From Actinomycetota bacterium (GTDB taxonomy: Bacteria; Actinomycetota; Acidimicrobiia; Acidimicrobiales; Ilumatobacteraceae), in contig JBPOIX010000274.1 of the NCBI GenBank assembly GCA_052034175.1, positions 1-48,533 of the forward strand: DNA of 48,533 nucleotides. The letters run 5' to 3'. The position numbers were made by a program, and so were the translations under genes. Below are positions 1-48,533 of this stretch, piece by piece (position 1 is the first letter of the stretch; each line of letters opens with the position of its first letter). The notes beneath the pieces were generated by a model, which worked only from the letters and a program-made list of their open reading frames with translations, did no database searches and had not been told where the DNA came from.

Positions 1-22
1 GGTTCGATTCCTACCGGGGGCG
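1..22 (+). tRNA. 3' end of a tRNA gene truncated by the window edge (isotype not determinable)
   Basis: GG+TTCGATT+CCTAC reads as the end of a T-stem, T-loop and T-stem 3' strand. It is followed by the 7-nt acceptor strand CGGGGGC and discriminator G. No CCA is encoded. The same layout recurs at 19563-19587. Confidence 0.6.
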
Positions 23-33
23 CTCTGCAAATC

Positions 34-69
34 GGCTCTCTACCCGGGGATATTACCTGGTAGAGAGCC
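34..69 (+). terminator. Stem-loop just downstream of the tRNA end (11-bp perfect stem)
   Basis: GGCTCTCTACC (34-44) pairs perfectly with GGTAGAGAGCC (59-69) across a 14-nt loop. There is no clear U-tract, so a terminator function is tentative. Confidence 0.35.
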
Positions 70-279
70 CTACGCAAGAAATCCTGCTGGACTCGGATTG
101 ACCTCCAGTGACCGTGACTGACCGCCATTTGCCTCTGTCATTGGGAGGAGATTGGGAGGAGCTTTGCCTCTGGTGGTGGGGACGACCACCACACGGGCGA
201 CGAGTCGGTCCGCGGCGTGTGGACCGACAGCACGTGTCAGGCGAGGGCGCGACCGGAGTGGGGGAGAGTGCGGCGTTCG

Positions 280-885
280 TCAAACTGTCGTTCCGCGGAT
301 ATGGCCGATGCCTGGAGCGAATCGTCCGGTGGACTGTGCGTAGGCGCGGTACTGGTCGCCTTGGACCGTTCGGAGGTAGGGCTCTTCGACGAGTCGGACC
401 TGGATCTCGAGGGCCACGAAGAGGGCGACGAGCCCGAGGATGCTGATGACGTTGGGGATGATCATCGCGAGCCCGGTGGCGGTGATGAGCATGGCGGTGA
501 AGATCGGGTTCCGTACCAGCCGGAAGGCACCGTCGGTGACGAGCTCGGTGCGTTCGTCGGCGTCGACGCCGATTCTCCAGGATTCGCCCATCGACGACTG
601 AGCCGCGACGGTGAGCACGATCCCGATGAGGGTGACCAGAATGCCGGCGGTGTGAAGCCACGTGGCGTCGAGGGCGGTGATGTCGCCGAGACCGGCTACG
701 GCGGCGATCGGCGCGGCGAAGCCGACGAGGATGGCGACGCCGAAGCCGATCTTCGCCCACCATTGCGGAGTGTTGGGCTGGGCGTGCAGTCGCAGGCCGC
801 TGTCGCCGGTGCGGCGACGCTGCTCGATGGTTCGCCATCCGAACGCGAGCGATGCCCAGACGAGGTAGAGGATGAGCGCAGTCAT
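280..885 (-). CDS. Isoprenylcysteine carboxyl / phospholipid methyltransferase family membrane protein
   Basis: The lower part of ORF 280..1338 starting at MTALILYLVW is a multi-TM protein with the FRLVRNPIFTAML motif typical of the ICMT/PEMT family. An alternative start lies at 927 (MTPSTQ...). It is divergent from an ArsR gene. Confidence 0.7.
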   Translation of the reverse strand: MTALILYLVWASLAFGWRTIEQRRRTGDSGLRLHAQPNTPQWWAKIGFGVAILVGFAAPIAAVAGLGDITALDATWLHTAGILVTLIGIVLTVAAQSSMGESWRIGVDADERTELVTDGAFRLVRNPIFTAMLITATGLAMIIPNVISILGLVALFVALEIQVRLVEEPYLRTVQGDQYRAYAQSTGRFAPGIGHIRGTTV

Positions 886-928
886 GGCCACGGTTGTGTG
901 TGTCTCCCTTTGCGTTGATGGTGTCATC

Positions 929-942
929 TGTTCAGCTGCACA
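929..942. promoter_or_regulatory. Candidate ArsR/SmtB operator (imperfect palindrome)
   Basis: TGTTCAGCTGCACA matches its own reverse complement at 12 of 14 positions and is centred on CAGCTG. It lies in the divergent interval immediately 5' of the ArsR start at 946, next to CATATAT. Confidence 0.3.
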
Positions 943-945
943 TAT

Positions 946-1410
946 ATGATGCCGGTCATGGCTGCTTCCCGCAAGGCTCCGGTTGTTGATCTCGATGTCT
1001 GTCCATCGCATTGCGACGAGCCGGCGGTACTGCTCGAGGCGTTGCGGGGTCGGGTGTCGGGTCGTGAGGCGCACGTGGAGGCCGCCGAGTTGTTCCGGCT
1101 GTTGGGTGATCCGACTCGGTTGGCGATCCTGCATGCGTTGTTGGAGGGCGGCGAGCTGTGCGTATGCGACCTCGCACGCGTCGCGGGTGTCGCGGAGAAC
1201 GTGGTGAGCCAGGCGATGAGGTTGCTTCGTGCGGCGGACGTGGTGCGCACCCGGCGCGACGGTCGGCGGATCCACTACCGGCTCGCGGACGCGCATGTTC
1301 GGCTGCTGTTGGATGTCTCGGCCGACCACGTCCGCCATCAGGAACTCGATGCCGTCGCGGCGGTGCCGGTCGGCACGTCGAATGAGCGGGGTTCACGTCG
1401 TGTCGGCTGA
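946..1410 (+). CDS. ArsR/SmtB-family metal-sensing repressor (alpha3N-type Cys pattern)
   Basis: LGDPTRLAILHALLEGGELCVCDLA is a winged-HTH with the ELCVCDL (CXC) motif. N-terminal Cys residues occur in DVCPSHCDE. The 3' end overlaps the downstream ATPase start. Confidence 0.9.
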   Translation: MMPVMAASRKAPVVDLDVCPSHCDEPAVLLEALRGRVSGREAHVEAAELFRLLGDPTRLAILHALLEGGELCVCDLARVAGVAENVVSQAMRLLRAADVVRTRRDGRRIHYRLADAHVRLLLDVSADHVRHQELDAVAAVPVGTSNERGSRRVG

Positions 1411-3700
1411 CCACGACCACGACGAGGCCGGCCCGCCCGTGACCGGCGTGGTGGCTGATGATTGTTGCGTGGCGCCGTCGATGGCGACGCCGCTGTCGGG
1501 ACCTTCGTCGGGTGTCGGGATCGTCACGTACCGCGTCGAGGAGTTGGACTGCGCCACCGAGGAGAACGATCTGCGCGCGGTGTTGACACCGTTGCCCGGC
1601 GTGCGGTCATTGGAGTTCGATCTCGTCGGTCGCCGGGTGCGTGTTCGACACGATCTCGAGTCGCCGGAGCCGATCGAGGCCGCGATCCGCGAGTTGGGGA
1701 TGCGACCGAGTGTCGTCGCGGGGGCCGAAGGGGCGTCGCTCGATCGAAGCCTGTCGCGCCGGTCGATCCTCGTGACTGTCGTCGCCGGCTTGTTCGCGGT
1801 CGGCTCCGAAGTCGCTGTGATCCTGGGCGCCGACGAACAGTCGGTCCTCGTCGCCATCCTGGCTGTCATTGCGATCGCGCTCGGCGGACGCGACACCCTG
1901 CGCAAGGGATTCCAGGCGCTGCGCTCCCGGCGGATGACGATGAGCCTGCTGATGAGCGTCGCCGTCATCGGCGCAGTTCTGATCGGGCAGTGGCCCGAAG
2001 CAGCGGTGGTCATCTGGCTGTTCGGCGTCGCCGAACTGATCGAGGCGCTGAGCTTGGAACGGGCCCGCAACGCAATCCGATCACTCGTCGGTCTCGCCCC
2101 GGAGATCGCGGCGGTGCGACGCGACGACGTCTGGGTGCAGGTCCCCACCGGTGAGGTGCCCCTGGAGGCGGTGATCCTGGTCAAGCCGGGAGAACGCATC
2201 GCGTTGGACGGTCGCGTCGTCGCCGGCGCGAGCTCCGTGAACCAGGCACCGGTCACTGGCGAGTCGGTCCCCGTCACCAAAGCGGTCGGTGATCCGGTGT
2301 TCGCTGGCACGATCAACGAGCGCGGCACCCTCGAGGTCGCGGTGACCGCGGCCAAGGGTGAGGGCACGCTCGACCGGATCGCTCGCTCGATCCAGGAGGC
2401 CCAGGCCGACAAGGCCCCCGCACAGCGTTTCGTCGACCGCTTCGCCGCCGTCTACACGCCTGCCGTGTTCGTGATGGCGATCCTGGTCGCAGTGGTCCCG
2501 GTGGTCACCGGGCATGGCAGCTTCCGAGACTGGTTCTACCGGGCGCTGGTGCTGCTGGTGCTCGCCTGTCCGTGCGCGCTGGTGATCTCGACCCCGGTCA
2601 CCGTGGTGTCCGGGCTCGGTGGCGCGGCACGACGCGGCATCCTCATCAAGGGCGGCGTCCATCTCGAGAACGCCCGCAAGCTACGCACCGTCGCCCTCGA
2701 CAAGACCGGCACCCTCACTCACGGAACGCCGGTGCTCACCGATCTCGTCAACATCGGCGCGCTGACCGATGAGGACATTCTGCGCATCGCCGCGTCGATC
2801 GAAGCGCTCTCCGAGCACCCGGTCGCGCATGCGGTCGTCACTGCCTACCGCGGCACCCTCGACACCGTCGACGGGTTCGAGGCGATCACCGGACGCGGCG
2901 TCCGCGGCACCATCGACGGCGTCACCTACACCCTCGGCAACCATCGTCTGGTGGAAGAGACCGGGGTGTGCGGACCCGAACTCGAACAGCTCCTAGAACG
3001 GCTCGAGAACGAGGCGAAGACCGCGATCGTGCTGATGAACGCCGCCCCGCTTGCCGTGCTCGCGGTCGCCGACACCTTGCGCCCGAACAGCCGCCAAGCC
3101 GTCGACGACCTCAAGGCACTCGGCGTGACCACCATCATGCTCACCGGCGACAACCAACGCACCGCCACCGCGATCGCCGCCCAGGCCGGCATCGACGACG
3201 CCCGCGGCGACCTGCTGCCCGACGACAAGCTGCGCATCATCACCGAACTCGTCGCCACGGCCGGGCCGGTGGGAATGGTCGGCGACGGGGTCAACGACGC
3301 GCCCGCGCTCGCCAAGGCGAACCTGGGAATCGCCATGGGTGCCGCCGGCACCGACACCGCGATCGAGACCGCCGACATCGCGTTGATGGACGACGACCCA
3401 CGAAAGATCGCGGAGACCATCCGCATCTCCACGCACACCGCCCACGTGCTCTGGCAGAACATCACCATCGCGTTGGGCGTCAAGGCTGTGTTCCTCGTTC
3501 TCACCCTCTCCGGTACGGCGTCTCTGTGGATCGCAGTGCTCGCCGACATGGGCGCCAGCCTCGTCGTCATCGCCAACGGCCTCCGACTGCTGCGCCGCCC
3601 CGCGCACGGCACACGCGCCGACGCCCGACACAACAACAACGCACCTCCCCAGGCCGCCGATGCCGGCGCCGGTACCTCGGCTACGGTTCATCCCCGATGA
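1382..3700 (+). CDS. Heavy-metal translocating P1B-type ATPase (Cd/Zn/Pb-like, CPC type)
   Basis: The N-terminal HMA-like domain has LDCATEEN. Core motifs are ACPCALVISTP, DKTGTLT and GDGVNDAPAL. Start chosen at MSGVHVV; an in-frame GTG at 1400 is an alternative. Confidence 0.93.
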   Translation: MSGVHVVSADHDHDEAGPPVTGVVADDCCVAPSMATPLSGPSSGVGIVTYRVEELDCATEENDLRAVLTPLPGVRSLEFDLVGRRVRVRHDLESPEPIEAAIRELGMRPSVVAGAEGASLDRSLSRRSILVTVVAGLFAVGSEVAVILGADEQSVLVAILAVIAIALGGRDTLRKGFQALRSRRMTMSLLMSVAVIGAVLIGQWPEAAVVIWLFGVAELIEALSLERARNAIRSLVGLAPEIAAVRRDDVWVQVPTGEVPLEAVILVKPGERIALDGRVVAGASSVNQAPVTGESVPVTKAVGDPVFAGTINERGTLEVAVTAAKGEGTLDRIARSIQEAQADKAPAQRFVDRFAAVYTPAVFVMAILVAVVPVVTGHGSFRDWFYRALVLLVLACPCALVISTPVTVVSGLGGAARRGILIKGGVHLENARKLRTVALDKTGTLTHGTPVLTDLVNIGALTDEDILRIAASIEALSEHPVAHAVVTAYRGTLDTVDGFEAITGRGVRGTIDGVTYTLGNHRLVEETGVCGPELEQLLERLENEAKTAIVLMNAAPLAVLAVADTLRPNSRQAVDDLKALGVTTIMLTGDNQRTATAIAAQAGIDDARGDLLPDDKLRIITELVATAGPVGMVGDGVNDAPALAKANLGIAMGAAGTDTAIETADIALMDDDPRKIAETIRISTHTAHVLWQNITIALGVKAVFLVLTLSGTASLWIAVLADMGASLVVIANGLRLLRRPAHGTRADARHNNNAPPQAADAGAGTSATVHPR

Positions 3701-4218
3701 CACCGATCGGACGACGACGCTTCCTCGCCGGGCTCGGGGCGGGCCTCGTCGGTTTCACGGGCGTGCTCGCTGCCGGATGCTCGAGCAGCGACAGCAACGG
3801 AGCCCCAGCCCCGACCGCACCGTCTGCGGCCGGCGGCGCGCTCGACGGCCTATCGCTACAGGTCCGACGCGACCCTGGTTGAAGCTGTTGCTCCGCGTGG
3901 GTCGTGTACCTGCGATCTCAAGGCGCCACCGTCGACGTGACCGACGATCCCGACCGAGCGGCATATCGCGTGTCGTTGGGCATCCCTGACAGCGCCCAGT
4001 CGTGCCACACCGCGACGGTCGACGGATACGCGATCGAGGGGCATGTGCCGGCGGAAGCAATCCGCCGGTTGGTCACGGACCGCCCCGACGTCGCCGGACT
4101 CGCCCGTCCGGGCATGCCCGGAGACGCCCCAGGGATGGGTGGCAACGCGACGAGTTGGATCGGCCAACCCGTCGTGCTCGTGAAACGCGACGGTTCACTC
4201 ACCTCGTTCTCCTACTGA
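3697..4218 (+). pseudogene. DUF411 / CopG-like metal-binding Tat-lipoprotein gene interrupted by an in-frame TGA (3880-3882)
   Basis: The N-terminal part is MTPIGRRRFLAGLG...AAGCSSS (Tat motif plus lipobox), running to ...QVRRDPG then TGA. The same frame continues SCCSAWVVYLRSQG...SCHTATVDGYAIEGHVPAEAIRRL...PGMPGDAPGM, which are DUF411 hallmarks. The TGA sits where the first Cys of the family's CxCC motif is expected. The ATG overlaps the ATPase stop (ATGA). Confidence 0.75.
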
Positions 4219-4228
4219 CCTCTGTACG

Positions 4229-4471
4229 TCATTGGTTCGCGATGGTGATGGCCAGCAGCACGGCCGATGCGGCGATGAGCAGCAGGACCGAGGCTGTGAG
4301 GACCTGCTGCATTCGATCCGCCGGCCGACGCGATGTCGGGACGGTCGCGATGCTCGACGTCGCCGCCCCGGCACCGGGCTCGGTCGAGGGCTCCTCGACA
4401 GTGGCCGGCGCTGCCGGTGGCGGCGCGCCGGGCGCGTCGGTCGGATTCGAGTCGACGGGATGATCGGTCAT
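4229..4471 (-). CDS. Hypothetical small protein with Pro/Ala-rich N-terminus and C-terminal TM helix
   Basis: This 80-aa ORF has GC-rich third codon positions throughout. The C-terminus VLTASVLLLIAASAVLLAITIA is hydrophobic. No family was recognised. Confidence 0.35.
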   Translation of the reverse strand: MTDHPVDSNPTDAPGAPPPAAPATVEEPSTEPGAGAATSSIATVPTSRRPADRMQQVLTASVLLLIAASAVLLAITIANQ

Positions 4472-4565
4472 GTCGTATGGGTGGCCGATGGCCGGTGTCG
4501 AGTTCCATCAGGCCCGTTTCGCTCGTCGACGGAACTCGGCAGGTGTGTGAGGCAACTGGTGGGTC

Positions 4566-4940
4566 ATGGTTCGACTTTTCGTGGTGGCCTCGATGACTGC
4601 TGTGCTGTTCGCCGCCTGCGCTGGCGACGACCCGCCGACCTCGACGGCGTCGAGCGGGCCGGGACGTGGGGAGGCGATCGCCCGCGATGCCGGCTGCGCG
4701 AGCTGTCATGGGGGCTCGTTCCAGGGAGGAGTCGGGCCGAGTTGGGTCGAGCTGGCCGGATCCGAGGTCGAGTTGTCGAATGGTTCGGTCGTCACCGCCG
4801 ATGACGCGTACTTGTTCGAGTCGATTCGCAATCCGAGCACGAAGACCGTCGCAGGCTTCAGTCTGAAGATGCCCGGGAACTCGCTGACCGACGACGAGAT
4901 CCGCGAGATCGTGGCGTACATCCGCTCGCTGTCGGACTGA
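4566..4940 (+). CDS. Mono-haem c-type cytochrome, probable lipoprotein
   Basis: It has the CASCHG haem-binding motif and a downstream KMPG (axial Met context). The signal peptide has a FAAC lipobox-like site. Confidence 0.8.
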   Translation: MVRLFVVASMTAVLFAACAGDDPPTSTASSGPGRGEAIARDAGCASCHGGSFQGGVGPSWVELAGSEVELSNGSVVTADDAYLFESIRNPSTKTVAGFSLKMPGNSLTDDEIREIVAYIRSLSD

Positions 4941-5725
4941 TGCAAGGGGTTCGACGATCTGCAGTCGCGGTGCTCTTGGCAGCGGCGGCACTGATGGTCG
5001 TGGGGTGCGGGGCGCCGTCGGCGCGGACAGCCCTCGAGCGAGCCGCATCGGCGGATCATCCAGCGCGCTTCGTGTTCGTCGATCGGCCGGACGCGGCGAG
5101 TCTGATGGAGTGTCTCGGCGCTGCTGAGACACTGGTCGTCACGGTGGACACCGAACGGAACGCGATGGCTGTGCGACGTCAGGACGAGACCAACCCGGTC
5201 GTCGTCTGGACCGCCGACGCGTCGTTCGTCGATGCATCGCTCTTGACCTCAGGAGTCGGATGGGTCCGCGTTGGCCGCGATCTCGCCGGGCCGACGAGGG
5301 CCGAGGTCGAGGCAGCGGTCGGATCGTCACTGTCGGGTTGGGTGTTCGCTGAGCGGATCGCACCCGACCCAGTGACCGTGGCGAGGAGCGCCCTGGCGGT
5401 GGCGAGCGACATCAGCGAAACCGTGTCCTCGTCTGGCGACGTGACGGTGTCGGTCGAGGTTGACGAATCCGTTGGAGACATGGAGGGACTGGATGTTGGG
5501 CCGATCCCGGACCTGCAGTTCACCGTCGTCAATGGGCGGATCACGGCGATCGGCGCCCGCATGGCCTCGGGGGACGAGGACTCGTTCGGGTTCGTCTGGG
5601 AGTACGACCAGCGAACGGATGTGGCGACCGTGGAGCCACCGCTGAACGCGACGGACGTTTCGGCGATCGAAGCAACGATCGGTACCGGCAACCGCCGGGA
5701 GTTTGCGTGCAACCTGGGTCTGTGA
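4940..5725 (+). CDS. Hypothetical lipoprotein
   Basis: Signal peptide with lipobox LMVVGCG. The start overlaps the cytochrome c stop (TGATG). No domain was recognised. Confidence 0.55.
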   Translation: MQGVRRSAVAVLLAAAALMVVGCGAPSARTALERAASADHPARFVFVDRPDAASLMECLGAAETLVVTVDTERNAMAVRRQDETNPVVVWTADASFVDASLLTSGVGWVRVGRDLAGPTRAEVEAAVGSSLSGWVFAERIAPDPVTVARSALAVASDISETVSSSGDVTVSVEVDESVGDMEGLDVGPIPDLQFTVVNGRITAIGARMASGDEDSFGFVWEYDQRTDVATVEPPLNATDVSAIEATIGTGNRREFACNLGL

Positions 5726-5734
5726 GGTGCCGGC

Positions 5735-6451
5735 TCAGACGAGCAACAGGGCGGTTGCGTTGAACGCCATGTGGGCGATGACCGCTGGGCCGAGGCGGCC
5801 TGTGCGCCGGGTCAGCACCGCGAAGACCGTGCCGACCACGAACAGTCCGGGGATCTGCGCCGGTTTGAAGTGCGACAGCGAGAACACCAACGCCGACACG
5901 ACGATGGCAGCGACGTCGTCGAAGCGGCGAGCCAGCGACCTGAGCAGCAACCCGCGGAAGAACAGTTCTTCGGCGATCGGTGCTCCAACGACGATCACCA
6001 GATACAGCACGACGCGCGATCCCATGGTGTTGTCGAGGAGCTGCCGAGTGGGTTCGTCGACGTCGATCGACCAGAGCTGCTCGACCGGCCAGGAAACGAC
6101 GGGGACGAGGACGAGTTGCGTGAGTGCCCCGGCGAGGAGGCCGACCGGGACGTCGCGGCCCTTCATTGTGAGACCGAAGTCGTCGCGCAGCGAACGAGAT
6201 CCGAACCAGCGGGTGGCGGCGATGGGTCCGCCGATGAAGCCGATCCAGAGGCCGATGACCGACGCCACGTGGATGGTGACGGTGGTGGTCGAGGCCGACG
6301 ATTCGCCTCCAGCGAAAGCGAAGAGAACGTTCCCGAGCAGCAGTCCGGTGAGGTACGCAGCGATCGCGTGTGGGATTCCCCACCGGGTCTGGTTGCTCGG
6401 CCGCAGACCGTCGGCTCCCAGTGGGGCCGGCCCGGGTTGTGTGACGGTCAC
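5735..6451 (-). CDS. CPBP family intramembrane glutamic endopeptidase (CAAX protease-like)
   Basis: Motifs APIAEELFFRGLL, FSLSHF and AHMAFN in a multi-TM protein. The start overlaps the DUF305 gene stop by 4 nt. Confidence 0.85.
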   Translation of the reverse strand: MTVTQPGPAPLGADGLRPSNQTRWGIPHAIAAYLTGLLLGNVLFAFAGGESSASTTTVTIHVASVIGLWIGFIGGPIAATRWFGSRSLRDDFGLTMKGRDVPVGLLAGALTQLVLVPVVSWPVEQLWSIDVDEPTRQLLDNTMGSRVVLYLVIVVGAPIAEELFFRGLLLRSLARRFDDVAAIVVSALVFSLSHFKPAQIPGLFVVGTVFAVLTRRTGRLGPAVIAHMAFNATALLLV

Positions 6452-7068
6452 GTGCCGGCGCGTTCGTCGAGCATGGACTGCATGGCGTCGATCTCGCTCT
6501 GCTGACTGGTGACGATCGAGCTGGCGAGTCGGCGAACCTCGTCGCGTCCGGTCATGGTCAGCACGGCTTCGGCCATCTCGACGCCGCCTCGGTGGTGACG
6601 GATCATCAGGTTGAGGAACAGGACTTCGGCCTGATCCAGCGGCAGGGAGTCGAGTTGGCGGATCTCGTCATTGGTCGCCATGCCGGGCATTGCCTCCATG
6701 TCCATGGCCGTGTGTTCTTGCGCCCACGACATGGGAGCATCGAGCGAGGTGATGGGTAGCCCCCATTGGTCGAGCCAGCCGCTGAACCTGCCGATCTGTG
6801 ATTGCTGGGTGAGCACGATGTCGGTGGCGAGCGCGCTCAGCAGCGGGTCCTGGGTGCGGGACCGGATGGCCTCGGCCATCGAGACGGCCTGGGCGTGGTG
6901 CGTCGACATGTCCCGAACGAAACCCGCTTCGGCCGACCTGTTCACTGGCATGGTCGCCGGGTCATCGGCGGATCGGCTGGCCACCACCCCGATGCCGATA
7001 CCGAGTGCTGTCGCAGCAAGCAGCACGGCGCCGGACCGTATGGCACGACCGCGCCGGGACGTGGTCAC
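6448..7068 (-). CDS. DUF305 domain protein (secreted or membrane-anchored, copper-stress associated family)
   Basis: Two repeated helical units read FVRDMSTHHAQAVSMA and FLNLMIRHHRGGVEMA, with an N-terminal TM/signal. 4-nt overlaps on both sides. Confidence 0.8.
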   Translation of the reverse strand: MTTSRRGRAIRSGAVLLAATALGIGIGVVASRSADDPATMPVNRSAEAGFVRDMSTHHAQAVSMAEAIRSRTQDPLLSALATDIVLTQQSQIGRFSGWLDQWGLPITSLDAPMSWAQEHTAMDMEAMPGMATNDEIRQLDSLPLDQAEVLFLNLMIRHHRGGVEMAEAVLTMTGRDEVRRLASSIVTSQQSEIDAMQSMLDERAGT

Positions 7069-7589
7069 GCGGGTTCGCCGTACCCGCGGCTGCAGGTCGC
7101 CCCGGGCTCAGGTGTTTGAGGGCCTTGCTGGAACGCTTCGATGAAGGTGCCGAGGCCGGCGTCATCGGCGGTCTCGAAGCGTTGCTGCGCGCCCCATGCG
7201 CTGGCGACGATCGGCGACGCCAGATCCGGGTACGGGCTGAGCAGGATGTGAGTCTGGCCGTTCGTGAGCATCTGGAGTCGTTCGACGTCGCCGGGGGCGA
7301 GATCGGGCCGGTAGGTGATCCACACCGCGCCGTGTTCGAGCGAGTGCACGGCCATCTCGTCGAGCACGGGCTCGCGATAGACACCGCAGTTCTGCCAGAC
7401 CGAATTGTGGTCGCCACCGATCGGAGGGGATTGGGGGTAGTCGATGTCCTGGTCGACGTGGTTTCTGCTGGTGATGACGATGGTGCTCACCGGAGCGGAC
7501 CCGGCCGGCTCGGTGGTGTTGTGGTTTCCGCCGCAGGCGGCGATCAGGAGCGCTGCGACGGTGGCGGCGAGGATCGATGGACGTGTCAT
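7065..7589 (-). CDS. DUF3105 domain lipoprotein
   Basis: Starts MTRPSILAATVAALLIAACGG (lipobox IAAC). Contains PPIGGDHNSVWQNCGVY and LEHGAVWITY. The start at 7589 overlaps the upstream stop (ATGA). The upstream part of ORF 7065..7721 was rejected. Confidence 0.75.
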   Translation of the reverse strand: MTRPSILAATVAALLIAACGGNHNTTEPAGSAPVSTIVITSRNHVDQDIDYPQSPPIGGDHNSVWQNCGVYREPVLDEMAVHSLEHGAVWITYRPDLAPGDVERLQMLTNGQTHILLSPYPDLASPIVASAWGAQQRFETADDAGLGTFIEAFQQGPQTPEPGATCSRGYGEPA

Positions 7590-8650
7590 GCGGTATCGGG
7601 CTCCGGGTGTGGTGATCGGGCAGGTTTGCGGGCGGTGGAGAGCTGGGCGAGGAACACGAGGAACCGGGCAGTCAGTGCGGTGCCGATGCCCAGGCACAGC
7701 ACGGTCGCGATTCGTGTCCACGCCGCCGGCAAGTCGCTGAAGACTTCGCTGCGGGTGATGACGTCGAATCGGTCGAACCCACCCATGAGGCCCAGCACGA
7801 GTCCGGCGACGAACATCGCGAGCGTCGGTTCAGGTGTCCGGCGCCGGGCGTGCACGACGAGACGCACGGTGGCCCATGCGGCGGCGGCTGGGTAGGCGAA
7901 CTCCCATATCCGGTTGGCGAGGGTTTCCGAGGACAGGGCGACGTAACCGGCGGTGTCGATGGTGAACGCAAGAGTGCCGATGGACGCCGACGCGGCAGCC
8001 GCGACGAGAGACCATCTGCTCCACAGCAGTCCGGCGGTCACGACCGCGATGAGTACCGCGGCGGCGGTCCACGGGATGAGCGACGGTGGAGGGGTCCATG
8101 TCAGTGTGCCGGCGACCACGTCGGGCTGACCGGCGATCGTCAGCGGGATCTCCCACCGCTCGATGATCACGTGGCGTTGGTCGGGTTGTTGTTGGACCTG
8201 GACCGGAGGTGTCGTGCTCATCCAGTGGGTGCGGTGGTCGTGCCAGCGTGCCGTCCGGCCGGCCGACAGTTGGGCCCACTCCGGGGTGGCGTCGGCGTCG
8301 GCGGTGGCGGGTGGATCGACGTTGGCGTAGCGGTCCTGATTGAGGTACGTCGCTGGTGATCGCTGGTTCTGGTACACGCCGGAGCTGTCGAAACGCAGGT
8401 ATGGCTCGTTCTCGTATCCGTCGACGATCAGGGTGCCGGCCCCTGTCCAGGTGAGCTCGATGGTGCCGTCGATGTCGACGACGTCGACGCTCAAGCCGTC
8501 GATCTGGGGCACCTCGGCCAGGCTGGTGCGGTAGTTGGAGGTGACGTTGGCGTCGGCGGCGCCGCCGTGGGCGGCGGCCGGTGTGGCGGGGACGACGGCG
8601 AAGGCGATAGCGGTGAGCGCGACCGCGACGCGCCACGTCGAGCGGGTCAT
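7586..8650 (-). CDS. Conserved-looking hypothetical protein: secreted N-terminal domain plus about 5 C-terminal TM helices
   Basis: The signal peptide ends AAA|HGG. It is followed by an extracytoplasmic domain of about 190 aa and then hydrophobic helices. 4-nt overlaps link it to the copC/copD gene and the DUF3105 gene. Confidence 0.7.
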   Translation of the reverse strand: MTRSTWRVAVALTAIAFAVVPATPAAAHGGAADANVTSNYRTSLAEVPQIDGLSVDVVDIDGTIELTWTGAGTLIVDGYENEPYLRFDSSGVYQNQRSPATYLNQDRYANVDPPATADADATPEWAQLSAGRTARWHDHRTHWMSTTPPVQVQQQPDQRHVIIERWEIPLTIAGQPDVVAGTLTWTPPPSLIPWTAAAVLIAVVTAGLLWSRWSLVAAAASASIGTLAFTIDTAGYVALSSETLANRIWEFAYPAAAAWATVRLVVHARRRTPEPTLAMFVAGLVLGLMGGFDRFDVITRSEVFSDLPAAWTRIATVLCLGIGTALTARFLVFLAQLSTARKPARSPHPEPDTA

Positions 8651-10314
8651 CGTTGGCGGACCTCGAGCTCACCGGTGAACACGACCTGGTCGAACTCGCC
8701 GTAGCGGGCGGTGACGGTGACCTCCCAGACGCCGGGAATGGGGAAGTCGGCATCGTTGGTCGTGACGTGATTGGGTCCGGCAACCGTGGTGTCGATGTCG
8801 ATCGGCCCGACACCCTGAGCCGGCATCACGGCGGTGACGGTGATCTCGTCGGCGCGATCGCTGAGCCCGCCACCGGGTGAGGTGATGGTGACGTGCATGG
8901 TCGTGCCGCCGGTGATGGCCGGTTCCAAATCGATCTGGGCGATGCGTTCCCCCTGCACCACCGACACCGACGCTGTGGCCGGGGCTTCACCGACCACTGC
9001 GTCGACCGGCGGAGGCGACCCGACGAGCACGCTGGTGATACCGAGGATGATCAGCGCGCCCACTGCCTCGGCTGTCACGGTTCTCGTGAGATGCCGTGAC
9101 CCACGCTGAACTCCATCATCATCGCCTGCGGGGGCACCCACGTTGCTGTCGTCGGCGTCGTTGTCGTGGCGGAGCAACCATCGGCTGACCGATGCGATCG
9201 CGACCACGACGATGACGACGACCAATTTGGTCAGCAGCGCTCGGCCGTAGGTGCTGTCGGTGAACCCGGACAGCGTGCCCATCTGCCGCCAGCCGTTGGC
9301 GACGCCCGTCACTGCCAACAGGGCCATCGCTCCCAGCGCGACCGGCGAGAACCTTGTCGCGGTCGACCAGAACCTGCGCAGCGGTGTGACGAGTAGCAAC
9401 ACGGCCAGGCCACCCACCCACATCGACATCGCTGCCAGGTGCCCGATCGACGCGGCAACGCCGAGCGGGGTGGCTCGACCCGAGATCGCATGACCGCCCG
9501 CGGCGGTGACGCCCAGCAGCGCAAGCGCCGCGAGCGCGGCACACCACCGGATCGGCCGGCTCGTGAGCAGGAACCGACGAAACACGATCGCGACGCCACC
9601 CAGCGCAGCAGCGAGCGCGCGGATGAGCCACCATCGGCCGGACGGGCTGTCGATGACGACCGCCCAGTCGAACCAAGACGCCCCGATCGTGGCCGCCTGG
9701 GCCGAGATCATCAGGACTGTGCCGACGATGACGAAGCCCATACCCGCCCACAGCACGGTCGCAGTGCGGCGCGAGGTGAGCAGATCCCGAGCGCAGAGCA
9801 TGATCATGCTCGCCGACCCGAGGCCGAGGGCGAGGCCGAGATAGCTGAGCACGCGACCGATTCGGATCCATTCACCGTTCGGTGCTTGTGTGCCGGTGTT
9901 GTTGAGGGTGTTCTCGATCAGGTTCGGGTCCGTTGCGTCGGCCTCTCCCACAGAGAACAGGAACGCTCCACTGATGGGATGCGAGTCCACCGACACGGCT
10001 CTCCAGGCAACGACATACGTGCCGTCGGCGAGTGTGGCTTGAATTTCGACCGACAGCGTGTCGTTGCCGCCTGACTGCGTCACCTCTCCGACGGCGAGCG
10101 CTCTCCCGTCGCTGTCCACCAACCGAATCGCGTCGACCGTGGGTGTGACGTCCTCGGTGAAGGTCAGCACGATCTCGGTCGGCGCGGTGGGCAGCACCGA
10201 GTCCGCCGCCGGCGTCGACGCCGACAGCTCGGCGTGGGCACTCGCGACCGACGCCGATCCACCGATGACCAGCACCAAGATCGCCACGCCGGCCCACCAT
10301 CGAGCACGCGTCAT
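8647..10314 (-). CDS. CopC-CopD fusion copper resistance/uptake protein (YcnJ-like) with C-terminal Ig-like domain
   Basis: Signal ASA|HAELSASTPA begins a CopC domain (VAWRAVSVDSHPISGAF). A multi-TM CopD-like region follows, then a soluble C-terminal beta-rich domain. Confidence 0.88.
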   Translation of the reverse strand: MTRARWWAGVAILVLVIGGSASVASAHAELSASTPAADSVLPTAPTEIVLTFTEDVTPTVDAIRLVDSDGRALAVGEVTQSGGNDTLSVEIQATLADGTYVVAWRAVSVDSHPISGAFLFSVGEADATDPNLIENTLNNTGTQAPNGEWIRIGRVLSYLGLALGLGSASMIMLCARDLLTSRRTATVLWAGMGFVIVGTVLMISAQAATIGASWFDWAVVIDSPSGRWWLIRALAAALGGVAIVFRRFLLTSRPIRWCAALAALALLGVTAAGGHAISGRATPLGVAASIGHLAAMSMWVGGLAVLLLVTPLRRFWSTATRFSPVALGAMALLAVTGVANGWRQMGTLSGFTDSTYGRALLTKLVVVIVVVAIASVSRWLLRHDNDADDSNVGAPAGDDDGVQRGSRHLTRTVTAEAVGALIILGITSVLVGSPPPVDAVVGEAPATASVSVVQGERIAQIDLEPAITGGTTMHVTITSPGGGLSDRADEITVTAVMPAQGVGPIDIDTTVAGPNHVTTNDADFPIPGVWEVTVTARYGEFDQVVFTGELEVRQR

Positions 10315-11036
10315 CGGCGCTGCCGCCGAGCTCGAACCGCGAGCACGGCCGCGACCGCCGCGATGGCCCCAATCGCGCCGATGAACACGAACGTGCCGGC
10401 CGACGAGTCCTTCCCGGTGTCCTCGACGAGCGTCGTGGTCGAGGCGGCCACTTCGGTCGAGTCCGTCGTTGCCGGAGCGACCGTTGACAGCGTGGTCGTC
10501 GCCGCCACCGTGGTTGCCACCGTCGTCTCTGGTGCCTGGGTCGTGGTGGTGGCTTCCGTGGTCGTGGTCGCCACCGGTCCGACGAGCCGCATCGCCGGTG
10601 CCGGCTCGTCGAGCTCACTACCGGACCCGTCCGACGGGATGGCGATCCAGCGGATCTCTCCCACCTCGCAGCGCTGGACGAACGGAAAGTAGATCGTCGT
10701 GTCTGGGGTCGGAGGCAGCGTCATCAGCACCCGGAACGTCAATTCCTGGTCGTCGGGCAGAGGACCGCCGACGAAGGTGATCACGTTCGACTCGACGGAG
10801 CCGGTCCATCCTTCGGGTGGTTCGGGCTCCGCGCTGGCGATCCCGTCAGGGAGCCGCATGTCGAGCTGGACGGTCGGTGAGCCATCGCATCCGTGCTGCA
10901 CCGTGAACCCGACGGTCAACGTGCTGCCGGCCTGGGCCTCCTCCGGGTCGGGATCGACGTGCGCCCACGCGGGAGAGGCGACCGACAGCACCACGGCGGC
11001 GGAGGTGACGGCGAGCAACGAGCGACGGAAAAACAC
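10311..11036 (-). CDS. ycnI: YcnI family (DUF1775) copper-binding protein with Thr-rich linker and C-terminal TM anchor
   Basis: Signal AWA|HVDPDP, then FTVQHGCDGSPT and FPFVQRCEVGEIRW. A T-rich stretch precedes FVFIGAIGAIAAVAAVLAV. Confidence 0.85.
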   Translation of the reverse strand: MFFRRSLLAVTSAAVVLSVASPAWAHVDPDPEEAQAGSTLTVGFTVQHGCDGSPTVQLDMRLPDGIASAEPEPPEGWTGSVESNVITFVGGPLPDDQELTFRVLMTLPPTPDTTIYFPFVQRCEVGEIRWIAIPSDGSGSELDEPAPAMRLVGPVATTTTEATTTTQAPETTVATTVAATTTLSTVAPATTDSTEVAASTTTLVEDTGKDSSAGTFVFIGAIGAIAAVAAVLAVRARRQRR

Positions 11037-11066
11037 AAGCGAGTCCTTCGAATAATGGGGTGGGGT

Positions 11067-11693
11067 TCAGGCGTGATGGAAGTGGTGGCGGCTGGGGGGA
11101 CGGTGGATCAACGGTCGAAACCTTCGGGGGACCGGCCGGCCGGCGAGCATCCAGACCAGCACTAAGCCGGCGATCTCGAGGATGTGATGTGCCTCGCTGA
11201 TCGAGGTGGTTCGACCATTGGTGACGTCGACCACTGCAGACACGAACATCGTCAGCGCGAGCGCGACGACGATCGGCAGAATCCCGAACGCTCTCGCTGG
11301 TCGCCACGCGACGTACAACAGGCCGATCGACATTGCGACGCCGAACGAGCCGAGGTGTCGTGCATCGTGCACCGAGGCGGCACCCTCGCCGAGCAGCAGA
11401 CCCGGTGTGGCCAACACCAGCTCGGTTGCTGCCACCGCGGCGAGCGACAGTCGAACCCATTGACGACGGCCCACGGTCGGCGGGTGGGCGCGAGCGAGTA
11501 CGCCCGTGGCCAGATCGGGAATGGTCTCGGCGAGACGCACCCGGAGGACGCGGTTCACCTGCCCGATCTCGGTCCACCAGGCCTGGCATTTCGCGCAACG
11601 CCCGAGATGCGCATTGGCGATGGCTTCTTCCTCGGTGGTCGACTCCTGATCGAGCTGCGCCGACAACAGCTCACGTATCGCTGCACACTCCAT
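11067..11693 (-). CDS. Zinc-binding (ZAS) anti-sigma factor, multi-pass membrane protein with His-rich C-terminus
   Basis: Starts MECAAIRELL and has the HLGRCAKC (HxxxCxxC) motif. About 4 TM helices follow. The C-terminal tail is HRPPSRHHFHHA. The upstream part of ORF 11067..11807 was rejected. Confidence 0.8.
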   Translation of the reverse strand: MECAAIRELLSAQLDQESTTEEEAIANAHLGRCAKCQAWWTEIGQVNRVLRVRLAETIPDLATGVLARAHPPTVGRRQWVRLSLAAVAATELVLATPGLLLGEGAASVHDARHLGSFGVAMSIGLLYVAWRPARAFGILPIVVALALTMFVSAVVDVTNGRTTSISEAHHILEIAGLVLVWMLAGRPVPRRFRPLIHRPPSRHHFHHA

Positions 11694-11704
11694 GGCTGAC
11701 GTGT

Positions 11705-11728
11705 GTCGTGGGCAACTGGCAAAGTTCC
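11705..11728 (-). promoter_or_regulatory. Candidate ECF-type promoter upstream of the anti-sigma / copper operon
   Basis: The minus strand reads GGAAC-N15-CGAC, ending about 11 nt before the anti-sigma ATG. It resembles generic GGAAC...CGTC ECF promoters, but the spacing is short by 1-2 nt. Confidence 0.25.
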
Positions 11729-11752
11729 CGACCGCCCAGGCAGAATTGCCCG

Positions 11753-12277
11753 ATGCACGATCTGGACCGACTCGCGACCGACGCCGCCGCTGGCGACCGA
11801 GCCGCACTCGATCGGTTCATCCGCTCCATCCAGGCCGACGTGTGGAGGTTCTGCGCACACCTCACCCGCCCCGCCGAAGCCGATGACCTTGCCCAGGAAT
11901 CGCTGGTCAGAATCGTGACCCACCTGCAGCGTTGGGAACGGGGACCGGTGATGACCTGGGTCCTCGGTGTCAGCCGCAACGTCTGCTTCGAACACCTCCG
12001 CAAACGCACCCGCCGCCGCACCGACCCGGTGGCCGACTTCCCGACACGCACCGCTCCCGACACTCATGGTGCCGTCGAGACAGCACAACTGCTTGCCGCC
12101 CTACCGCTGGACCAGCGCGAGGCGATCGTGCTCACCCAGCTCATCGGACTTCCCTATGCGCAGGCAGCTGAAGTGATCGGCTGCCCGATCGGCACCATCC
12201 GGTCGCGAGTCGCCCGCGGCCGCGACTCGCTCGCCGAGGCCCTCTACGACGCACGCACCGCAACCGGCGAACGCTGA
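11753..12277 (+). CDS. ECF (sigma-70 family group 4) RNA polymerase sigma factor
   Basis: Starts MHDLDRLATDAAAGDRAAL. Region 2 reads DLAQESLVRIV...W and region 4 reads REAIVLTQLIGLPYAQAAEVIGCPIGTIRSRVARGR. Confidence 0.9.
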   Translation: MHDLDRLATDAAAGDRAALDRFIRSIQADVWRFCAHLTRPAEADDLAQESLVRIVTHLQRWERGPVMTWVLGVSRNVCFEHLRKRTRRRTDPVADFPTRTAPDTHGAVETAQLLAALPLDQREAIVLTQLIGLPYAQAAEVIGCPIGTIRSRVARGRDSLAEALYDARTATGER

Positions 12278-12298
12278 CCCCGGGCGGGCGCGCCACCA

Positions 12299-12318
12299 AC
12301 GTCGTTGCACCACGACGT
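12299..12318. terminator. Hairpin between convergent genes (possible bidirectional terminator)
   Basis: ACGTCGT-tgcacc-ACGACGT forms a 7-bp stem between the sigma stop (12277) and the lipoprotein stop (12328). There is no U-tract. Confidence 0.25.
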
Positions 12319-12327
12319 CGCGCGTTG

Positions 12328-13230
12328 TCAGGCGAGGTTGGTCAGGTGCTCGCGGAGCTCGCTCTCGTCGATGATCACATCCAGGCGTTCGACGATCTGT
12401 CCCGCTGCGTCGGTCAAGAAGATCACCGGCTCGAACGACAGCCCGGCAGCACCGACTGCCGGCGCAGCCTCGGTCGCGGTGTTGTCGGTGTAGACCTCTG
12501 CATGAAGGAACTTCAAGCTCGGATAGTCCTGAGCGACAGCCATCATCACGTCCAGTACCGGACCACAGATGCCGGTCTGGCAGAACGCAGGCGTCCCCAC
12601 CAGATAGACCACCGGTGTTCCCGCCGCAAGCGCATCGGTCAGCGTCACATCGTGAAACGGACACGCGGGCTGCCGCGTGCACACAGGGTCAACACCCCGA
12701 GGGTCAGCGATCGTCGGCGTGTCGAACGGCGCCAGACGGTCACCAGGCCCGGGGAACGACAAGCTTCCGGGCGTCGCCACGGTGAACGAACCGTCCCCCG
12801 TTGCTCCATCAGCTGTGACACGCAGCGTGTAGACCTCGGCTCGGGGAACATCGCCGCGGAACTCGTAGTACGGCCTCGGCAGGTTCACGTCACGACGACG
12901 ACCGGTCGTCGACGCGATCTCGGCACCCGACGCGTCCAACAGCACGGCCGAAACCTCTGCCGGACCCGCTGCGCGCAAGGTTCCGTCAAGATCTGCCAGC
13001 CCGAACACGAGCCGTCGACTCGATCCAGTCGTCACACTCGGTTCGTCGAAGAACCGCACCAGCGCCAACCCGGCCGACGGATCCGCCGTGCTCGGCTCTG
13101 TTCCGCCGGTGGAACTGGTCGAGGCCGAGTCCGAACCGCAGGCGGCGAGCACCAGCGTCCCCGTGACGCCGGCAAGGAGGACCCTGCGACTCAGCAGTAC
13201 GGGGGGCGGATCGAAACGACGGTCACTCAT
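12328..13230 (-). CDS. Tat-exported lipoprotein, function unknown (four conserved-looking Cys)
   Basis: Starts LLSRRVLLAGVTGTLVLAACGS (twin-Arg plus lipobox). Cys pairs occur in VCTRQPACPF and FCQTGICGP. Confidence 0.65.
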   Translation of the reverse strand: MSDRRFDPPPVLLSRRVLLAGVTGTLVLAACGSDSASTSSTGGTEPSTADPSAGLALVRFFDEPSVTTGSSRRLVFGLADLDGTLRAAGPAEVSAVLLDASGAEIASTTGRRRDVNLPRPYYEFRGDVPRAEVYTLRVTADGATGDGSFTVATPGSLSFPGPGDRLAPFDTPTIADPRGVDPVCTRQPACPFHDVTLTDALAAGTPVVYLVGTPAFCQTGICGPVLDVMMAVAQDYPSLKFLHAEVYTDNTATEAAPAVGAAGLSFEPVIFLTDAAGQIVERLDVIIDESELREHLTNLA

Positions 13231-13434
13231 ACGAGCACGGGTGTCGTCGGCACCACAGAAAGTTCCATCGAGCCGCCCACGCGCCGAGGGGTCAGGGTGC
13301 CGTCCCGCCGCTCATCATGTTGCCCATCCAGCCGGACATCATCCCGCTTTGCACGCGGTTGCGGTTACGGTGGTGACGACGGCCGAGTACCAGCGTGTCG
13401 TCGGCATCCGGCCACGATAGATCGAAGCGTCGCC

Positions 13435-13749
13435 TCACTCGACAGAGTCGAGCGCGGCCGCGATCTGCGCTGCTGTCGGCGAGCCCGCGTAGCCGTCTGG
13501 TGTGCGGTAGATGCGACATGACAGGCCGATCGGTTCGTCACCGACTGCGAAGGGATCGACGCCGTCGATCAAGATCGTCGGCGAACCGCGAAACGAGACG
13601 CGGTCGGCTTCCTCGGACGTTGTGACCAACTGATACTCGATGGTCAGCCCGACGCGGCTGGCGACCTCGCGCAGCCGCTCATCTGCTACACGCCAGTGCG
13701 GGCACTCCGGAAAGTAGAGCAACTGGAGCCGGTGGGAAGCCTGCGACAT
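13435..13749 (-). CDS. Thioredoxin/glutaredoxin-fold small protein
   Basis: Reads MSQASHRLQLLYFPECPHW...FRGSPTILIDGVDPF, a pattern seen in small thioredoxin-fold proteins. The start was taken at the second Met of ORF 13435..13782. Confidence 0.55.
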   Translation of the reverse strand: MSQASHRLQLLYFPECPHWRVADERLREVASRVGLTIEYQLVTTSEEADRVSFRGSPTILIDGVDPFAVGDEPIGLSCRIYRTPDGYAGSPTAAQIAAALDSVE

Positions 13750-13872
13750 CGCCAACAGCCTACGAGGGGCCTGAACCTCCAACTTCCGTTCAGCGCTACC
13801 GGCGCACCTCGTGCATCGCGGCCACCGTCGAGTCTCGGCAGAGTTGTTCGTCAGCGCCGGTATGCGGCCTCG

Positions 13873-14406
13873 CTACTGCACAACGCTCGGATCTGGACTG
13901 GAGCTGTCGACCGCCGACTCAGTCGCGGCGGGATGTGCCGCAGGGCTGAGCTGGGCGAGCACAAGCAGGAGGACGCCGGTCGTGATGGCGATGTCGGCCA
14001 CGTTGAAGGTTGGCCACCAGCCGACGTCGATCATGTCGGTGACCGCGCCATCGCTGATCCGGTCGACGAAGTTGGCGACCGCTCCGCCGAGAATGAGTCC
14101 GGCCGCGAACGGCGACGCGAACCTGCCTCTCCAGGTGGCCGCCGAAAGCACGGCGATGACGACTGCCGTGACGGCGAGCACGACCCATGCTGGGCCGGTT
14201 GCGCCGAGGCCGAACGCGACGCCGGAGTTGTGGCCGAGCTTCAAGGCGATCGGTCCCACGATGTGGGTGGGGCCGTCGTCGAGGGTCGCTTCGGCGGCCA
14301 GCTTGGTGATTCCATCGATGGTTGCCGCGCCCACAACTGCTGCGATGAGGAGTGCTCGCTGTCGGCGTGGCGCCGGTGTTGTTGTGGCTTGTTGAGAGGC
14401 CATCAT
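13873..14406 (-). CDS. lspA: Lipoprotein signal peptidase (signal peptidase II)
   Basis: Motifs GHNSGVAFG, GGAVANFVDR and FNVADIAIT in 4 TM helices. The start overlaps the upstream ATPase stop. Confidence 0.9.
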   Translation of the reverse strand: MMASQQATTTPAPRRQRALLIAAVVGAATIDGITKLAAEATLDDGPTHIVGPIALKLGHNSGVAFGLGATGPAWVVLAVTAVVIAVLSAATWRGRFASPFAAGLILGGAVANFVDRISDGAVTDMIDVGWWPTFNVADIAITTGVLLLVLAQLSPAAHPAATESAVDSSSPDPSVVQ

Positions 14407-16331
14407 CGACGGCGCCGGGCGGCGCGCAGGCCGTTTGTGATGACGAACAGTTCGGACAGTTCGTGGGCGAGTACGGCAACGGGAAGACTGAACAGGCCGA
14501 TCAGTGCGCCGGGCACGAGCACGACGAGGATCGCCAGGCCCAGCACGATGTTCTGTCTCACGATTCGACGTGTGCGTCGGCCGAGCTCGAGCGCGTCGAC
14601 GAGCTTGGCGAGATCGTCGCCCATCAGGGCCACGTCGGCGGTTTCGAGTGCGACGTCGCTGCCGGCGGTACCCATCGCGATGCCGACCGACGCTGCTGCC
14701 AACGCCGGCGCGTCGTTGACGCCGTCGCCGACCATTGCCACATGCCCGTAGGTCGCGGTCAACTCGCCGATGATGCGCGACTTGTCCTCGGGTTTGAGAC
14801 CGGCCTGGAAGTCGTCGACGCCGACTTGGGCGGCGACGGCGGCCGCGGTGCGGGGGTTGTCGCCGGTGAGCATCACGAGTCGTTCGATGCCGACGCGATG
14901 CAGATCGGCCATCGCCGCTGAGGCTTGTGGGCGAAGCACGTCGGCGATCCCGATCAGCCCGAGCGCTTTGTAGTCGCTCGCGGTCACGATCACGGTCTGC
15001 CCCGAACTCTCGAGGCGTTCGATCTCCTCGGCCAACCGGCCCAGTTCGACGGCGCTGTCGGTCATCAGTGTCGGTGAACCGATCATGATTCGACGCCCAT
15101 CAACGGTCGCGCGGGCGCCGGCACCGATCAATGCCTCGAAGTCCGACGCGGATGAGATGCCGATCCCGGCGGCCGCGGCCCGGGCGAGGACGGCTCGGGC
15201 GAGGGGGTGCTCTGAGCGTCGTTCGACGGCGGCAGCCGCCGCCAGCAGCGAAGCCTCGGACTCACCCGACGCCGGGACAACGCTGACCACCTGAGGATGG
15301 CCCTGAGTCAGTGTCCCGGTCTTGTCAAGTGCCAACACCTGCACCTGGGCGAGTTCTTCGAGATAGACGCCGCCTTTGATCAAGATCCCCCGACGGCTCG
15401 CTGAGCCGATCGCAGCGACGTACGTGATCGGGATCGCGATCACAAGCGCGCACGGCGCAGCGGCAACCAGAACGGTCGCGGCGCGCTCGGCCCACGTCGA
15501 CCAATCTCCGCTGGTGATGCCTCCGACAATCGCGATCGCGACTCCGGCAGCGAGGACCGCGGGCGAGTAGCGGCGCGAGAAGCGGGTCATGAACCGCTCT
15601 CCCCGACCCTTCTGCTCCTGCGCTTCGGTGACGAGATGGACGATCTTGGCGAGCGTGTTGTCGACGCTGGTCGCGGTCGTCTCGACAACGATCGAACCGG
15701 TCGTGTTCAACGTGCCGGCGAACACCTTGTCGCCCACAGCCTTCTCGACCGGCACCGACTCGCCGGTGATCGCCGCTTCGTTCAGCGCCGAGCGACCATC
15801 GACAATCAGTCCGTCGGTGGCGATCCCTTCCCCGGGCCGAACGACAAACCGGTCACCAACAGCCAACAGCTCGAGATCGATCTCCTCCTCGACGCCGTCG
15901 ACGAGACGGCGGACCCGTTTCGGGGCCAGGTCCATCAGCGCCCTGATCGCCCCGCGAGTGCGGTCGGTGGTGAACTCCTCGAGCGCTTCCGAGATCGAGT
16001 AAAGGAACGCCAGCGCAGCCGCTTCCTCCCACAACCCGAGCACGGCCGCAGCGACCGCGGCGACGGTCATCAGCAATTCGATACCGACCTCGCGCTCGCG
16101 GACCACTTCCTCGATCGCCTCAGCAGCAAAGAAACGGACACCCGCCAACAACGACGCCAACCACAAACCGATCGAGACACCATCGGCGGTGCCGCTCCAC
16201 TGGGCGGCATAGCCGGCCAGCAGCAGCAGCCCCGACAGCCCCGACCAGCGCACCTCCCGGCTCTCCCACAAATGCTGTGGTGCTTCGCCCTGCTCGTCGC
16301 TGTCAGAGACGAGTTCGTGCAGTGCCTTCAT
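14403..16331 (-). CDS. P1B-type heavy-metal ATPase lacking an N-terminal metal-binding domain, APC variant of the CPx motif
   Basis: Motifs AAPCALVIAIP, DKTGTLTQG, GDGVNDAPAL and HELSELFVITNGLR. There is no CxxC/HMA domain before the first TM. Start chosen at MKALHELV (16331, ATGA overlap with the ArsR stop). An alternative start lies at 16358. Confidence 0.9.
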   Translation of the reverse strand: MKALHELVSDSDEQGEAPQHLWESREVRWSGLSGLLLLAGYAAQWSGTADGVSIGLWLASLLAGVRFFAAEAIEEVVREREVGIELLMTVAAVAAAVLGLWEEAAALAFLYSISEALEEFTTDRTRGAIRALMDLAPKRVRRLVDGVEEEIDLELLAVGDRFVVRPGEGIATDGLIVDGRSALNEAAITGESVPVEKAVGDKVFAGTLNTTGSIVVETTATSVDNTLAKIVHLVTEAQEQKGRGERFMTRFSRRYSPAVLAAGVAIAIVGGITSGDWSTWAERAATVLVAAAPCALVIAIPITYVAAIGSASRRGILIKGGVYLEELAQVQVLALDKTGTLTQGHPQVVSVVPASGESEASLLAAAAAVERRSEHPLARAVLARAAAAGIGISSASDFEALIGAGARATVDGRRIMIGSPTLMTDSAVELGRLAEEIERLESSGQTVIVTASDYKALGLIGIADVLRPQASAAMADLHRVGIERLVMLTGDNPRTAAAVAAQVGVDDFQAGLKPEDKSRIIGELTATYGHVAMVGDGVNDAPALAAASVGIAMGTAGSDVALETADVALMGDDLAKLVDALELGRRTRRIVRQNIVLGLAILVVLVPGALIGLFSLPVAVLAHELSELFVITNGLRAARRRR

Positions 16332-16687
16332 GGCTGCTCGTGCCGATAGTTCGGGCACAACTCGATGCGCTCCCCGGTGAACGCCAACAACGCCTCCGCG
16401 GCCCGTAACACGTCGATGACCTCGGATCGCGAGATGCTGTAGAAGACCTGACGCCCATCACGCCGATCGCGAACGAGCCCACACTCCTTCAGACATGCCA
16501 GGTGCCCGTAAACATTGCCCTGCGAGCCGGCGAGCGCCGTGACCAAATCGGTGACACGGCGCTCGCCCGCACTGAGTTCGACCAGGATCGCCAACCGCGT
16601 GCGGTCGGCGAAACCGTCGAAGAGTTTGGCAGCGAGGCCGATCTCGACTGCACGGGTTGCTCCATCGGTGGTGCTCTGCATCACCAA
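16328..16687 (-). CDS. ArsR/SmtB-family repressor, CmtR-like Cys pattern
   Basis: Reads FADRTRLAILVEL...GHLACLKECGLV (CxxxC in the recognition helix) with C-terminal ELCPNY. It is a paralog of the gene at 18894..19235. Confidence 0.88.
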   Translation of the reverse strand: MVMQSTTDGATRAVEIGLAAKLFDGFADRTRLAILVELSAGERRVTDLVTALAGSQGNVYGHLACLKECGLVRDRRDGRQVFYSISRSEVIDVLRAAEALLAFTGERIELCPNYRHEQP

Positions 16688-16690
16688 AAG

Positions 16691-16711
16691 TATCGGCCAC
16701 CACCGATGTAT
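16691..16711. promoter_or_regulatory. Candidate operator upstream of the ArsR-ATPase-lspA unit
   Basis: ATCGG-ccacca-CCGAT is an inverted repeat, extended by CCGATGTATC. The related sequence CCGATGTCATC occurs at 18859-18869 upstream of the paralogous regulator. Confidence 0.3.
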
Positions 16712-16779
16712 CTGTCAACGCCGATTGATCTGGTCCTCGCGAGCCGCGCGACAGCCGCAAGCGGCACCCACCTACGCTG

Positions 16780-18324
16780 TCACGTGACGTTGATGACGCC
16801 CATCATCCCGCGGTCCTCGTGGTCGAGGATGTGGCAGTGGTAGACGGCTCGGCCACCGAAGTCGCGAAACGCAACGCGTAACCGAACCCACCCCCCGGCA
16901 GGAACGTCGACGACGTCCTTCCAGCCGCTTGGCGGTGTTCGCCGGTCGCTGGCGTCGATGACCTGGAACGGCCAGACGTGGAGATGGAAGGGGTGGGCCA
17001 TCGGGGTTGCGTTGGTGACCGTCCACTCCTCGACCGTGTCGAGCGCTGCTTCGACATCGACGCGTTCGGGGTCGAAGCTCTTCCCGTTGATCGTGAACGA
17101 CATGCCGCTTGGACCCATCATTCCGCCCATCGCGAACGTGAACTCGCGTGTTCCGTCGATGTGCGCGTCGGCCAGGGAGTCGATGGTGTTCAGTGGGCCG
17201 TCGACTGCCGGTGTCGTTGTGTCCGGACCGGTACCGATGACGGTGAGTACCGTTTCGGCGGCACCCGATCGGTTCGGTGGACCGCCCATTCCGTCCATGC
17301 CCGTTGTAATCTGCCAGGCAGTGGTCGCGAGCGCCAACGCGGCGCCGCGTTCGACGGCGACCAGGACCTCGGCGCGTTCACCCGGCGCGAGCACGAGCCC
17401 GGTCGCATCGATGGGTGTCGCCAGGCGGCCACCGTCGCTGCTGAGCAGCCACCACCGAGCGCCGTCGACGCGTAGCGGGTAGTACCGCGAGGCGCTCGCA
17501 TTGAGGATCCGCCAACGTTCCATGGTTCCGGTTGGCACGGTGAGCACCGGTTGAGGTGTTGCGTTGACGAGCACGCCGTCACCGACGCGGCCCTGCATCA
17601 TGCCCATCATCGACCACCGGAGCACCTGGGAGGTGGTGCCGATCCGAGGGTCGCTGAACACCATCACCCGCTCCGTCGCGTTCGCGATCAGTGGCAGCGC
17701 GTCGAGCTCGTCATCGACGATGATCACGCCGGCCAAGCCGGCGGCCACCTGCTCGGCGACGGTGCCATGATGGTGTGGGTGATACCAGAAGGTGCCGGAC
17801 GGGTGATCACCAGGAATCTGGTACTCGTAGGTGTGTTCCTCGCCGGGGCCGATCATCACGAACACGTTGTCGCTCGCCGCGTTCGGTGACACGTGAAGGC
17901 CATGAACGTGCAGGTTGGTCGGTGAGTCGAGGCGGTTGCTGAGGGTGACTCGGAGTCGGTCCCCAGGCCGCACTCGCAATGTCGGGCCAGGCGTTGTTCC
18001 GTTGTATGTCAACGCCCACCGCTGACCACCGCGCCAAGGAACCATCGATGGTGCCGCTTCGAGTGTTACCTCGAGGACGCCGCCGTGGCTTGACAGCACC
18101 TCAGGTTGCACCCAAGCCGATGCTGACGCTGGGGATGTGGTTGTCGCCGGGGCACCCGACGTCACGGGCGCCGGACCGGACCCGGGCGAGTGGGCCGATC
18201 GTCGTGGTGAGCATGCAGACACCAACGTTGTGCCGGCCAACGCTGTCGCGCCGATGAGCAGTGACCGCCGCGTCAGGTCGCTGCGAGGAGTTGGACCCTG
18301 GGCTGGTGACGCCGCGGCATCCAC
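16780..18324 (-). CDS. Multicopper oxidase, Tat-exported lipoprotein
   Basis: Starts RRSLLIGATALAGTTLVSACS. Copper ligand motifs are HVHGLHV, WYHPHHHG, HPFHLHVW and HCHILDHEDRGMM. Confidence 0.93.
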   Translation of the reverse strand: MDAAASPAQGPTPRSDLTRRSLLIGATALAGTTLVSACSPRRSAHSPGSGPAPVTSGAPATTTSPASASAWVQPEVLSSHGGVLEVTLEAAPSMVPWRGGQRWALTYNGTTPGPTLRVRPGDRLRVTLSNRLDSPTNLHVHGLHVSPNAASDNVFVMIGPGEEHTYEYQIPGDHPSGTFWYHPHHHGTVAEQVAAGLAGVIIVDDELDALPLIANATERVMVFSDPRIGTTSQVLRWSMMGMMQGRVGDGVLVNATPQPVLTVPTGTMERWRILNASASRYYPLRVDGARWWLLSSDGGRLATPIDATGLVLAPGERAEVLVAVERGAALALATTAWQITTGMDGMGGPPNRSGAAETVLTVIGTGPDTTTPAVDGPLNTIDSLADAHIDGTREFTFAMGGMMGPSGMSFTINGKSFDPERVDVEAALDTVEEWTVTNATPMAHPFHLHVWPFQVIDASDRRTPPSGWKDVVDVPAGGWVRLRVAFRDFGGRAVYHCHILDHEDRGMMGVINVT

Positions 18325-18328
18325 GGGT

Positions 18329-18808
18329 TCAGCGACCCATCATCGAGCCGTTCATCATCCAACCGTCCCAGTCGCCGTCCATGTGTTGGCGCATCCAGGT
18401 GATCATGTCGTCGCACCACGACACCGGAGGTGCGCCGGCGTTGTTCGAGTTGACCCAGGATTGGCAGCTGGCGAGCATTCGGTCGTGGTCGCCCCACATC
18501 ATCATGCCCATCATCCGCCCACCGGTGACCTGCTGGTTCATCCATGCAGTCATGTCGCCGCACCAGTTCGACGTGCCTGCTGACGAAGCGGGAACACTCA
18601 TCATCCAGTTCGTGCACGCCTGGTTCACGTTGGAGACCTGGACGGCAGTGGAAGCTTGACCGGGCGATGAGTCATCTCGTCCGGCAGCAATCGCGAGTCC
18701 GACGCCGAGACCGGCGGCCAAGAGGGCGACTGCGATGACGGGAAGAAGCCAGCGACGCCGCGTAGCGGTCGTGGAGACACCGGTCGGGAGGATGTCGGTC
18801 ATGCCCAT
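18329..18808 (-). CDS. Membrane-anchored Met/Trp/Cys-rich protein with an internal duplication
   Basis: Starts MGMTDILP, then has one TM (WLLPVIAVALLAAGLGVGLAIA). Two repeats follow, each C-x2-W...WC-x-DM-x2-WM...MM-rich. The stop lies 4 nt upstream of the MCO start. Confidence 0.65.
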   Translation of the reverse strand: MGMTDILPTGVSTTATRRRWLLPVIAVALLAAGLGVGLAIAAGRDDSSPGQASTAVQVSNVNQACTNWMMSVPASSAGTSNWCGDMTAWMNQQVTGGRMMGMMMWGDHDRMLASCQSWVNSNNAGAPPVSWCDDMITWMRQHMDGDWDGWMMNGSMMGR

Positions 18809-18858
18809 ACTCTGCTCCGACTGGGTTGTTTGAGGCAGAGCCAAAGGACCCAGATGTT

Positions 18859-18871
18859 CCGATGTCATCGG
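18859..18871. promoter_or_regulatory. Candidate operator in the divergent interval between the Met-rich/MCO unit and the ArsR gene
   Basis: Perfect 6-1-6 palindrome CCGATGTCATCGG, with an extra ATCGG half-site at 18886-18890. Confidence 0.35.
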
Positions 18872-18893
18872 TCGATGGCAATAGGATCGGCCC

Positions 18894-19235
18894 ATGTCAA
18901 TGAAGACCGCCGTTGCCGTGGCCACAGCAGCGAAGCTGTTTCGAGGTTTCGCGGACCCCACTCGTCTGGCAATCCTGCTGGCGCTCGTCGATGACGAGCA
19001 ACGGGTGAAGGACCTCGTCGAAATGATCGGCGGGTCGCAAGGAAATGTCTCGGGTCACGTCGCTTGCCTGAAGGAGTGCGGGCTGATCATCGACCGCCAC
19101 GAAGGCCGACAGGTCTTCTACCGGGCCGCGCATCCCGAGATCGTCGATCTCCTCCATAGCGCAGAACAGCTGCTGGCAGCGTCCGGCGAACAGATCGAAC
19201 TGTGCCCGAACTATCGGGACGTCAACTCGACCTGA
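18894..19235 (+). CDS. ArsR/SmtB-family repressor, CmtR-like Cys pattern
   Basis: Reads FADPTRLAILLAL...GHVACLKECGLI with C-terminal ELCPNY. By eye it is roughly 60% identical to the 16328..16687 product. Confidence 0.88.
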   Translation: MSMKTAVAVATAAKLFRGFADPTRLAILLALVDDEQRVKDLVEMIGGSQGNVSGHVACLKECGLIIDRHEGRQVFYRAAHPEIVDLLHSAEQLLAASGEQIELCPNYRDVNST

Positions 19236-19417
19236 CCGACACCAGGTGACCAGCCGGACGTCGGGATTCTGCGGCGGTCAGGATCGCCATGCGACCTGTC
19301 GTCCGACCGCGCAGTGACAATCGCCTCCGGGTGACGTGCGGTTTATCAGACCCACGCTCACAACCCGCCTTGAGCGTCTCTCCGAGCCCAGGTCGCCGGC
19401 GCCGGCCCCCCGAAAGT

Positions 19418-19441
19418 TGTCCATCCACTTGTCCATCCACC
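19418..19441. repeat. Perfect tandem 12-mer x2 (TTGTCCATCCAC)
   Basis: Read directly from the sequence. It lies in a non-coding interval of about 310 nt next to the tRNA remnant. Confidence 0.9.
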
Positions 19442-19545
19442 ACGCGCTACTGCATGATGTTCAACGAGACCAGACGAGGAGAACACAGAAGCTGAGCAGG
19501 TCAGATGCGACTCAAGGAGACTCGCTGAGACCCACTCGACCGCAT

Positions 19546-19589
19546 TCCTAAACCGCAGGTCGCAGGTTCGATCCCTGCCGGGGGCGCTG
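19546..19589 (+). repeat. tRNA 3'-half remnant (anticodon loop UUCCUAA, CCU = Arg-like, through the acceptor end); direct repeat of 1-24
   Basis: Reads TTCCTAA / ACCGC / AGGTC / GCAGG-TTCGATC-CCTGC / CGGGGGC / G. The 5 nt upstream do not pair with the anticodon-stem 3' strand, and no GCCCCCG 5' acceptor strand lies nearby. Positions 19566-19589 match 1-24 at 22 of 24. Confidence 0.6.
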
Positions 19590-19599
19590 AGAGATGTGG

Positions 19600-20556
19600 C
19601 TAGGTGTCGGCGGCAGCCGCGTGCAACCGGTCGGCGAGTGAGGTCAGTTGTGCTCGGACTGCGTCGGAACCGACGAGCGTGAACGGGGCGGGGATCAACC
19701 CCAACTGCGCGGCGTACCAGGTGGGGTCGTCGGTGCTGCCGCGGAGAGCACAGGTGTGCGCGTCGAGCGGAGTGAGGCGGCCGAGCGCCCGGGGAACGTG
19801 CCGGGCGACGTCGTCGAATGTGGCAGCGAAGTGGACCTCGACGTGGTGAGTCCATCCGTCGGCAAGGTGCTCTTCGACTTCTCGGATCGGGTCGAGATCG
19901 ATCGGCGGTGCCACTCCACCGTCGAGTGGCTCTGCGCTCGCGATCCGGTCGATTCGCAGGACCCGGCGTGCATCCGCGATGACGGACCAGCACAGCAGGT
20001 ACCAGCGGCCATGGCGCACGACGACCGCCCATGGGTCGACGGCGAACTGGTGCTGGGACCCGGGCCGCGACTCGTAGGAGATCTGTAGCCGCGTGTGGTT
20101 TTCGCACGCCTGCGCGACCTCGGCTGTCAATGAGGGGTCGGGGGTGGCAGCGGCGTCGCTCGGGTTCTGGGCGACGACGCGCCGCAGCGCCTCCGCTGGG
20201 GCGGCAGCAGCGTCGGGGAGCACCCGCAGGATCTTGCCAAGCGCTGTCGCCGCCGGATCGCTGGTGTTGATCGATCCGTGCCATCCTCGCAGGAGCGCCA
20301 TCACCAGCCCGAGTGCCTCGGCGGTGCTGAACATCAGCGGTGGCACCCGGGCGCCGCGTCCGATCGAGTAACCGCCGTACCGCCCGCTGACCGACTCGAC
20401 AGGCATTCCCGCTTCGCGCAGGATGCCGACGTAACGCCGCGCCGCCCGGTCGGTGACACCGAGACGTTAGGCTACATCGCTGCCCGTGAGACCGGGAAGG
20501 ATCTGGATCGCCTCGAACGCTCGCAACGCCCGAGCCGTCGGGCTCTCATCGTGGGT
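19600..20556 (-). pseudogene. HTH-WYL (YafY-like) transcriptional regulator with an in-frame TAA (20464-20466)
   Basis: ORF 20467.. ends MTHDESPTARALRAFEAIQILPGLTGSDVA then TAA. The same frame continues RLGVTDRAARRYVGILREAGMPVESVSGRYGGYSI (HTH) and RHGRWYLLCWS (WYL). The stop sits where YafY-type proteins usually have AELAE-RLGV. Confidence 0.75.
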
Positions 20557-20613
20557 CATGGAAACTGCCATTCGAGGAAGTAGATCGTCCGGAATTGACT
20601 TTACCATCGCCTC

Positions 20614-21168
20614 ATGACCGACGAATCGAACCCGATTGCGCCTCCCCCAGTGTTGACCGAGCCACCCCTGGCCGGCAATGAGCTCGACACCCTGCTCGGA
20701 TCGCTCGAGCGGATGAGGCGCACCCTGGCATGGAAGTGTGCCGACCTCGACGCCGCTGCAATGGCCACCACAGTCGGGGCTTCGGCCATCACGATCGGAG
20801 GCCTGCTTCGTCACCTCGCACGGTGCGAAGAGAGTTCCTTCTCTTGGAAGCTGCACGACCACGAACCAGCCTCTGTCCGCGACCCCGGCGGTTGGGACCG
20901 AGACTGGCAATGGACGGCCGGCGACGACGCCGACGAGGTCTGGCAACGCTGGCGTGCCGCGGTCGAACGGTCGCGAACCCTGGTCGCCGAAGCCGTCGCC
21001 GACGGCGGGCTGGATCGAGCCAAGGGACACCACTTCGACGGCTGGGGAACGCCCAGCCTCCGGCGCATCCTGATCGACATGATCGAGGAATACGCTCGCC
21101 ACACGGGCCACGCCGACCTCATCCGCGAGGCCATCGACGGCCGCGTCGGAGAGGACCCCCCGTCATGA
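20614..21168 (+). CDS. DinB-like / DUF664 family protein
   Basis: Reads LERMRRTLAWKCADLD...LLRHLARCE...LIDMIEEYARHTGHADLIRE, typical of DinB-superfamily four-helix bundles. Confidence 0.75.
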   Translation: MTDESNPIAPPPVLTEPPLAGNELDTLLGSLERMRRTLAWKCADLDAAAMATTVGASAITIGGLLRHLARCEESSFSWKLHDHEPASVRDPGGWDRDWQWTAGDDADEVWQRWRAAVERSRTLVAEAVADGGLDRAKGHHFDGWGTPSLRRILIDMIEEYARHTGHADLIREAIDGRVGEDPPS

Positions 21169-21752
21169 CCGGCTACACCATCAAACCCCTTAGCCCCGAC
21201 ACGTGGGACGACTTCGCCCAGTTGATCGAGCGGCAGGGCAACGGCTCCATGGGAGCGCCCTTCTGCTGGTGTACCAACTTCCACCCGCGCGACCCCGCCG
21301 ACGTCCGCAGCTCGGAAGGCCGACGGGCCTACAAGGAACAACTCGTCCAACAGGGAGATGCGCACGCAGCGCTCGTCTACGACGGTGAGCTCGCCGTCGG
21401 CTGGTGTCAGTACGGCAGCCCGGCGGAGCTCCCCGGAATCCACCACCGCAAGGACTACGAGGCGGGCTTGATCGAACTCCCGCAGTATCGGCTCACCTGC
21501 ATCTTCGTGGACAAGGCCTATCGCAAGAAGGGGGTTGCTGCGGCCGCGCTCCTGGGTGCTCTCGACCTGATCGCCGCAGCAGGCGGCGGTGTCGTCGAGG
21601 GATATCCGCACGACCTCCCCGACGGCAAGAGGGTGTCCTCGACGTTCCTGTACAACATGACTCGCCGCGTCTATGAGGAGGCCGGCTTCACGTACCAGCG
21701 GCCGAAAGGCAAGGGCAACTGCGTGATGACCATGACCGTCGCGCCGAAGTGA
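21165..21752 (+). CDS. GNAT family N-acetyltransferase
   Basis: Reads FVDKAYRKKGVAAAALLGALD (acetyl-CoA binding R/Q-x-x-G-x-G/A region). ATGA overlap with the upstream gene. Confidence 0.8.
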   Translation: MTGYTIKPLSPDTWDDFAQLIERQGNGSMGAPFCWCTNFHPRDPADVRSSEGRRAYKEQLVQQGDAHAALVYDGELAVGWCQYGSPAELPGIHHRKDYEAGLIELPQYRLTCIFVDKAYRKKGVAAAALLGALDLIAAAGGGVVEGYPHDLPDGKRVSSTFLYNMTRRVYEEAGFTYQRPKGKGNCVMTMTVAPK

Positions 21753-21842
21753 CACTGCGAGGCCAGCGGCCTGCGGGAGCTCCGTCGCGGACCGCTACGG
21801 CAGGTCGCTCGCCGACGACATCGGTGAGGCCAGGGGTGGAGT

Positions 21843-22520
21843 TCACAGCGACAGCGTGGGCGACGAGGGGTCCACACCGGCGAAACGCAGCGCCTTGGCC
21901 TTGGTCCGCATCGAGACCTCGCGGGGTGCCGCAGCGATCTGCGTGGCCATCTCCATCGCCACTGCCGCGAGTTCGTCGCCCGGCACCACCCGCGAGACGA
22001 TCCGCATCGCCAGCGCCTCGGCAGCGTCGATGCGGCGGCCGGTGAGGCACAGGTCCCGCGCCGCGGCCCCGCCGACGAGGGCGTGCAGCGGGCCGTAGAC
22101 CACGTCGCCAAAGGTGATCTCCGGGTGGGCGAACGCGGCGGTGTCCGCAGCCACGCGGATGTCGCACATGACCGCCAGGTCGAAGCCGCCGGCCAACGCT
22201 GGCCCGTTGACCGCGGCGATGATCGGCAGCGGGAAGCACAGCACCGTGCGGTGGTAGCGGTCGCTCGACGCCCACAGCCGCCGCTGGAACTCGGCGCCGT
22301 CGACCGTGAACTCGGAGAGGTCGAAGCCGGCACAGAACGTCGTGCCGGCGCCCGAGACGACCACGGCGCGCACGGTGGTGTCGGTGGCCAACGCATCGAG
22401 CGCATCGGCGATCTCGTCGCGCAGGGCGATGGACAGAGCGTTGCGTTTGTCCGGCCGGTTGAGGGTCAACCAGGCGATGCCGTCGGCCGGCCGGTCGACC
22501 AGGAGCGAGGAGGTGGACAT
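21843..22520 (-). CDS. Enoyl-CoA hydratase/isomerase (crotonase) family protein
   Basis: Reads LNRPDKRNAL, VVVSGAGTTFCAGFDL and AAVNGPALAGGFDLAVMCD. Start at MSTSSLL. Confidence 0.9.
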   Translation of the reverse strand: MSTSSLLVDRPADGIAWLTLNRPDKRNALSIALRDEIADALDALATDTTVRAVVVSGAGTTFCAGFDLSEFTVDGAEFQRRLWASSDRYHRTVLCFPLPIIAAVNGPALAGGFDLAVMCDIRVAADTAAFAHPEITFGDVVYGPLHALVGGAAARDLCLTGRRIDAAEALAMRIVSRVVPGDELAAVAMEMATQIAAAPREVSMRTKAKALRFAGVDPSSPTLSL

Positions 22521-22560
22521 CCCGGAAACTCTGCCACACCCCTTCCGTACGATCGGAGGT

Positions 22561-23805
22561 GTGGAGGCGTCGACGTTGTTGGGGGTGTTGCACCGGGTGG
22601 TGGGCCGCCTGGCCGCGCTCGATGCGGCGTCGTTGCCTGCGGTGGAGCTGGGGCGGTTGGTGGAGGGGTTGCAGTTCGAGCAGTCCCGTCTGGCGGTCAC
22701 CTCGGCCGGGCCACTGGCGGCGTGGGAGGGGCGCGGCGCTTGGCGTGCGGGTGGGGCGTTGTCGTTCGGGTTGGCGGTGGGGAACGGTGTGCATCGTTGC
22801 CATCGTGCAGTCACTGCGGAGGCGGCACGGGCACGCAAGCTGGTCGGGATGCCACACACAAGGCGGGCGGTGTTGGAGGGGCGGCTGTCGATCGATCATG
22901 TGGACCTGTTCTGCCGCTTCGCCACCGCAGAGCGGTGGGAGCTGTTCGTGCGCGACGAAGCCACGCTCGTCGAGCAGTGCGCCGGCCTGAAGCTGTTCGC
23001 CGACGCACGCACCCTGGTGCGCTACTGGGCCGAACGTGCCGACGACGAGCTCGGTGTGCGCCACACCACCGCACCATCCACCCTGCACATGTCCCGGCTG
23101 GATGCCACAGGCGAGGTCGTCATCGACGGGCACCTGGCCCCGGTGGATGGTGAGATCGTCCGCAACGAACTCAACCGGCTGGTGCGCGAGCTCCGCCTCG
23201 AGGATCGCGCCGCCGGTATCGAGCGCACACCGGCACAGCGCCGCGCCGCGGCCCTGGTGCGTATGGCCGAGCGCTCCGCAGGGGCACGTGGCGTGACACC
23301 CCGTCCCCTGTTCCAGGTGATTCTCGGAGCCGAGACCGCGGCCCACCTGTGCGAACTCGCCTCGGGTGCGGTCGTGCGCCCGGAGGATCTGTTGCCCCAC
23401 GTGGGGCGGGCGATCGTCGAGTCGTTCCTGTTCGACGGCGAGCACCGGGTGCTCGGTGTGTCCCGGCGGCGCACGTTCACCGGCCGGTTGCGTCGGGCGA
23501 TCCAGGTACGCGACCGGCGCTGCCAACACCCCTCCGGCTGCCCCGTGCCCGCCACCGACACCGACACCGATATCGACCATGTGCAGCCCTACGCCGCCGG
23601 CGGCCCCACCAGCGAAGCGAACGGGCAGGTGCTGTGCATCCCTCACAACCGCCTCGCCCACCTGCACGGCCCACCACCTCCGGAGCCCGCCCCATCAGGC
23701 GCTGAACCCACCACCGGGATGGTCTTCCTCGCCCAATGGCGCCGGCGGCTCCAGTGGCAGATCCTCCACGACCCGGACGATCCGCTCTACGCGGCCACGG
23801 GCTAG
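22561..23805 (+). CDS. DUF222 domain HNH endonuclease (13E12-repeat-like family)
   Basis: The C-terminus reads RRCQHPSGCPVPA...IDHVQPYAAGGPTSEANGQVLCIPHNRLAH. The N-terminal DUF222-like region has LFVRDEATLVEQ. The start (GTG 22561) is uncertain. Confidence 0.8.
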   Translation: MEASTLLGVLHRVVGRLAALDAASLPAVELGRLVEGLQFEQSRLAVTSAGPLAAWEGRGAWRAGGALSFGLAVGNGVHRCHRAVTAEAARARKLVGMPHTRRAVLEGRLSIDHVDLFCRFATAERWELFVRDEATLVEQCAGLKLFADARTLVRYWAERADDELGVRHTTAPSTLHMSRLDATGEVVIDGHLAPVDGEIVRNELNRLVRELRLEDRAAGIERTPAQRRAAALVRMAERSAGARGVTPRPLFQVILGAETAAHLCELASGAVVRPEDLLPHVGRAIVESFLFDGEHRVLGVSRRRTFTGRLRRAIQVRDRRCQHPSGCPVPATDTDTDIDHVQPYAAGGPTSEANGQVLCIPHNRLAHLHGPPPPEPAPSGAEPTTGMVFLAQWRRRLQWQILHDPDDPLYAATG

Positions 23806-25268
23806 AAGAACGCGGCGATCGTTTCCGCTTCGGAGGCCAGCGTGGTCGCGTCCACCAGCTCGCCGGCCTGTTCGGTGAGCAGCGCCACCATGCGGTCGAG
23901 GATCTCCTGCCCGGCGCCACTGGTGAACAGGTCGGCGCGCAGGCGGGTGTCCGCCTCGCTCACCATCGCGGTGAACTCGTCCACCTCGGCCCACTTGGTG
24001 GTGAGCGGGTTGGCGGTGCCTCGTGGCCCAGCCTGCCCGCCGCCCGGCATGACCTGCCCGTCGCCAGGCACCTGGCCGTCGGGCGGCACCTGCCCGTCGC
24101 CCGGAGGAAACCCGCCACCGGGTGGGAACCCTCCGCCGGCTCCGGGCCCGCCGCCTGGGCCGCTGCCTGGGCCGCCGAAACCGCCGAACGCTCCGTTGTG
24201 GTCCCAGGCCACCACGGTCATCCGGCTGGACGCCTCGCTGTAGCGGAGGTAGCTGTTGTTGCCCGGGCCGTCGATGTCGTCCCAGTTGTTCACCAGCGTC
24301 TCGAACGCCAGGTAGGTGGCGAACAGATCCACCTCGAGGTGATTGCCGAGTTCGCCGGCGAAGTCCGACGCGTTGTTGACGAAGTCGAGGAAGCCGATCA
24401 GTGGGCCGAGGAGGTCTTCGTCGGTTCGTGTCTCCTGGTCGAACACCTCGTCGTAGCTCTCGGGGTCCTCGCCGCGGTAGATCCAGTCGCCGGTGCTCTC
24501 CGCCTTGTACAGCACACCGGGGTCGGCGAAGTTGACGGCATCCCAGTCGTCGTCGAGGGACTCGACGGCCAGCCGCAGCGCCGGCCCCAACCCGTTGGCC
24601 ATGAATCGCACATGGACGGCCCGCTCCGTGGCCAACCCGGCCAGCCCCAGCAGTTCCAGCGCCACAGCCTCGTTCAGCGCCGCGGTGGACCGGCTGGAAC
24701 GGATGATGAACTCGGCCACCCCGTCGTGACGCTGCCCCTCGACGTATTTGTCCAGGCGGATCATCCACGGCAGCGTGTGGGGGGTTTCGGCGTCGGCGGA
24801 GCCGCCCGGGCCGTTCTGCCCGGCGCCGCTGCCGCCACCCAACCCGAACAGCGACGAGTTGCCCTTCAGCCGCACACCAGCCTGCTCGTAGCGGCTGCCG
24901 TCGATCGTGACGGTGGCCTCCATCCACTCCTTCTCCTGGCCGTTCACGTACGCCTCGATGATCCCCTCGTAGGCGGCGTCGTCGTACTCCATGCTGATGT
25001 CGTGCACGATCGTGTTGTCCCACAGCGCGGCACCGGCCGCGACAGCGGCGGTCGAGCCCGTGTCGCTCGCCGTGGTCGTGGGCCCTGAAGCCGGGAGCGT
25101 CGAGCCCGTCGAGCCAGACGCCGACCCCGCCGTGGTGTCGGCCGTTCCGCCACCGGACAGCCCGGACACGCCGGACGAGCAGCCGGCCACGGCGATGGTG
25201 GCAGCGCCGGCGAGAAGGCGCCGGCGGGACAGGTGGTGGTGGAGGACGGGCAGCGGGTTCGGGGCCAT
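23802..25268 (-). CDS. CotH kinase-family protein, Tat lipoprotein, with Gly/Pro-rich repeat region
   Basis: Starts LSRRRLLAGAATIAVAGCSS. Contains VRLKGNSS, ALNEAVALELL, YLRYSE...AWDHNGAFG, and GGFPPGGGFPPGDGQVPPDGQVPGDGQVMPGGG. Confidence 0.8.
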   Translation of the reverse strand: MAPNPLPVLHHHLSRRRLLAGAATIAVAGCSSGVSGLSGGGTADTTAGSASGSTGSTLPASGPTTTASDTGSTAAVAAGAALWDNTIVHDISMEYDDAAYEGIIEAYVNGQEKEWMEATVTIDGSRYEQAGVRLKGNSSLFGLGGGSGAGQNGPGGSADAETPHTLPWMIRLDKYVEGQRHDGVAEFIIRSSRSTAALNEAVALELLGLAGLATERAVHVRFMANGLGPALRLAVESLDDDWDAVNFADPGVLYKAESTGDWIYRGEDPESYDEVFDQETRTDEDLLGPLIGFLDFVNNASDFAGELGNHLEVDLFATYLAFETLVNNWDDIDGPGNNSYLRYSEASSRMTVVAWDHNGAFGGFGGPGSGPGGGPGAGGGFPPGGGFPPGDGQVPPDGQVPGDGQVMPGGGQAGPRGTANPLTTKWAEVDEFTAMVSEADTRLRADLFTSGAGQEILDRMVALLTEQAGELVDATTLASEAETIAAFF

Positions 25269-25358
25269 GACGTCAGGACACCAGGCCCACCTCGGCGCGC
25301 CCGGTGAGCCCGCTGTGAATTCGATGAGAGCGGCGCGGCCCTGCCGCCCAGCACACCC

Positions 25359-26543
25359 TCACCCGGCGGCAGCCACCAGCGACTCCGCCAGGGCACGGAT
25401 GCGGCTGCACGCCTCCGCCATCACGTCGGCCTCCACCGTCAGCGCCACGCGAATGTGCCCGGCGCCGCCCGCGCCGAAGCTCTCGCCCGGCATCACCACC
25501 ACGCCGCACTCGTCGAGCAATCGCCAGGCGAACTCCAGCCCGCTGAGCCCGGTCGGCCGCACGTCCAGCAGCACGAACATGCCGCCTTCCGGCATCCGTG
25601 CCTGCACCCCGGCCGAACCATCCAGCGCCTGCACCATCGTGGCGGCGCGCTCGTGGAACGCCCGGCGCATGGCCACCGTCTCCGGGTGCAACTGGTCCAG
25701 CCCTACGGCCAGCGCGTCGGCCAGGAACGGCTGGCTGCCGAACAGCATCGTCTCCGTCACGGCCAGCAGGCGCGGCGCGAACTCCGCCGGGCCCGCCACC
25801 CAGCCGGCACGGAAGCCGGGCACGGCGTGGGACTTGGAGATCGAGGCCACCGCCACCGACCGATCTCGCAGCTGCGGCCGGTCGAACGGCGAGCAGAACG
25901 GCCGGTCGAAGGTCAACTCGGCGTACACCTCGTCGCACACGATCCACAGGTCGTGGCGGATGCACACCTCGCCGATGGCATCGATCTCCGCGGCGGTGAG
26001 CACCGCGCCGGTGGGGTTGCTCGGCGTGTTCAGCAGCAGCACCTTCGACCGCGGGGTGACGGCCGCCTCGAGGGCCTCGGGGGTGAGGTGGAAGCCGTCC
26101 TCCGGGCGGGTGGGCACGGGCACGAAGGTGGCGCCGGTGCCGGCCACCACGCCCTCGTAGGTGGCGTAGTGCGGGTCGGGCACCAACACCTCGTCGCCGG
26201 CCTCCACCAGGGTCAGCATCGTGCTGAACAACCCGTGCTGAGTGCCGGCGGCATACACCACCTGGGTGGGCGACACGGCCAACCCAGACCGTCGCTCCAG
26301 GTGCGCGGCGATGGCCCGCAGTGCGCGCGGTTCCCCCTGGCCCGGCGCGTAGCGCACCCGGCCGGCGCGCAGCGACGCCACCGCCTGGTCCACCACGGCG
26401 GCGGGCGGCGGAAGGTCCGGCTCGCCGATGGAGAGGAAGATCAGCGGCTGCCCGGCCTGCGCCCGCCGCCGGCCTTCGAGGTGCACGGCCCACTTGCCGC
26501 TACCGAGGCCATCCAGCCGGGACGAGATCGAGGCGTACCGCAT
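25359..26543 (-). CDS. Pyridoxal-phosphate-dependent aminotransferase (class I/II)
   Basis: Reads LSIGEPDLPPP, NTPSNPTGAV and ASISKSHAVPGFRAGW (PLP-Lys context). Confidence 0.9.
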   Translation of the reverse strand: MRYASISSRLDGLGSGKWAVHLEGRRRAQAGQPLIFLSIGEPDLPPPAAVVDQAVASLRAGRVRYAPGQGEPRALRAIAAHLERRSGLAVSPTQVVYAAGTQHGLFSTMLTLVEAGDEVLVPDPHYATYEGVVAGTGATFVPVPTRPEDGFHLTPEALEAAVTPRSKVLLLNTPSNPTGAVLTAAEIDAIGEVCIRHDLWIVCDEVYAELTFDRPFCSPFDRPQLRDRSVAVASISKSHAVPGFRAGWVAGPAEFAPRLLAVTETMLFGSQPFLADALAVGLDQLHPETVAMRRAFHERAATMVQALDGSAGVQARMPEGGMFVLLDVRPTGLSGLEFAWRLLDECGVVVMPGESFGAGGAGHIRVALTVEADVMAEACSRIRALAESLVAAAG

Positions 26544-26615
26544 GGCTCGATGCTACGGACCCTCCCGCGAGTACGGTCGTGCTCCAGTAACTGCAACAGC
26601 ACAAAGGGGACTGAC

Positions 26616-27935
<1,320 letters not shown>

Positions 27936-28014
27936 GTCGCCGCTCAGGCGCGGAGCGTTTGCTACTTTTTCCGTCAACGCGGCATGGGTGGGCCGCCGGA
28001 CGGGAGAACTGAAT

Positions 28015-30159
28015 ATGGGTACGCGCTCGCGCAAGGTCGTGGTCGTCAGCGGTTCGGCGGCAATCGTCGCGGCCGCAACACCGCTGGGAGGGGTGGGCAC
28101 CGCACATGCGGCGTCGTTCGAGGTCACCAACCTCAACGACGCCGGTGCAGGCTCCCTGCGCCAGGCCGTCCTCGATGCCAACGCGGCGGCCGGGCCGGAC
28201 GTCATCACGTTCCAGTCGGGTCTCAGCGGCACGATCCTGCTGACCACGGGGCAGCTGACCATCACCGACTCGGTGCACATCCAGGGGCCGGGCGCGGCGG
28301 TGCTGACGGTGGACGGCAACAACTCGAGCCGGATCTTCTACCTCTACAACAGCGCCGACGCGGCGAACGACGTCACGATCTCTGGCCTCACGTTGACCAA
28401 CGGCCATGCGAGCCAGGGCGGCGCGATCTCCGCCCGGGGCGATGACCTGAGCCTGCAGAACATGGTGCTGCGGGACAGCGGCGCCCTCTACGGCGGCGGG
28501 CTGTTCTTCACCGGCAACTTCATCGGCGAAACGTTCGACTCGGTCGGCGCCCTCACGATCCTCGACTCGGCGATCACCGGCAACGACGCGGACAACTCCG
28601 GCGGCGGCGTCTTCATCGGAGAAACAGGTGCCGACGTGCTCGTCGACGGCACCCTCATCGACGGCAACACCGCCTACTACTACGGCGGTGGCCTGGCCGT
28701 GCGCTCGGCCTGGCACGACGTGGACATCATCGACTCGCAGATCACGGGCAACGACGCCACCGGCGACGGCGGCGACGGAGGCGGCCTGTTCTTCGACGCT
28801 GCGGGCGAGGTCTACGTGACGGTCACCGGCACCACCGTGTCAGGCAACGAGGCCGTGGACGACGGTGGTGGCATCGTGTTCGGCGACAGGAACGAGCCGG
28901 GCTACACCGGCATCCTCGTCATCGACAGCAGCACCATCTCCGACAACTCCGCCTACTACGGCGATGGCGGCGGGCTGTGGTTCGACTACGCCTTCGGGGT
29001 CGAGGTCGTCAACAGCACGATCTCCGGCAACTATGTCGGGGGAACAGGCGGCGGCGTCCACATGCAGGGCGCTGCAGGTTGGGTGTACATCGAACACTCC
29101 ACCATCACCGACAACTACGCGGGCTACGCCGGCGGTGGCGTCTTCCTCGACGATGAGCAGACGGCCGAAATCGATCACACCATCGTGTCCGGCAACACCA
29201 GCGACGGCGGGTACGAGGACGTCGATGGGTCCGGGTCGCTCACTGCCCACTGGTCGCTGATCGGCGACGCCGCGGCGATCGTCAGTGGTTCCGACAACCT
29301 CGACGACGACAGCCCCGAGCTCGAACCGTTGGCGGACAACGGCGGCCCGACCTTCACCCACATGCCCCAGTCGGGCAGCCCTGCGCTGGACGCCGGCGAC
29401 CCGGCCATCAGCGGCGAGCCCGAGTTCGACCAGCGCGGCGAGGACCGCATCGACGGGGTCATCGACATCGGCGCGGTCGAAGCGCAGGTCAGCCCCGACG
29501 ACGATGCGTACACCGCCTCCGAGGATGTCGTGCTCAACGTGCCCGCCCCGGGTGTGCTCGACAACGACGACCTCTCGGGCAACGCCGTCGTGGTCGACCA
29601 GCCCACCCACGGCACGCTCACACTCAACCCCGACGGGTCCTTCGTCTACACGCCGGCCGCCAACTTCCACGGCTCGGACTCGTTCACCTATGCGCTGGAT
29701 CAGGAAGGTGGCACGGGCTCGTTGGCGGCCGCGCCGTTGACGGCCACCGTCAGCCTCACCGTCAACCCGGTGAACGACCCGCCGGTGGCGCAGAACGATG
29801 CGCTGTCCGCCACCGCCGGCGTGGGCTCGTCGGTGACGGTGAAGGTGAACGACAGCGACGCCGACGGCGACCCGCTGACAATCGTGGGTGTCACCCAGGG
29901 CGCCAAGGGCACGGTGGTGATCGAGGGCAACACGGTGCGCTACACCGCGAATCAGGGCACCAGCGGCACCGACACCTTCACCTACACGATCTCCGACGGC
30001 CAGGAGACCTCGACGGCCACGGTGACGGTCACCATCACCGGTGGGCGCATCCCCGATACCGGCACGTCGTCGTGGAGCCTCGTGATCGCTGCCGCGGCGC
30101 TGCTGGGCGCGGGCTCGGTGCTCACGGGCGCCACTCGCCGGCGGCGCCCCCTGGCCTGA
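28015..30159 (+). CDS. Secreted beta-helix (CSLREA / choice-of-anchor-Q-like) plus cadherin-like surface protein with C-terminal IPDTG sorting signal (paralog 1)
   Basis: A signal peptide is followed by NLNDAGAGSLRQAVLDANAAAGPDVITF. GGG(V/L/I)(F/Y) beta-helix repeats follow, then LADNGGPTFTHMPQSGSPALDAGD. Two units of the form VLDNDD...NFHGSDSFTY / NDSDADGDPL come next. The protein ends RIPDTG plus a hydrophobic helix plus RRRR. Confidence 0.88.
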   Translation: MGTRSRKVVVVSGSAAIVAAATPLGGVGTAHAASFEVTNLNDAGAGSLRQAVLDANAAAGPDVITFQSGLSGTILLTTGQLTITDSVHIQGPGAAVLTVDGNNSSRIFYLYNSADAANDVTISGLTLTNGHASQGGAISARGDDLSLQNMVLRDSGALYGGGLFFTGNFIGETFDSVGALTILDSAITGNDADNSGGGVFIGETGADVLVDGTLIDGNTAYYYGGGLAVRSAWHDVDIIDSQITGNDATGDGGDGGGLFFDAAGEVYVTVTGTTVSGNEAVDDGGGIVFGDRNEPGYTGILVIDSSTISDNSAYYGDGGGLWFDYAFGVEVVNSTISGNYVGGTGGGVHMQGAAGWVYIEHSTITDNYAGYAGGGVFLDDEQTAEIDHTIVSGNTSDGGYEDVDGSGSLTAHWSLIGDAAAIVSGSDNLDDDSPELEPLADNGGPTFTHMPQSGSPALDAGDPAISGEPEFDQRGEDRIDGVIDIGAVEAQVSPDDDAYTASEDVVLNVPAPGVLDNDDLSGNAVVVDQPTHGTLTLNPDGSFVYTPAANFHGSDSFTYALDQEGGTGSLAAAPLTATVSLTVNPVNDPPVAQNDALSATAGVGSSVTVKVNDSDADGDPLTIVGVTQGAKGTVVIEGNTVRYTANQGTSGTDTFTYTISDGQETSTATVTVTITGGRIPDTGTSSWSLVIAAAALLGAGSVLTGATRRRRPLA

Positions 30160-30184
30160 CCAGCCCTCTGACCCGAGCGGCGCG

Positions 30185-33151
30185 TCAGGCGTCCGCGCGG
30201 AGGTCGCCGAGCACGTCCTCGGGCAGCACGAACGCCCCCGCACCCAGCGCATCGCCGGGCTCGAGCAGCTCGGCGAAGCGATGGGGCAGCACCTGCACGT
30301 CGAACACCTCTTCCACCGCGCCGTCGAAGCGGAGGAAGCCGACGATGGCGCCGTCCTCGGTGTCCACCACCCACACGCCACACTGCCGTTCGGTGACCCG
30401 TTCGGCCAGCGGCAGGCCGGCGAACACGTGCTCGCGCACCTTGGACAGGCCCACGAGCGCATAGCGCCCCACGAAGGCCAGGCCGCGGGTGAAGCCAGGG
30501 AGGAGTGCCACGTTGGTCCGGTTGCCGGTGGCCACGTCCACGGTGCACAGCGCGCCGTTGCCCGAGTCCAGCACCCACAGCTGCCCCTGGTGCCACCGCG
30601 GCGAGTGGGGCATCGTCATGCCCTGGGTGATGATGGCGTTGTCGTCGATGTCGATGATCAGGCCACCGCCGACCTTCTCCCGCCGCCAGCCGTGGCGCTC
30701 GTCGGACATGGCGAGCGCGGTGACGTACTTCGGTCGATCTTCCACCATCGCCAACCCGTTGAGGTGGCAGCGGTCCTCGGCCGCCAGCGCAGTGACGAAC
30801 GGGGGGCGCCAGCGCGGCACGAAGCTGTGCTCGTGGTCGAGCGTGGCGAGGCATGAGAAGCGGGTGTTGACGACCCACAGCTCGCCATCGGCGTCGTAGG
30901 CCATCTCGTGGATCGCGATGTCGCCCGTGACATGTGCGGCGCGGGCCACGTAGCACGCGTCGTGTACGGCCTCGCCGGGGAGGCGTTCGGCCAACGCCGG
31001 TTGGTTGTCGAAGTGCCACACGTTGGTGCTGGTGCCGAGGGCCATCTGCCCGCCACCCGCGGCCACGCCCATCGGCCGCGGGAAGGCGCGGAGGTGGGTG
31101 TTCAGCGTGCCGTCGGCGTTGGGGCGCAGGAGCACCACGCGGCCGCTCTGGTAGGTGGTGACGATCACGCTGCGTGCGGCCTTGCTCAGCAGTTCGGCCA
31201 CCGTGCCGGTGTGCACACTGCGGAACGCCTGCTGGCCCGCCGCCTGCACCGCGGCCCGCCGAGCAGCAACCCGCTGCTGGTTGGCGGGCGGGGCCTGCTT
31301 CATCGTCAGCGAGCCCTGCGGCGCGGCGATGAAGGCCGCGGCGCGTTCGGCCACCGGCGCCGCATGGTGCCACGCGCGGTTGATCTCCGCTTCGTTGCGC
31401 TTCCACTTGTCCGCCGCCGGCGCATCCAGGGTGGTCTTCGAGTTCGGCAGCTGCGCGGGCAGCGGCCGATCCCATTCCAGGCCGAGGCGGTCAGCCAGGC
31501 CGCCGACCACCCCGTTCGGGTCGGCGAGCATCTCCTCGTGGCTCACCGCGCACCAGCGGTCGGCGGGGAGGGCTTCGAGGTCGTCGAGCAGCATCGACAC
31601 CGTGGCGGCCCACTGGCGCGCCGCCACGTCTTCCAGTGGAAGGCCGATGTAGTCCTCCCAGCCGGGCACGAGCAGCATCGACCACGGGGCATCGCCCCAG
31701 CCCGGAAGCCCGCGATAGGTGACGAAGCGCTCCGAGCGCCAGGCGTCCAGCATGCTGCTGATCGTCGGCTTCGGGTCGCGGTGGAGGTAGAGGAAGCCGG
31801 CGTCGGGGAAGGCCTCGGCGAGGAAGGGGATGCGCAGCGCGTTCTTCGGTGTCTTCTCCAGCAGGCGGATCGGTGCCCTCCCGACCGGCACCCGCCCATC
31901 CCGGTCGCGGGCCCGTGCGGCGAACGTCTCGTCGAGCCGGGTGGCCAACGCCGGGGTGACATCGCCCGCATCGAGACGGTTGGAGTGCCACCCGCGGCTC
32001 GCAGGGTGCAGCTCGCGGTTGCGCTCGAACACCTCGTGGCTCTCGCCGCCGATCGTGAACAGGCCCTTGGCCCGCGCCAGGGACTCGAACAGCAGGGAGC
32101 TGCCGGAGCGCGGCGAGCTGACGATGAACACCGGGCGCTCCAGGCGCCTCCCGGTCCCTGAGGTGCGAGTTCCGCGCTGCGGTGCGTTCGGCGGGGGCGC
32201 CCACTGTGGCGGGCGGTGCGCCGGCGCATTCTCGCCGGGCAAGGGGGCCAGGCTCGGCCGGATCAACAGTTGGCGCACGGTCTCGGCGAAACCGCTCCCG
32301 TTCGTCAGCTGGACTTTGGGGAGGCGTTGCAGCTGTTCGTCGAGGCGTGCCGCCACCCTGTCGTACAGGGGGCGGGCCGCAGGGTCGTCGCGGTGGATCA
32401 CCCACAGCGCGTGCCAGTCGGCCACGAAGTCCCGCATCGCCACGCGGAGCTCCGCTGGTGCGCCGTCAGGAAGGTCGCTGGCGATGCCGTCGGCCATCAC
32501 CCGATGCAGCCAGGGGGCGGTGGTGACGAGCGGCTCGGCGGACTCGTAGATCGGCTCGGCATCGCCTTCGACCAGCGACCCGATGGGTTCACCCTCGATG
32601 CCGTGCACGTCGCCGTCGTCGATGCGGTGCCACAACGCCGCGGACCCGACGGTGTCGATGACGAGGTGCACTCTGGCGAAGTCCGCAGGGTTGTCCACCC
32701 CGTGGCGCTGCCAGGTATCGAACACCCACACCTCGCCCGGCGCCATGTGCACCGACCGCTCGTCACACGTGAAACGCACATCGGGGTGGGTGATCACCGG
32801 CGCGTGGACGCGCATGTGCTCCTGCCAGTAGCGGTTGGTGTCCACGTGCAGGTCGAGATGCCCCTCCGGCTCGATGCGCATCAGGCGGGTGCGGCCGATC
32901 GGTGCGCCCAGCGAGGCGAGCACGGTGCGGTGGTACGGCATCTGCAGCAGGTGCTTCGTGGGTGCCATCGCGCCCGTGGTGGCATGGTCCAGATGGTTGC
33001 CGCCGGACGCCACCAGCTGCACGCAGGTGTTCCCCGGCGCACCCTCGGGGTGGGGGATCCACGCGTCGTCGGGGAGGGCCAGCACTTCGGCGGCCAGCCG
33101 CTCGGCGTCCACGCGCAGGGCCAGACGGATGAAGGTGCGGTCGAGACGCAT
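30185..33151 (-). CDS. 988-aa tri-domain fusion: Asp/Asn beta-hydroxylase-like, sulfotransferase, TIGR03032/DUF4915-like
   Basis: aa ~90-170 read GHLDLHVD...RVHAPVITHP...PGEVWVFDTWQRHGVDN...RVHLVIDTV (aspartyl/asparaginyl beta-hydroxylase fold pattern). aa ~338-600 read PVFIVSSPRSGSSLL and LLEKTPKNALRIPFL (PAPS-binding sulfotransferase motifs). aa ~640-960 read VIVTTYQSGRVVLL, DRCHLNGLAM, PHSPRWHQGQLWVLDSGNG and VFDVQVLP (TIGR03032-like). No signal peptide or TM. Only the lower 2967 nt of ORF 30185..34576 are coding. Confidence 0.85.
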   Translation of the reverse strand: MRLDRTFIRLALRVDAERLAAEVLALPDDAWIPHPEGAPGNTCVQLVASGGNHLDHATTGAMAPTKHLLQMPYHRTVLASLGAPIGRTRLMRIEPEGHLDLHVDTNRYWQEHMRVHAPVITHPDVRFTCDERSVHMAPGEVWVFDTWQRHGVDNPADFARVHLVIDTVGSAALWHRIDDGDVHGIEGEPIGSLVEGDAEPIYESAEPLVTTAPWLHRVMADGIASDLPDGAPAELRVAMRDFVADWHALWVIHRDDPAARPLYDRVAARLDEQLQRLPKVQLTNGSGFAETVRQLLIRPSLAPLPGENAPAHRPPQWAPPPNAPQRGTRTSGTGRRLERPVFIVSSPRSGSSLLFESLARAKGLFTIGGESHEVFERNRELHPASRGWHSNRLDAGDVTPALATRLDETFAARARDRDGRVPVGRAPIRLLEKTPKNALRIPFLAEAFPDAGFLYLHRDPKPTISSMLDAWRSERFVTYRGLPGWGDAPWSMLLVPGWEDYIGLPLEDVAARQWAATVSMLLDDLEALPADRWCAVSHEEMLADPNGVVGGLADRLGLEWDRPLPAQLPNSKTTLDAPAADKWKRNEAEINRAWHHAAPVAERAAAFIAAPQGSLTMKQAPPANQQRVAARRAAVQAAGQQAFRSVHTGTVAELLSKAARSVIVTTYQSGRVVLLRPNADGTLNTHLRAFPRPMGVAAGGGQMALGTSTNVWHFDNQPALAERLPGEAVHDACYVARAAHVTGDIAIHEMAYDADGELWVVNTRFSCLATLDHEHSFVPRWRPPFVTALAAEDRCHLNGLAMVEDRPKYVTALAMSDERHGWRREKVGGGLIIDIDDNAIITQGMTMPHSPRWHQGQLWVLDSGNGALCTVDVATGNRTNVALLPGFTRGLAFVGRYALVGLSKVREHVFAGLPLAERVTERQCGVWVVDTEDGAIVGFLRFDGAVEEVFDVQVLPHRFAELLEPGDALGAGAFVLPEDVLGDLRADA

Positions 33152-33250
33152 AGTCGGGTGAACATAGCCCGGCTCGTGGACCCATTCCCATGTGGTAGCT
33201 TCCCCACGCTGCGCAGCGGGCGCGCCACGGCACGGGAACCGGGGTTTGAC

Positions 33251-35392
33251 ATGGGTGGAAGCAAGCGGAAGATCGTCGTCCTCACGGGCTCGGCGACGGC
33301 GGTCGTGGCCGCCACACCGTTCGTGGGGGTCGGCGCTGCGGAGGCGGCGTCGTTCAACGTCACCAACCTCAACGACTCCGGTGCGGGATCGTTGCGGCAG
33401 GCGCTCCTCGACGCCAACGGTGCTGCAGGCCCGGACGTCATCACGTTCCAGGCCGGGCTCACCGGCACCATCGTGCTCACCACCGGCGACATTGGCATCA
33501 ACGACTCCGTCGACATCCAGGGCCCCGGGGCCGCCGTGCTCACGGTCAGCGGCAACAACGCCAGCCGCATCTTCTACCTCTACAACTCGCAGAACACGCC
33601 GATCGACGTCACGATCTCCGGGCTGACGCTCACCGCCGGCGCGGATGACGATGGCGGTGCGATCCATGTGTTTGGCGAGGTCCTCGAACTCGACGAGATG
33701 GTGATCACCGAGAACGTCGCCCAGTATCAGGGCGGCGGCGTGTACTTCTCCGCCAACTATGTCGAGGCGTCGGGCCAATTCGGCCAGCTGACGATCACGG
33801 ACTCCGAGATCAGCGGCAACCACGCAGAGGACGGCGGCGGGGTGTACGTCAACTACAGCGGCGATCCGCTGCTGATCTCGAACACCACGGTCTCCGGTAA
33901 CTATGCCGAGGACAACGGTGGCGGCCTCGCCCTGTACAGCACGACCTCGACCGTCACCATCACCGACTCGCGCATCGTCGACAACGACGCGTACGGGGTT
34001 GGTGGCGGCATCTACCTGTACGACACCGACGGCGGTGAGGTCCACGTCGTCCGCTCCACGATCTCCGGCAATGAAGCAGGTGACGACGGAGGCGGGATCT
34101 ACTTCTACGACCTCGACGACAGCGTGGTGATCGATTCGAGCACGATCTCCGGCAACTACTCCGGCGACGACGGCGGCGGCATCTATGTGCGGAACGAGCC
34201 CCAGTACCTCTCGATCGTCAACTCCACCATCTCCGGGAACTACGCCGACAGCAGGGGCGGTGGCATCTTCCTCGGGCAGGTCTCGGCAGAAGAGTTGACC
34301 TCGATCGACCACTCGACGATCACCGACAACTACGCCGTTGATGGCGGTGGCGGGATCTACCTCTACGGGTCCGGGGTCGATCTCTTCCACACGATCGTGT
34401 CGGGGAACTCGACCGACGGCGGCGACCAAGACCTTGACGGCGCGAACTTCTTCCTCTCGGCAGACTGGTCGCTGCTGGGCGACACGCCGACCCCAGGCAG
34501 TGGTGCGAACAACATCTACTACACCAACCCGGGGCTCGAGTCCCTGGCGGACAACGGTGGGCCGACCGAGACCCACGCGCCGATGTCAGGTTCACCGGCG
34601 TTGGAGGCAGGCGATCCGGCCATCACGGGCGAGCCGGAGTTCGATCAGCGCGGCGAGGCTCGTGTGGACGGCATCATCGAGATCGGCGCGGTGGAGGAGA
34701 ACCTCGGGCCGGTGGACGACGCGTACTCGGTGAACGAGGATGCCGTGCTGAACGTCGCAGTTCCGGGTGTTCTGGACAACGACGTTCCCGGTGGCCTGGC
34801 GACGGTGGTGTTGGAGACGGGGCCGGCGCACGGCACCTTGTCGCTGAACGCCGATGGCTCGTTCACCTACACGCCTGCGGCGAACTTCCACGGCGCGGAT
34901 TCGTTCGTCTACTCGCTGCTGGTGGGGCAGCCGACGTCGTTGGAGATCGAGCCGGAGATGGAGCCCGTGCCGACGGCGACCGTGGCGATCACGGTGAACG
35001 CGGTCAACGATCCGCCTGTGGCCCAGAACGACACCGCCGCGGCAACCGTCGGGGTCGGGTCGTCGGTCACCGTGCAGACGAACGACAGCGACGCCGACGG
35101 CGACCCGCTGACGATCGTGGGTGTCACCCAGGGCGCCAAGGGCACGGTGGTCATCCAGGGCAACACGGTCCGCTACACCGCGAACCAGGGCGCCAGCGGC
35201 ACCGACACCTTCACGTACACGATCTCTGACGGCAGCGAGACCTCCACGGCCACGGTCACCGTCACGATCACCGGCGGGCGCATCCCCGACACCGGGAGCT
35301 CCTCGTGGTCGCTGGTGTTCGTGGCCGCCGGCCTGCTCGGCGCTGGTGCCGCGCTGACCGGTTCCTCCCGCCGCCGCCGCACCCCCGCCTGA
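33251..35392 (+). CDS. Secreted beta-helix plus cadherin-like surface protein with IPDTG sorting signal (paralog 2)
   Basis: Same architecture as 28015..30159: NLNDSGAGSLRQALLDANGAAGPDVITF, LADNGGPTETHAPMSGSPALEAGD, and a RIPDTGSSSWSLV...RRRR end. Divergent from the tri-domain gene across a 99-nt gap. Confidence 0.88.
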   Translation: MGGSKRKIVVLTGSATAVVAATPFVGVGAAEAASFNVTNLNDSGAGSLRQALLDANGAAGPDVITFQAGLTGTIVLTTGDIGINDSVDIQGPGAAVLTVSGNNASRIFYLYNSQNTPIDVTISGLTLTAGADDDGGAIHVFGEVLELDEMVITENVAQYQGGGVYFSANYVEASGQFGQLTITDSEISGNHAEDGGGVYVNYSGDPLLISNTTVSGNYAEDNGGGLALYSTTSTVTITDSRIVDNDAYGVGGGIYLYDTDGGEVHVVRSTISGNEAGDDGGGIYFYDLDDSVVIDSSTISGNYSGDDGGGIYVRNEPQYLSIVNSTISGNYADSRGGGIFLGQVSAEELTSIDHSTITDNYAVDGGGGIYLYGSGVDLFHTIVSGNSTDGGDQDLDGANFFLSADWSLLGDTPTPGSGANNIYYTNPGLESLADNGGPTETHAPMSGSPALEAGDPAITGEPEFDQRGEARVDGIIEIGAVEENLGPVDDAYSVNEDAVLNVAVPGVLDNDVPGGLATVVLETGPAHGTLSLNADGSFTYTPAANFHGADSFVYSLLVGQPTSLEIEPEMEPVPTATVAITVNAVNDPPVAQNDTAAATVGVGSSVTVQTNDSDADGDPLTIVGVTQGAKGTVVIQGNTVRYTANQGASGTDTFTYTISDGSETSTATVTVTITGGRIPDTGSSSWSLVFVAAGLLGAGAALTGSSRRRRTPA

Positions 35393-35462
35393 CCCCGGAC
35401 AGGGTTGGCGCGAGGGGCCTTCGCCCCTTGCCGCCGGAGGGGTTGAGGGGGACACTGCATGC

Positions 35463-36620
35463 GTGGATGACTTCACGAGTGCGACTGCCACGCTCGACCC
35501 CGTGGCGGGTGTCGACGCGTTGGTACACGCCCTGGCCGGTGACGGCTACCGGGTCGTCGGCCCGACCGAGCGCGACGGTGTGATCTCGTACCGCGAACTG
35601 TCGCGGGGCACGGACATGCCCACCGGCGTGCGCACCGAGCAGAGGGCGGGCTCCTTCCGTCTCGCTCACGACGGCGAGACCCGCTTCGGCTGGACGCCGG
35701 CGGCGGACTCCTGGCGTGCCTGGGTGTTCCCTGCGGAGGAGGAAGTGCTGCGCATCCGCCGGACGGACGGCTCGTTCGTCACCACTCGTCCGGCGCTGCC
35801 CACCCAGCCCTTGGCGCTGTTCGCCGCGCGGGACTGCGAGGTCCGCGCCCTGGGCATCCTCGACCGCGTCCTGCTGGAGGGCGCCCACCCCGACCCGCGG
35901 TACGCGGCCCGCCGCAACGACGCGTTCATCGTGGCCGTCACCTGCACCACCCCCTCCGAGAGTTGCTGGTGCACCGGCACGGGCGGCGGCCCCCAGCCCC
36001 GAGCCGACTTCGACATCCGCCTCACAGAGCTCACCGAGGGTGGGCATCGGCTGCTGGCCGAGGCCGGCAGCGAACGCGGGGCCGCTCTGCTGCAGCGGCT
36101 GGCCGCGCCGGCTGCCACGGGCGCTGACCTCGCTGCCGCCGAGACGGTGGTGGAACGGGCTGTCGCGGCGATCCGCCGTCCGGTGGACGCCGCCGCTCTG
36201 ACCATGCAGCTGGCGGGGAAGGACCGGGACGTGCAGTGGGAGGCCGTGGCCGAACGCTGCTTCGCCTGCGGCAACTGCACGCTGGTGTGCCCGACGTGCT
36301 TCTGTGTCGCCTACGACGACGTCACGGCGCTCACCGACGACGGTGGGCCGGCGGTGGAAACGGTTCGCCGCCAACAGTGGGCGTCGTGCTTCCAACTCGA
36401 CCACTCCAACCTCGGCGGCAAGCCGGTGCGCGCCAGCGTGGCCTCCCGCTACCGCCAATGGCTGACCCACAAGCTGCAGACCTGGGAGGCCCAGTTCGGC
36501 ACGGCGGGTTGTGTCGGCTGTGGCCGCTGCACCACCTGGTGCCCCGCAGGCATCGACCTACCCGCGGAAGCGGCGCTGCTGGCAGCCACGACAGCCCCTG
36601 CTCAAGGAGGCACACAATGA
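35463..36620 (+). CDS. hyhB: 4Fe-4S cluster subunit of a group 3-type [NiFe]-hydrogenase (beta subunit, AsrA-like)
   Basis: Contains CFACGNCTLVCPTCFC and CVGCGRCTTWCPAGI ferredoxin motifs. GTG start. ATGA coupling to the next gene. Confidence 0.8.
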   Translation: MDDFTSATATLDPVAGVDALVHALAGDGYRVVGPTERDGVISYRELSRGTDMPTGVRTEQRAGSFRLAHDGETRFGWTPAADSWRAWVFPAEEEVLRIRRTDGSFVTTRPALPTQPLALFAARDCEVRALGILDRVLLEGAHPDPRYAARRNDAFIVAVTCTTPSESCWCTGTGGGPQPRADFDIRLTELTEGGHRLLAEAGSERGAALLQRLAAPAATGADLAAAETVVERAVAAIRRPVDAAALTMQLAGKDRDVQWEAVAERCFACGNCTLVCPTCFCVAYDDVTALTDDGGPAVETVRRQQWASCFQLDHSNLGGKPVRASVASRYRQWLTHKLQTWEAQFGTAGCVGCGRCTTWCPAGIDLPAEAALLAATTAPAQGGTQ

Positions 36621-37078
36621 CCGATCTCTCCGCGCTGTTGGCGGGGCACCCGTTCTTCACCGGGGTCGACCCCGCACTCCTTGGTCGCCTGGCTTCGGTG
36701 ACCGCGGTGGAGGAGTTCCCGGCAGGTTCCTGGGTGGCTCATTCGGGCGCGCCGGCGGACCGCTTCTACGCCGTCATCGCTGGCCGCGCCGGGATCGAGA
36801 TCGCCGCCGCAGGGCGCGAGCCACTCCTGGTGGCCACCGTGCACCCTGGGGAAGTGATCGGCTGGTCGTGGTTCGTCGAACCCCACGAGTGGCACTTCGA
36901 CGTGCTGGCGCTGGAACCCTTGCGCACCCTGGCGATGGACGCCACTGCGCTGCGTGCTGCGTGCCGCGCCGACCATGAGCTCGGCTATCAGGTGGCCCAC
37001 CGGCTGGCCCGCGTCGTGGCCTCGCGCCTGGTGGCCACCCGGCATCAACTGGTGGATGTCTATGGCCGCGAACGCTGA
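36617..37078 (+). CDS. Stand-alone cyclic-nucleotide-binding (CAP effector) domain protein, no DNA-binding domain
   Basis: Reads LLAGHPFFTGVDPALLGRLAS...EFPAGSWVAHSGAPADRFYAVIAGRAGIEI...GEVIGWSW. The protein is only 153 aa. Confidence 0.75.
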   Translation: MTDLSALLAGHPFFTGVDPALLGRLASVTAVEEFPAGSWVAHSGAPADRFYAVIAGRAGIEIAAAGREPLLVATVHPGEVIGWSWFVEPHEWHFDVLALEPLRTLAMDATALRAACRADHELGYQVAHRLARVVASRLVATRHQLVDVYGRER

Positions 37079-37877
37079 CCCGATGCTCCCGTCGCCCTAC
37101 CTGGTGACGGCTGCAGCCCCCGAGACACCGGATGTCGTCAGCCTCACGCTGACCCCGGTCGATTCGCCGATCCTGCCCCCCGGGCCCGGGCAGTTCGTGA
37201 TGATCTGGGTCCCGGCGGTCGGCGAGGTGCCGATCTCCGTCAGCCGCGTCACGCCCGCCGGCGACCTCGTGCTGACGGTGCGGTCCGTGGGCGCAGTGAG
37301 CGCAGCCATCGTCGGCCAGGCGGATGGTGGCGTGGTCGGCATCCGCGGCCCGTTCGGCACCGAGTGGCCCGTCGCCGAGGTGGCCGGCGGCGACGTGCTC
37401 GTGGTGGCCGGAGGCCTCGGGCTGGCCCCGTTGCGCATGGCGGTCGACCGGCTGGTGGCCGCGGCCGCGCCACAGGTGACCGTGGTGGCAGGCGCCCGCG
37501 AGCCGGACCAGATGCTCTACCCGGCCGACCTTGCGAACTGGGCTGCTGCCGGCGCCGCGGTGCACACCACCGTCGACGCCGCCGACCGCAACTGGGCCGG
37601 CGCGGTGGGCACGGCGACGGCGATGGTGGAACGGCTGGGCCGTGGGTTCGACGCGGCCTTCGTGTGCGGGCCGGAGATCATGATGACCACCGCTGCTCGG
37701 GCCGCCACGCGCGCCGGCACCCCTGCCGGGGGAGTGTGGGTCTCGCTCGAGCGCAACATGCACTGCGGTGTCGCCCGTTGCGGGCGATGCCAGCTGGGCC
37801 CGCTGCTGCTGTGCCGCGACGGTGCAGTCGTTCCCTGGGCCGTGTCCGCCGACCTGCTGGAGGTGCGTGGACGATGA
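37062..37877 (+). CDS. hyhG: FAD/NAD(P)-binding, [2Fe-2S] gamma subunit of the hydrogenase (AsrB / PyrK-like)
   Basis: Reads GQFVMIWVPAVGEVPISVS, VVAGGLGLAPL and the C-terminal CGVARCGRCQLG. The start is uncertain (37056, 37062 or 37083). Confidence 0.8.
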   Translation: MAANADPMLPSPYLVTAAAPETPDVVSLTLTPVDSPILPPGPGQFVMIWVPAVGEVPISVSRVTPAGDLVLTVRSVGAVSAAIVGQADGGVVGIRGPFGTEWPVAEVAGGDVLVVAGGLGLAPLRMAVDRLVAAAAPQVTVVAGAREPDQMLYPADLANWAAAGAAVHTTVDAADRNWAGAVGTATAMVERLGRGFDAAFVCGPEIMMTTAARAATRAGTPAGGVWVSLERNMHCGVARCGRCQLGPLLLCRDGAVVPWAVSADLLEVRGR

Positions 37878-38629
37878 CTGCCCCCACCCGTCCCACTGTT
37901 GCCGTGTGGAAGTTCGCTTCCTGCGACGGCTGCCAGCTCACCGTGCTCGACTGCGAGGACGAGCTGCTGCAGATCGCCGCGGCGCTGGACATCCGCATGT
38001 TCCTCGAGGCCGGCCCGGAGGAACTGCTGGACCACTACGACATCTCCCTCGTCGAGGGTTCGGTCACCACCGCCCACGACGCCGAACGGATCCAGGACAT
38101 TCGGGCCCGCTCCGGCCTGTTGATCACGATCGGCGCCTGCGCCACGGCTGGCGGCATCCAGGCGCTGCGCAACTCGGCCGACGTGGGGGAATACACGGCC
38201 GCCGTCTACGCGCGGCCGGACTGGATCCACACCCTGGCCACCAGCACGCCGATCTCCGCGCACGTGAAGGTCGACCGTGAGCTGCACGGCTGCCCGATCT
38301 CACGGCACGAGCTGCTCGCCCTGATCACCGCGTTGCTGGCCGGGCGAAGGCCGCCCGTCTCGCGCCACGCCGTCTGCGTGGAATGCAAGCAGGCCGGAAA
38401 CGCGTGCGTGCTCGTGGCCGAAGGAGTGCCGTGCCTCGGGCCGGCCACTCACGCCGGCTGCGGTGCGCTGTGCATGAAGTTTGGGCGTGGCTGCTTCGGC
38501 TGCTTCGGCCCGTGCGAGTCCGCCAACGTGCCCGCGCTGCGCCTGGCATGGCAGGCGGCCGGCATCCCCGAGGGCGAACTGACGCGGGCGCTGCGCACGT
38601 TCAACGTGTCCGCCTGGGAGGAACGATGA
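37874..38629 (+). CDS. hyhS: [NiFe]-hydrogenase small (delta) subunit, NuoB-like
   Basis: Reads VAVWKFASCDGCQLTVLD, ITIGACATAGGIQ, HGCPISRHE and the C-terminal Cys cluster CVECK...CLGPATHAGCGALC. ATGA overlaps on both sides. Confidence 0.88.
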   Translation: MTAPTRPTVAVWKFASCDGCQLTVLDCEDELLQIAAALDIRMFLEAGPEELLDHYDISLVEGSVTTAHDAERIQDIRARSGLLITIGACATAGGIQALRNSADVGEYTAAVYARPDWIHTLATSTPISAHVKVDRELHGCPISRHELLALITALLAGRRPPVSRHAVCVECKQAGNACVLVAEGVPCLGPATHAGCGALCMKFGRGCFGCFGPCESANVPALRLAWQAAGIPEGELTRALRTFNVSAWEER

Positions 38630-39948
38630 CTCACGAACACCGCGCCCGCCGCTTCGAGGTGGATGCGCTCACCCGCGTCGAAGGTGAGGGTGGCCTGATC
38701 GTGGAGATCCGCGACGGCGAACTGGCCGACGTCCGCCTGCGCATCTTCGAGCCTCCCCGCTTCTTCGAAGGTTTCCTTCGTGGGCGGCAGTACACCGAGC
38801 CGGTGGACATCACCGCGCGCATCTGCGGCATCTGCCCGGTGGCGTACCAGATGAGTGCCTGCCAGGCCATCGAGGCCGCCTGCGGTGTGGAGGTGGACCC
38901 TGCCATCCGCGACCTGCGCCACCTCCTGTACTGCGGCGAGTGGATCGAGAGCCATGTGTTGCACGTGCACCTGCTGCACGCCCCGGACTTCCTTGGTTAC
39001 CCGAGCGGGATCGCCATGGCGGCCGACCACCGCGGCGCCGTGGAGCGGGGGCTGCGCCTGAAGAAGCTCGGCAACCGGCTGGTGGAGGTGGTCGGTGGGC
39101 GGGCGGTGCACCCCGTGAACGTCCGCGTCGGTGGCTTCTACCGCGCACCCTCCGTGGAGGACATGCGTGGCCTGGAGGAGGAGCTCCTGTGGGCCGTCGA
39201 GACGGCGGCGGAGATCACCCGTTGGGTGGCCACCCTGCCGATGCCCGCCCATCAGCTGCCCGACGGCACGGCGCTGGTGGCGCTGCGGCACCCGACCGAG
39301 TACCCGATGCTCGGCGAGCGGCTGGTGTCGACCCCACTTTCGGACGGCACCCGGCTGGACATCGCCGCGCACGAGTGGCGCGACCACTTCACCGAGGAGC
39401 ACGTGGAGCACTCCACCGCGTTGCACGGCCGGATGTTGGCCGGCGGGGACTACATCGTCGGCCCGCTGGCGCGGTTCGCGCTCAACGCCGACCACCTGGC
39501 ACCCCGTGCCGCGGCGTTGGCGGCCGAGGTCGGGCTCACGCCCGCGGAGCGAAACCCGTTCCGCAGCATCGTGGTTCGTGCGGTCGAAACGCTGCACGCC
39601 TGTGAGGTGGCGTTGCGCATCGTGCAGGGCTACCGCCTGCCCGAGCGTTCGTTCGTGCCGGTCGCCGCGCGCGCCGGCGTCGGGTGCGGCTGGACGGAGG
39701 CGCCGCGCGGCCTGCTGTGGCATCGCTACGAATTGGCCGCCGATGGCTCCATCGTGACGGCGCAGATCGTGCCGCCGACCTCGCAGAACCAGCCGGCCAT
39801 CGAGCACGACCTGATGCATCTCATCGAGCACTCCTTGGAGCTGGACGATGACGCGCTGGAGGCACTGTGCGAGCAAGCGGTGCGCAACTACGACCCGTGC
39901 ATCTCCTGCGCCACCCACTTCCTCGACATGCGAGTCGTCCGTTCGTGA
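38626..39948 (+). CDS. hyhL: [NiFe]-hydrogenase large (alpha) subunit
   Basis: N-terminal Ni-Fe ligand motif RICGICPVAY, preceded by TRVEGEGG. C-terminal motif DPCISCATHFLD. Confidence 0.92.
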   Translation: MTHEHRARRFEVDALTRVEGEGGLIVEIRDGELADVRLRIFEPPRFFEGFLRGRQYTEPVDITARICGICPVAYQMSACQAIEAACGVEVDPAIRDLRHLLYCGEWIESHVLHVHLLHAPDFLGYPSGIAMAADHRGAVERGLRLKKLGNRLVEVVGGRAVHPVNVRVGGFYRAPSVEDMRGLEEELLWAVETAAEITRWVATLPMPAHQLPDGTALVALRHPTEYPMLGERLVSTPLSDGTRLDIAAHEWRDHFTEEHVEHSTALHGRMLAGGDYIVGPLARFALNADHLAPRAAALAAEVGLTPAERNPFRSIVVRAVETLHACEVALRIVQGYRLPERSFVPVAARAGVGCGWTEAPRGLLWHRYELAADGSIVTAQIVPPTSQNQPAIEHDLMHLIEHSLELDDDALEALCEQAVRNYDPCISCATHFLDMRVVRS

Positions 39949-40433
39949 GCGTGGCGGCGCCGCACGTCACGGTGATCGGCATCGGCAACCCGTACCGGCG
40001 CGACGATGGCGCCGCAGCCGCAGTGCTGCGGCAGCTGGCGGAGGAGTTCACCGGCGACCCGGATGTTCGGCTGGTGGAGCTGGATGGCGAGTCCGTGCGC
40101 CTGGTGCAGGCGTGGGAAGGGTCGCGGGTGGTGTGGATCGTGGACGCGGTGCGCAGCGGCCGCCCGCCTGGCACCGTCCACGAGGTGGAGGCCACGCGCC
40201 TCGCTGATCTGGACGACTCCGGCCGCCGGCTCGGCGGTGGCCACCTGATGGGCCTGTCCGAGGCGGTGGAGCTGGCCCGCGCGCTCGACCTTCTGCCCGC
40301 GGAGCTGAGGGTGCTCGGCATCGAGGGGGAGGACTTCGACCACGGCGAAGGCCTCTCGCCGTCCGTGCGCGAAGGGGTGCACGCGGCGGCAGCACTGCTG
40401 ACGGCGGCCGTGCGGAGCCGGTCGGGCCAATAG
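39945..40433 (+). CDS. Hydrogenase maturation endopeptidase
   Basis: Reads VIGIGNPYRRDDGAAAAVL...WIVDAV...GGGHLMGL, typical of HycI/HyaD/HoxW-type proteases. GTGA overlap with the large-subunit stop. Confidence 0.85.
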   Translation: MSVAAPHVTVIGIGNPYRRDDGAAAAVLRQLAEEFTGDPDVRLVELDGESVRLVQAWEGSRVVWIVDAVRSGRPPGTVHEVEATRLADLDDSGRRLGGGHLMGLSEAVELARALDLLPAELRVLGIEGEDFDHGEGLSPSVREGVHAAAALLTAAVRSRSGQ

Positions 40434-40524
40434 GCCGTTCGGCCCCTCCCAGCGATCGCCACGTGCGTGCTAGCTTCGCTCACGATGCGGGCTGGGCAGC
40501 CCGTGGGATGGGAGCACGGGAATC

Positions 40525-42660
40525 ATGGTTGGCAAGCGCAAGGTCGTCGTTTTCTCAGGTTCGGCCGCCGCCGTGGTCGTCGCCACCCCGTTCGTGGGTG
40601 TGGGCACGGCGTCCGCCGTGTCGTTCGAGGTCACGAACCTCAGCGACTCCGGCGCCGGCTCCCTGCGCCAAGCCATCGAGGACGCCAACAACGTCGCGGG
40701 TCCGGATGTCATCACGATCCAGTCCGGCTTGTCGGGCACGATCACGCTCTCGTCCGGCCATCTGAGCATCAACGACTCCGTCGAGATCCAGGGTTCCAGC
40801 GACGTCACGATCAGCGGTGGCAACGCGTCGCGCATCTTCTACCTCTACAACTCGACCGCCACCCCGATCGAGGTCACCATCAGCGGCTTCGCCCTCGAGG
40901 ACGGTGCCGCGTCGGAAGGTGGTGCCGTGAAGGTGGCCGACGCTCACCTCTCGTTGAGCGCGGTGTCGATTGCCAACAACGCCGCCGACGGCGACGGCGG
41001 CGCCATCTGGATCGACGGTGACGACGGGTGGCTCGAGGTCGACGATTCCGTCATCGCGGACAACTCCGCCGGTGCCGCCGGTGGCGGCGTCTTCGTGGGC
41101 GAGGTGGCCGAAGTCAGCCTGCGGACCTCCACCGTGGAGGCGAACTATGCCGGCGATGACGGCGGTGGTGTCTACATCCGCTCCACCACCGACGGCTTCT
41201 CGCTCGCCGACAGCGAGCTGGCTGTCAACTCCGCGGCCCAGCAGGGCGGCGGCCTGTTCGTCGAAACGAGCGACGGCGACGAGATGGTCGTCCTCCGCTC
41301 GACCATCTCGGGGAACGTGGCCCGCGACGGTGGCGGCATCTACATCAACAGCCCCACCGACCCGCTCATCATCGACCAGTCCACCATCAGCGACAACACC
41401 GCCACCTTCGACGGTGGCGGGGTGTTCATCTACCTCGGCTACTACGCGGAGATCACCTCGAGCACGATCTCCGGCAACGAAGCCGGCGACCAAGGTGGCG
41501 GCGTCTACCTCAACGAGACCTTCTACTACGACAGCGGCGACGGCTTCTACGCGTCGCCGCTGAGGGTCGCGCACAGCACGATCACCGAGAACTACTCGGG
41601 GGATGGCGGCGGTGGCATCTACATCGCCGAAGGCTGGCTGGAGCTCGACCACTCGATCGTGTCCGGCAACGACAGCGACGGCGGCTACGAGGACATCGAC
41701 TCGGCCTACTACCACAGCGCCTACCCGTACGCCCCGGTGTACAGCACGTGGTCGCTGGTGGGCGATGTGCGCGAGCTGTACTCGAGCAACGACGACGTGT
41801 ACGACAGCAACCCGATGTTGGATTCGCTGGCCGACAACGGCGGCCCCACCGAGACCCACCTCCTGCTGCCCGGAAGCCCGGCCAGTGAAGCCGGCGACCC
41901 CGCGATCAGCGGTGCTCCCACGACCGACCAGCGTGGCCTTACCCGCATCGTCGGGGCCATCGACATCGGTGCGGTCGAGGCCCAGATCGTGCTCGAGGAC
42001 GACGAGTTCTCCACCAACGAGGACACCGTGCTCACCGTCGCGGTGCCCGGCGTGCTGGACAACGACCAGGTGGACGTGCCGGCCGTGGCGTCGGTGGTGG
42101 CAACCCCCACCAGCGGCACGCTCGTCCTGAACGCGGACGGCTCGTTCACGTACACCCCGAACGCCAACTTCCACGGCTCGGACACCTTCCGCTACACGGT
42201 CACCGAAGCCGACGTCACCGCGTTGCAGGCGGAACCCGTGAGCGCCGAGGTCACGATCACCGTCAACCCGGTGAACGACCCGCCGGTGGCCCTGCCGGAC
42301 ACCGTGACGGCGATGGCCGGGGTGAACACTCCCGTCACCGTCGTGGTGAACGACTCGGACAGCGACGGCGACCCGATCTCGATCGTCGGGGTCACCCAGG
42401 GCGCCAAGGGAACCGTCGTCATCGACGGTAACCAGGTGCGCTACACGCCGAACGCCAACGCGTCGGGCACGGACTCGTTCACTTACACGATCAGCGACGG
42501 CACCACCACGGTCACCGCCACCGTCACCGTCACCATCCTTCGCGGGCGCATCCCCGAGACCGGTACGTCATCGTGGTCGCTGGTGTTCGGCGCGTTCGGC
42601 TTGCTCGGGGCGGGCATGGTGCTCACCGGTACCGCCCGCCGCCGCCCGCGCCGGGCGTAA
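40525..42660 (+). CDS. Secreted beta-helix plus cadherin-like surface protein with IPETG sorting signal (paralog 3, most diverged)
   Basis: Reads NLSDSGAGSLRQAIEDANNVAGPDVITI, LADNGGPTETHLLLPGSPASEAGD and VLDNDQ...NFHGSDTFRY. Ends RIPETGTSSWSLVFGAFGLLGAGMVLTGTARRRPRRA. Confidence 0.88.
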   Translation: MVGKRKVVVFSGSAAAVVVATPFVGVGTASAVSFEVTNLSDSGAGSLRQAIEDANNVAGPDVITIQSGLSGTITLSSGHLSINDSVEIQGSSDVTISGGNASRIFYLYNSTATPIEVTISGFALEDGAASEGGAVKVADAHLSLSAVSIANNAADGDGGAIWIDGDDGWLEVDDSVIADNSAGAAGGGVFVGEVAEVSLRTSTVEANYAGDDGGGVYIRSTTDGFSLADSELAVNSAAQQGGGLFVETSDGDEMVVLRSTISGNVARDGGGIYINSPTDPLIIDQSTISDNTATFDGGGVFIYLGYYAEITSSTISGNEAGDQGGGVYLNETFYYDSGDGFYASPLRVAHSTITENYSGDGGGGIYIAEGWLELDHSIVSGNDSDGGYEDIDSAYYHSAYPYAPVYSTWSLVGDVRELYSSNDDVYDSNPMLDSLADNGGPTETHLLLPGSPASEAGDPAISGAPTTDQRGLTRIVGAIDIGAVEAQIVLEDDEFSTNEDTVLTVAVPGVLDNDQVDVPAVASVVATPTSGTLVLNADGSFTYTPNANFHGSDTFRYTVTEADVTALQAEPVSAEVTITVNPVNDPPVALPDTVTAMAGVNTPVTVVVNDSDSDGDPISIVGVTQGAKGTVVIDGNQVRYTPNANASGTDSFTYTISDGTTTVTATVTVTILRGRIPETGTSSWSLVFGAFGLLGAGMVLTGTARRRPRRA

Positions 42661-42670
42661 CCTCCATGGC

Positions 42671-43645
42671 ATGATCGTCAACTGCGCGGCGTACTGCGAA
42701 GGACGGCGGACGGCCGCGTTCGACGACCTGTCCTCGTTGGAGGGCTGGCGCTCCGACTGCCCCGACTCGTACGTGTGGCTCGGCCTGCGGATGCCGACGG
42801 TGGAGGAGCTGGATGTCGCCTGCCGGCTGCTGGACCTGGACGACGTGCGCGCCGAGGATCTGCTCAAGCCGCACACCCGCCCCGTCCTCAGCCTGGACGG
42901 GCCGACCGCCTATCTGGTGCTGCGCACGGCGCGCTACGACGACCTCAACGAGAACATCACGCTCGGCGAGATGACCGTGCTGGTCGGGCCGGACGCGGTG
43001 CTCTCGCTGCGGCACGGCCAGGCGAGCCCGTTGTCCGCGATGCGGGCCGAGATGGAGCGCACCCACGAGCCGCTGGAGCACGGGCCGTGGGGCGTGTTCG
43101 CGGCCATCGTGGCCCGTGTGGTCGACGACTACTCACCGGCGCTCGACGGGTTCGAGAACGACGCCGTGGAGGCCGAGCGCGACGTGTTCAGCGAGACCCG
43201 GCATCAGCCGGTGAAGCGGCTCTATCGCCTGAAGCGTGAGGTGCGCGAGCTGCTGGTGGCGGTGGACGCGCTGCAAGACCCACTGGCGCGGCTCATCCGG
43301 GCCAAAGGCCCCGAGATGCCCGCCGAAGCACTGGCCGACGTGCACGAAGCGGCGGAGCGGCTGAGCCGTACCGTCTCCCGGATCCAGTCGCTGTCGGAGC
43401 TGCTCGATGCGGCCCTCACCGCCAGCACGGCGCAGATCACCATGCAGCAGAACGAGGACATGCGTGCCATCAGCGCGTGGGTGGCGATGGCCGCCGTGCC
43501 GACGTTGGTGGCCGGCATCTACGGCATGAACTTCGATCACCTGCCCGAGCTGCACTGGAAGTTCGGCTACCCGCTGGTGCTCTGTGGCATGGCCCTCGTG
43601 GCCGGTGCCATGTACCGCGGCTTCAAGAAGTCCGGCTGGTTCTAG
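42671..43645 (+). CDS. corA: CorA family divalent cation (Mg/Co/Ni) transporter
   Basis: The C-terminus has two TM helices with the YGMNF signature (IYGMNFDHLPEL). Confidence 0.9.
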   Translation: MIVNCAAYCEGRRTAAFDDLSSLEGWRSDCPDSYVWLGLRMPTVEELDVACRLLDLDDVRAEDLLKPHTRPVLSLDGPTAYLVLRTARYDDLNENITLGEMTVLVGPDAVLSLRHGQASPLSAMRAEMERTHEPLEHGPWGVFAAIVARVVDDYSPALDGFENDAVEAERDVFSETRHQPVKRLYRLKREVRELLVAVDALQDPLARLIRAKGPEMPAEALADVHEAAERLSRTVSRIQSLSELLDAALTASTAQITMQQNEDMRAISAWVAMAAVPTLVAGIYGMNFDHLPELHWKFGYPLVLCGMALVAGAMYRGFKKSGWF

Positions 43646-43665
43646 CTGTACCCGGCCATCGGCGC

Positions 43666-45039
43666 TCAGCGCGCCATGCCGGCCGCGGCGAGCGCCATCT
43701 GCCGGGCTCGATCCAGGTCGTAGTGCTTGCGGGTCACGATGCGTTGGGCGTACAGGCCGCCGCCGGCCTGGATGGCGGTCACCGCCTGCCAACCGCCGTA
43801 GGCATCGGCGGTGAGGTCGCGGATGAGGTGGAACAGCCGGGTGCGGTACTCGCCGTCGCCCACCGCGCCGCCCATGTACTTGCGGGCCAATTCGCCGACC
43901 TCGGGGCTCTCCAGGTCGCTGATGGAGGGGGCGGTGACGATGGCCCCGCCGGCGATGTCGTGCAGGTGGCGGACCATCAGCGAGTAGTTCGCCGCACCGG
44001 TGTACTTGCCGGCGTTGGTGTACAGCTCGTCGGGGAAGGCCGCGCCGAACGGGCCGGTGCCGGCGTTCGCCAGGCAGGCCTCCAGGCAGGCGCGCACCAC
44101 CGTGGCGTGGATGATCATCTCCGAGATCTTCTCCTTGATGTGCGCCTCGCCCGCCAGGCCGTTGCTCTCGGCCACCAGTTGCGCCAGGCCCACCAACAGG
44201 TCGGCGCCGTCGGCCATGCCGGAGAGCCCACCGAGGCGCTCCCACAGGCCGAGCGAGTGGGCGAACACCGCGGCAAGGGACACCTCGCCGTCGAGGAAGA
44301 CGCGGTCGCGCGGCACGAACACGTCGTCGAAGATCACGAAGCCTTCGGGGGCGGCGTCCTTGCCGGAGATCGGGAAGTCCCGCGTATCGGCGTGGCGCGG
44401 GGCGTACGTGGTGTTGATGATCTTCACGCCGGGAGCGTTCACCGGCACTATGCAGGCAATGGCGTAGTCCTCCTCGCCGGCCTTCATCGCCTTGGTGGGG
44501 ATGGTGAGCAGTTCGTGGCCCAACGATGCACCGGTGATGTGCAACTTGGCGCCGCGGAGGACGACCCCGTCGCTCTGGCGGGCCACCACGCGCACATACT
44601 GGTCGGGGTCCTCCTGCTTGCCGGGTGGGCGGGAGCGGTCGCCCTTGGCGTCGGTGATGCACTGGGTGATGCGCACGTCGCGGCGCTCGGCCTCGGCGAT
44701 GAACGCCTGGATCGGCTCGATGTACTGCGGCGCCGCCTCGTGGATGCGCCCGGCCGCGGTGGCCAGCGTCATGATCGACGTGTAGGTGACGTGGGCCATC
44801 ATGCCCGCGTGGTGCACGACGTCCACCTTGGCGCGCAGCTCGTCCGGTGTCGCGGGCACGCCGGCCAGCGGGCTCGTTCCGTCCACGGCGTTGGCGGCCA
44901 GCCAGTCGTAGCCGGCGGCCACGGCGTGCACCGCGGCACCGAGGACCGGATGGCCCGGCAGGTCGGTGACCCGTTGCCCTTCGAAGATGGTGACCCGGCC
45001 GTCGTCCAGCGACTGCAGGTACTCGGCTCCGCTCAGCAT
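43666..45039 (-). CDS. HpaB / 4-hydroxybutyryl-CoA dehydratase (AbfD) family protein
   Basis: Starts MLSGAEYLQSLDDGRVTIFEG. Contains ITDAKGDRSRPPGKQEDPDQYVRVV. The sub-family cannot be resolved by eye. Confidence 0.75.
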   Translation of the reverse strand: MLSGAEYLQSLDDGRVTIFEGQRVTDLPGHPVLGAAVHAVAAGYDWLAANAVDGTSPLAGVPATPDELRAKVDVVHHAGMMAHVTYTSIMTLATAAGRIHEAAPQYIEPIQAFIAEAERRDVRITQCITDAKGDRSRPPGKQEDPDQYVRVVARQSDGVVLRGAKLHITGASLGHELLTIPTKAMKAGEEDYAIACIVPVNAPGVKIINTTYAPRHADTRDFPISGKDAAPEGFVIFDDVFVPRDRVFLDGEVSLAAVFAHSLGLWERLGGLSGMADGADLLVGLAQLVAESNGLAGEAHIKEKISEMIIHATVVRACLEACLANAGTGPFGAAFPDELYTNAGKYTGAANYSLMVRHLHDIAGGAIVTAPSISDLESPEVGELARKYMGGAVGDGEYRTRLFHLIRDLTADAYGGWQAVTAIQAGGGLYAQRIVTRKHYDLDRARQMALAAAGMAR

Positions 45040-45125
45040 GGCTTGCCCCCTTGGCGTGTGTGAGCCCTGCGTAGTGGAGCGCCCGCCCCGCCGGCGAAGC
45101 GGAGCGACCGGAGGGCCGATCCCCG

Positions 45126-47747
45126 ATGTGGCACCATCGGGTGGTGCGCCGTCCGCTGTTGCTCACTCCGCCGTGGCGCAGGGGGTGGTGGGCGCTGTGG
45201 AATCGGCCGGGGCTGCTGGCCGCCACCGTGCTGATCGGTGCCGTGATCGGGCTGGTGGCCGCGGCACCGGTGCTGTTCGTCTCCAGCGTCGGTGCCGGTG
45301 CCGTGCAGGTTCAGTACGCACGCCAGTGCCCCGCAACGCTGGCCCCGAACCTGAACATCCCCCTCGGCGTGAACGTCATCGATCAGCCGGTCGACGACCC
45401 CCTCGGGGCATTGACGGAAGCGGTGGGGGACGACCCATCCTTCGCCGCGCCGGAACGCATCCTGGCCAACTACAGCGCCAACCCGGTGGAGTTCGGTGCC
45501 GCCGAAGGGCATGTCGGCTTTCTCGCCCGGCCCGACGCGCTCGAACATGTGCAGCTGGTAGGCCCGCAGGTGGCCGGCGACCTGTGGCTGCCGGATTCGC
45601 TGCAGGAGCAGTTGGGTGCAGGCCCGGGCGACACCATCCATGTCACGGTCTCCGGCGGCAGGGAACTCGACCTCGTGGTGGCCGGCGTGTTTCGCGACCT
45701 GGCGCAGGAACCGCTCGACGCCTACTGGTGCGTGGCCACCAGAGCGATCATGCCCGAGGACATGTACGGCGAGGTCTTCCCCCCACCGATGGCCGTGGTC
45801 ACCCCCGAACGTTTCGACGAACTCGACCTGCTGGCGGGGCTGCGGTTGACGCGCCTGGTCGCCGGCTTCGCCGCGCCGCCGCGCACGCTGGCCGACGCCG
45901 AGCGCCTGACCACCGCCACTGCGGGCGTCGCCGAGCGCATCGAGGCCTCCGGGGCCGGCAGCATCACGTCCGGGATCGATCGGCTCACCCAACGGGCCCG
46001 GCTGGTGCGGTCCGCGGTGCGGGACACCACGCTGCCGGTGGCCGGGCTGGCCGTCACCTGCGCCTTGGTCTTGGCGGCGGTGTTGGGTGTGTTGTGGCTG
46101 CGGGTCAGGAGGATGTCCTGCACGGCGTTGCTGACGGTCGGCGTCGCGCCGGGCTGGGTCGGTGCGAAGGCCGCGATCGAGACGTGCGCGGCGGTGGTCG
46201 GCGGTGCGGCGGGTGGCGTGTTGTCGGCCAGATGGTCCATGCGGGCGTGGGCGCCGGCGGATGTCGTGGAGCCGGGCGCGCTCGGGTGGGCGTTCCTTGC
46301 CGCGGGCGTTGCGGCCCTGGCAGGGGTGGCGCTCATCGGGCTCACGGTGGCGTGGTCGGCGCGATCGCTGCTCCGCGTCGCCGCGCCGGCGCGCCGCAGT
46401 TGGTGGCGCTTCGTGCCGTTCGAGGCCGGGCTGGCCCTCGCCGCGTGGTGGGCGGCGCGCGACGTGCGCCCCTCGGCGCTCGTGCCGGTGGAGGGCCGGC
46501 GCGTGGTGGACACCAGCGCCGCCGTCTTGCTGCTGCCTCTCGCTGTGCTGGCCTGCGGCGCCGCGGTGGCGAGCCGGGTGTGGTGGTGGTTCACCCGCCG
46601 CTGGCGTGGTGCCGGCCTGCCCACACATCTCACCTCGCGCCTGGCCGCACGGCGGCTGCAGCACGGGGCCCGCGCCGGCAGCGCCATTCTGGGTGCCGGC
46701 ACGCTGGCCCTCGGTGTGTCGGTGTTCGGCCTGGCGATGAACGCGTCGCTGGCGCGCACGGGCGAGGCGAAGGCGGCGGTGTTCGTCGGTAGCGATGTCG
46801 CCCTGCTGGTGAGCGGGGAACTACCGGCCGGCACCCCCGGCGCCACTGAGGTCTGGCGCCGCGAATCGATGACCTACGAGGGCCTGGAAGTCGATGTGTT
46901 GGCCATCGACACCGAGACCTTCGCCTCCGTCGCCTTCTGGGACGATGCCTTCGCCGACGTTCCGCTGGCGGAACTGATGGACAGGTTGGCGGGCGCCAGC
47001 AGGGGCGGGACGGAGGAGCCCGCGTGGCCGGCGCTGCTCGTCGGCACGGCGCCACAGGAAGGGCTGCTCAGCAACCCGAACACCGATCGCGACCCGGTGC
47101 AGGTGAGGGTGGTGGGCGCCGCGTCGGCGTTCCCAGGCGCACCCCGAGAACGGCCGACGTTGGTCACGACCCTCGGCGCGGTGGCGGACGGCCCGATCGG
47201 CTTCCGCCACTTCGTGTGGGCACGGGGCGGGTACGAGGAGTGGCGCGCCACACTGTTCGACCTGGGGGCCGAGCCGCTCCTCGGCATCTCGCGCCACGAC
47301 GCGGTGGATTCGTCGGTCCTGCGTTTCGCCGCGTGGTCGTTCGACTTCGTGCGTGCGCTCGGGGTCTTCGTCGGGCTGCTGGTGGTGGTGGCGCTGCTGC
47401 TGTACCTGTCGGCGCGTCAGCGCCAGCAGGCATTGGGGTTCGCCTTCCTGCGGCGAATGGGGTTCACCCACCGCCGGCACTGGTGGGCGCTCGTGTTGGA
47501 GGTCGGCGGGCTGATGTTGATGGTGCTCGGGCTCGGTACGGGGTTGGCGCTGTTCTCGGCGCGCCTGGTGAGCCCCAACGTCGATCCGCTGCCGTTGCTG
47601 GCTCCGCAGCCGCTCACCGTCGTGCCGTGGCTCGGAATGGCCGGCGCCGCGGTGGTGGGCGCGGTGGTGGCCCTGCTCGGCAGCGCCGCGGCGCAGGGGT
47701 TGGGCTCGCGGGTCGATGTGGCGGAGGTGCTCCGTGATGGCACCTGA
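45126..47747 (+). CDS. FtsX-like ABC transporter permease (large, two FtsX-type TM modules)
   Basis: An 873-aa protein with alternating large loops and clusters of TM helices. It is followed by ABC ATPase genes with overlapping start and stop. The exact start is uncertain. Confidence 0.7.
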   Translation: MWHHRVVRRPLLLTPPWRRGWWALWNRPGLLAATVLIGAVIGLVAAAPVLFVSSVGAGAVQVQYARQCPATLAPNLNIPLGVNVIDQPVDDPLGALTEAVGDDPSFAAPERILANYSANPVEFGAAEGHVGFLARPDALEHVQLVGPQVAGDLWLPDSLQEQLGAGPGDTIHVTVSGGRELDLVVAGVFRDLAQEPLDAYWCVATRAIMPEDMYGEVFPPPMAVVTPERFDELDLLAGLRLTRLVAGFAAPPRTLADAERLTTATAGVAERIEASGAGSITSGIDRLTQRARLVRSAVRDTTLPVAGLAVTCALVLAAVLGVLWLRVRRMSCTALLTVGVAPGWVGAKAAIETCAAVVGGAAGGVLSARWSMRAWAPADVVEPGALGWAFLAAGVAALAGVALIGLTVAWSARSLLRVAAPARRSWWRFVPFEAGLALAAWWAARDVRPSALVPVEGRRVVDTSAAVLLLPLAVLACGAAVASRVWWWFTRRWRGAGLPTHLTSRLAARRLQHGARAGSAILGAGTLALGVSVFGLAMNASLARTGEAKAAVFVGSDVALLVSGELPAGTPGATEVWRRESMTYEGLEVDVLAIDTETFASVAFWDDAFADVPLAELMDRLAGASRGGTEEPAWPALLVGTAPQEGLLSNPNTDRDPVQVRVVGAASAFPGAPRERPTLVTTLGAVADGPIGFRHFVWARGGYEEWRATLFDLGAEPLLGISRHDAVDSSVLRFAAWSFDFVRALGVFVGLLVVVALLLYLSARQRQQALGFAFLRRMGFTHRRHWWALVLEVGGLMLMVLGLGTGLALFSARLVSPNVDPLPLLAPQPLTVVPWLGMAGAAVVGAVVALLGSAAAQGLGSRVDVAEVLRDGT

Positions 47748-48414
47748 AGCAGCCGTCCTCCAGGCGGTGGATCTCGGTGTGGACTATCGGGTCGGCGACC
47801 GCAGCGTCACGGCGCTGGACGGGGTGTCGTTGGTCGTGCCGCCGGGGAGTTTCACCGTGCTCGCCGGGCCGTCGGGCTCCGGCAAGTCGAGCCTGTTGCG
47901 CAGCCTCGGCCTGCTCGACCGACCGTCGCGTGGAGCGCTGCAGGTCGCGGGCGTCGACGTGCTGGCGCTCTCCGATCGCCGGCGCCGCGGGATGCGCCGC
48001 GCGCGGCTGGCCTATGTGCACCAGCGGCCGGTCGCCAACCTGGTGGACGACCTGACGGCGATGGAGCAGGTGGTGTTCGCCCGGGCATGCCGCGGGATGC
48101 CGCCGGGCGACCCCGAGGCGGTGCTGGCCCGGTTCGGGTTGGCCCATCGGGCGGCGGCGCCACCGGCCGCGCTGTCGGGTGGTGAGCAGCAGCGGTTGGC
48201 GGTGGCCATGGCGGCCGCGGCCTCGCCGGCGGTGCTGTTCGCGGACGAACCGACCGCGGAACTCGACCGGCGCCTCGCGGACGAGGTGGTGGCGGCACTC
48301 GTGGCCGCCGCAGATGGGGGCGGCGCGGTGGTGGCGGCCAGCCACGACCCGGCGTTGATCGGCGCGGCCACCCACGTCGTGCGGTTGCACGAGGGGAGGC
48401 GGGTCAATGAGTGA
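47737..48414 (+). CDS. ABC transporter ATP-binding protein
   Basis: Walker A GPSGSGKSS, signature LSGGEQQR, Walker B VLFADEPT. The start overlaps the permease stop. An alternative start lies at 47716. Confidence 0.9.
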   Translation: MAPEAAVLQAVDLGVDYRVGDRSVTALDGVSLVVPPGSFTVLAGPSGSGKSSLLRSLGLLDRPSRGALQVAGVDVLALSDRRRRGMRRARLAYVHQRPVANLVDDLTAMEQVVFARACRGMPPGDPEAVLARFGLAHRAAAPPAALSGGEQQRLAVAMAAAASPAVLFADEPTAELDRRLADEVVAALVAAADGGGAVVAASHDPALIGAATHVVRLHEGRRVNE

Positions 48415-48533
48415 CGCACTCGTGGCCGCTGGCCTGCGCAAGTGGTTCGGTTCGGGCGCAGGTCGGGTCGTCCCGATCGACGGGGTGGATCTGCTGATCT
48501 CCCGCGGCGAACTCGTGGTGCTCACCGGGCCGT
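48407..48533 (+). CDS. Second ABC transporter ATP-binding protein (5' fragment, runs off the window)
   Basis: Reads MSDALVAAGLRKWFGSGAGRVVPIDGVDLLISRGELVVLTGP and ends just at the expected Walker A. The ATG overlaps the previous stop region. Confidence 0.7.
   Translation, partial: MSDALVAAGLRKWFGSGAGRVVPIDGVDLLISRGELVVLTGP

Follow-up and report, generated by a model that had tools for sequence, protein, structure and literature searches.

The three surface-protein genes and the enzyme gene described here probably belong to an undescribed system that modifies surface proteins chemically before their export. The conserved partner of the beta-helix genes is the TIGR03032 domain of the enzyme, not the whole fusion. 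The window, by which we mean the entire 48,533-nucleotide stretch analysed, holds three beta-helix copies and one enzyme fusion only (Table 1). From the genomic evidence, and with modest confidence, we favour a joint reading in which a conserved two-part module has expanded locally here and its beta-helix proteins are modified before export, probably by hydroxylation and O-sulfation; the substrate role, the order of steps, the target residue and the role of TIGR03032 are what we infer. The module would pair a cytoplasmic enzyme, built on the propeller domain TIGR03032, with at least one secreted beta-helix protein whose N-terminal cap is of the GSLRQA type and whose C-terminal cap is choice-of-anchor Q.

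Table 1. Features of the locus, in window coordinates
Feature	Coordinates	Strand	Description
par1 upstream element	27955..28014	+	Extended -10-like TGnTAnnnT, hairpin, GGGAG ribosome-binding site; three sequences compared, weak
par1	28015..30159	+	714 aa surface protein; IPDTG sorting signal aa 680-714; choice-of-anchor Q aa 434-491
Tri-domain enzyme	30185..33151	-	988 aa; 2OG/Fe(II) hydroxylase, PAPS-type sulfotransferase and TIGR03032/DUF4915 beta-propeller
TIGR03032/DUF4915 domain	30281..31216	-	aa 646-957; predicted six-bladed beta-propeller
Sulfotransferase domain	31469..32134	-	aa 340-561, Sulfotransfer_3; PRSGSS phosphosulfate-loop motif conserved
Hydroxylase domain	32552..33151	-	aa 1-200; Pfam Asp_Arg_Hydrox match aa 65-167
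par2 upstream element	33190-33250		Homologous to par1 element; within 99-nt divergent intergenic region 33152..33250
par2	33251..35392	+	713 aa surface protein, par1-like architecture; divergent from enzyme gene
NiFe-hydrogenase operon	35463-40433		Between par2 and par3
par3 upstream element	40462..40524	+	Homologous to par1 and par2 elements; three sequences compared, weak
par3	40525..42660	+	711 aa surface protein, par1-like architecture; IPETG signal; downstream of hydrogenase operon

The paralogs par1, par2 and par3 are 56-64% identical to one another, and the coordinates and architecture given for them in the original prediction hold at the lengths in Table 1. Each has a signal peptide with an AxA end, a TNL(N/S)D(A/S)GAGSLRQA motif, GGG(V/I)(Y/F) coils with a repeat period of ~84 nt, and an LADNGGPTxTH...GSPAxxAGD segment that matches choice_anch_Q (NF041518; 63-74 bits, cutoff 25). 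Two tandem-95/Big_9/Cadherin_5 modules follow (NF012211; 90-108 bits, cutoff 90), and the C-terminus consists of RIP(D/E)TG, a hydrophobic stretch and RRRR; both the signal and the anchor hydrophobic segments are present. The sorting-signal model TIGR01167 scores par1 and par2 marginally above its cutoff, and the same profile search gave no match in par3. The N-terminal motif of the window proteins, for which a CSLREA profile search had been proposed, does not match CSLREA_Nterm. An AlphaFold model of par2 (pLDDT 86) places the beta-helix at aa 34-405 and the cap at 406-490, and also shows two Ig/cadherin-like domains. Its best beta-helix PDB match is Rhombotarget A (RbtA) of Acinetobacter baumannii (PDB 9CDU/9CDV; PMC12643943), which shares the signal peptide, an xSLRxA cap, the right-handed beta-helix, an NGGPTxT...SPAxDxG cap and a variable C-terminal sorting signal. 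The window proteins differ from RbtA in having IP(D/E)TG instead of GlyGly-CTERM and in their two tandem-95/cadherin-like domains, and TIGR04212 gives them sub-threshold matches (29-49 bits against the RbtA equivalog cutoff of 295). Homologs are named ‘choice-of-anchor Q’, ‘IPTL-CTERM’ or ‘MYXO-CTERM’ in databases; in the literature we found no report linking choice-of-anchor Q or RbtA-type proteins to TIGR03032.

The enzyme between par1 and par2 is the hydroxylase-sulfotransferase-TIGR03032 fusion that had been proposed, with domain scores of 42.9 bits (Asp_Arg_Hydrox), 92.3 bits (Sulfotransfer_3) and 410.6 bits (TIGR03032, cutoff 251.5). The gaps and orientations given for it were exact, namely 25 nt to par1 (convergent) and 99 nt to par2 (divergent). 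A sequence scan found no hydrophobic segment in the 988 residues and the enzyme is therefore predicted to be soluble, consistent with the cytoplasmic location first proposed. Its catalytic motifs are intact; in the hydroxylase domain, H102-x-D104...H150 and R160 are invariant among homologs, in keeping with the HxD...H triad, 2OG-binding Arg and Cupin 2OG/Fe(II) fold of the aspartyl/asparaginyl beta-hydroxylase family (PF05118: ASPH, LpxO, proline hydroxylases). The closest solved relatives of this domain, proline 3- and 4-hydroxylases, act on free amino acids. Related hydroxylase-sulfotransferase proteins in Proteobacteria adjoin TPR-hydroxylase and TPR-sulfotransferase genes, an arrangement that resembles the TPR plus oxygenase layout of ASPH. 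The nearest solved relatives of the sulfotransferase domain are CurM, OLS sulfotransferases and TPST1/2. The TIGR03032 domain has at least 97% conservation at 68 of 348 positions across seven phyla, including H686, H748, D793-R-C-H-L-N-G799, H849-S-P-R852, R889 and E948; this near-invariant set contains four His, one Cys and several Arg/Asp, and lies on equivalent strands of successive blades. We found no characterised relative of the propeller.

A homologous beta-helix/choice-of-anchor Q gene is present at 25 of 43 TIGR03032 genome loci (25 of 39 if only usable flanks are counted) and at 0 of 36 loci with the hydroxylase and sulfotransferase only (Fisher p = 2.7e-9). The expectation that the enzyme is enriched beside such surface proteins in other genomes is thus borne out for the TIGR03032 domain and not for the hydroxylase-sulfotransferase without it. 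At 24 of the 25 positive loci the neighbour is under 700 nt from the TIGR03032 gene, and it may be divergent from that gene, convergent with it or on the same strand. The positive loci belong to Acidimicrobiia, Thermoleophilia, Thermoanaerobaculia, Verrucomicrobiota, Beta- and Gammaproteobacteria, Gemmataceae, Cyanobacteriota and Caldilineaceae, seven phyla in all, so the original framing of the pairing within Actinomycetota was too narrow. Paralog arrays like that of the window surround the TIGR03032 gene in five loci (L007, L046, L047, L062, L064). Independent gene calls recovered the pair in 4 of 5 further homolog loci, and the reverse test found 6 TIGR03032 genes within 624 kb flanking 80 metagenomic beta-helix genes. 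The association is incomplete in both directions: 14 of the 39 usable TIGR03032 loci have no beta-helix neighbour, one close relative carries a 71%-identical fusion with no adjoining beta-helix gene, and most beta-helix genes of the par1-par3 family have no TIGR03032 neighbour. Standalone TIGR03032 genes also pair with beta-helix genes with no sulfotransferase or other enzyme, and sulfation therefore cannot be the core function.

Fusions and sulfate-supply genes add to the linkage. In two proteins (P0175 and P0180), a sulfotransferase domain 37-42% identical to that of the window lies upstream of a beta-helix module in one ORF; the signal-like segment starts with Met-Arg-Arg, and separate translation products are also possible. 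One operon (L165) runs from an ATP-sulfurylase/APS-kinase gene through a tri-domain enzyme to a sulfotransferase-beta-helix gene with a 4-nt overlap; in another locus (L164), an APS kinase gene begins 4 nt after the beta-helix gene, and APS kinase genes are nearby in L017, L019 and L083. Elsewhere TIGR03032 is fused with TPR+GT41 (E 1e-85 to 1e-103), GNAT, GT2 or TPR. GT41 and TPR typify enzymes acting on proteins.

We suggest that the soluble tri-domain enzyme would act in the cytoplasm, on beta-helix proteins that have yet to be exported by Sec and anchored by a sortase-type route. A side chain would be hydroxylated by the 2OG/Fe(II) domain and a hydroxyl O-sulfated by the PAPS-dependent sulfotransferase, and the propeller may dock the substrate or perform a further step; par1, par2 and par3 would be parallel substrates, each with a similar promoter region of its own. 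Their Sec-type signals mean that modification would require the unfolded state. Comparison of homologs found no residue signature, Tyr included, that tracks sulfotransferase presence in the beta-helix proteins. In HMW1/HMW1C (GT41; PMC3012730, PMC3983070) and in AIDA-I/AAH and TibA/TibC (BAHT; PMC4358343), the gene for a soluble cytoplasmic enzyme likewise adjoins that for a secreted beta-helical adhesin, which is modified at many sites before export, and TIGR03032 is itself joined to GT41 in other bacteria. Unlike those enzymes, that of the window lacks a glycosyltransferase domain, is predicted to hydroxylate and sulfate and carries a propeller, and its candidate substrates are sortase-type anchored, not type V secreted. 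RaxST/RaxX and eukaryotic TPST1/2 (E 7e-8 to 1e-5 to the window domain) offer a PAPS-dependent sulfotransferase gene beside a secreted protein substrate; RaxX, however, is a small type I exported peptide with a single Tyr target (PMC4646787), whereas the window candidates are beta-helix proteins of 700 residues, and their putative enzyme combines the sulfotransferase with a hydroxylase and a propeller. CurM and OLS sulfotransferases (PDB 4GBM, 4GOX) are the best matches (E 5e-12 and 8e-9), although these domains of polyketide synthases work on ACP-bound beta-hydroxyacyl chains and the similarity is family-level only. They sulfate a hydroxyl as a leaving group, which would fit the order hydroxylase, sulfotransferase, third domain; that TIGR03032 performs the elimination is pure speculation.

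A less probable alternative is that the product or substrate of the enzyme is not a protein but, for example, a sulfated hydroxy-amino acid, a glycan or exopolysaccharide unit or a lipid, which would be bound, processed or displayed outside the cell by the beta-helix proteins, as partners in one pathway. The hydroxylase relatives fit a small-molecule substrate, since they act on free amino acids, and CurM, the best sulfotransferase match, is a small-molecule or ACP-bound enzyme. The right-handed beta-helix is a typical carbohydrate-binding or -cleaving fold, weak similarities to PelZ, NosD and PL6 are seen, and one locus has a NodI-type ABC-2 exporter downstream. However, no conserved glycosyltransferase, polymerase or exporter genes were found around the pair, whose neighbours are heterogeneous, and the recurrent unit is two genes only; the sulfotransferase occurs in cis with the beta-helix protein, and TIGR03032 is fused to the protein-directed GT41/TPR types.

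It is unlikely that TIGR03032 instead acts in the cytoplasm as an escort, a folding-control factor or a regulator, for instance by keeping the long beta-helix precursor competent for export, with the fused hydroxylase and sulfotransferase serving another purpose. Such a role would suit both the standalone pairs and the Foldseek result, in which the only matches were generic propellers of the peptide-binding or scaffold kind (Kelch, YVTN, designed; TM ~0.5), but the near-invariant positions form a catalytic- or metal-site-like pattern, not a chaperone-like one, and the domain is repeatedly fused to transferases.

That the arrangement is functionally meaningless, either duplicated adhesin genes beside an unrelated enzyme or variants under alternative expression that an inserted hydrogenase operon has separated, would suit the divergence of the coils (the most variable part of the paralogs, 31-62% identity, as surface variation would predict) and the relative lacking the neighbour, but seems very improbable given adjacency in three orientations across seven phyla (p about 3e-9), the fusion proteins and PAPS operons, the lack of inverted repeats or a recombinase, the upstream element common to the three copies and the ancestral hydrogenase adjacency.

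Of the original view of enzyme and choice-of-anchor proteins as one system, the linkage, fusions and PAPS genes support the core; nothing speaks for alternative expression, and the hydrogenase operon is not an insertion. No inverted repeats or recombinase were found at the array, and each of the three genes retains a similar upstream element of its own. In a relative whose fusion is 78% identical, acyl-CoA dehydrogenase is followed by the fusion, a beta-helix gene and the hydrogenase; a beta-helix gene already adjoins the hydrogenase there, and the operon is an ancestral neighbour of the array. The par2 position beside the enzyme is likewise ancestral and is widely conserved. In this closest relative, par1 is absent from its position, which marks par1 as the added copy.

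Translation and profile searches bore out the original prediction that three paralogous surface proteins are organised around a single fusion of a hydroxylase, a sulfotransferase and a TIGR03032 domain. The paralogs (par1, par2 and par3; mutual identity 56-64%) each begin with a signal peptide that has an AxA end, followed by the cap motif TNL(N/S)DxGAGSLRQA and a right-handed beta-helix, whose coils of about 28 residues follow the pattern STISGNxA...GGG(I/V)(Y/F) and give an 81-87-nt periodicity in the DNA. Each C-terminus consists of RIP(D/E)TG, a hydrophobic stretch and RRRR, a candidate tripartite sorting signal. The enzyme contains no hydrophobic segment; its gene converges on par1 across a gap of 25 nt and diverges from par2 across 99 nt, both gaps as predicted.

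Genes and operons of the window discussed in the text
Feature	Position	Strand	Remarks
P-type ATPase	1229-3700	+	copper-homeostasis island
CopC/CopD	8647-10314	-	copper-homeostasis island
P-type ATPase	14403-16358	-	copper-homeostasis island
Multicopper oxidase	16780-18324	-	copper-homeostasis island
CotH kinase-family protein	23802-25358	-	three genes upstream of par1
par1	28015-30159	+	714 aa
Tri-domain enzyme	30185-33151	-	988 aa; hydroxylase + sulfotransferase + TIGR03032/DUF4915
par2	33251-35392	+	713 aa
NiFe-hydrogenase operon	35463-40433		Fe-S/cNMP-binding, NAD-binding, small and large subunits, HycI
par3	40525-42660	+	711 aa

The helix region of the paralogs is matched by the Beta_helix, NosD and Chlam_PMP models. 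All three proteins carry the choice-of-anchor Q (CAQ) domain (NF041518; 72.0, 63.3 and 74.1 bits for par1, par2 and par3, curated cutoff 25) and, following it, two tandem-95 domains (NF012211; 107.7, 90.2 and 105.8 bits, cutoff 90), and Big_9 matches two stretches per protein with E values of 1e-31 to 1e-32 (PF17963 and PF17892 were the cadherin-like families tested). The term choice of anchor denotes shared caps combined with different sorting signals. This is the pattern of the homologous neighbours found in other genomes, which have the N-cap and the CAQ cap in common and whose tails vary across lineages between LPXTG-like, IPTL/PEP-CTERM-like, Lys-rich and dockerin-like; database names of homologs include IPTL-CTERM and MYXO-CTERM. 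The LPXTG model TIGR01167 scores 17.5 bits for par1 and 16.6 for par2 (cutoff 15.9) and does not match par3. Neither a sortase domain nor a TLxTC motif in a plausible ORF was found within the window, and a sortase may be encoded elsewhere in the genome. In an AlphaFold model of par2 (pLDDT 86), residues 34-405 form the beta-helix, residues 406-490 make up an irregular cap, and two Ig-like domains are seen; the model's top PDB beta-helix match is Rhombotarget A (TM 0.43 over the target), an A. baumannii surface protein whose function is unknown (PMC12643943).

Several more specific assignments were rejected. The likeness to Rhombotarget A is one of fold only, as the equivalog TIGR04212 scores 29-49 bits where at least 295 are required and the paralogs lack GlyGly-CTERM. 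Membership of the CSLREA family fails because TIGR04214, a 27-residue model that includes a Cys, does not match par2 even at E <= 10, and this Cys is replaced by Gly in the paralogs (GAGSLRQA); Thermoleophilia relatives score 17.8-20.9 bits, below the cutoff of 25. PMP repeats are matched by par2 (48.9 bits) and par3 (35.4 bits), but there is no C-terminal barrel of the kind that a chlamydial Pmp-type autotransporter would have, the C-terminus consisting of cadherin-like domains and a sortase-type signal. Tat export, with folding before modification, was discarded as a general route, since the window signals (SRK/KRK) and many others have no RR motif; such motifs are present in the signals of some relatives. 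Database searches for exact copies of the proteins encoded in the window gave no matching record.

Each domain of the enzyme exceeds its family cutoff: 42.9 against 22.6 bits for the hydroxylase (PF05118, Asp_Arg_Hydrox), 92.3 against 27 for the predicted sulfotransferase (PF13469, Sulfotransfer_3) and 410.6 against 251.5 for TIGR03032 (PF16261). In the hydroxylase, H102-x-D104...H150 and R160 are invariant in homologs and align with 7V4F, a beta-hydroxylase of the same family, in which we infer that these positions are ligands. The PRSGSS 5'-phosphosulfate-binding loop and downstream R/S positions of the sulfotransferase are invariant in 17 homologs. In TIGR03032, DRCHLNG, MPHSPR and other motifs are invariant. 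The tri-domain fusion is found widely: its relatives in the database exceed 2,000, among them members of Acidimicrobiia, Thermoanaerobaculia and other groups.

The paralogs and a beta-helix/CAQ-module profile served as queries against 79 genomic loci, each containing a relative of the fusion. Homologous beta-helix genes, one or more per locus, are present at 25 of the 43 loci that have TIGR03032 (or of 39, if loci without usable flanks are set aside) and at none of the 36 that have only the hydroxylase and sulfotransferase (Fisher p = 2.7e-9), the latter mostly from Xanthomonadales and Caulobacterales. The proposed pairing of surface protein and enzyme is therefore supported by comparative genomics, but the link is to TIGR03032 and not to the hydroxylase-sulfotransferase. 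In 24 of the 25 loci the beta-helix gene lies less than 700 nt from the TIGR03032 gene, in divergent, convergent or same-strand orientation, and the lineages span Acidimicrobiia, Thermoleophilia, Mycobacteriales, Thermoanaerobaculia, Verrucomicrobiota, Beta- and Gammaproteobacteria, Gemmataceae, Cyanobacteriota and Caldilineaceae. Arrays of paralogs surround the TIGR03032 gene at five loci (L007, L046 with five copies, L047 with eight, L062 and L064). In the reverse search, the 624 kb flanking 80 metagenomic beta-helix-module loci held six TIGR03032 genes, which is far above chance for a family so rare; most beta-helix genes had no such neighbour. Independent gene calls and Pfam annotation of five further loci found the pair in four and not in the fifth. 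Many TIGR03032 loci have no beta-helix neighbour; clustering revealed no second conserved partner, and the neighbours of these loci are heterogeneous.

On balance, we think that the enzyme acts directly on the beta-helix proteins as substrates. Two homologs, P0175 and P0180, are single ORFs in which a sulfotransferase domain 37-42% identical to that of the window is placed 5' of a signal-like segment and a beta-helix module; the Met-Arg-Arg at the start of this segment leaves room for internal initiation. In the P0175 operon, genes for an ATP-sulfurylase/APS-kinase, a tri-domain enzyme and the sulfotransferase-beta-helix protein follow one another, with a 4-nt overlap. An APS kinase gene begins 4 nt after the beta-helix gene at L164, and APS kinases also occur at L017, L019 and L083. 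That enzyme and surface proteins instead share a pathway acting on a non-protein molecule would suit the hydroxylase, whose closest relatives of solved structure use free amino acids as substrates, and the sulfotransferase, whose best match is CurM ST; we nevertheless regard it as unlikely in view of the P0175 and P0180 ORFs and of the fusion of TIGR03032 to TPR and GT41 domains.

Those fusions belong to a family of about 2,400 clusters at 50% identity, in which TIGR03032 occurs alone, with a sulfotransferase, with hydroxylase and sulfotransferase, with TPR, with TPR and GT41 (E 1e-85 to 1e-103, sometimes with GNAT), and with TPR and GT2. In the TIGR03032-TPR proteins of L045, L046 and L050 the C-terminal domain matches GT9 weakly (Pfam, E ~1e-4) and PDB sequence searches with it returned nothing significant, and we therefore rely on the strong GT41 matches in other members. 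The TIGR03032 model (pLDDT 92) is a six-bladed propeller, for which Foldseek returned generic six-bladed propellers (TM ~0.5) and no specific enzyme. The conservation is striking: when 41 sequences drawn from seven phyla are compared, it reaches at least 97% at 68 of 348 positions, and these near-invariant residues include His686, His748, DRCHLNG (793-799), HSPR (849-852) and several Arg. This pattern suggests a catalytic, possibly metal-binding, site; that TIGR03032 serves as an escort or regulatory factor seems to us improbable. Given the neighbourhood counts, it would be very surprising if enzyme and surface proteins had no functional link at all.

Standalone TIGR03032 genes pair with beta-helix genes where there is no sulfotransferase, and sulfation would thus be an add-on, not the core reaction. 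In the beta-helix proteins compared, the GGGxY coils show no Tyr signature that goes along with a sulfotransferase, and no residue signature distinguishes the sulfotransferase-linked proteins. Tyrosine sulfation of the TPST/RaxST kind would involve Tyr in an acidic context on a secreted protein; the sulfotransferase of the window resembles TPST1/2 at family level. GT41 is the family of OGT and HMW1C, the latter of which carries out cytoplasmic glycosylation of a secreted adhesin (PMC3012730, PMC3983070); BAHT heptosyltransferases likewise modify AIDA-I and TibA (PMC4358343). Both are precedents for modification of secreted adhesins before export. In those modules, however, the adjacent enzyme is a glycosyltransferase, whereas the window enzyme has no such domain and GT41 is fused to TIGR03032 in other organisms only, which makes the comparison an analogy of logic and not of membership. 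By this analogy the system appears to follow the logic of known adhesin/modifying-enzyme pairs with an enzyme family and a chemistry that are new.

Tentatively, and with rather more doubt than we attach to direct action on the proteins, we propose that TIGR03032 could be the catalytic core of an unrecognised multi-phylum maturation pathway for secreted beta-helix surface proteins. In the lineage of the window the fused hydroxylase and sulfotransferase would work with this core, and the product on the sortase-anchored proteins might be hydroxylated and O-sulfated residues or, were sulfate to act as leaving group, a residue that has undergone elimination or cross-linking. Each of these would represent a novel type of protein modification in bacteria, and the former would give the first sulfated bacterial surface adhesins. 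Sulfation of surface proteins by the hydroxylase-sulfotransferase version would extend bacterial protein sulfation beyond RaxX, the example considered here, and heptosylation and N-glycosylation would be joined by a third chemistry with which beta-helical adhesins are decorated before export. No mention of TIGR03032, DUF4915 or choice-of-anchor Q was found in the literature searched; the link between TIGR03032 and the CAQ proteins offers each family a testable function, as dedicated cytoplasmic enzyme and secreted clients. CAQ/RbtA-type beta-helix proteins are abundant, functionally uncharacterised surface proteins, one of which belongs to the pathogen A. baumannii.

The hydrogenase operon had been read as an insertion into, or a passenger of, the array. 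In a relative whose fusion is 78% identical, the genes run from acyl-CoA dehydrogenase through the fusion and a divergent beta-helix gene to the hydrogenase Fe-S subunit, as they do in the window but for the absence of par1. It follows that the hydrogenase is a neighbour of long standing and par1 the inserted duplicate. A tract of about 120 nt in the last (second tandem-95) domain (approximately 29935-30054 in par1 and 35168-35287 in par2) has 95% nucleotide identity, against 50-79% elsewhere, which suggests gene conversion. The paralogs share a putative upstream element (27955-28014, 33190-33250 and 40462-40524), weakly supported with three sequences, which comprises an extended -10-like TGnTA(G)CTT, a GC-rich hairpin with two compensatory pairs, and GGGAG before the ATG. 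An Rfam scan of the window found no family, this element included, and a sigma-70 consensus scan found nothing. No inverted repeats were found, and hence no invertible switch that could provide the suggested alternative expression of the paralogs.

A cyclic-nucleotide-binding domain is encoded in the Fe-S subunit region of the hydrogenase operon (Fer4_22 + cNMP_binding), a pairing that also adjoins a beta-helix gene in a related Acidimicrobiaceae MAG. P0131, from a 456,294-nt contig of another assembly, is a near-identical copy of par3 shortened to 635 aa by an apparent frameshift; it ends in ...GAKGNRRHRR and has GSLRPA instead of GSLRQA, reflecting either strain variation or assembly error. 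Proteobacterial beta-helix homologs (L046 6583-16873, L039 11171-13480, P0175 and P0180) have a cytoplasmic N-terminal extension of 90-300 aa, a sulfotransferase domain in two cases, which ends in a conserved LPxGxRRxL directly before the hydrophobic signal-like segment.

At L053 (11148-13682) and L168 (9999-11927) a secreted FG-GAP/Ig-like repeat protein adjoins TIGR03032 and there is no beta-helix gene, so the clients of the propeller enzyme may extend to other secreted repeat proteins. An ECF-type sigma factor gene and a following unannotated gene adjoin the enzyme/beta-helix pair at L166 (6162-7679) and L160 (6215-8433), which may be a regulatory link. The two-domain enzyme of Xanthomonadales, Steroidobacteraceae and Caulobacterales, which has no TIGR03032 (loci L021-L077), sits in a different conserved cluster with a TPR-sulfotransferase, a TPR-Asp/Asn hydroxylase, extra small hydroxylases and a TonB-dependent receptor; this looks like a separate uncharacterised hydroxylation/sulfation system. 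Elsewhere in the window, the copper-homeostasis island (1229-18324) also encodes DUF305, DUF3105 and DUF1775 proteins, a zf-HC2 anti-sigma-like protein and an Rce1-like protease. The CotH kinase-family gene lies beside an aminotransferase and an acyl-CoA dehydrogenase gene in a block that is 99% identical in the metagenome contig L080.

Follow-up and report, generated by a model that had tools for sequence, protein, structure and literature searches.

The HMW1C N-glucosyltransferase, a GT41 enzyme, and the autotransporter heptosyltransferases Aah and TibC are soluble cytoplasmic proteins that are encoded beside the gene of a repeat-rich beta-helix adhesin, which they modify before export. Hydroxylases of the PF05118 family include human AspH, whose iron site is made of two His only, as well as the membrane-anchored LpxO, which acts on lipid A. 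Among the sulfotransferases, the CurM ST domain acts on an acyl-ACP substrate. Characterised GT41 enzymes glycosylate proteins (CAZy). Our literature search found no paper that names the TIGR03032/DUF4915 family and no biochemical data on any of its members. Here, we compare these systems with an enzyme gene in a window of 48,533 nt (the whole stretch of DNA that was analysed), in which a PF05118 cupin, a sulfotransferase and a DUF4915 domain are joined in one protein.

An earlier reading based on the sequence alone, hereafter the sequence-only reading, had described the gene product as a single polypeptide with three domains, and our results bear this out. The ORF is intact (Table 1), its GC3 of 0.88–0.93 in each 100-codon bin (0.91 overall) gives a uniform coding signal, and a mechanical upstream extension to position 34576 has a GC3 of 0.60 and is non-coding. 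The even GC3 and the non-coding extension thus give no sign of a frameshift or of separate genes. Moreover, full-length homologues of 958–1096 aa carry the same three Pfam domains, confirming the architecture. All three domain assignments score above the curated cut-offs of Pfam and, for TIGR03032, of NCBIfam: Asp_Arg_Hydrox at aa 65–167 (42.9 bits, cut-off 22.6), Sulfotransfer_3 at aa 340–561 (92.3 bits, cut-off 27), DUF4915 (PF16261; 420.1 bits, Pfam GA cut-off 35) and TIGR03032 (410.6 bits, cut-off 251.5). The motif strings quoted in the sequence-only reading are all found in the protein, including HLDLHVD, RVHAPV, GEVWVFDTWQRHGVDN, RVHLVIDTV, FIVSSPRSGSSLL and LEKTPKNALRIPFL as well as SGRVVLL, EDRCHLNGLA and HSPRWHQGQLWVLDSGNG in the DUF4915 region. 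In an alignment of 28 tri-domain homologues (48–79% identity), which is the basis of our invariance calls, the catalytic His, Asp and Arg and the PAPS-binding residues are present and invariant (H102, D104, H150, R160, P347/R348/G350, E370, H372, K433, R458 and S465/S466). Since the conserved cupin domain includes the N-terminus (MRLDRTFIRL...), where M1, L3, L10 and D15 are nearly invariant, the enzyme has no signal peptide, and a search of its 988 residues found no hydrophobic N-terminus or transmembrane segment. The protein is therefore probably soluble and cytoplasmic, as had been proposed. Stand-alone DUF4915 proteins do not carry signal peptides either, whereas the beta-helix partner proteins described below have signal peptides and anchors.

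Table 1. Coordinates of the enzyme gene, its predicted domains and key residues, and the neighbouring beta-helix genes.
Feature	Position in window	Strand	Basis or remarks
Enzyme ORF, cupin – helical domain – sulfotransferase – DUF4915 propeller	30185..33151	-	complete, 988 aa; ATG 33151, stop codon 30185-30187
N-terminal Fe(II)/2-oxoglutarate oxygenase, double-stranded beta-helix/cupin, aa 1-170	32642..33151	-	PF05118 match aa 65-167
H102-V-D104, HxD of predicted iron-binding facial triad	32840..32848	-	invariant in both homologue sets (28 and 44)
Distal His150 of predicted iron triad	32702-32704	-	invariant in both homologue sets (28 and 44)
Predicted 2OG-binding Arg160	32672-32674	-	invariant in both homologue sets (28 and 44)
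Helical domain, aa 171-301	32249..32641	-	no Pfam match; W246, N284 invariant; packs with cupin in model
Pro-rich linker, aa 302-339	32135-32248	-	low-confidence from ~aa 301; pLDDT <50 at aa 322-335
PAPS-type sulfotransferase (PF13469), aa 340-561	31469..32134	-	Pfam, structure matches, conserved motifs
5'-phosphosulfate loop SSPRSGSS, aa 345-352	32096-32119	-	invariant PRSG; aligns to TPST1 and CurM loops
E370-S-H372	32036-32044	-	E370 aligns to GEET of TPST1, PELH of CurM
K433	31853-31855	-	aligns to NKDP of TPST1, DKSP of CurM
3'-phosphate motif R458...S465/S466	31754-31780	-	invariant in 28 homologues
DUF4915/TIGR03032 domain, aa 651-957, predicted six-bladed-type beta-propeller	30281..31201	-	Pfam, NCBIfam, model
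Invariant His748	30908-30910	-	28 tri-domain homologues
Invariant His796	30764-30766	-	28 tri-domain homologues
Invariant His849	30605-30607	-	28 tri-domain homologues
adh2, 713 aa, secreted surface protein	33251..35392	+	divergent from enzyme gene; candidate substrate/partner
adh2 choice-of-anchor Q domain, aa 426-482	34526-34696	+	
Divergent intergenic region, 99 bp, enzyme gene to adh2	33152..33250	.	
adh1, 714 aa, convergent paralogue	28015..30159	+	beta-helix/choice-of-anchor Q/cadherin/IPDTG; ends 25 bp from enzyme stop codon
adh3, 711 aa, third beta-helix/choice-of-anchor Q paralogue	40525..42660	+	7.4 kb off, past hydrogenase cluster

The N-terminal module is, as judged from its residues, a PF05118 double-stranded beta-helix (DSBH) oxygenase in which the HxD...H triad is complete and a 2-oxoglutarate-binding Arg is present. 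Its AF2 model (pLDDT 89.9) has the DSBH fold, and its top Foldseek matches are 4p7w (L-proline cis-4-hydroxylase), 7v4f (a nucleoside-antibiotic hydroxylase), 1e5r (proline 3-hydroxylase) and AspH, so that the closest solved structures are free-proline hydroxylases, a nucleoside-antibiotic hydroxylase and the human enzyme, all of the same Pfam family and fold. The profile of 4p7w matches with an E-value of 6e-13, with H102-x-D104...H150 and R160 aligned to its HRD...H...R iron and 2-oxoglutarate ligands; AspH superposes with an rmsd of 2.7–3.5 Å across ~161 residues. Unlike AspH, the enzyme has the canonical HxD...H triad, and it differs from AspH and the other PF05118 oxygenases in that it lacks a TPR domain of its own, carries the extra helical domain and forms one chain with a sulfotransferase and a propeller. 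The label “LpxO-like”, which the cupin had been given, holds at the level of the Pfam family only, and an identity as an LpxO-type lipid A hydroxylase was rejected: the enzyme has neither a membrane anchor nor any hydrophobic segment, its neighbours in the window are surface-protein, hydrogenase and acyl-CoA genes rather than LPS or lipid genes, and the host, an actinobacterium of the Acidimicrobiia type, has surface proteins that are sortase-anchored. No solved LpxO structure exists for comparison.

The second module is, by its motifs, a PF13469 sulfotransferase with apparently intact PAPS-binding loops, and its Glu/Lys catalytic pair is common to tyrosylprotein sulfotransferases and CurM-type sulfotransferases, from which it is equally distant in profile comparison. 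With TPST1/2 and bacterial RaxST it has in common the PF13469 fold family, the PRSG(T/S)(T/S) 5'-PSB loop, the Lys and the R...S 3'-PB motif, and as in TPST1/2 (profile E-values 4e-10 and 8e-8) the catalytic Glu follows ~21 residues after the loop. In contrast to TPST, the enzyme is cytoplasmic instead of Golgi-resident and part of a fusion; neither a conserved acidic-Tyr motif nor any other acceptor motif was found in the partner proteins. The best solved match is the CurM ST (E=4e-11), one of the CurM/OLS “activating” sulfotransferases of polyketide off-loading, with which the enzyme shares the SSPRSGS(T/S)LL loop, the Lys and an E-x-H motif (PELH in CurM, GESH here). However, its locus has no PKS, ACP or thioesterase context, and the putative source of the hydroxyl group is a 2OG oxygenase, not a ketoreductase. 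PF13469 is also listed in the literature as including polysaccharide sulfotransferases. A check for PAPS-supply genes, suggested by the sequence-only reading and run on the 48,533-nt window, found none; at one related locus (L002), the partner gene has an APS kinase gene as its neighbour.

DUF4915 is predicted to be a beta-propeller by a confident six-bladed-type model. The enzyme is a full-score member of the TIGR03032/DUF4915 family, without structural difference from it, and contains every family-wide invariant motif (TYQ, TRFSC, DRCHLNG, PHSPR, R-G and S..R), the cores of which show full or at least 90% conservation across alignments A1–A4 of four architectures. Besides the three His in Table 1, R764, D793, R794, R823, R852, R889 and R906 are invariant in the 28 tri-domain homologues; most invariant propeller residues recur in other DUF4915 architectures, and the invariant His, Arg, Asp and Cys lie at or near strand starts in the model. 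The top 50 Foldseek matches comprise designed, Kelch, YWTD, NHL and YVTN propellers together with strictosidine synthase (TM ~0.45–0.53, 8–17% identity), and none among them is a specific enzyme or structural relative.

The fusion is not singular. We found at least 120 full-length tri-domain homologues with 47–78% identity in Acidimicrobiia, Thermoanaerobaculia, Acidobacteriota, Verrucomicrobia and Proteobacteria, all annotated solely as “TIGR03032 family protein”, and the architecture was thus already present in public databases; what is new here is the partner-gene linkage, the fusion census and the propeller model that we infer for DUF4915. The survey of DUF4915 architectures that had been proposed revealed several module combinations. 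With C for cupin, S for sulfotransferase and D for DUF4915, these are C+S+D, S+D, C+S, C+D, D alone and D+TPR+GT, as well as a C+S+D+TPR super-fusion (P0383). In other lineages, 27 of 35 DUF4915 proteins are fused to TPR and nine of 35 to GT41 (E down to 1e-95), the TPR+GT41 fusions having an OGT-like architecture; GNAT, GT2 and GT9-like modules also occur. By Rosetta-stone logic, the mixed combinations suggest that the modules share a pathway, and hydroxylation followed by sulfation of one substrate, the proposal of the sequence-only reading, is plausible on the same grounds.

The conserved neighbourhood points to a partner for this pathway. In the window, the enzyme gene is flanked by genes of secreted surface proteins, of which adh2, besides its signal peptide and IPDTG sortase-type anchor, has a CSLREA-like head (GSLRQAL), a PMP-type parallel beta-helix and cadherin/Big_9 modules. 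Using the beta-helix protein of the window as query, we searched 10-kb flanks for such secreted CSLREA-type/“choice-of-anchor Q” partners and found one at 27 of 44 DUF4915 loci, compared with none of the 34 loci that carry only a cupin and a sulfotransferase (Fisher p=1.1e-9). The 44 loci span Actinomycetota, Acidobacteriota, Verrucomicrobiota, Proteobacteria, Cyanobacteria, Planctomycetota and Chloroflexota. The partner is almost always the immediate neighbour and not scattered over the 20-kb flank, and at 13 of 19 non-duplicate tri-domain loci from different phyla it is the immediate divergent upstream gene, the same layout as in the window. Partner genes also adjoin stand-alone DUF4915 genes and are present at two of three cyanobacterial DUF4915-TPR-GT loci. 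Many Proteobacteria have cupin+sulfotransferase fusions without propeller or nearby partner; at 17 of the 44 DUF4915 loci, including the tri-domain loci L001, L005 and L017, no partner lies within 10 kb. Linkage to beta-helix genes goes with DUF4915 and with neither the cupin nor the sulfotransferase. We recognised no other conserved neighbour at the related loci. The NF041518 choice-of-anchor Q domain was present in each of the five partners that we scanned with NCBIfam; their sorting signals differ. We saw no residue motif in the partner proteins that comes and goes with the sulfotransferase or the cupin. The neighbouring surface proteins had been named as candidate substrates with emphasis on their cadherin modules; conserved synteny supports the proteins, but the matches are always to the beta-helix part, and the link does not follow the cadherin modules. 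Moreover, synteny indicates a functional link, not a substrate relationship.

We consider it the best explanation, at a probability of roughly 45%, that the cytoplasmic enzyme acts on the beta-helix proteins encoded beside it by hydroxylating and sulfating them before their export, the target most likely being the secreted proteins adh2 and adh1 and probably adh3. The propeller would tie the enzyme to CSLREA-type/choice-of-anchor Q beta-helix proteins, either by docking onto them or by catalysing a core step on them, for which it may use a metal. The oxygenase may then add a hydroxyl and the sulfotransferase a sulfate to the same substrate, ahead of Sec export and sortase anchoring. Elsewhere, the propeller may recruit OGT-like TPR+GT41, GT2, GT9-like or GNAT modules instead, which would place other decorations on the same class of surface proteins. 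Several points count against this explanation. Sec substrates cross the membrane unfolded, so that the folded beta-helix cannot be the form that is recognised, and the solved cupins nearest to the N-terminal module act on free amino acids and nucleosides and are not protein hydroxylases. The loci without a nearby partner, the cupin+sulfotransferase fusions of Proteobacteria, the sulfotransferase's equal distance from CurM ST and TPST, the polysaccharide sulfotransferases in PF13469, the lack of a co-varying motif in the partners and of a specific structural relative of the propeller also weigh against it.

The strongest alternative, which we nevertheless regard as unlikely, is that the enzyme tailors a glycan, a lipid or a small molecule and that the beta-helix proteins, with their pectate-lyase/NosD/CASH-type folds, bind or process the product outside the cell; this would explain the gene linkage without protein modification. 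It is favoured by the matches of the window's beta-helix partners to the NosD and Beta_helix Pfam families, by the same free-amino-acid and nucleoside substrates of the nearest cupins, by the polysaccharide sulfotransferases within PF13469 and the acyl-ACP substrate of CurM ST, and by fusions of DUF4915 to GT2 and GT9-like modules, which are common glycan builders; furthermore, Wzy_C and GT9 genes lie near the Pleurocapsa locus. However, the beta-helix gene is the sole conserved neighbour that we recognised, and the loci examined show no conserved genes of the flippase, polymerase, sugar-nucleotide or lipid kind next to the pair. In addition, the enzyme is soluble and without a membrane segment, and the strongest glycosyltransferase fusions are of the OGT-like TPR+GT41 kind. 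To our knowledge, GT41 is known solely from protein glycosylation (CAZy).

An improbable refinement of the preferred explanation, whose probability is not to be added to it, is activation followed by elimination: the cupin would introduce a beta-hydroxyl, sulfation would turn it into a leaving group, and the propeller would act as a metal-dependent lyase or cyclase, yielding a dehydro-residue or a cross-link and no stable sulfate. Peptidylglycine amidating monooxygenase, in which a hydroxylase is joined to a six-bladed propeller lyase, offers a precedent, the “activating” CurM ST is the best solved sulfotransferase match, and the three invariant His on successive strand starts with many Arg resemble a metal/anion site. 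Nevertheless, the propeller often occurs as S+D, D alone or D+TPR+GT and hence needs neither a hydroxylase nor a sulfate donor. A PAM-like identity was rejected, as neither peptidyl-hydroxyglycine lyase nor any other lyase stood out among the top 50 Foldseek matches, which are generic with TM ~0.5. Most of those matches are propellers that bind proteins (for example Kelch, YWTD and NHL), and these, together with the stand-alone DUF4915 genes beside partner genes, would also suit a cytoplasmic chaperone, targeting factor or regulator of beta-helix proteins, with the cupin and sulfotransferase acting on an unrelated substrate. We think this hardly probable, since EDRCHLNG, MPHSPR and TRFSC are strictly invariant across phyla and architectures, as is typical of active sites and not of binding surfaces, and since six kinds of transferase or oxygenase have become fused to it repeatedly and independently, which points to a common substrate. 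That the adjacency is coincidental in genomes rich in beta-helix genes, the fusion having no common substrate, could draw on the three paralogues within 15 kb in the window and on the 17 loci without a nearby partner, but is highly improbable given the 27 of 44 against 0 of 34 loci, the nearly constant immediate adjacency and the divergent orientation kept at 13 tri-domain loci from different phyla.

The position of the propeller gene next to genes of secreted beta-helix surface proteins suggests, but does not establish, a new bacterial route to the chemical decoration of adhesins. A broader and still more tentative idea is that DUF4915 may be the recognition or catalytic core of an unrecognised, multi-phylum system of post-translational modification for CSLREA-type/choice-of-anchor Q proteins, in which swappable modules (2OG hydroxylase, PAPS sulfotransferase, OGT-like TPR-GT41, GT2, GT9-like and GNAT) would write different marks. 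If this holds, no bacterial enzyme before the present one would have been shown to hydroxylate and O-sulfate an adhesin of the cell surface ahead of its export.

Among known systems, HMW1C and Aah/TibC follow the logic that is proposed here for the enzyme and the secreted beta-helix protein of its conserved adjacent gene. The enzyme has no homology to them, and it differs in the proposed chemistry of hydroxylation and sulfation and in its extra propeller. Among the DUF4915 relatives, fusions to GT41 and GT9-like modules do occur.

We establish that the minus-strand gene encodes an intact, catalytically plausible oxygenase–sulfotransferase–propeller enzyme of 988 aa. ORF listing and codon statistics place it in one stop-to-stop frame (30185-34576), with coding character solely from the ATG at 33151: GC3 is 0.88–0.93 in all ten 100-codon bins and GC2 is 0.49, while the frame extension upstream of this ATG has a GC3 of 0.60 and overlaps the genuine plus-strand gene adh2. 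The sequence-only reading had proposed a single polypeptide joining an LpxO-like hydroxylase, a sulfotransferase (ST) and a DUF4915 domain; the three domains in one chain were borne out by Pfam and NCBIfam scores exceeding the cut-offs, and all of its motif strings were found in the protein. A frameshift or misassembly was ruled out by the uniform coding signal and by collinear full-length homologues.

Coordinates of the features discussed (window positions unless a locus of a relative, L, or amino acids, aa, are indicated)
Feature	Position	Strand	Remark
Enzyme gene	30185-33151	-	988 aa
Asp_Arg_Hydrox (cupin)	aa 65-167		Pfam 42.9 bits, gathering score 22.6
Sulfotransfer_3	aa 340-561		Pfam 92.3 bits, gathering score 27
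DUF4915	aa 651-957		Pfam 420 bits, gathering score 35
TIGR03032			NCBIfam 410.6 bits, cut-off 251.5
adh1	28015-30159	+	convergent with enzyme gene, 25 bp apart
adh2	33251-35392	+	divergent from enzyme gene, 99 bp apart
adh3	40525-42660	+	third paralogue, on far side of [NiFe]-hydrogenase cluster
adh1 C-terminus	30040-30159		
adh2 C-terminus	35270-35392		
adh3 C-terminus	42540-42660		
[NiFe]-hydrogenase cluster	35502-40433	+	between two beta-helix paralogues
Copper-handling island	1229-18324		
P-type ATPase with HMA domain	1229-3700	+	
Rce1-like CAAX protease	5735-6451	-	
CopC-CopD fusion	8647-10287	-	
Second P-type ATPase	14403-16271	-	
Three-domain multicopper oxidase	16780-18324	-	
Enoyl-CoA hydratase	21843-22814	-	
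499-aa ORF	22306-23805	+	GC3 0.85, no Pfam match
CotH-kinase-family protein	23802-25268	-	82.5 bits
APS kinase	L002:7200-7814	-	directly adjoins partner gene
Baaleninema partner	L087:2911-7065	-	1,384 aa
Propeller-less set, example	L028:9953-11845		
Propeller-less set, example	L037:221-1447		
Propeller-less set, example	L034:13365-14129		

The homologue search covered 5.8 billion proteins and gave 2,078 matches; the best 120 were described by architecture. Nearly all of these 120 have 958-1096 aa and the identical three Pfam domains, with 47-78% identity and, in nearly all, 98-100% query coverage; they come from Acidimicrobiaceae/Ilumatobacteraceae (the closest among them, which marks the window as DNA of an Acidimicrobiia-type actinobacterium), Thermoanaerobaculia, Acidobacteriota and others, and the named tri-domain homologues (cupin, ST and DUF4915) carry the sole label ‘TIGR03032 family protein’. 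A scan of GTDB with one genome per species gave at least 598 loci. Among the best 79, which were assigned to five classes, 18 were new tri-domain loci (L018 being placed in the ST+DUF4915 class) and 36 were cupin+ST loci without DUF4915 (Rhodanobacter, Caulobacterales, Lysobacterales, Steroidobacteraceae and others). The remaining classes were ST+DUF4915 (Solirubrobacterales, Thermoleophilaceae, Mycobacteriales), cupin+DUF4915 (Wenzhouxiangella) and DUF4915 alone or with other domains (Cyanobacteria, Gemmataceae, Gammaproteobacteria, Caldilineaceae). Including earlier look-ups, the tally was 19 non-duplicate tri-domain and 10 ST+DUF4915 loci. On the basis of the homologue search and these locus classes, the tri-domain fusion is an established, catalogued architecture and no one-off. 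The DUF4915 family itself comprises about 3,818 clusters at 50% identity (E<=1e-3; 1,053 at E<=1e-30) in soil and marine Acidimicrobiia, Acidobacteriota, cyanobacteria, planctomycetes and proteobacteria. Literature searches for DUF4915/TIGR03032/PF16261, choice-of-anchor, CSLREA and either enzyme domain found nothing on the family or the fusion.

Residue conservation was read from an alignment of 28 homologues (48-79% identity). The invariant cupin residues include H102, D104, H150 and R160, likewise R87, R89, H116 and H162, and the profile built from this alignment matches L-proline cis-4-hydroxylase (4p7w, E=6e-13); H102-x-D104 and R160-x-HLVxD coincide there with HRD and R-x-HLVVD, and H150 with the distal His. 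The AF2 prediction for aa 1-335 (pLDDT 89.9, pTM 0.86) folds residues 1-170 into a double-stranded beta-helix and residues 171-301 into a helical domain, after which comes a Pro-rich linker of low confidence. Foldseek ranked cis-P4H first for this model, followed by the nucleoside-antibiotic hydroxylase 7v4f (24% identity), proline 3-hydroxylase and human AspH, the last at an rmsd of 2.7-3.5 A across ~161 residues. The module is thus predicted to be a competent-looking PF05118 2OG oxygenase. The label ‘LpxO-like’ was an unsupportable refinement and was dropped because membrane segment and lipid context are both absent. The ST invariants, P347/R348/G350 in SSPRSGSS, E370 and H372 (GESH), K433 (EKTPKN) and R458...S465/S466, align in TPST1 with the 5'-PSB loop, the catalytic Glu, the Lys and the 3'-PB motif, and in the CurM ST with the motifs SSPRSGSTLL, PELH and DKSP. 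ORF domain scans revealed no PAPS-supply genes within the window. At L002, the locus of a 62% identical enzyme, an APS kinase gene (PAPS synthesis) lies beside the beta-helix gene, which fits a local PAPS demand.

For the DUF4915 region (aa 630-988), the AF2 model is all-beta (pLDDT 92.5, pTM 0.91). It gave 816 PDB matches at E<=1e-3 with TM-scores of ~0.45-0.53 and 8-17% identity, the best being six-bladed designed, YVTN, Kelch, YWTD and NHL propellers and strictosidine synthase. DUF4915 is therefore predicted to be a six-bladed-type propeller without a specific relative. Since the Foldseek matches were all generic, PAL-like, aryl-sulfotransferase-like and lactonase-like propellers found no support. 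By DSSP mapping, the motifs PMG, IHE, NTRFSC, EDRCHLNG, MPHSPR, FTRG and CGVW sit at or just before strand starts. Y667, Q668, H748, D793, R794, H796, N798, R823, H849, S850, R852, R889, S903 and R906 are (near-)invariant also in the sets of proteins with N- or C-terminal DUF4915. By this mapping, successive strand starts bear the three invariant His and many Arg, an arrangement suggestive of a putative metal or anion site on one propeller face. Stand-alone DUF4915 members have polar N-termini without a signal peptide.

The three adh genes encode paralogous surface proteins of common layout: a signal peptide, the head motif F-x-VTNLxDxGAGSLRQA and a PMP-type parallel beta-helix of [ST]ISGN-x-A...GGG coils are followed by NF041518 ‘choice-of-anchor Q’, two cadherin/Big_9 (‘tandem-95’) modules and an IPDTG sortase-type anchor. 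At the C-termini, IPDTG precedes a hydrophobic stretch and an RRRR tail. Judged from its sequence, this C-terminal arrangement as a whole is a predicted non-canonical LPXTG-type sortase signal, barely over the LPXTG_anchor cut-off and weakly resembling the LAVTG class; no sortase gene was seen in the scanned window ORFs. A promoter and terminator scan of 29900-33500 gave no signal above chance.

Elsewhere in the window, the hydrogenase cluster is compact and of the soluble type, with a Fer4_22 iron-sulfur protein, an FNR-like NAD-binding subunit, a small subunit (Oxidored_q6), a large subunit (NiFeSe_Hases) and a HycI-type maturation protease, a layout reminiscent of group 3 hydrogenases; at L005, a [NiFe]-hydrogenase also lies near an enzyme homologue. 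Two P-type ATPases, a CopC-CopD fusion, a multicopper oxidase and the Rce1-like CAAX protease lie in the copper-handling island. The CotH-family gene, 2.7 kb from adh1, has no NCBIfam match. Its product is possibly a secreted protein kinase, because the N-terminus SRRRLLAGAATIAVAGCSS resembles a twin-arginine/lipoprotein signal. The 499-aa ORF overlaps the enoyl-CoA hydratase gene by ~500 nt, so that either one of them has a wrong start or one is spurious.

Homologues of the adh proteins recur as partners beside enzyme-family genes. At L002 the divergent upstream gene encodes a Chlam_PMP/NosD/cadherin protein, followed by the APS kinase gene; at L003/L004 and L007, from other phyla with 50% identical enzymes, the divergent gene encodes a Beta_helix/NosD/Calx-beta protein, and at L006 a divergent 641-aa neighbour has choice-of-anchor Q and no Pfam match. 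The window adhesins, searched against all fetched loci, matched in each case through the beta-helix part (query aa ~30-485) and never primarily through the cadherin part. With an HMM of 36 beta-helix sequences (33 partners and the three paralogues), a partner was counted within 10 kb in 27 of the 44 loci that contain DUF4915 and span at least 6 kb, versus 0 of 34 cupin+ST-only loci (Fisher p=1.1e-9). By class, it was present in 14/17 tri-domain, 5/9 ST+DUF4915, 8/16 DUF4915 loci with neither ST nor cupin, and 0/2 cupin+DUF4915 loci; the partner therefore tracks the propeller, neither the cupin nor the sulfotransferase. In 13 tri-domain loci it lies directly upstream of the enzyme gene on the other strand, with 80-343 nt between the aligned regions. 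A partner is likewise present in two of three cyanobacterial DUF4915-TPR-glycosyltransferase loci: the Pleurocapsa partner (2,094 aa) adjoins a GT9 gene, and that of Baaleninema scores 487 bits with the HMM. The latter protein begins MATIFVDSLDDN..., with no obvious signal peptide, and some partners may for this reason leave by a non-Sec export route. When neighbour ORFs were grouped by single linkage, an approach disturbed by overlapping high-GC ORFs, no second conserved neighbour was recognised. These data establish that the propeller is linked strongly and specifically, across phyla, to choice-of-anchor Q beta-helix surface proteins.

The cupin+helical+ST fusions without propeller, common in Xanthomonadales/Lysobacterales, Steroidobacteraceae and Caulobacterales (L028-L084, Proteobacteria), have a beta-helix partner in none of their loci. 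Their recurrent neighbour clusters are bacterioferritin-like (13 loci), TonB-dependent receptor (11 loci) and TPR+Asp_Arg_Hydrox (11 loci); a second cupin gene, standing alone, occurs in several of them. These neighbours, including DUF2333, gave no functional clue, and the group looks like a separate, likewise uncharacterised system.

The propeller also combines with other modules. Among 35 proteins with N-terminal DUF4915, TPR occurs in 27, Glyco_transf_41 in nine (E down to 1e-95), GT2 and GNAT in six each and a GT9-like segment in five; Pfam coordinates of individual proteins give DUF4915-(GNAT)-TPR-GT41, a propeller ahead of a complete OGT-like enzyme. Among 35 with C-terminal DUF4915, Sulfotransfer_3 occurs in 15 and Asp_Arg_Hydrox in five. 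P0383 (1,461 aa) keeps the cupin-ST-DUF4915 order and adds a C-terminal TPR region, which links the tri-domain and TPR types. This protein and the DUF4915-GNAT-TPR-GT41 super-fusions P0263 and P0252 combine as many as four putative modifying or binding modules in one chain. Because the modules recombine, this implies that cupin, ST and propeller share one pathway. AspH and TPST are protein-modifying relatives of the cupin and ST modules, and every characterised GT41 enzyme known to us (OGT, SPY, HMW1C/NGT) glycosylates proteins.

We tentatively favour, at a probability of about 45%, that the enzyme modifies its beta-helix partner: this candidate substrate would be modified in the cytoplasm ahead of Sec export, and the propeller would dock onto it or catalyse a reaction on it. 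In the partner repeats ([ST]x[GD]N...GGG) no acceptor motif was found; Tyr at N+1, frequent in the window's own paralogues, occurs in only ~10% across tri-domain partners, and Asp is at 0.09-0.12 in partners of ST-containing enzymes versus 0.05, a difference confounded with phylogeny. The ST profile matches the CurM ST (4e-11), TPST1 (4e-10) and TPST2 (8e-8), and the acceptor class is therefore unreadable from similarity. The main rival, in which the tailored compound is a glycan, lipid or metabolite and the beta-helix proteins bind or process it, we consider rather unlikely. A CurM-like hydroxylate-sulfate-eliminate route, in which the propeller would serve as the lyase, is attractive as a sub-hypothesis but improbable.

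Already known are the family, catalogued yet functionally blank, and the individual chemistries. What appears to be new is the conserved pairing of enzyme and beta-helix genes, the assignment of DUF4915 to the propeller fold and the view of the propeller as a core to which protein-modifying modules are attached interchangeably; together these make DUF4915 function directly testable. If modification of the partner is correct, a family marking beta-helix surface proteins would represent a new layer tuning bacterial adhesion, biofilm matrix and antigenicity, and would give a role both to DUF4915, a large domain of unknown function, and to the choice-of-anchor Q proteins, which are just as uncharacterised. 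In bacteria, hydroxylation of Asp/Asn in proteins is rare, and protein sulfation is, to our knowledge, almost unheard of, RaxST/RaxX being the sole well-studied case. The proposed analogues are HMW1C and the Aah/TibC heptosyltransferases, whose beta-helix adhesin substrates are encoded by adjacent genes.
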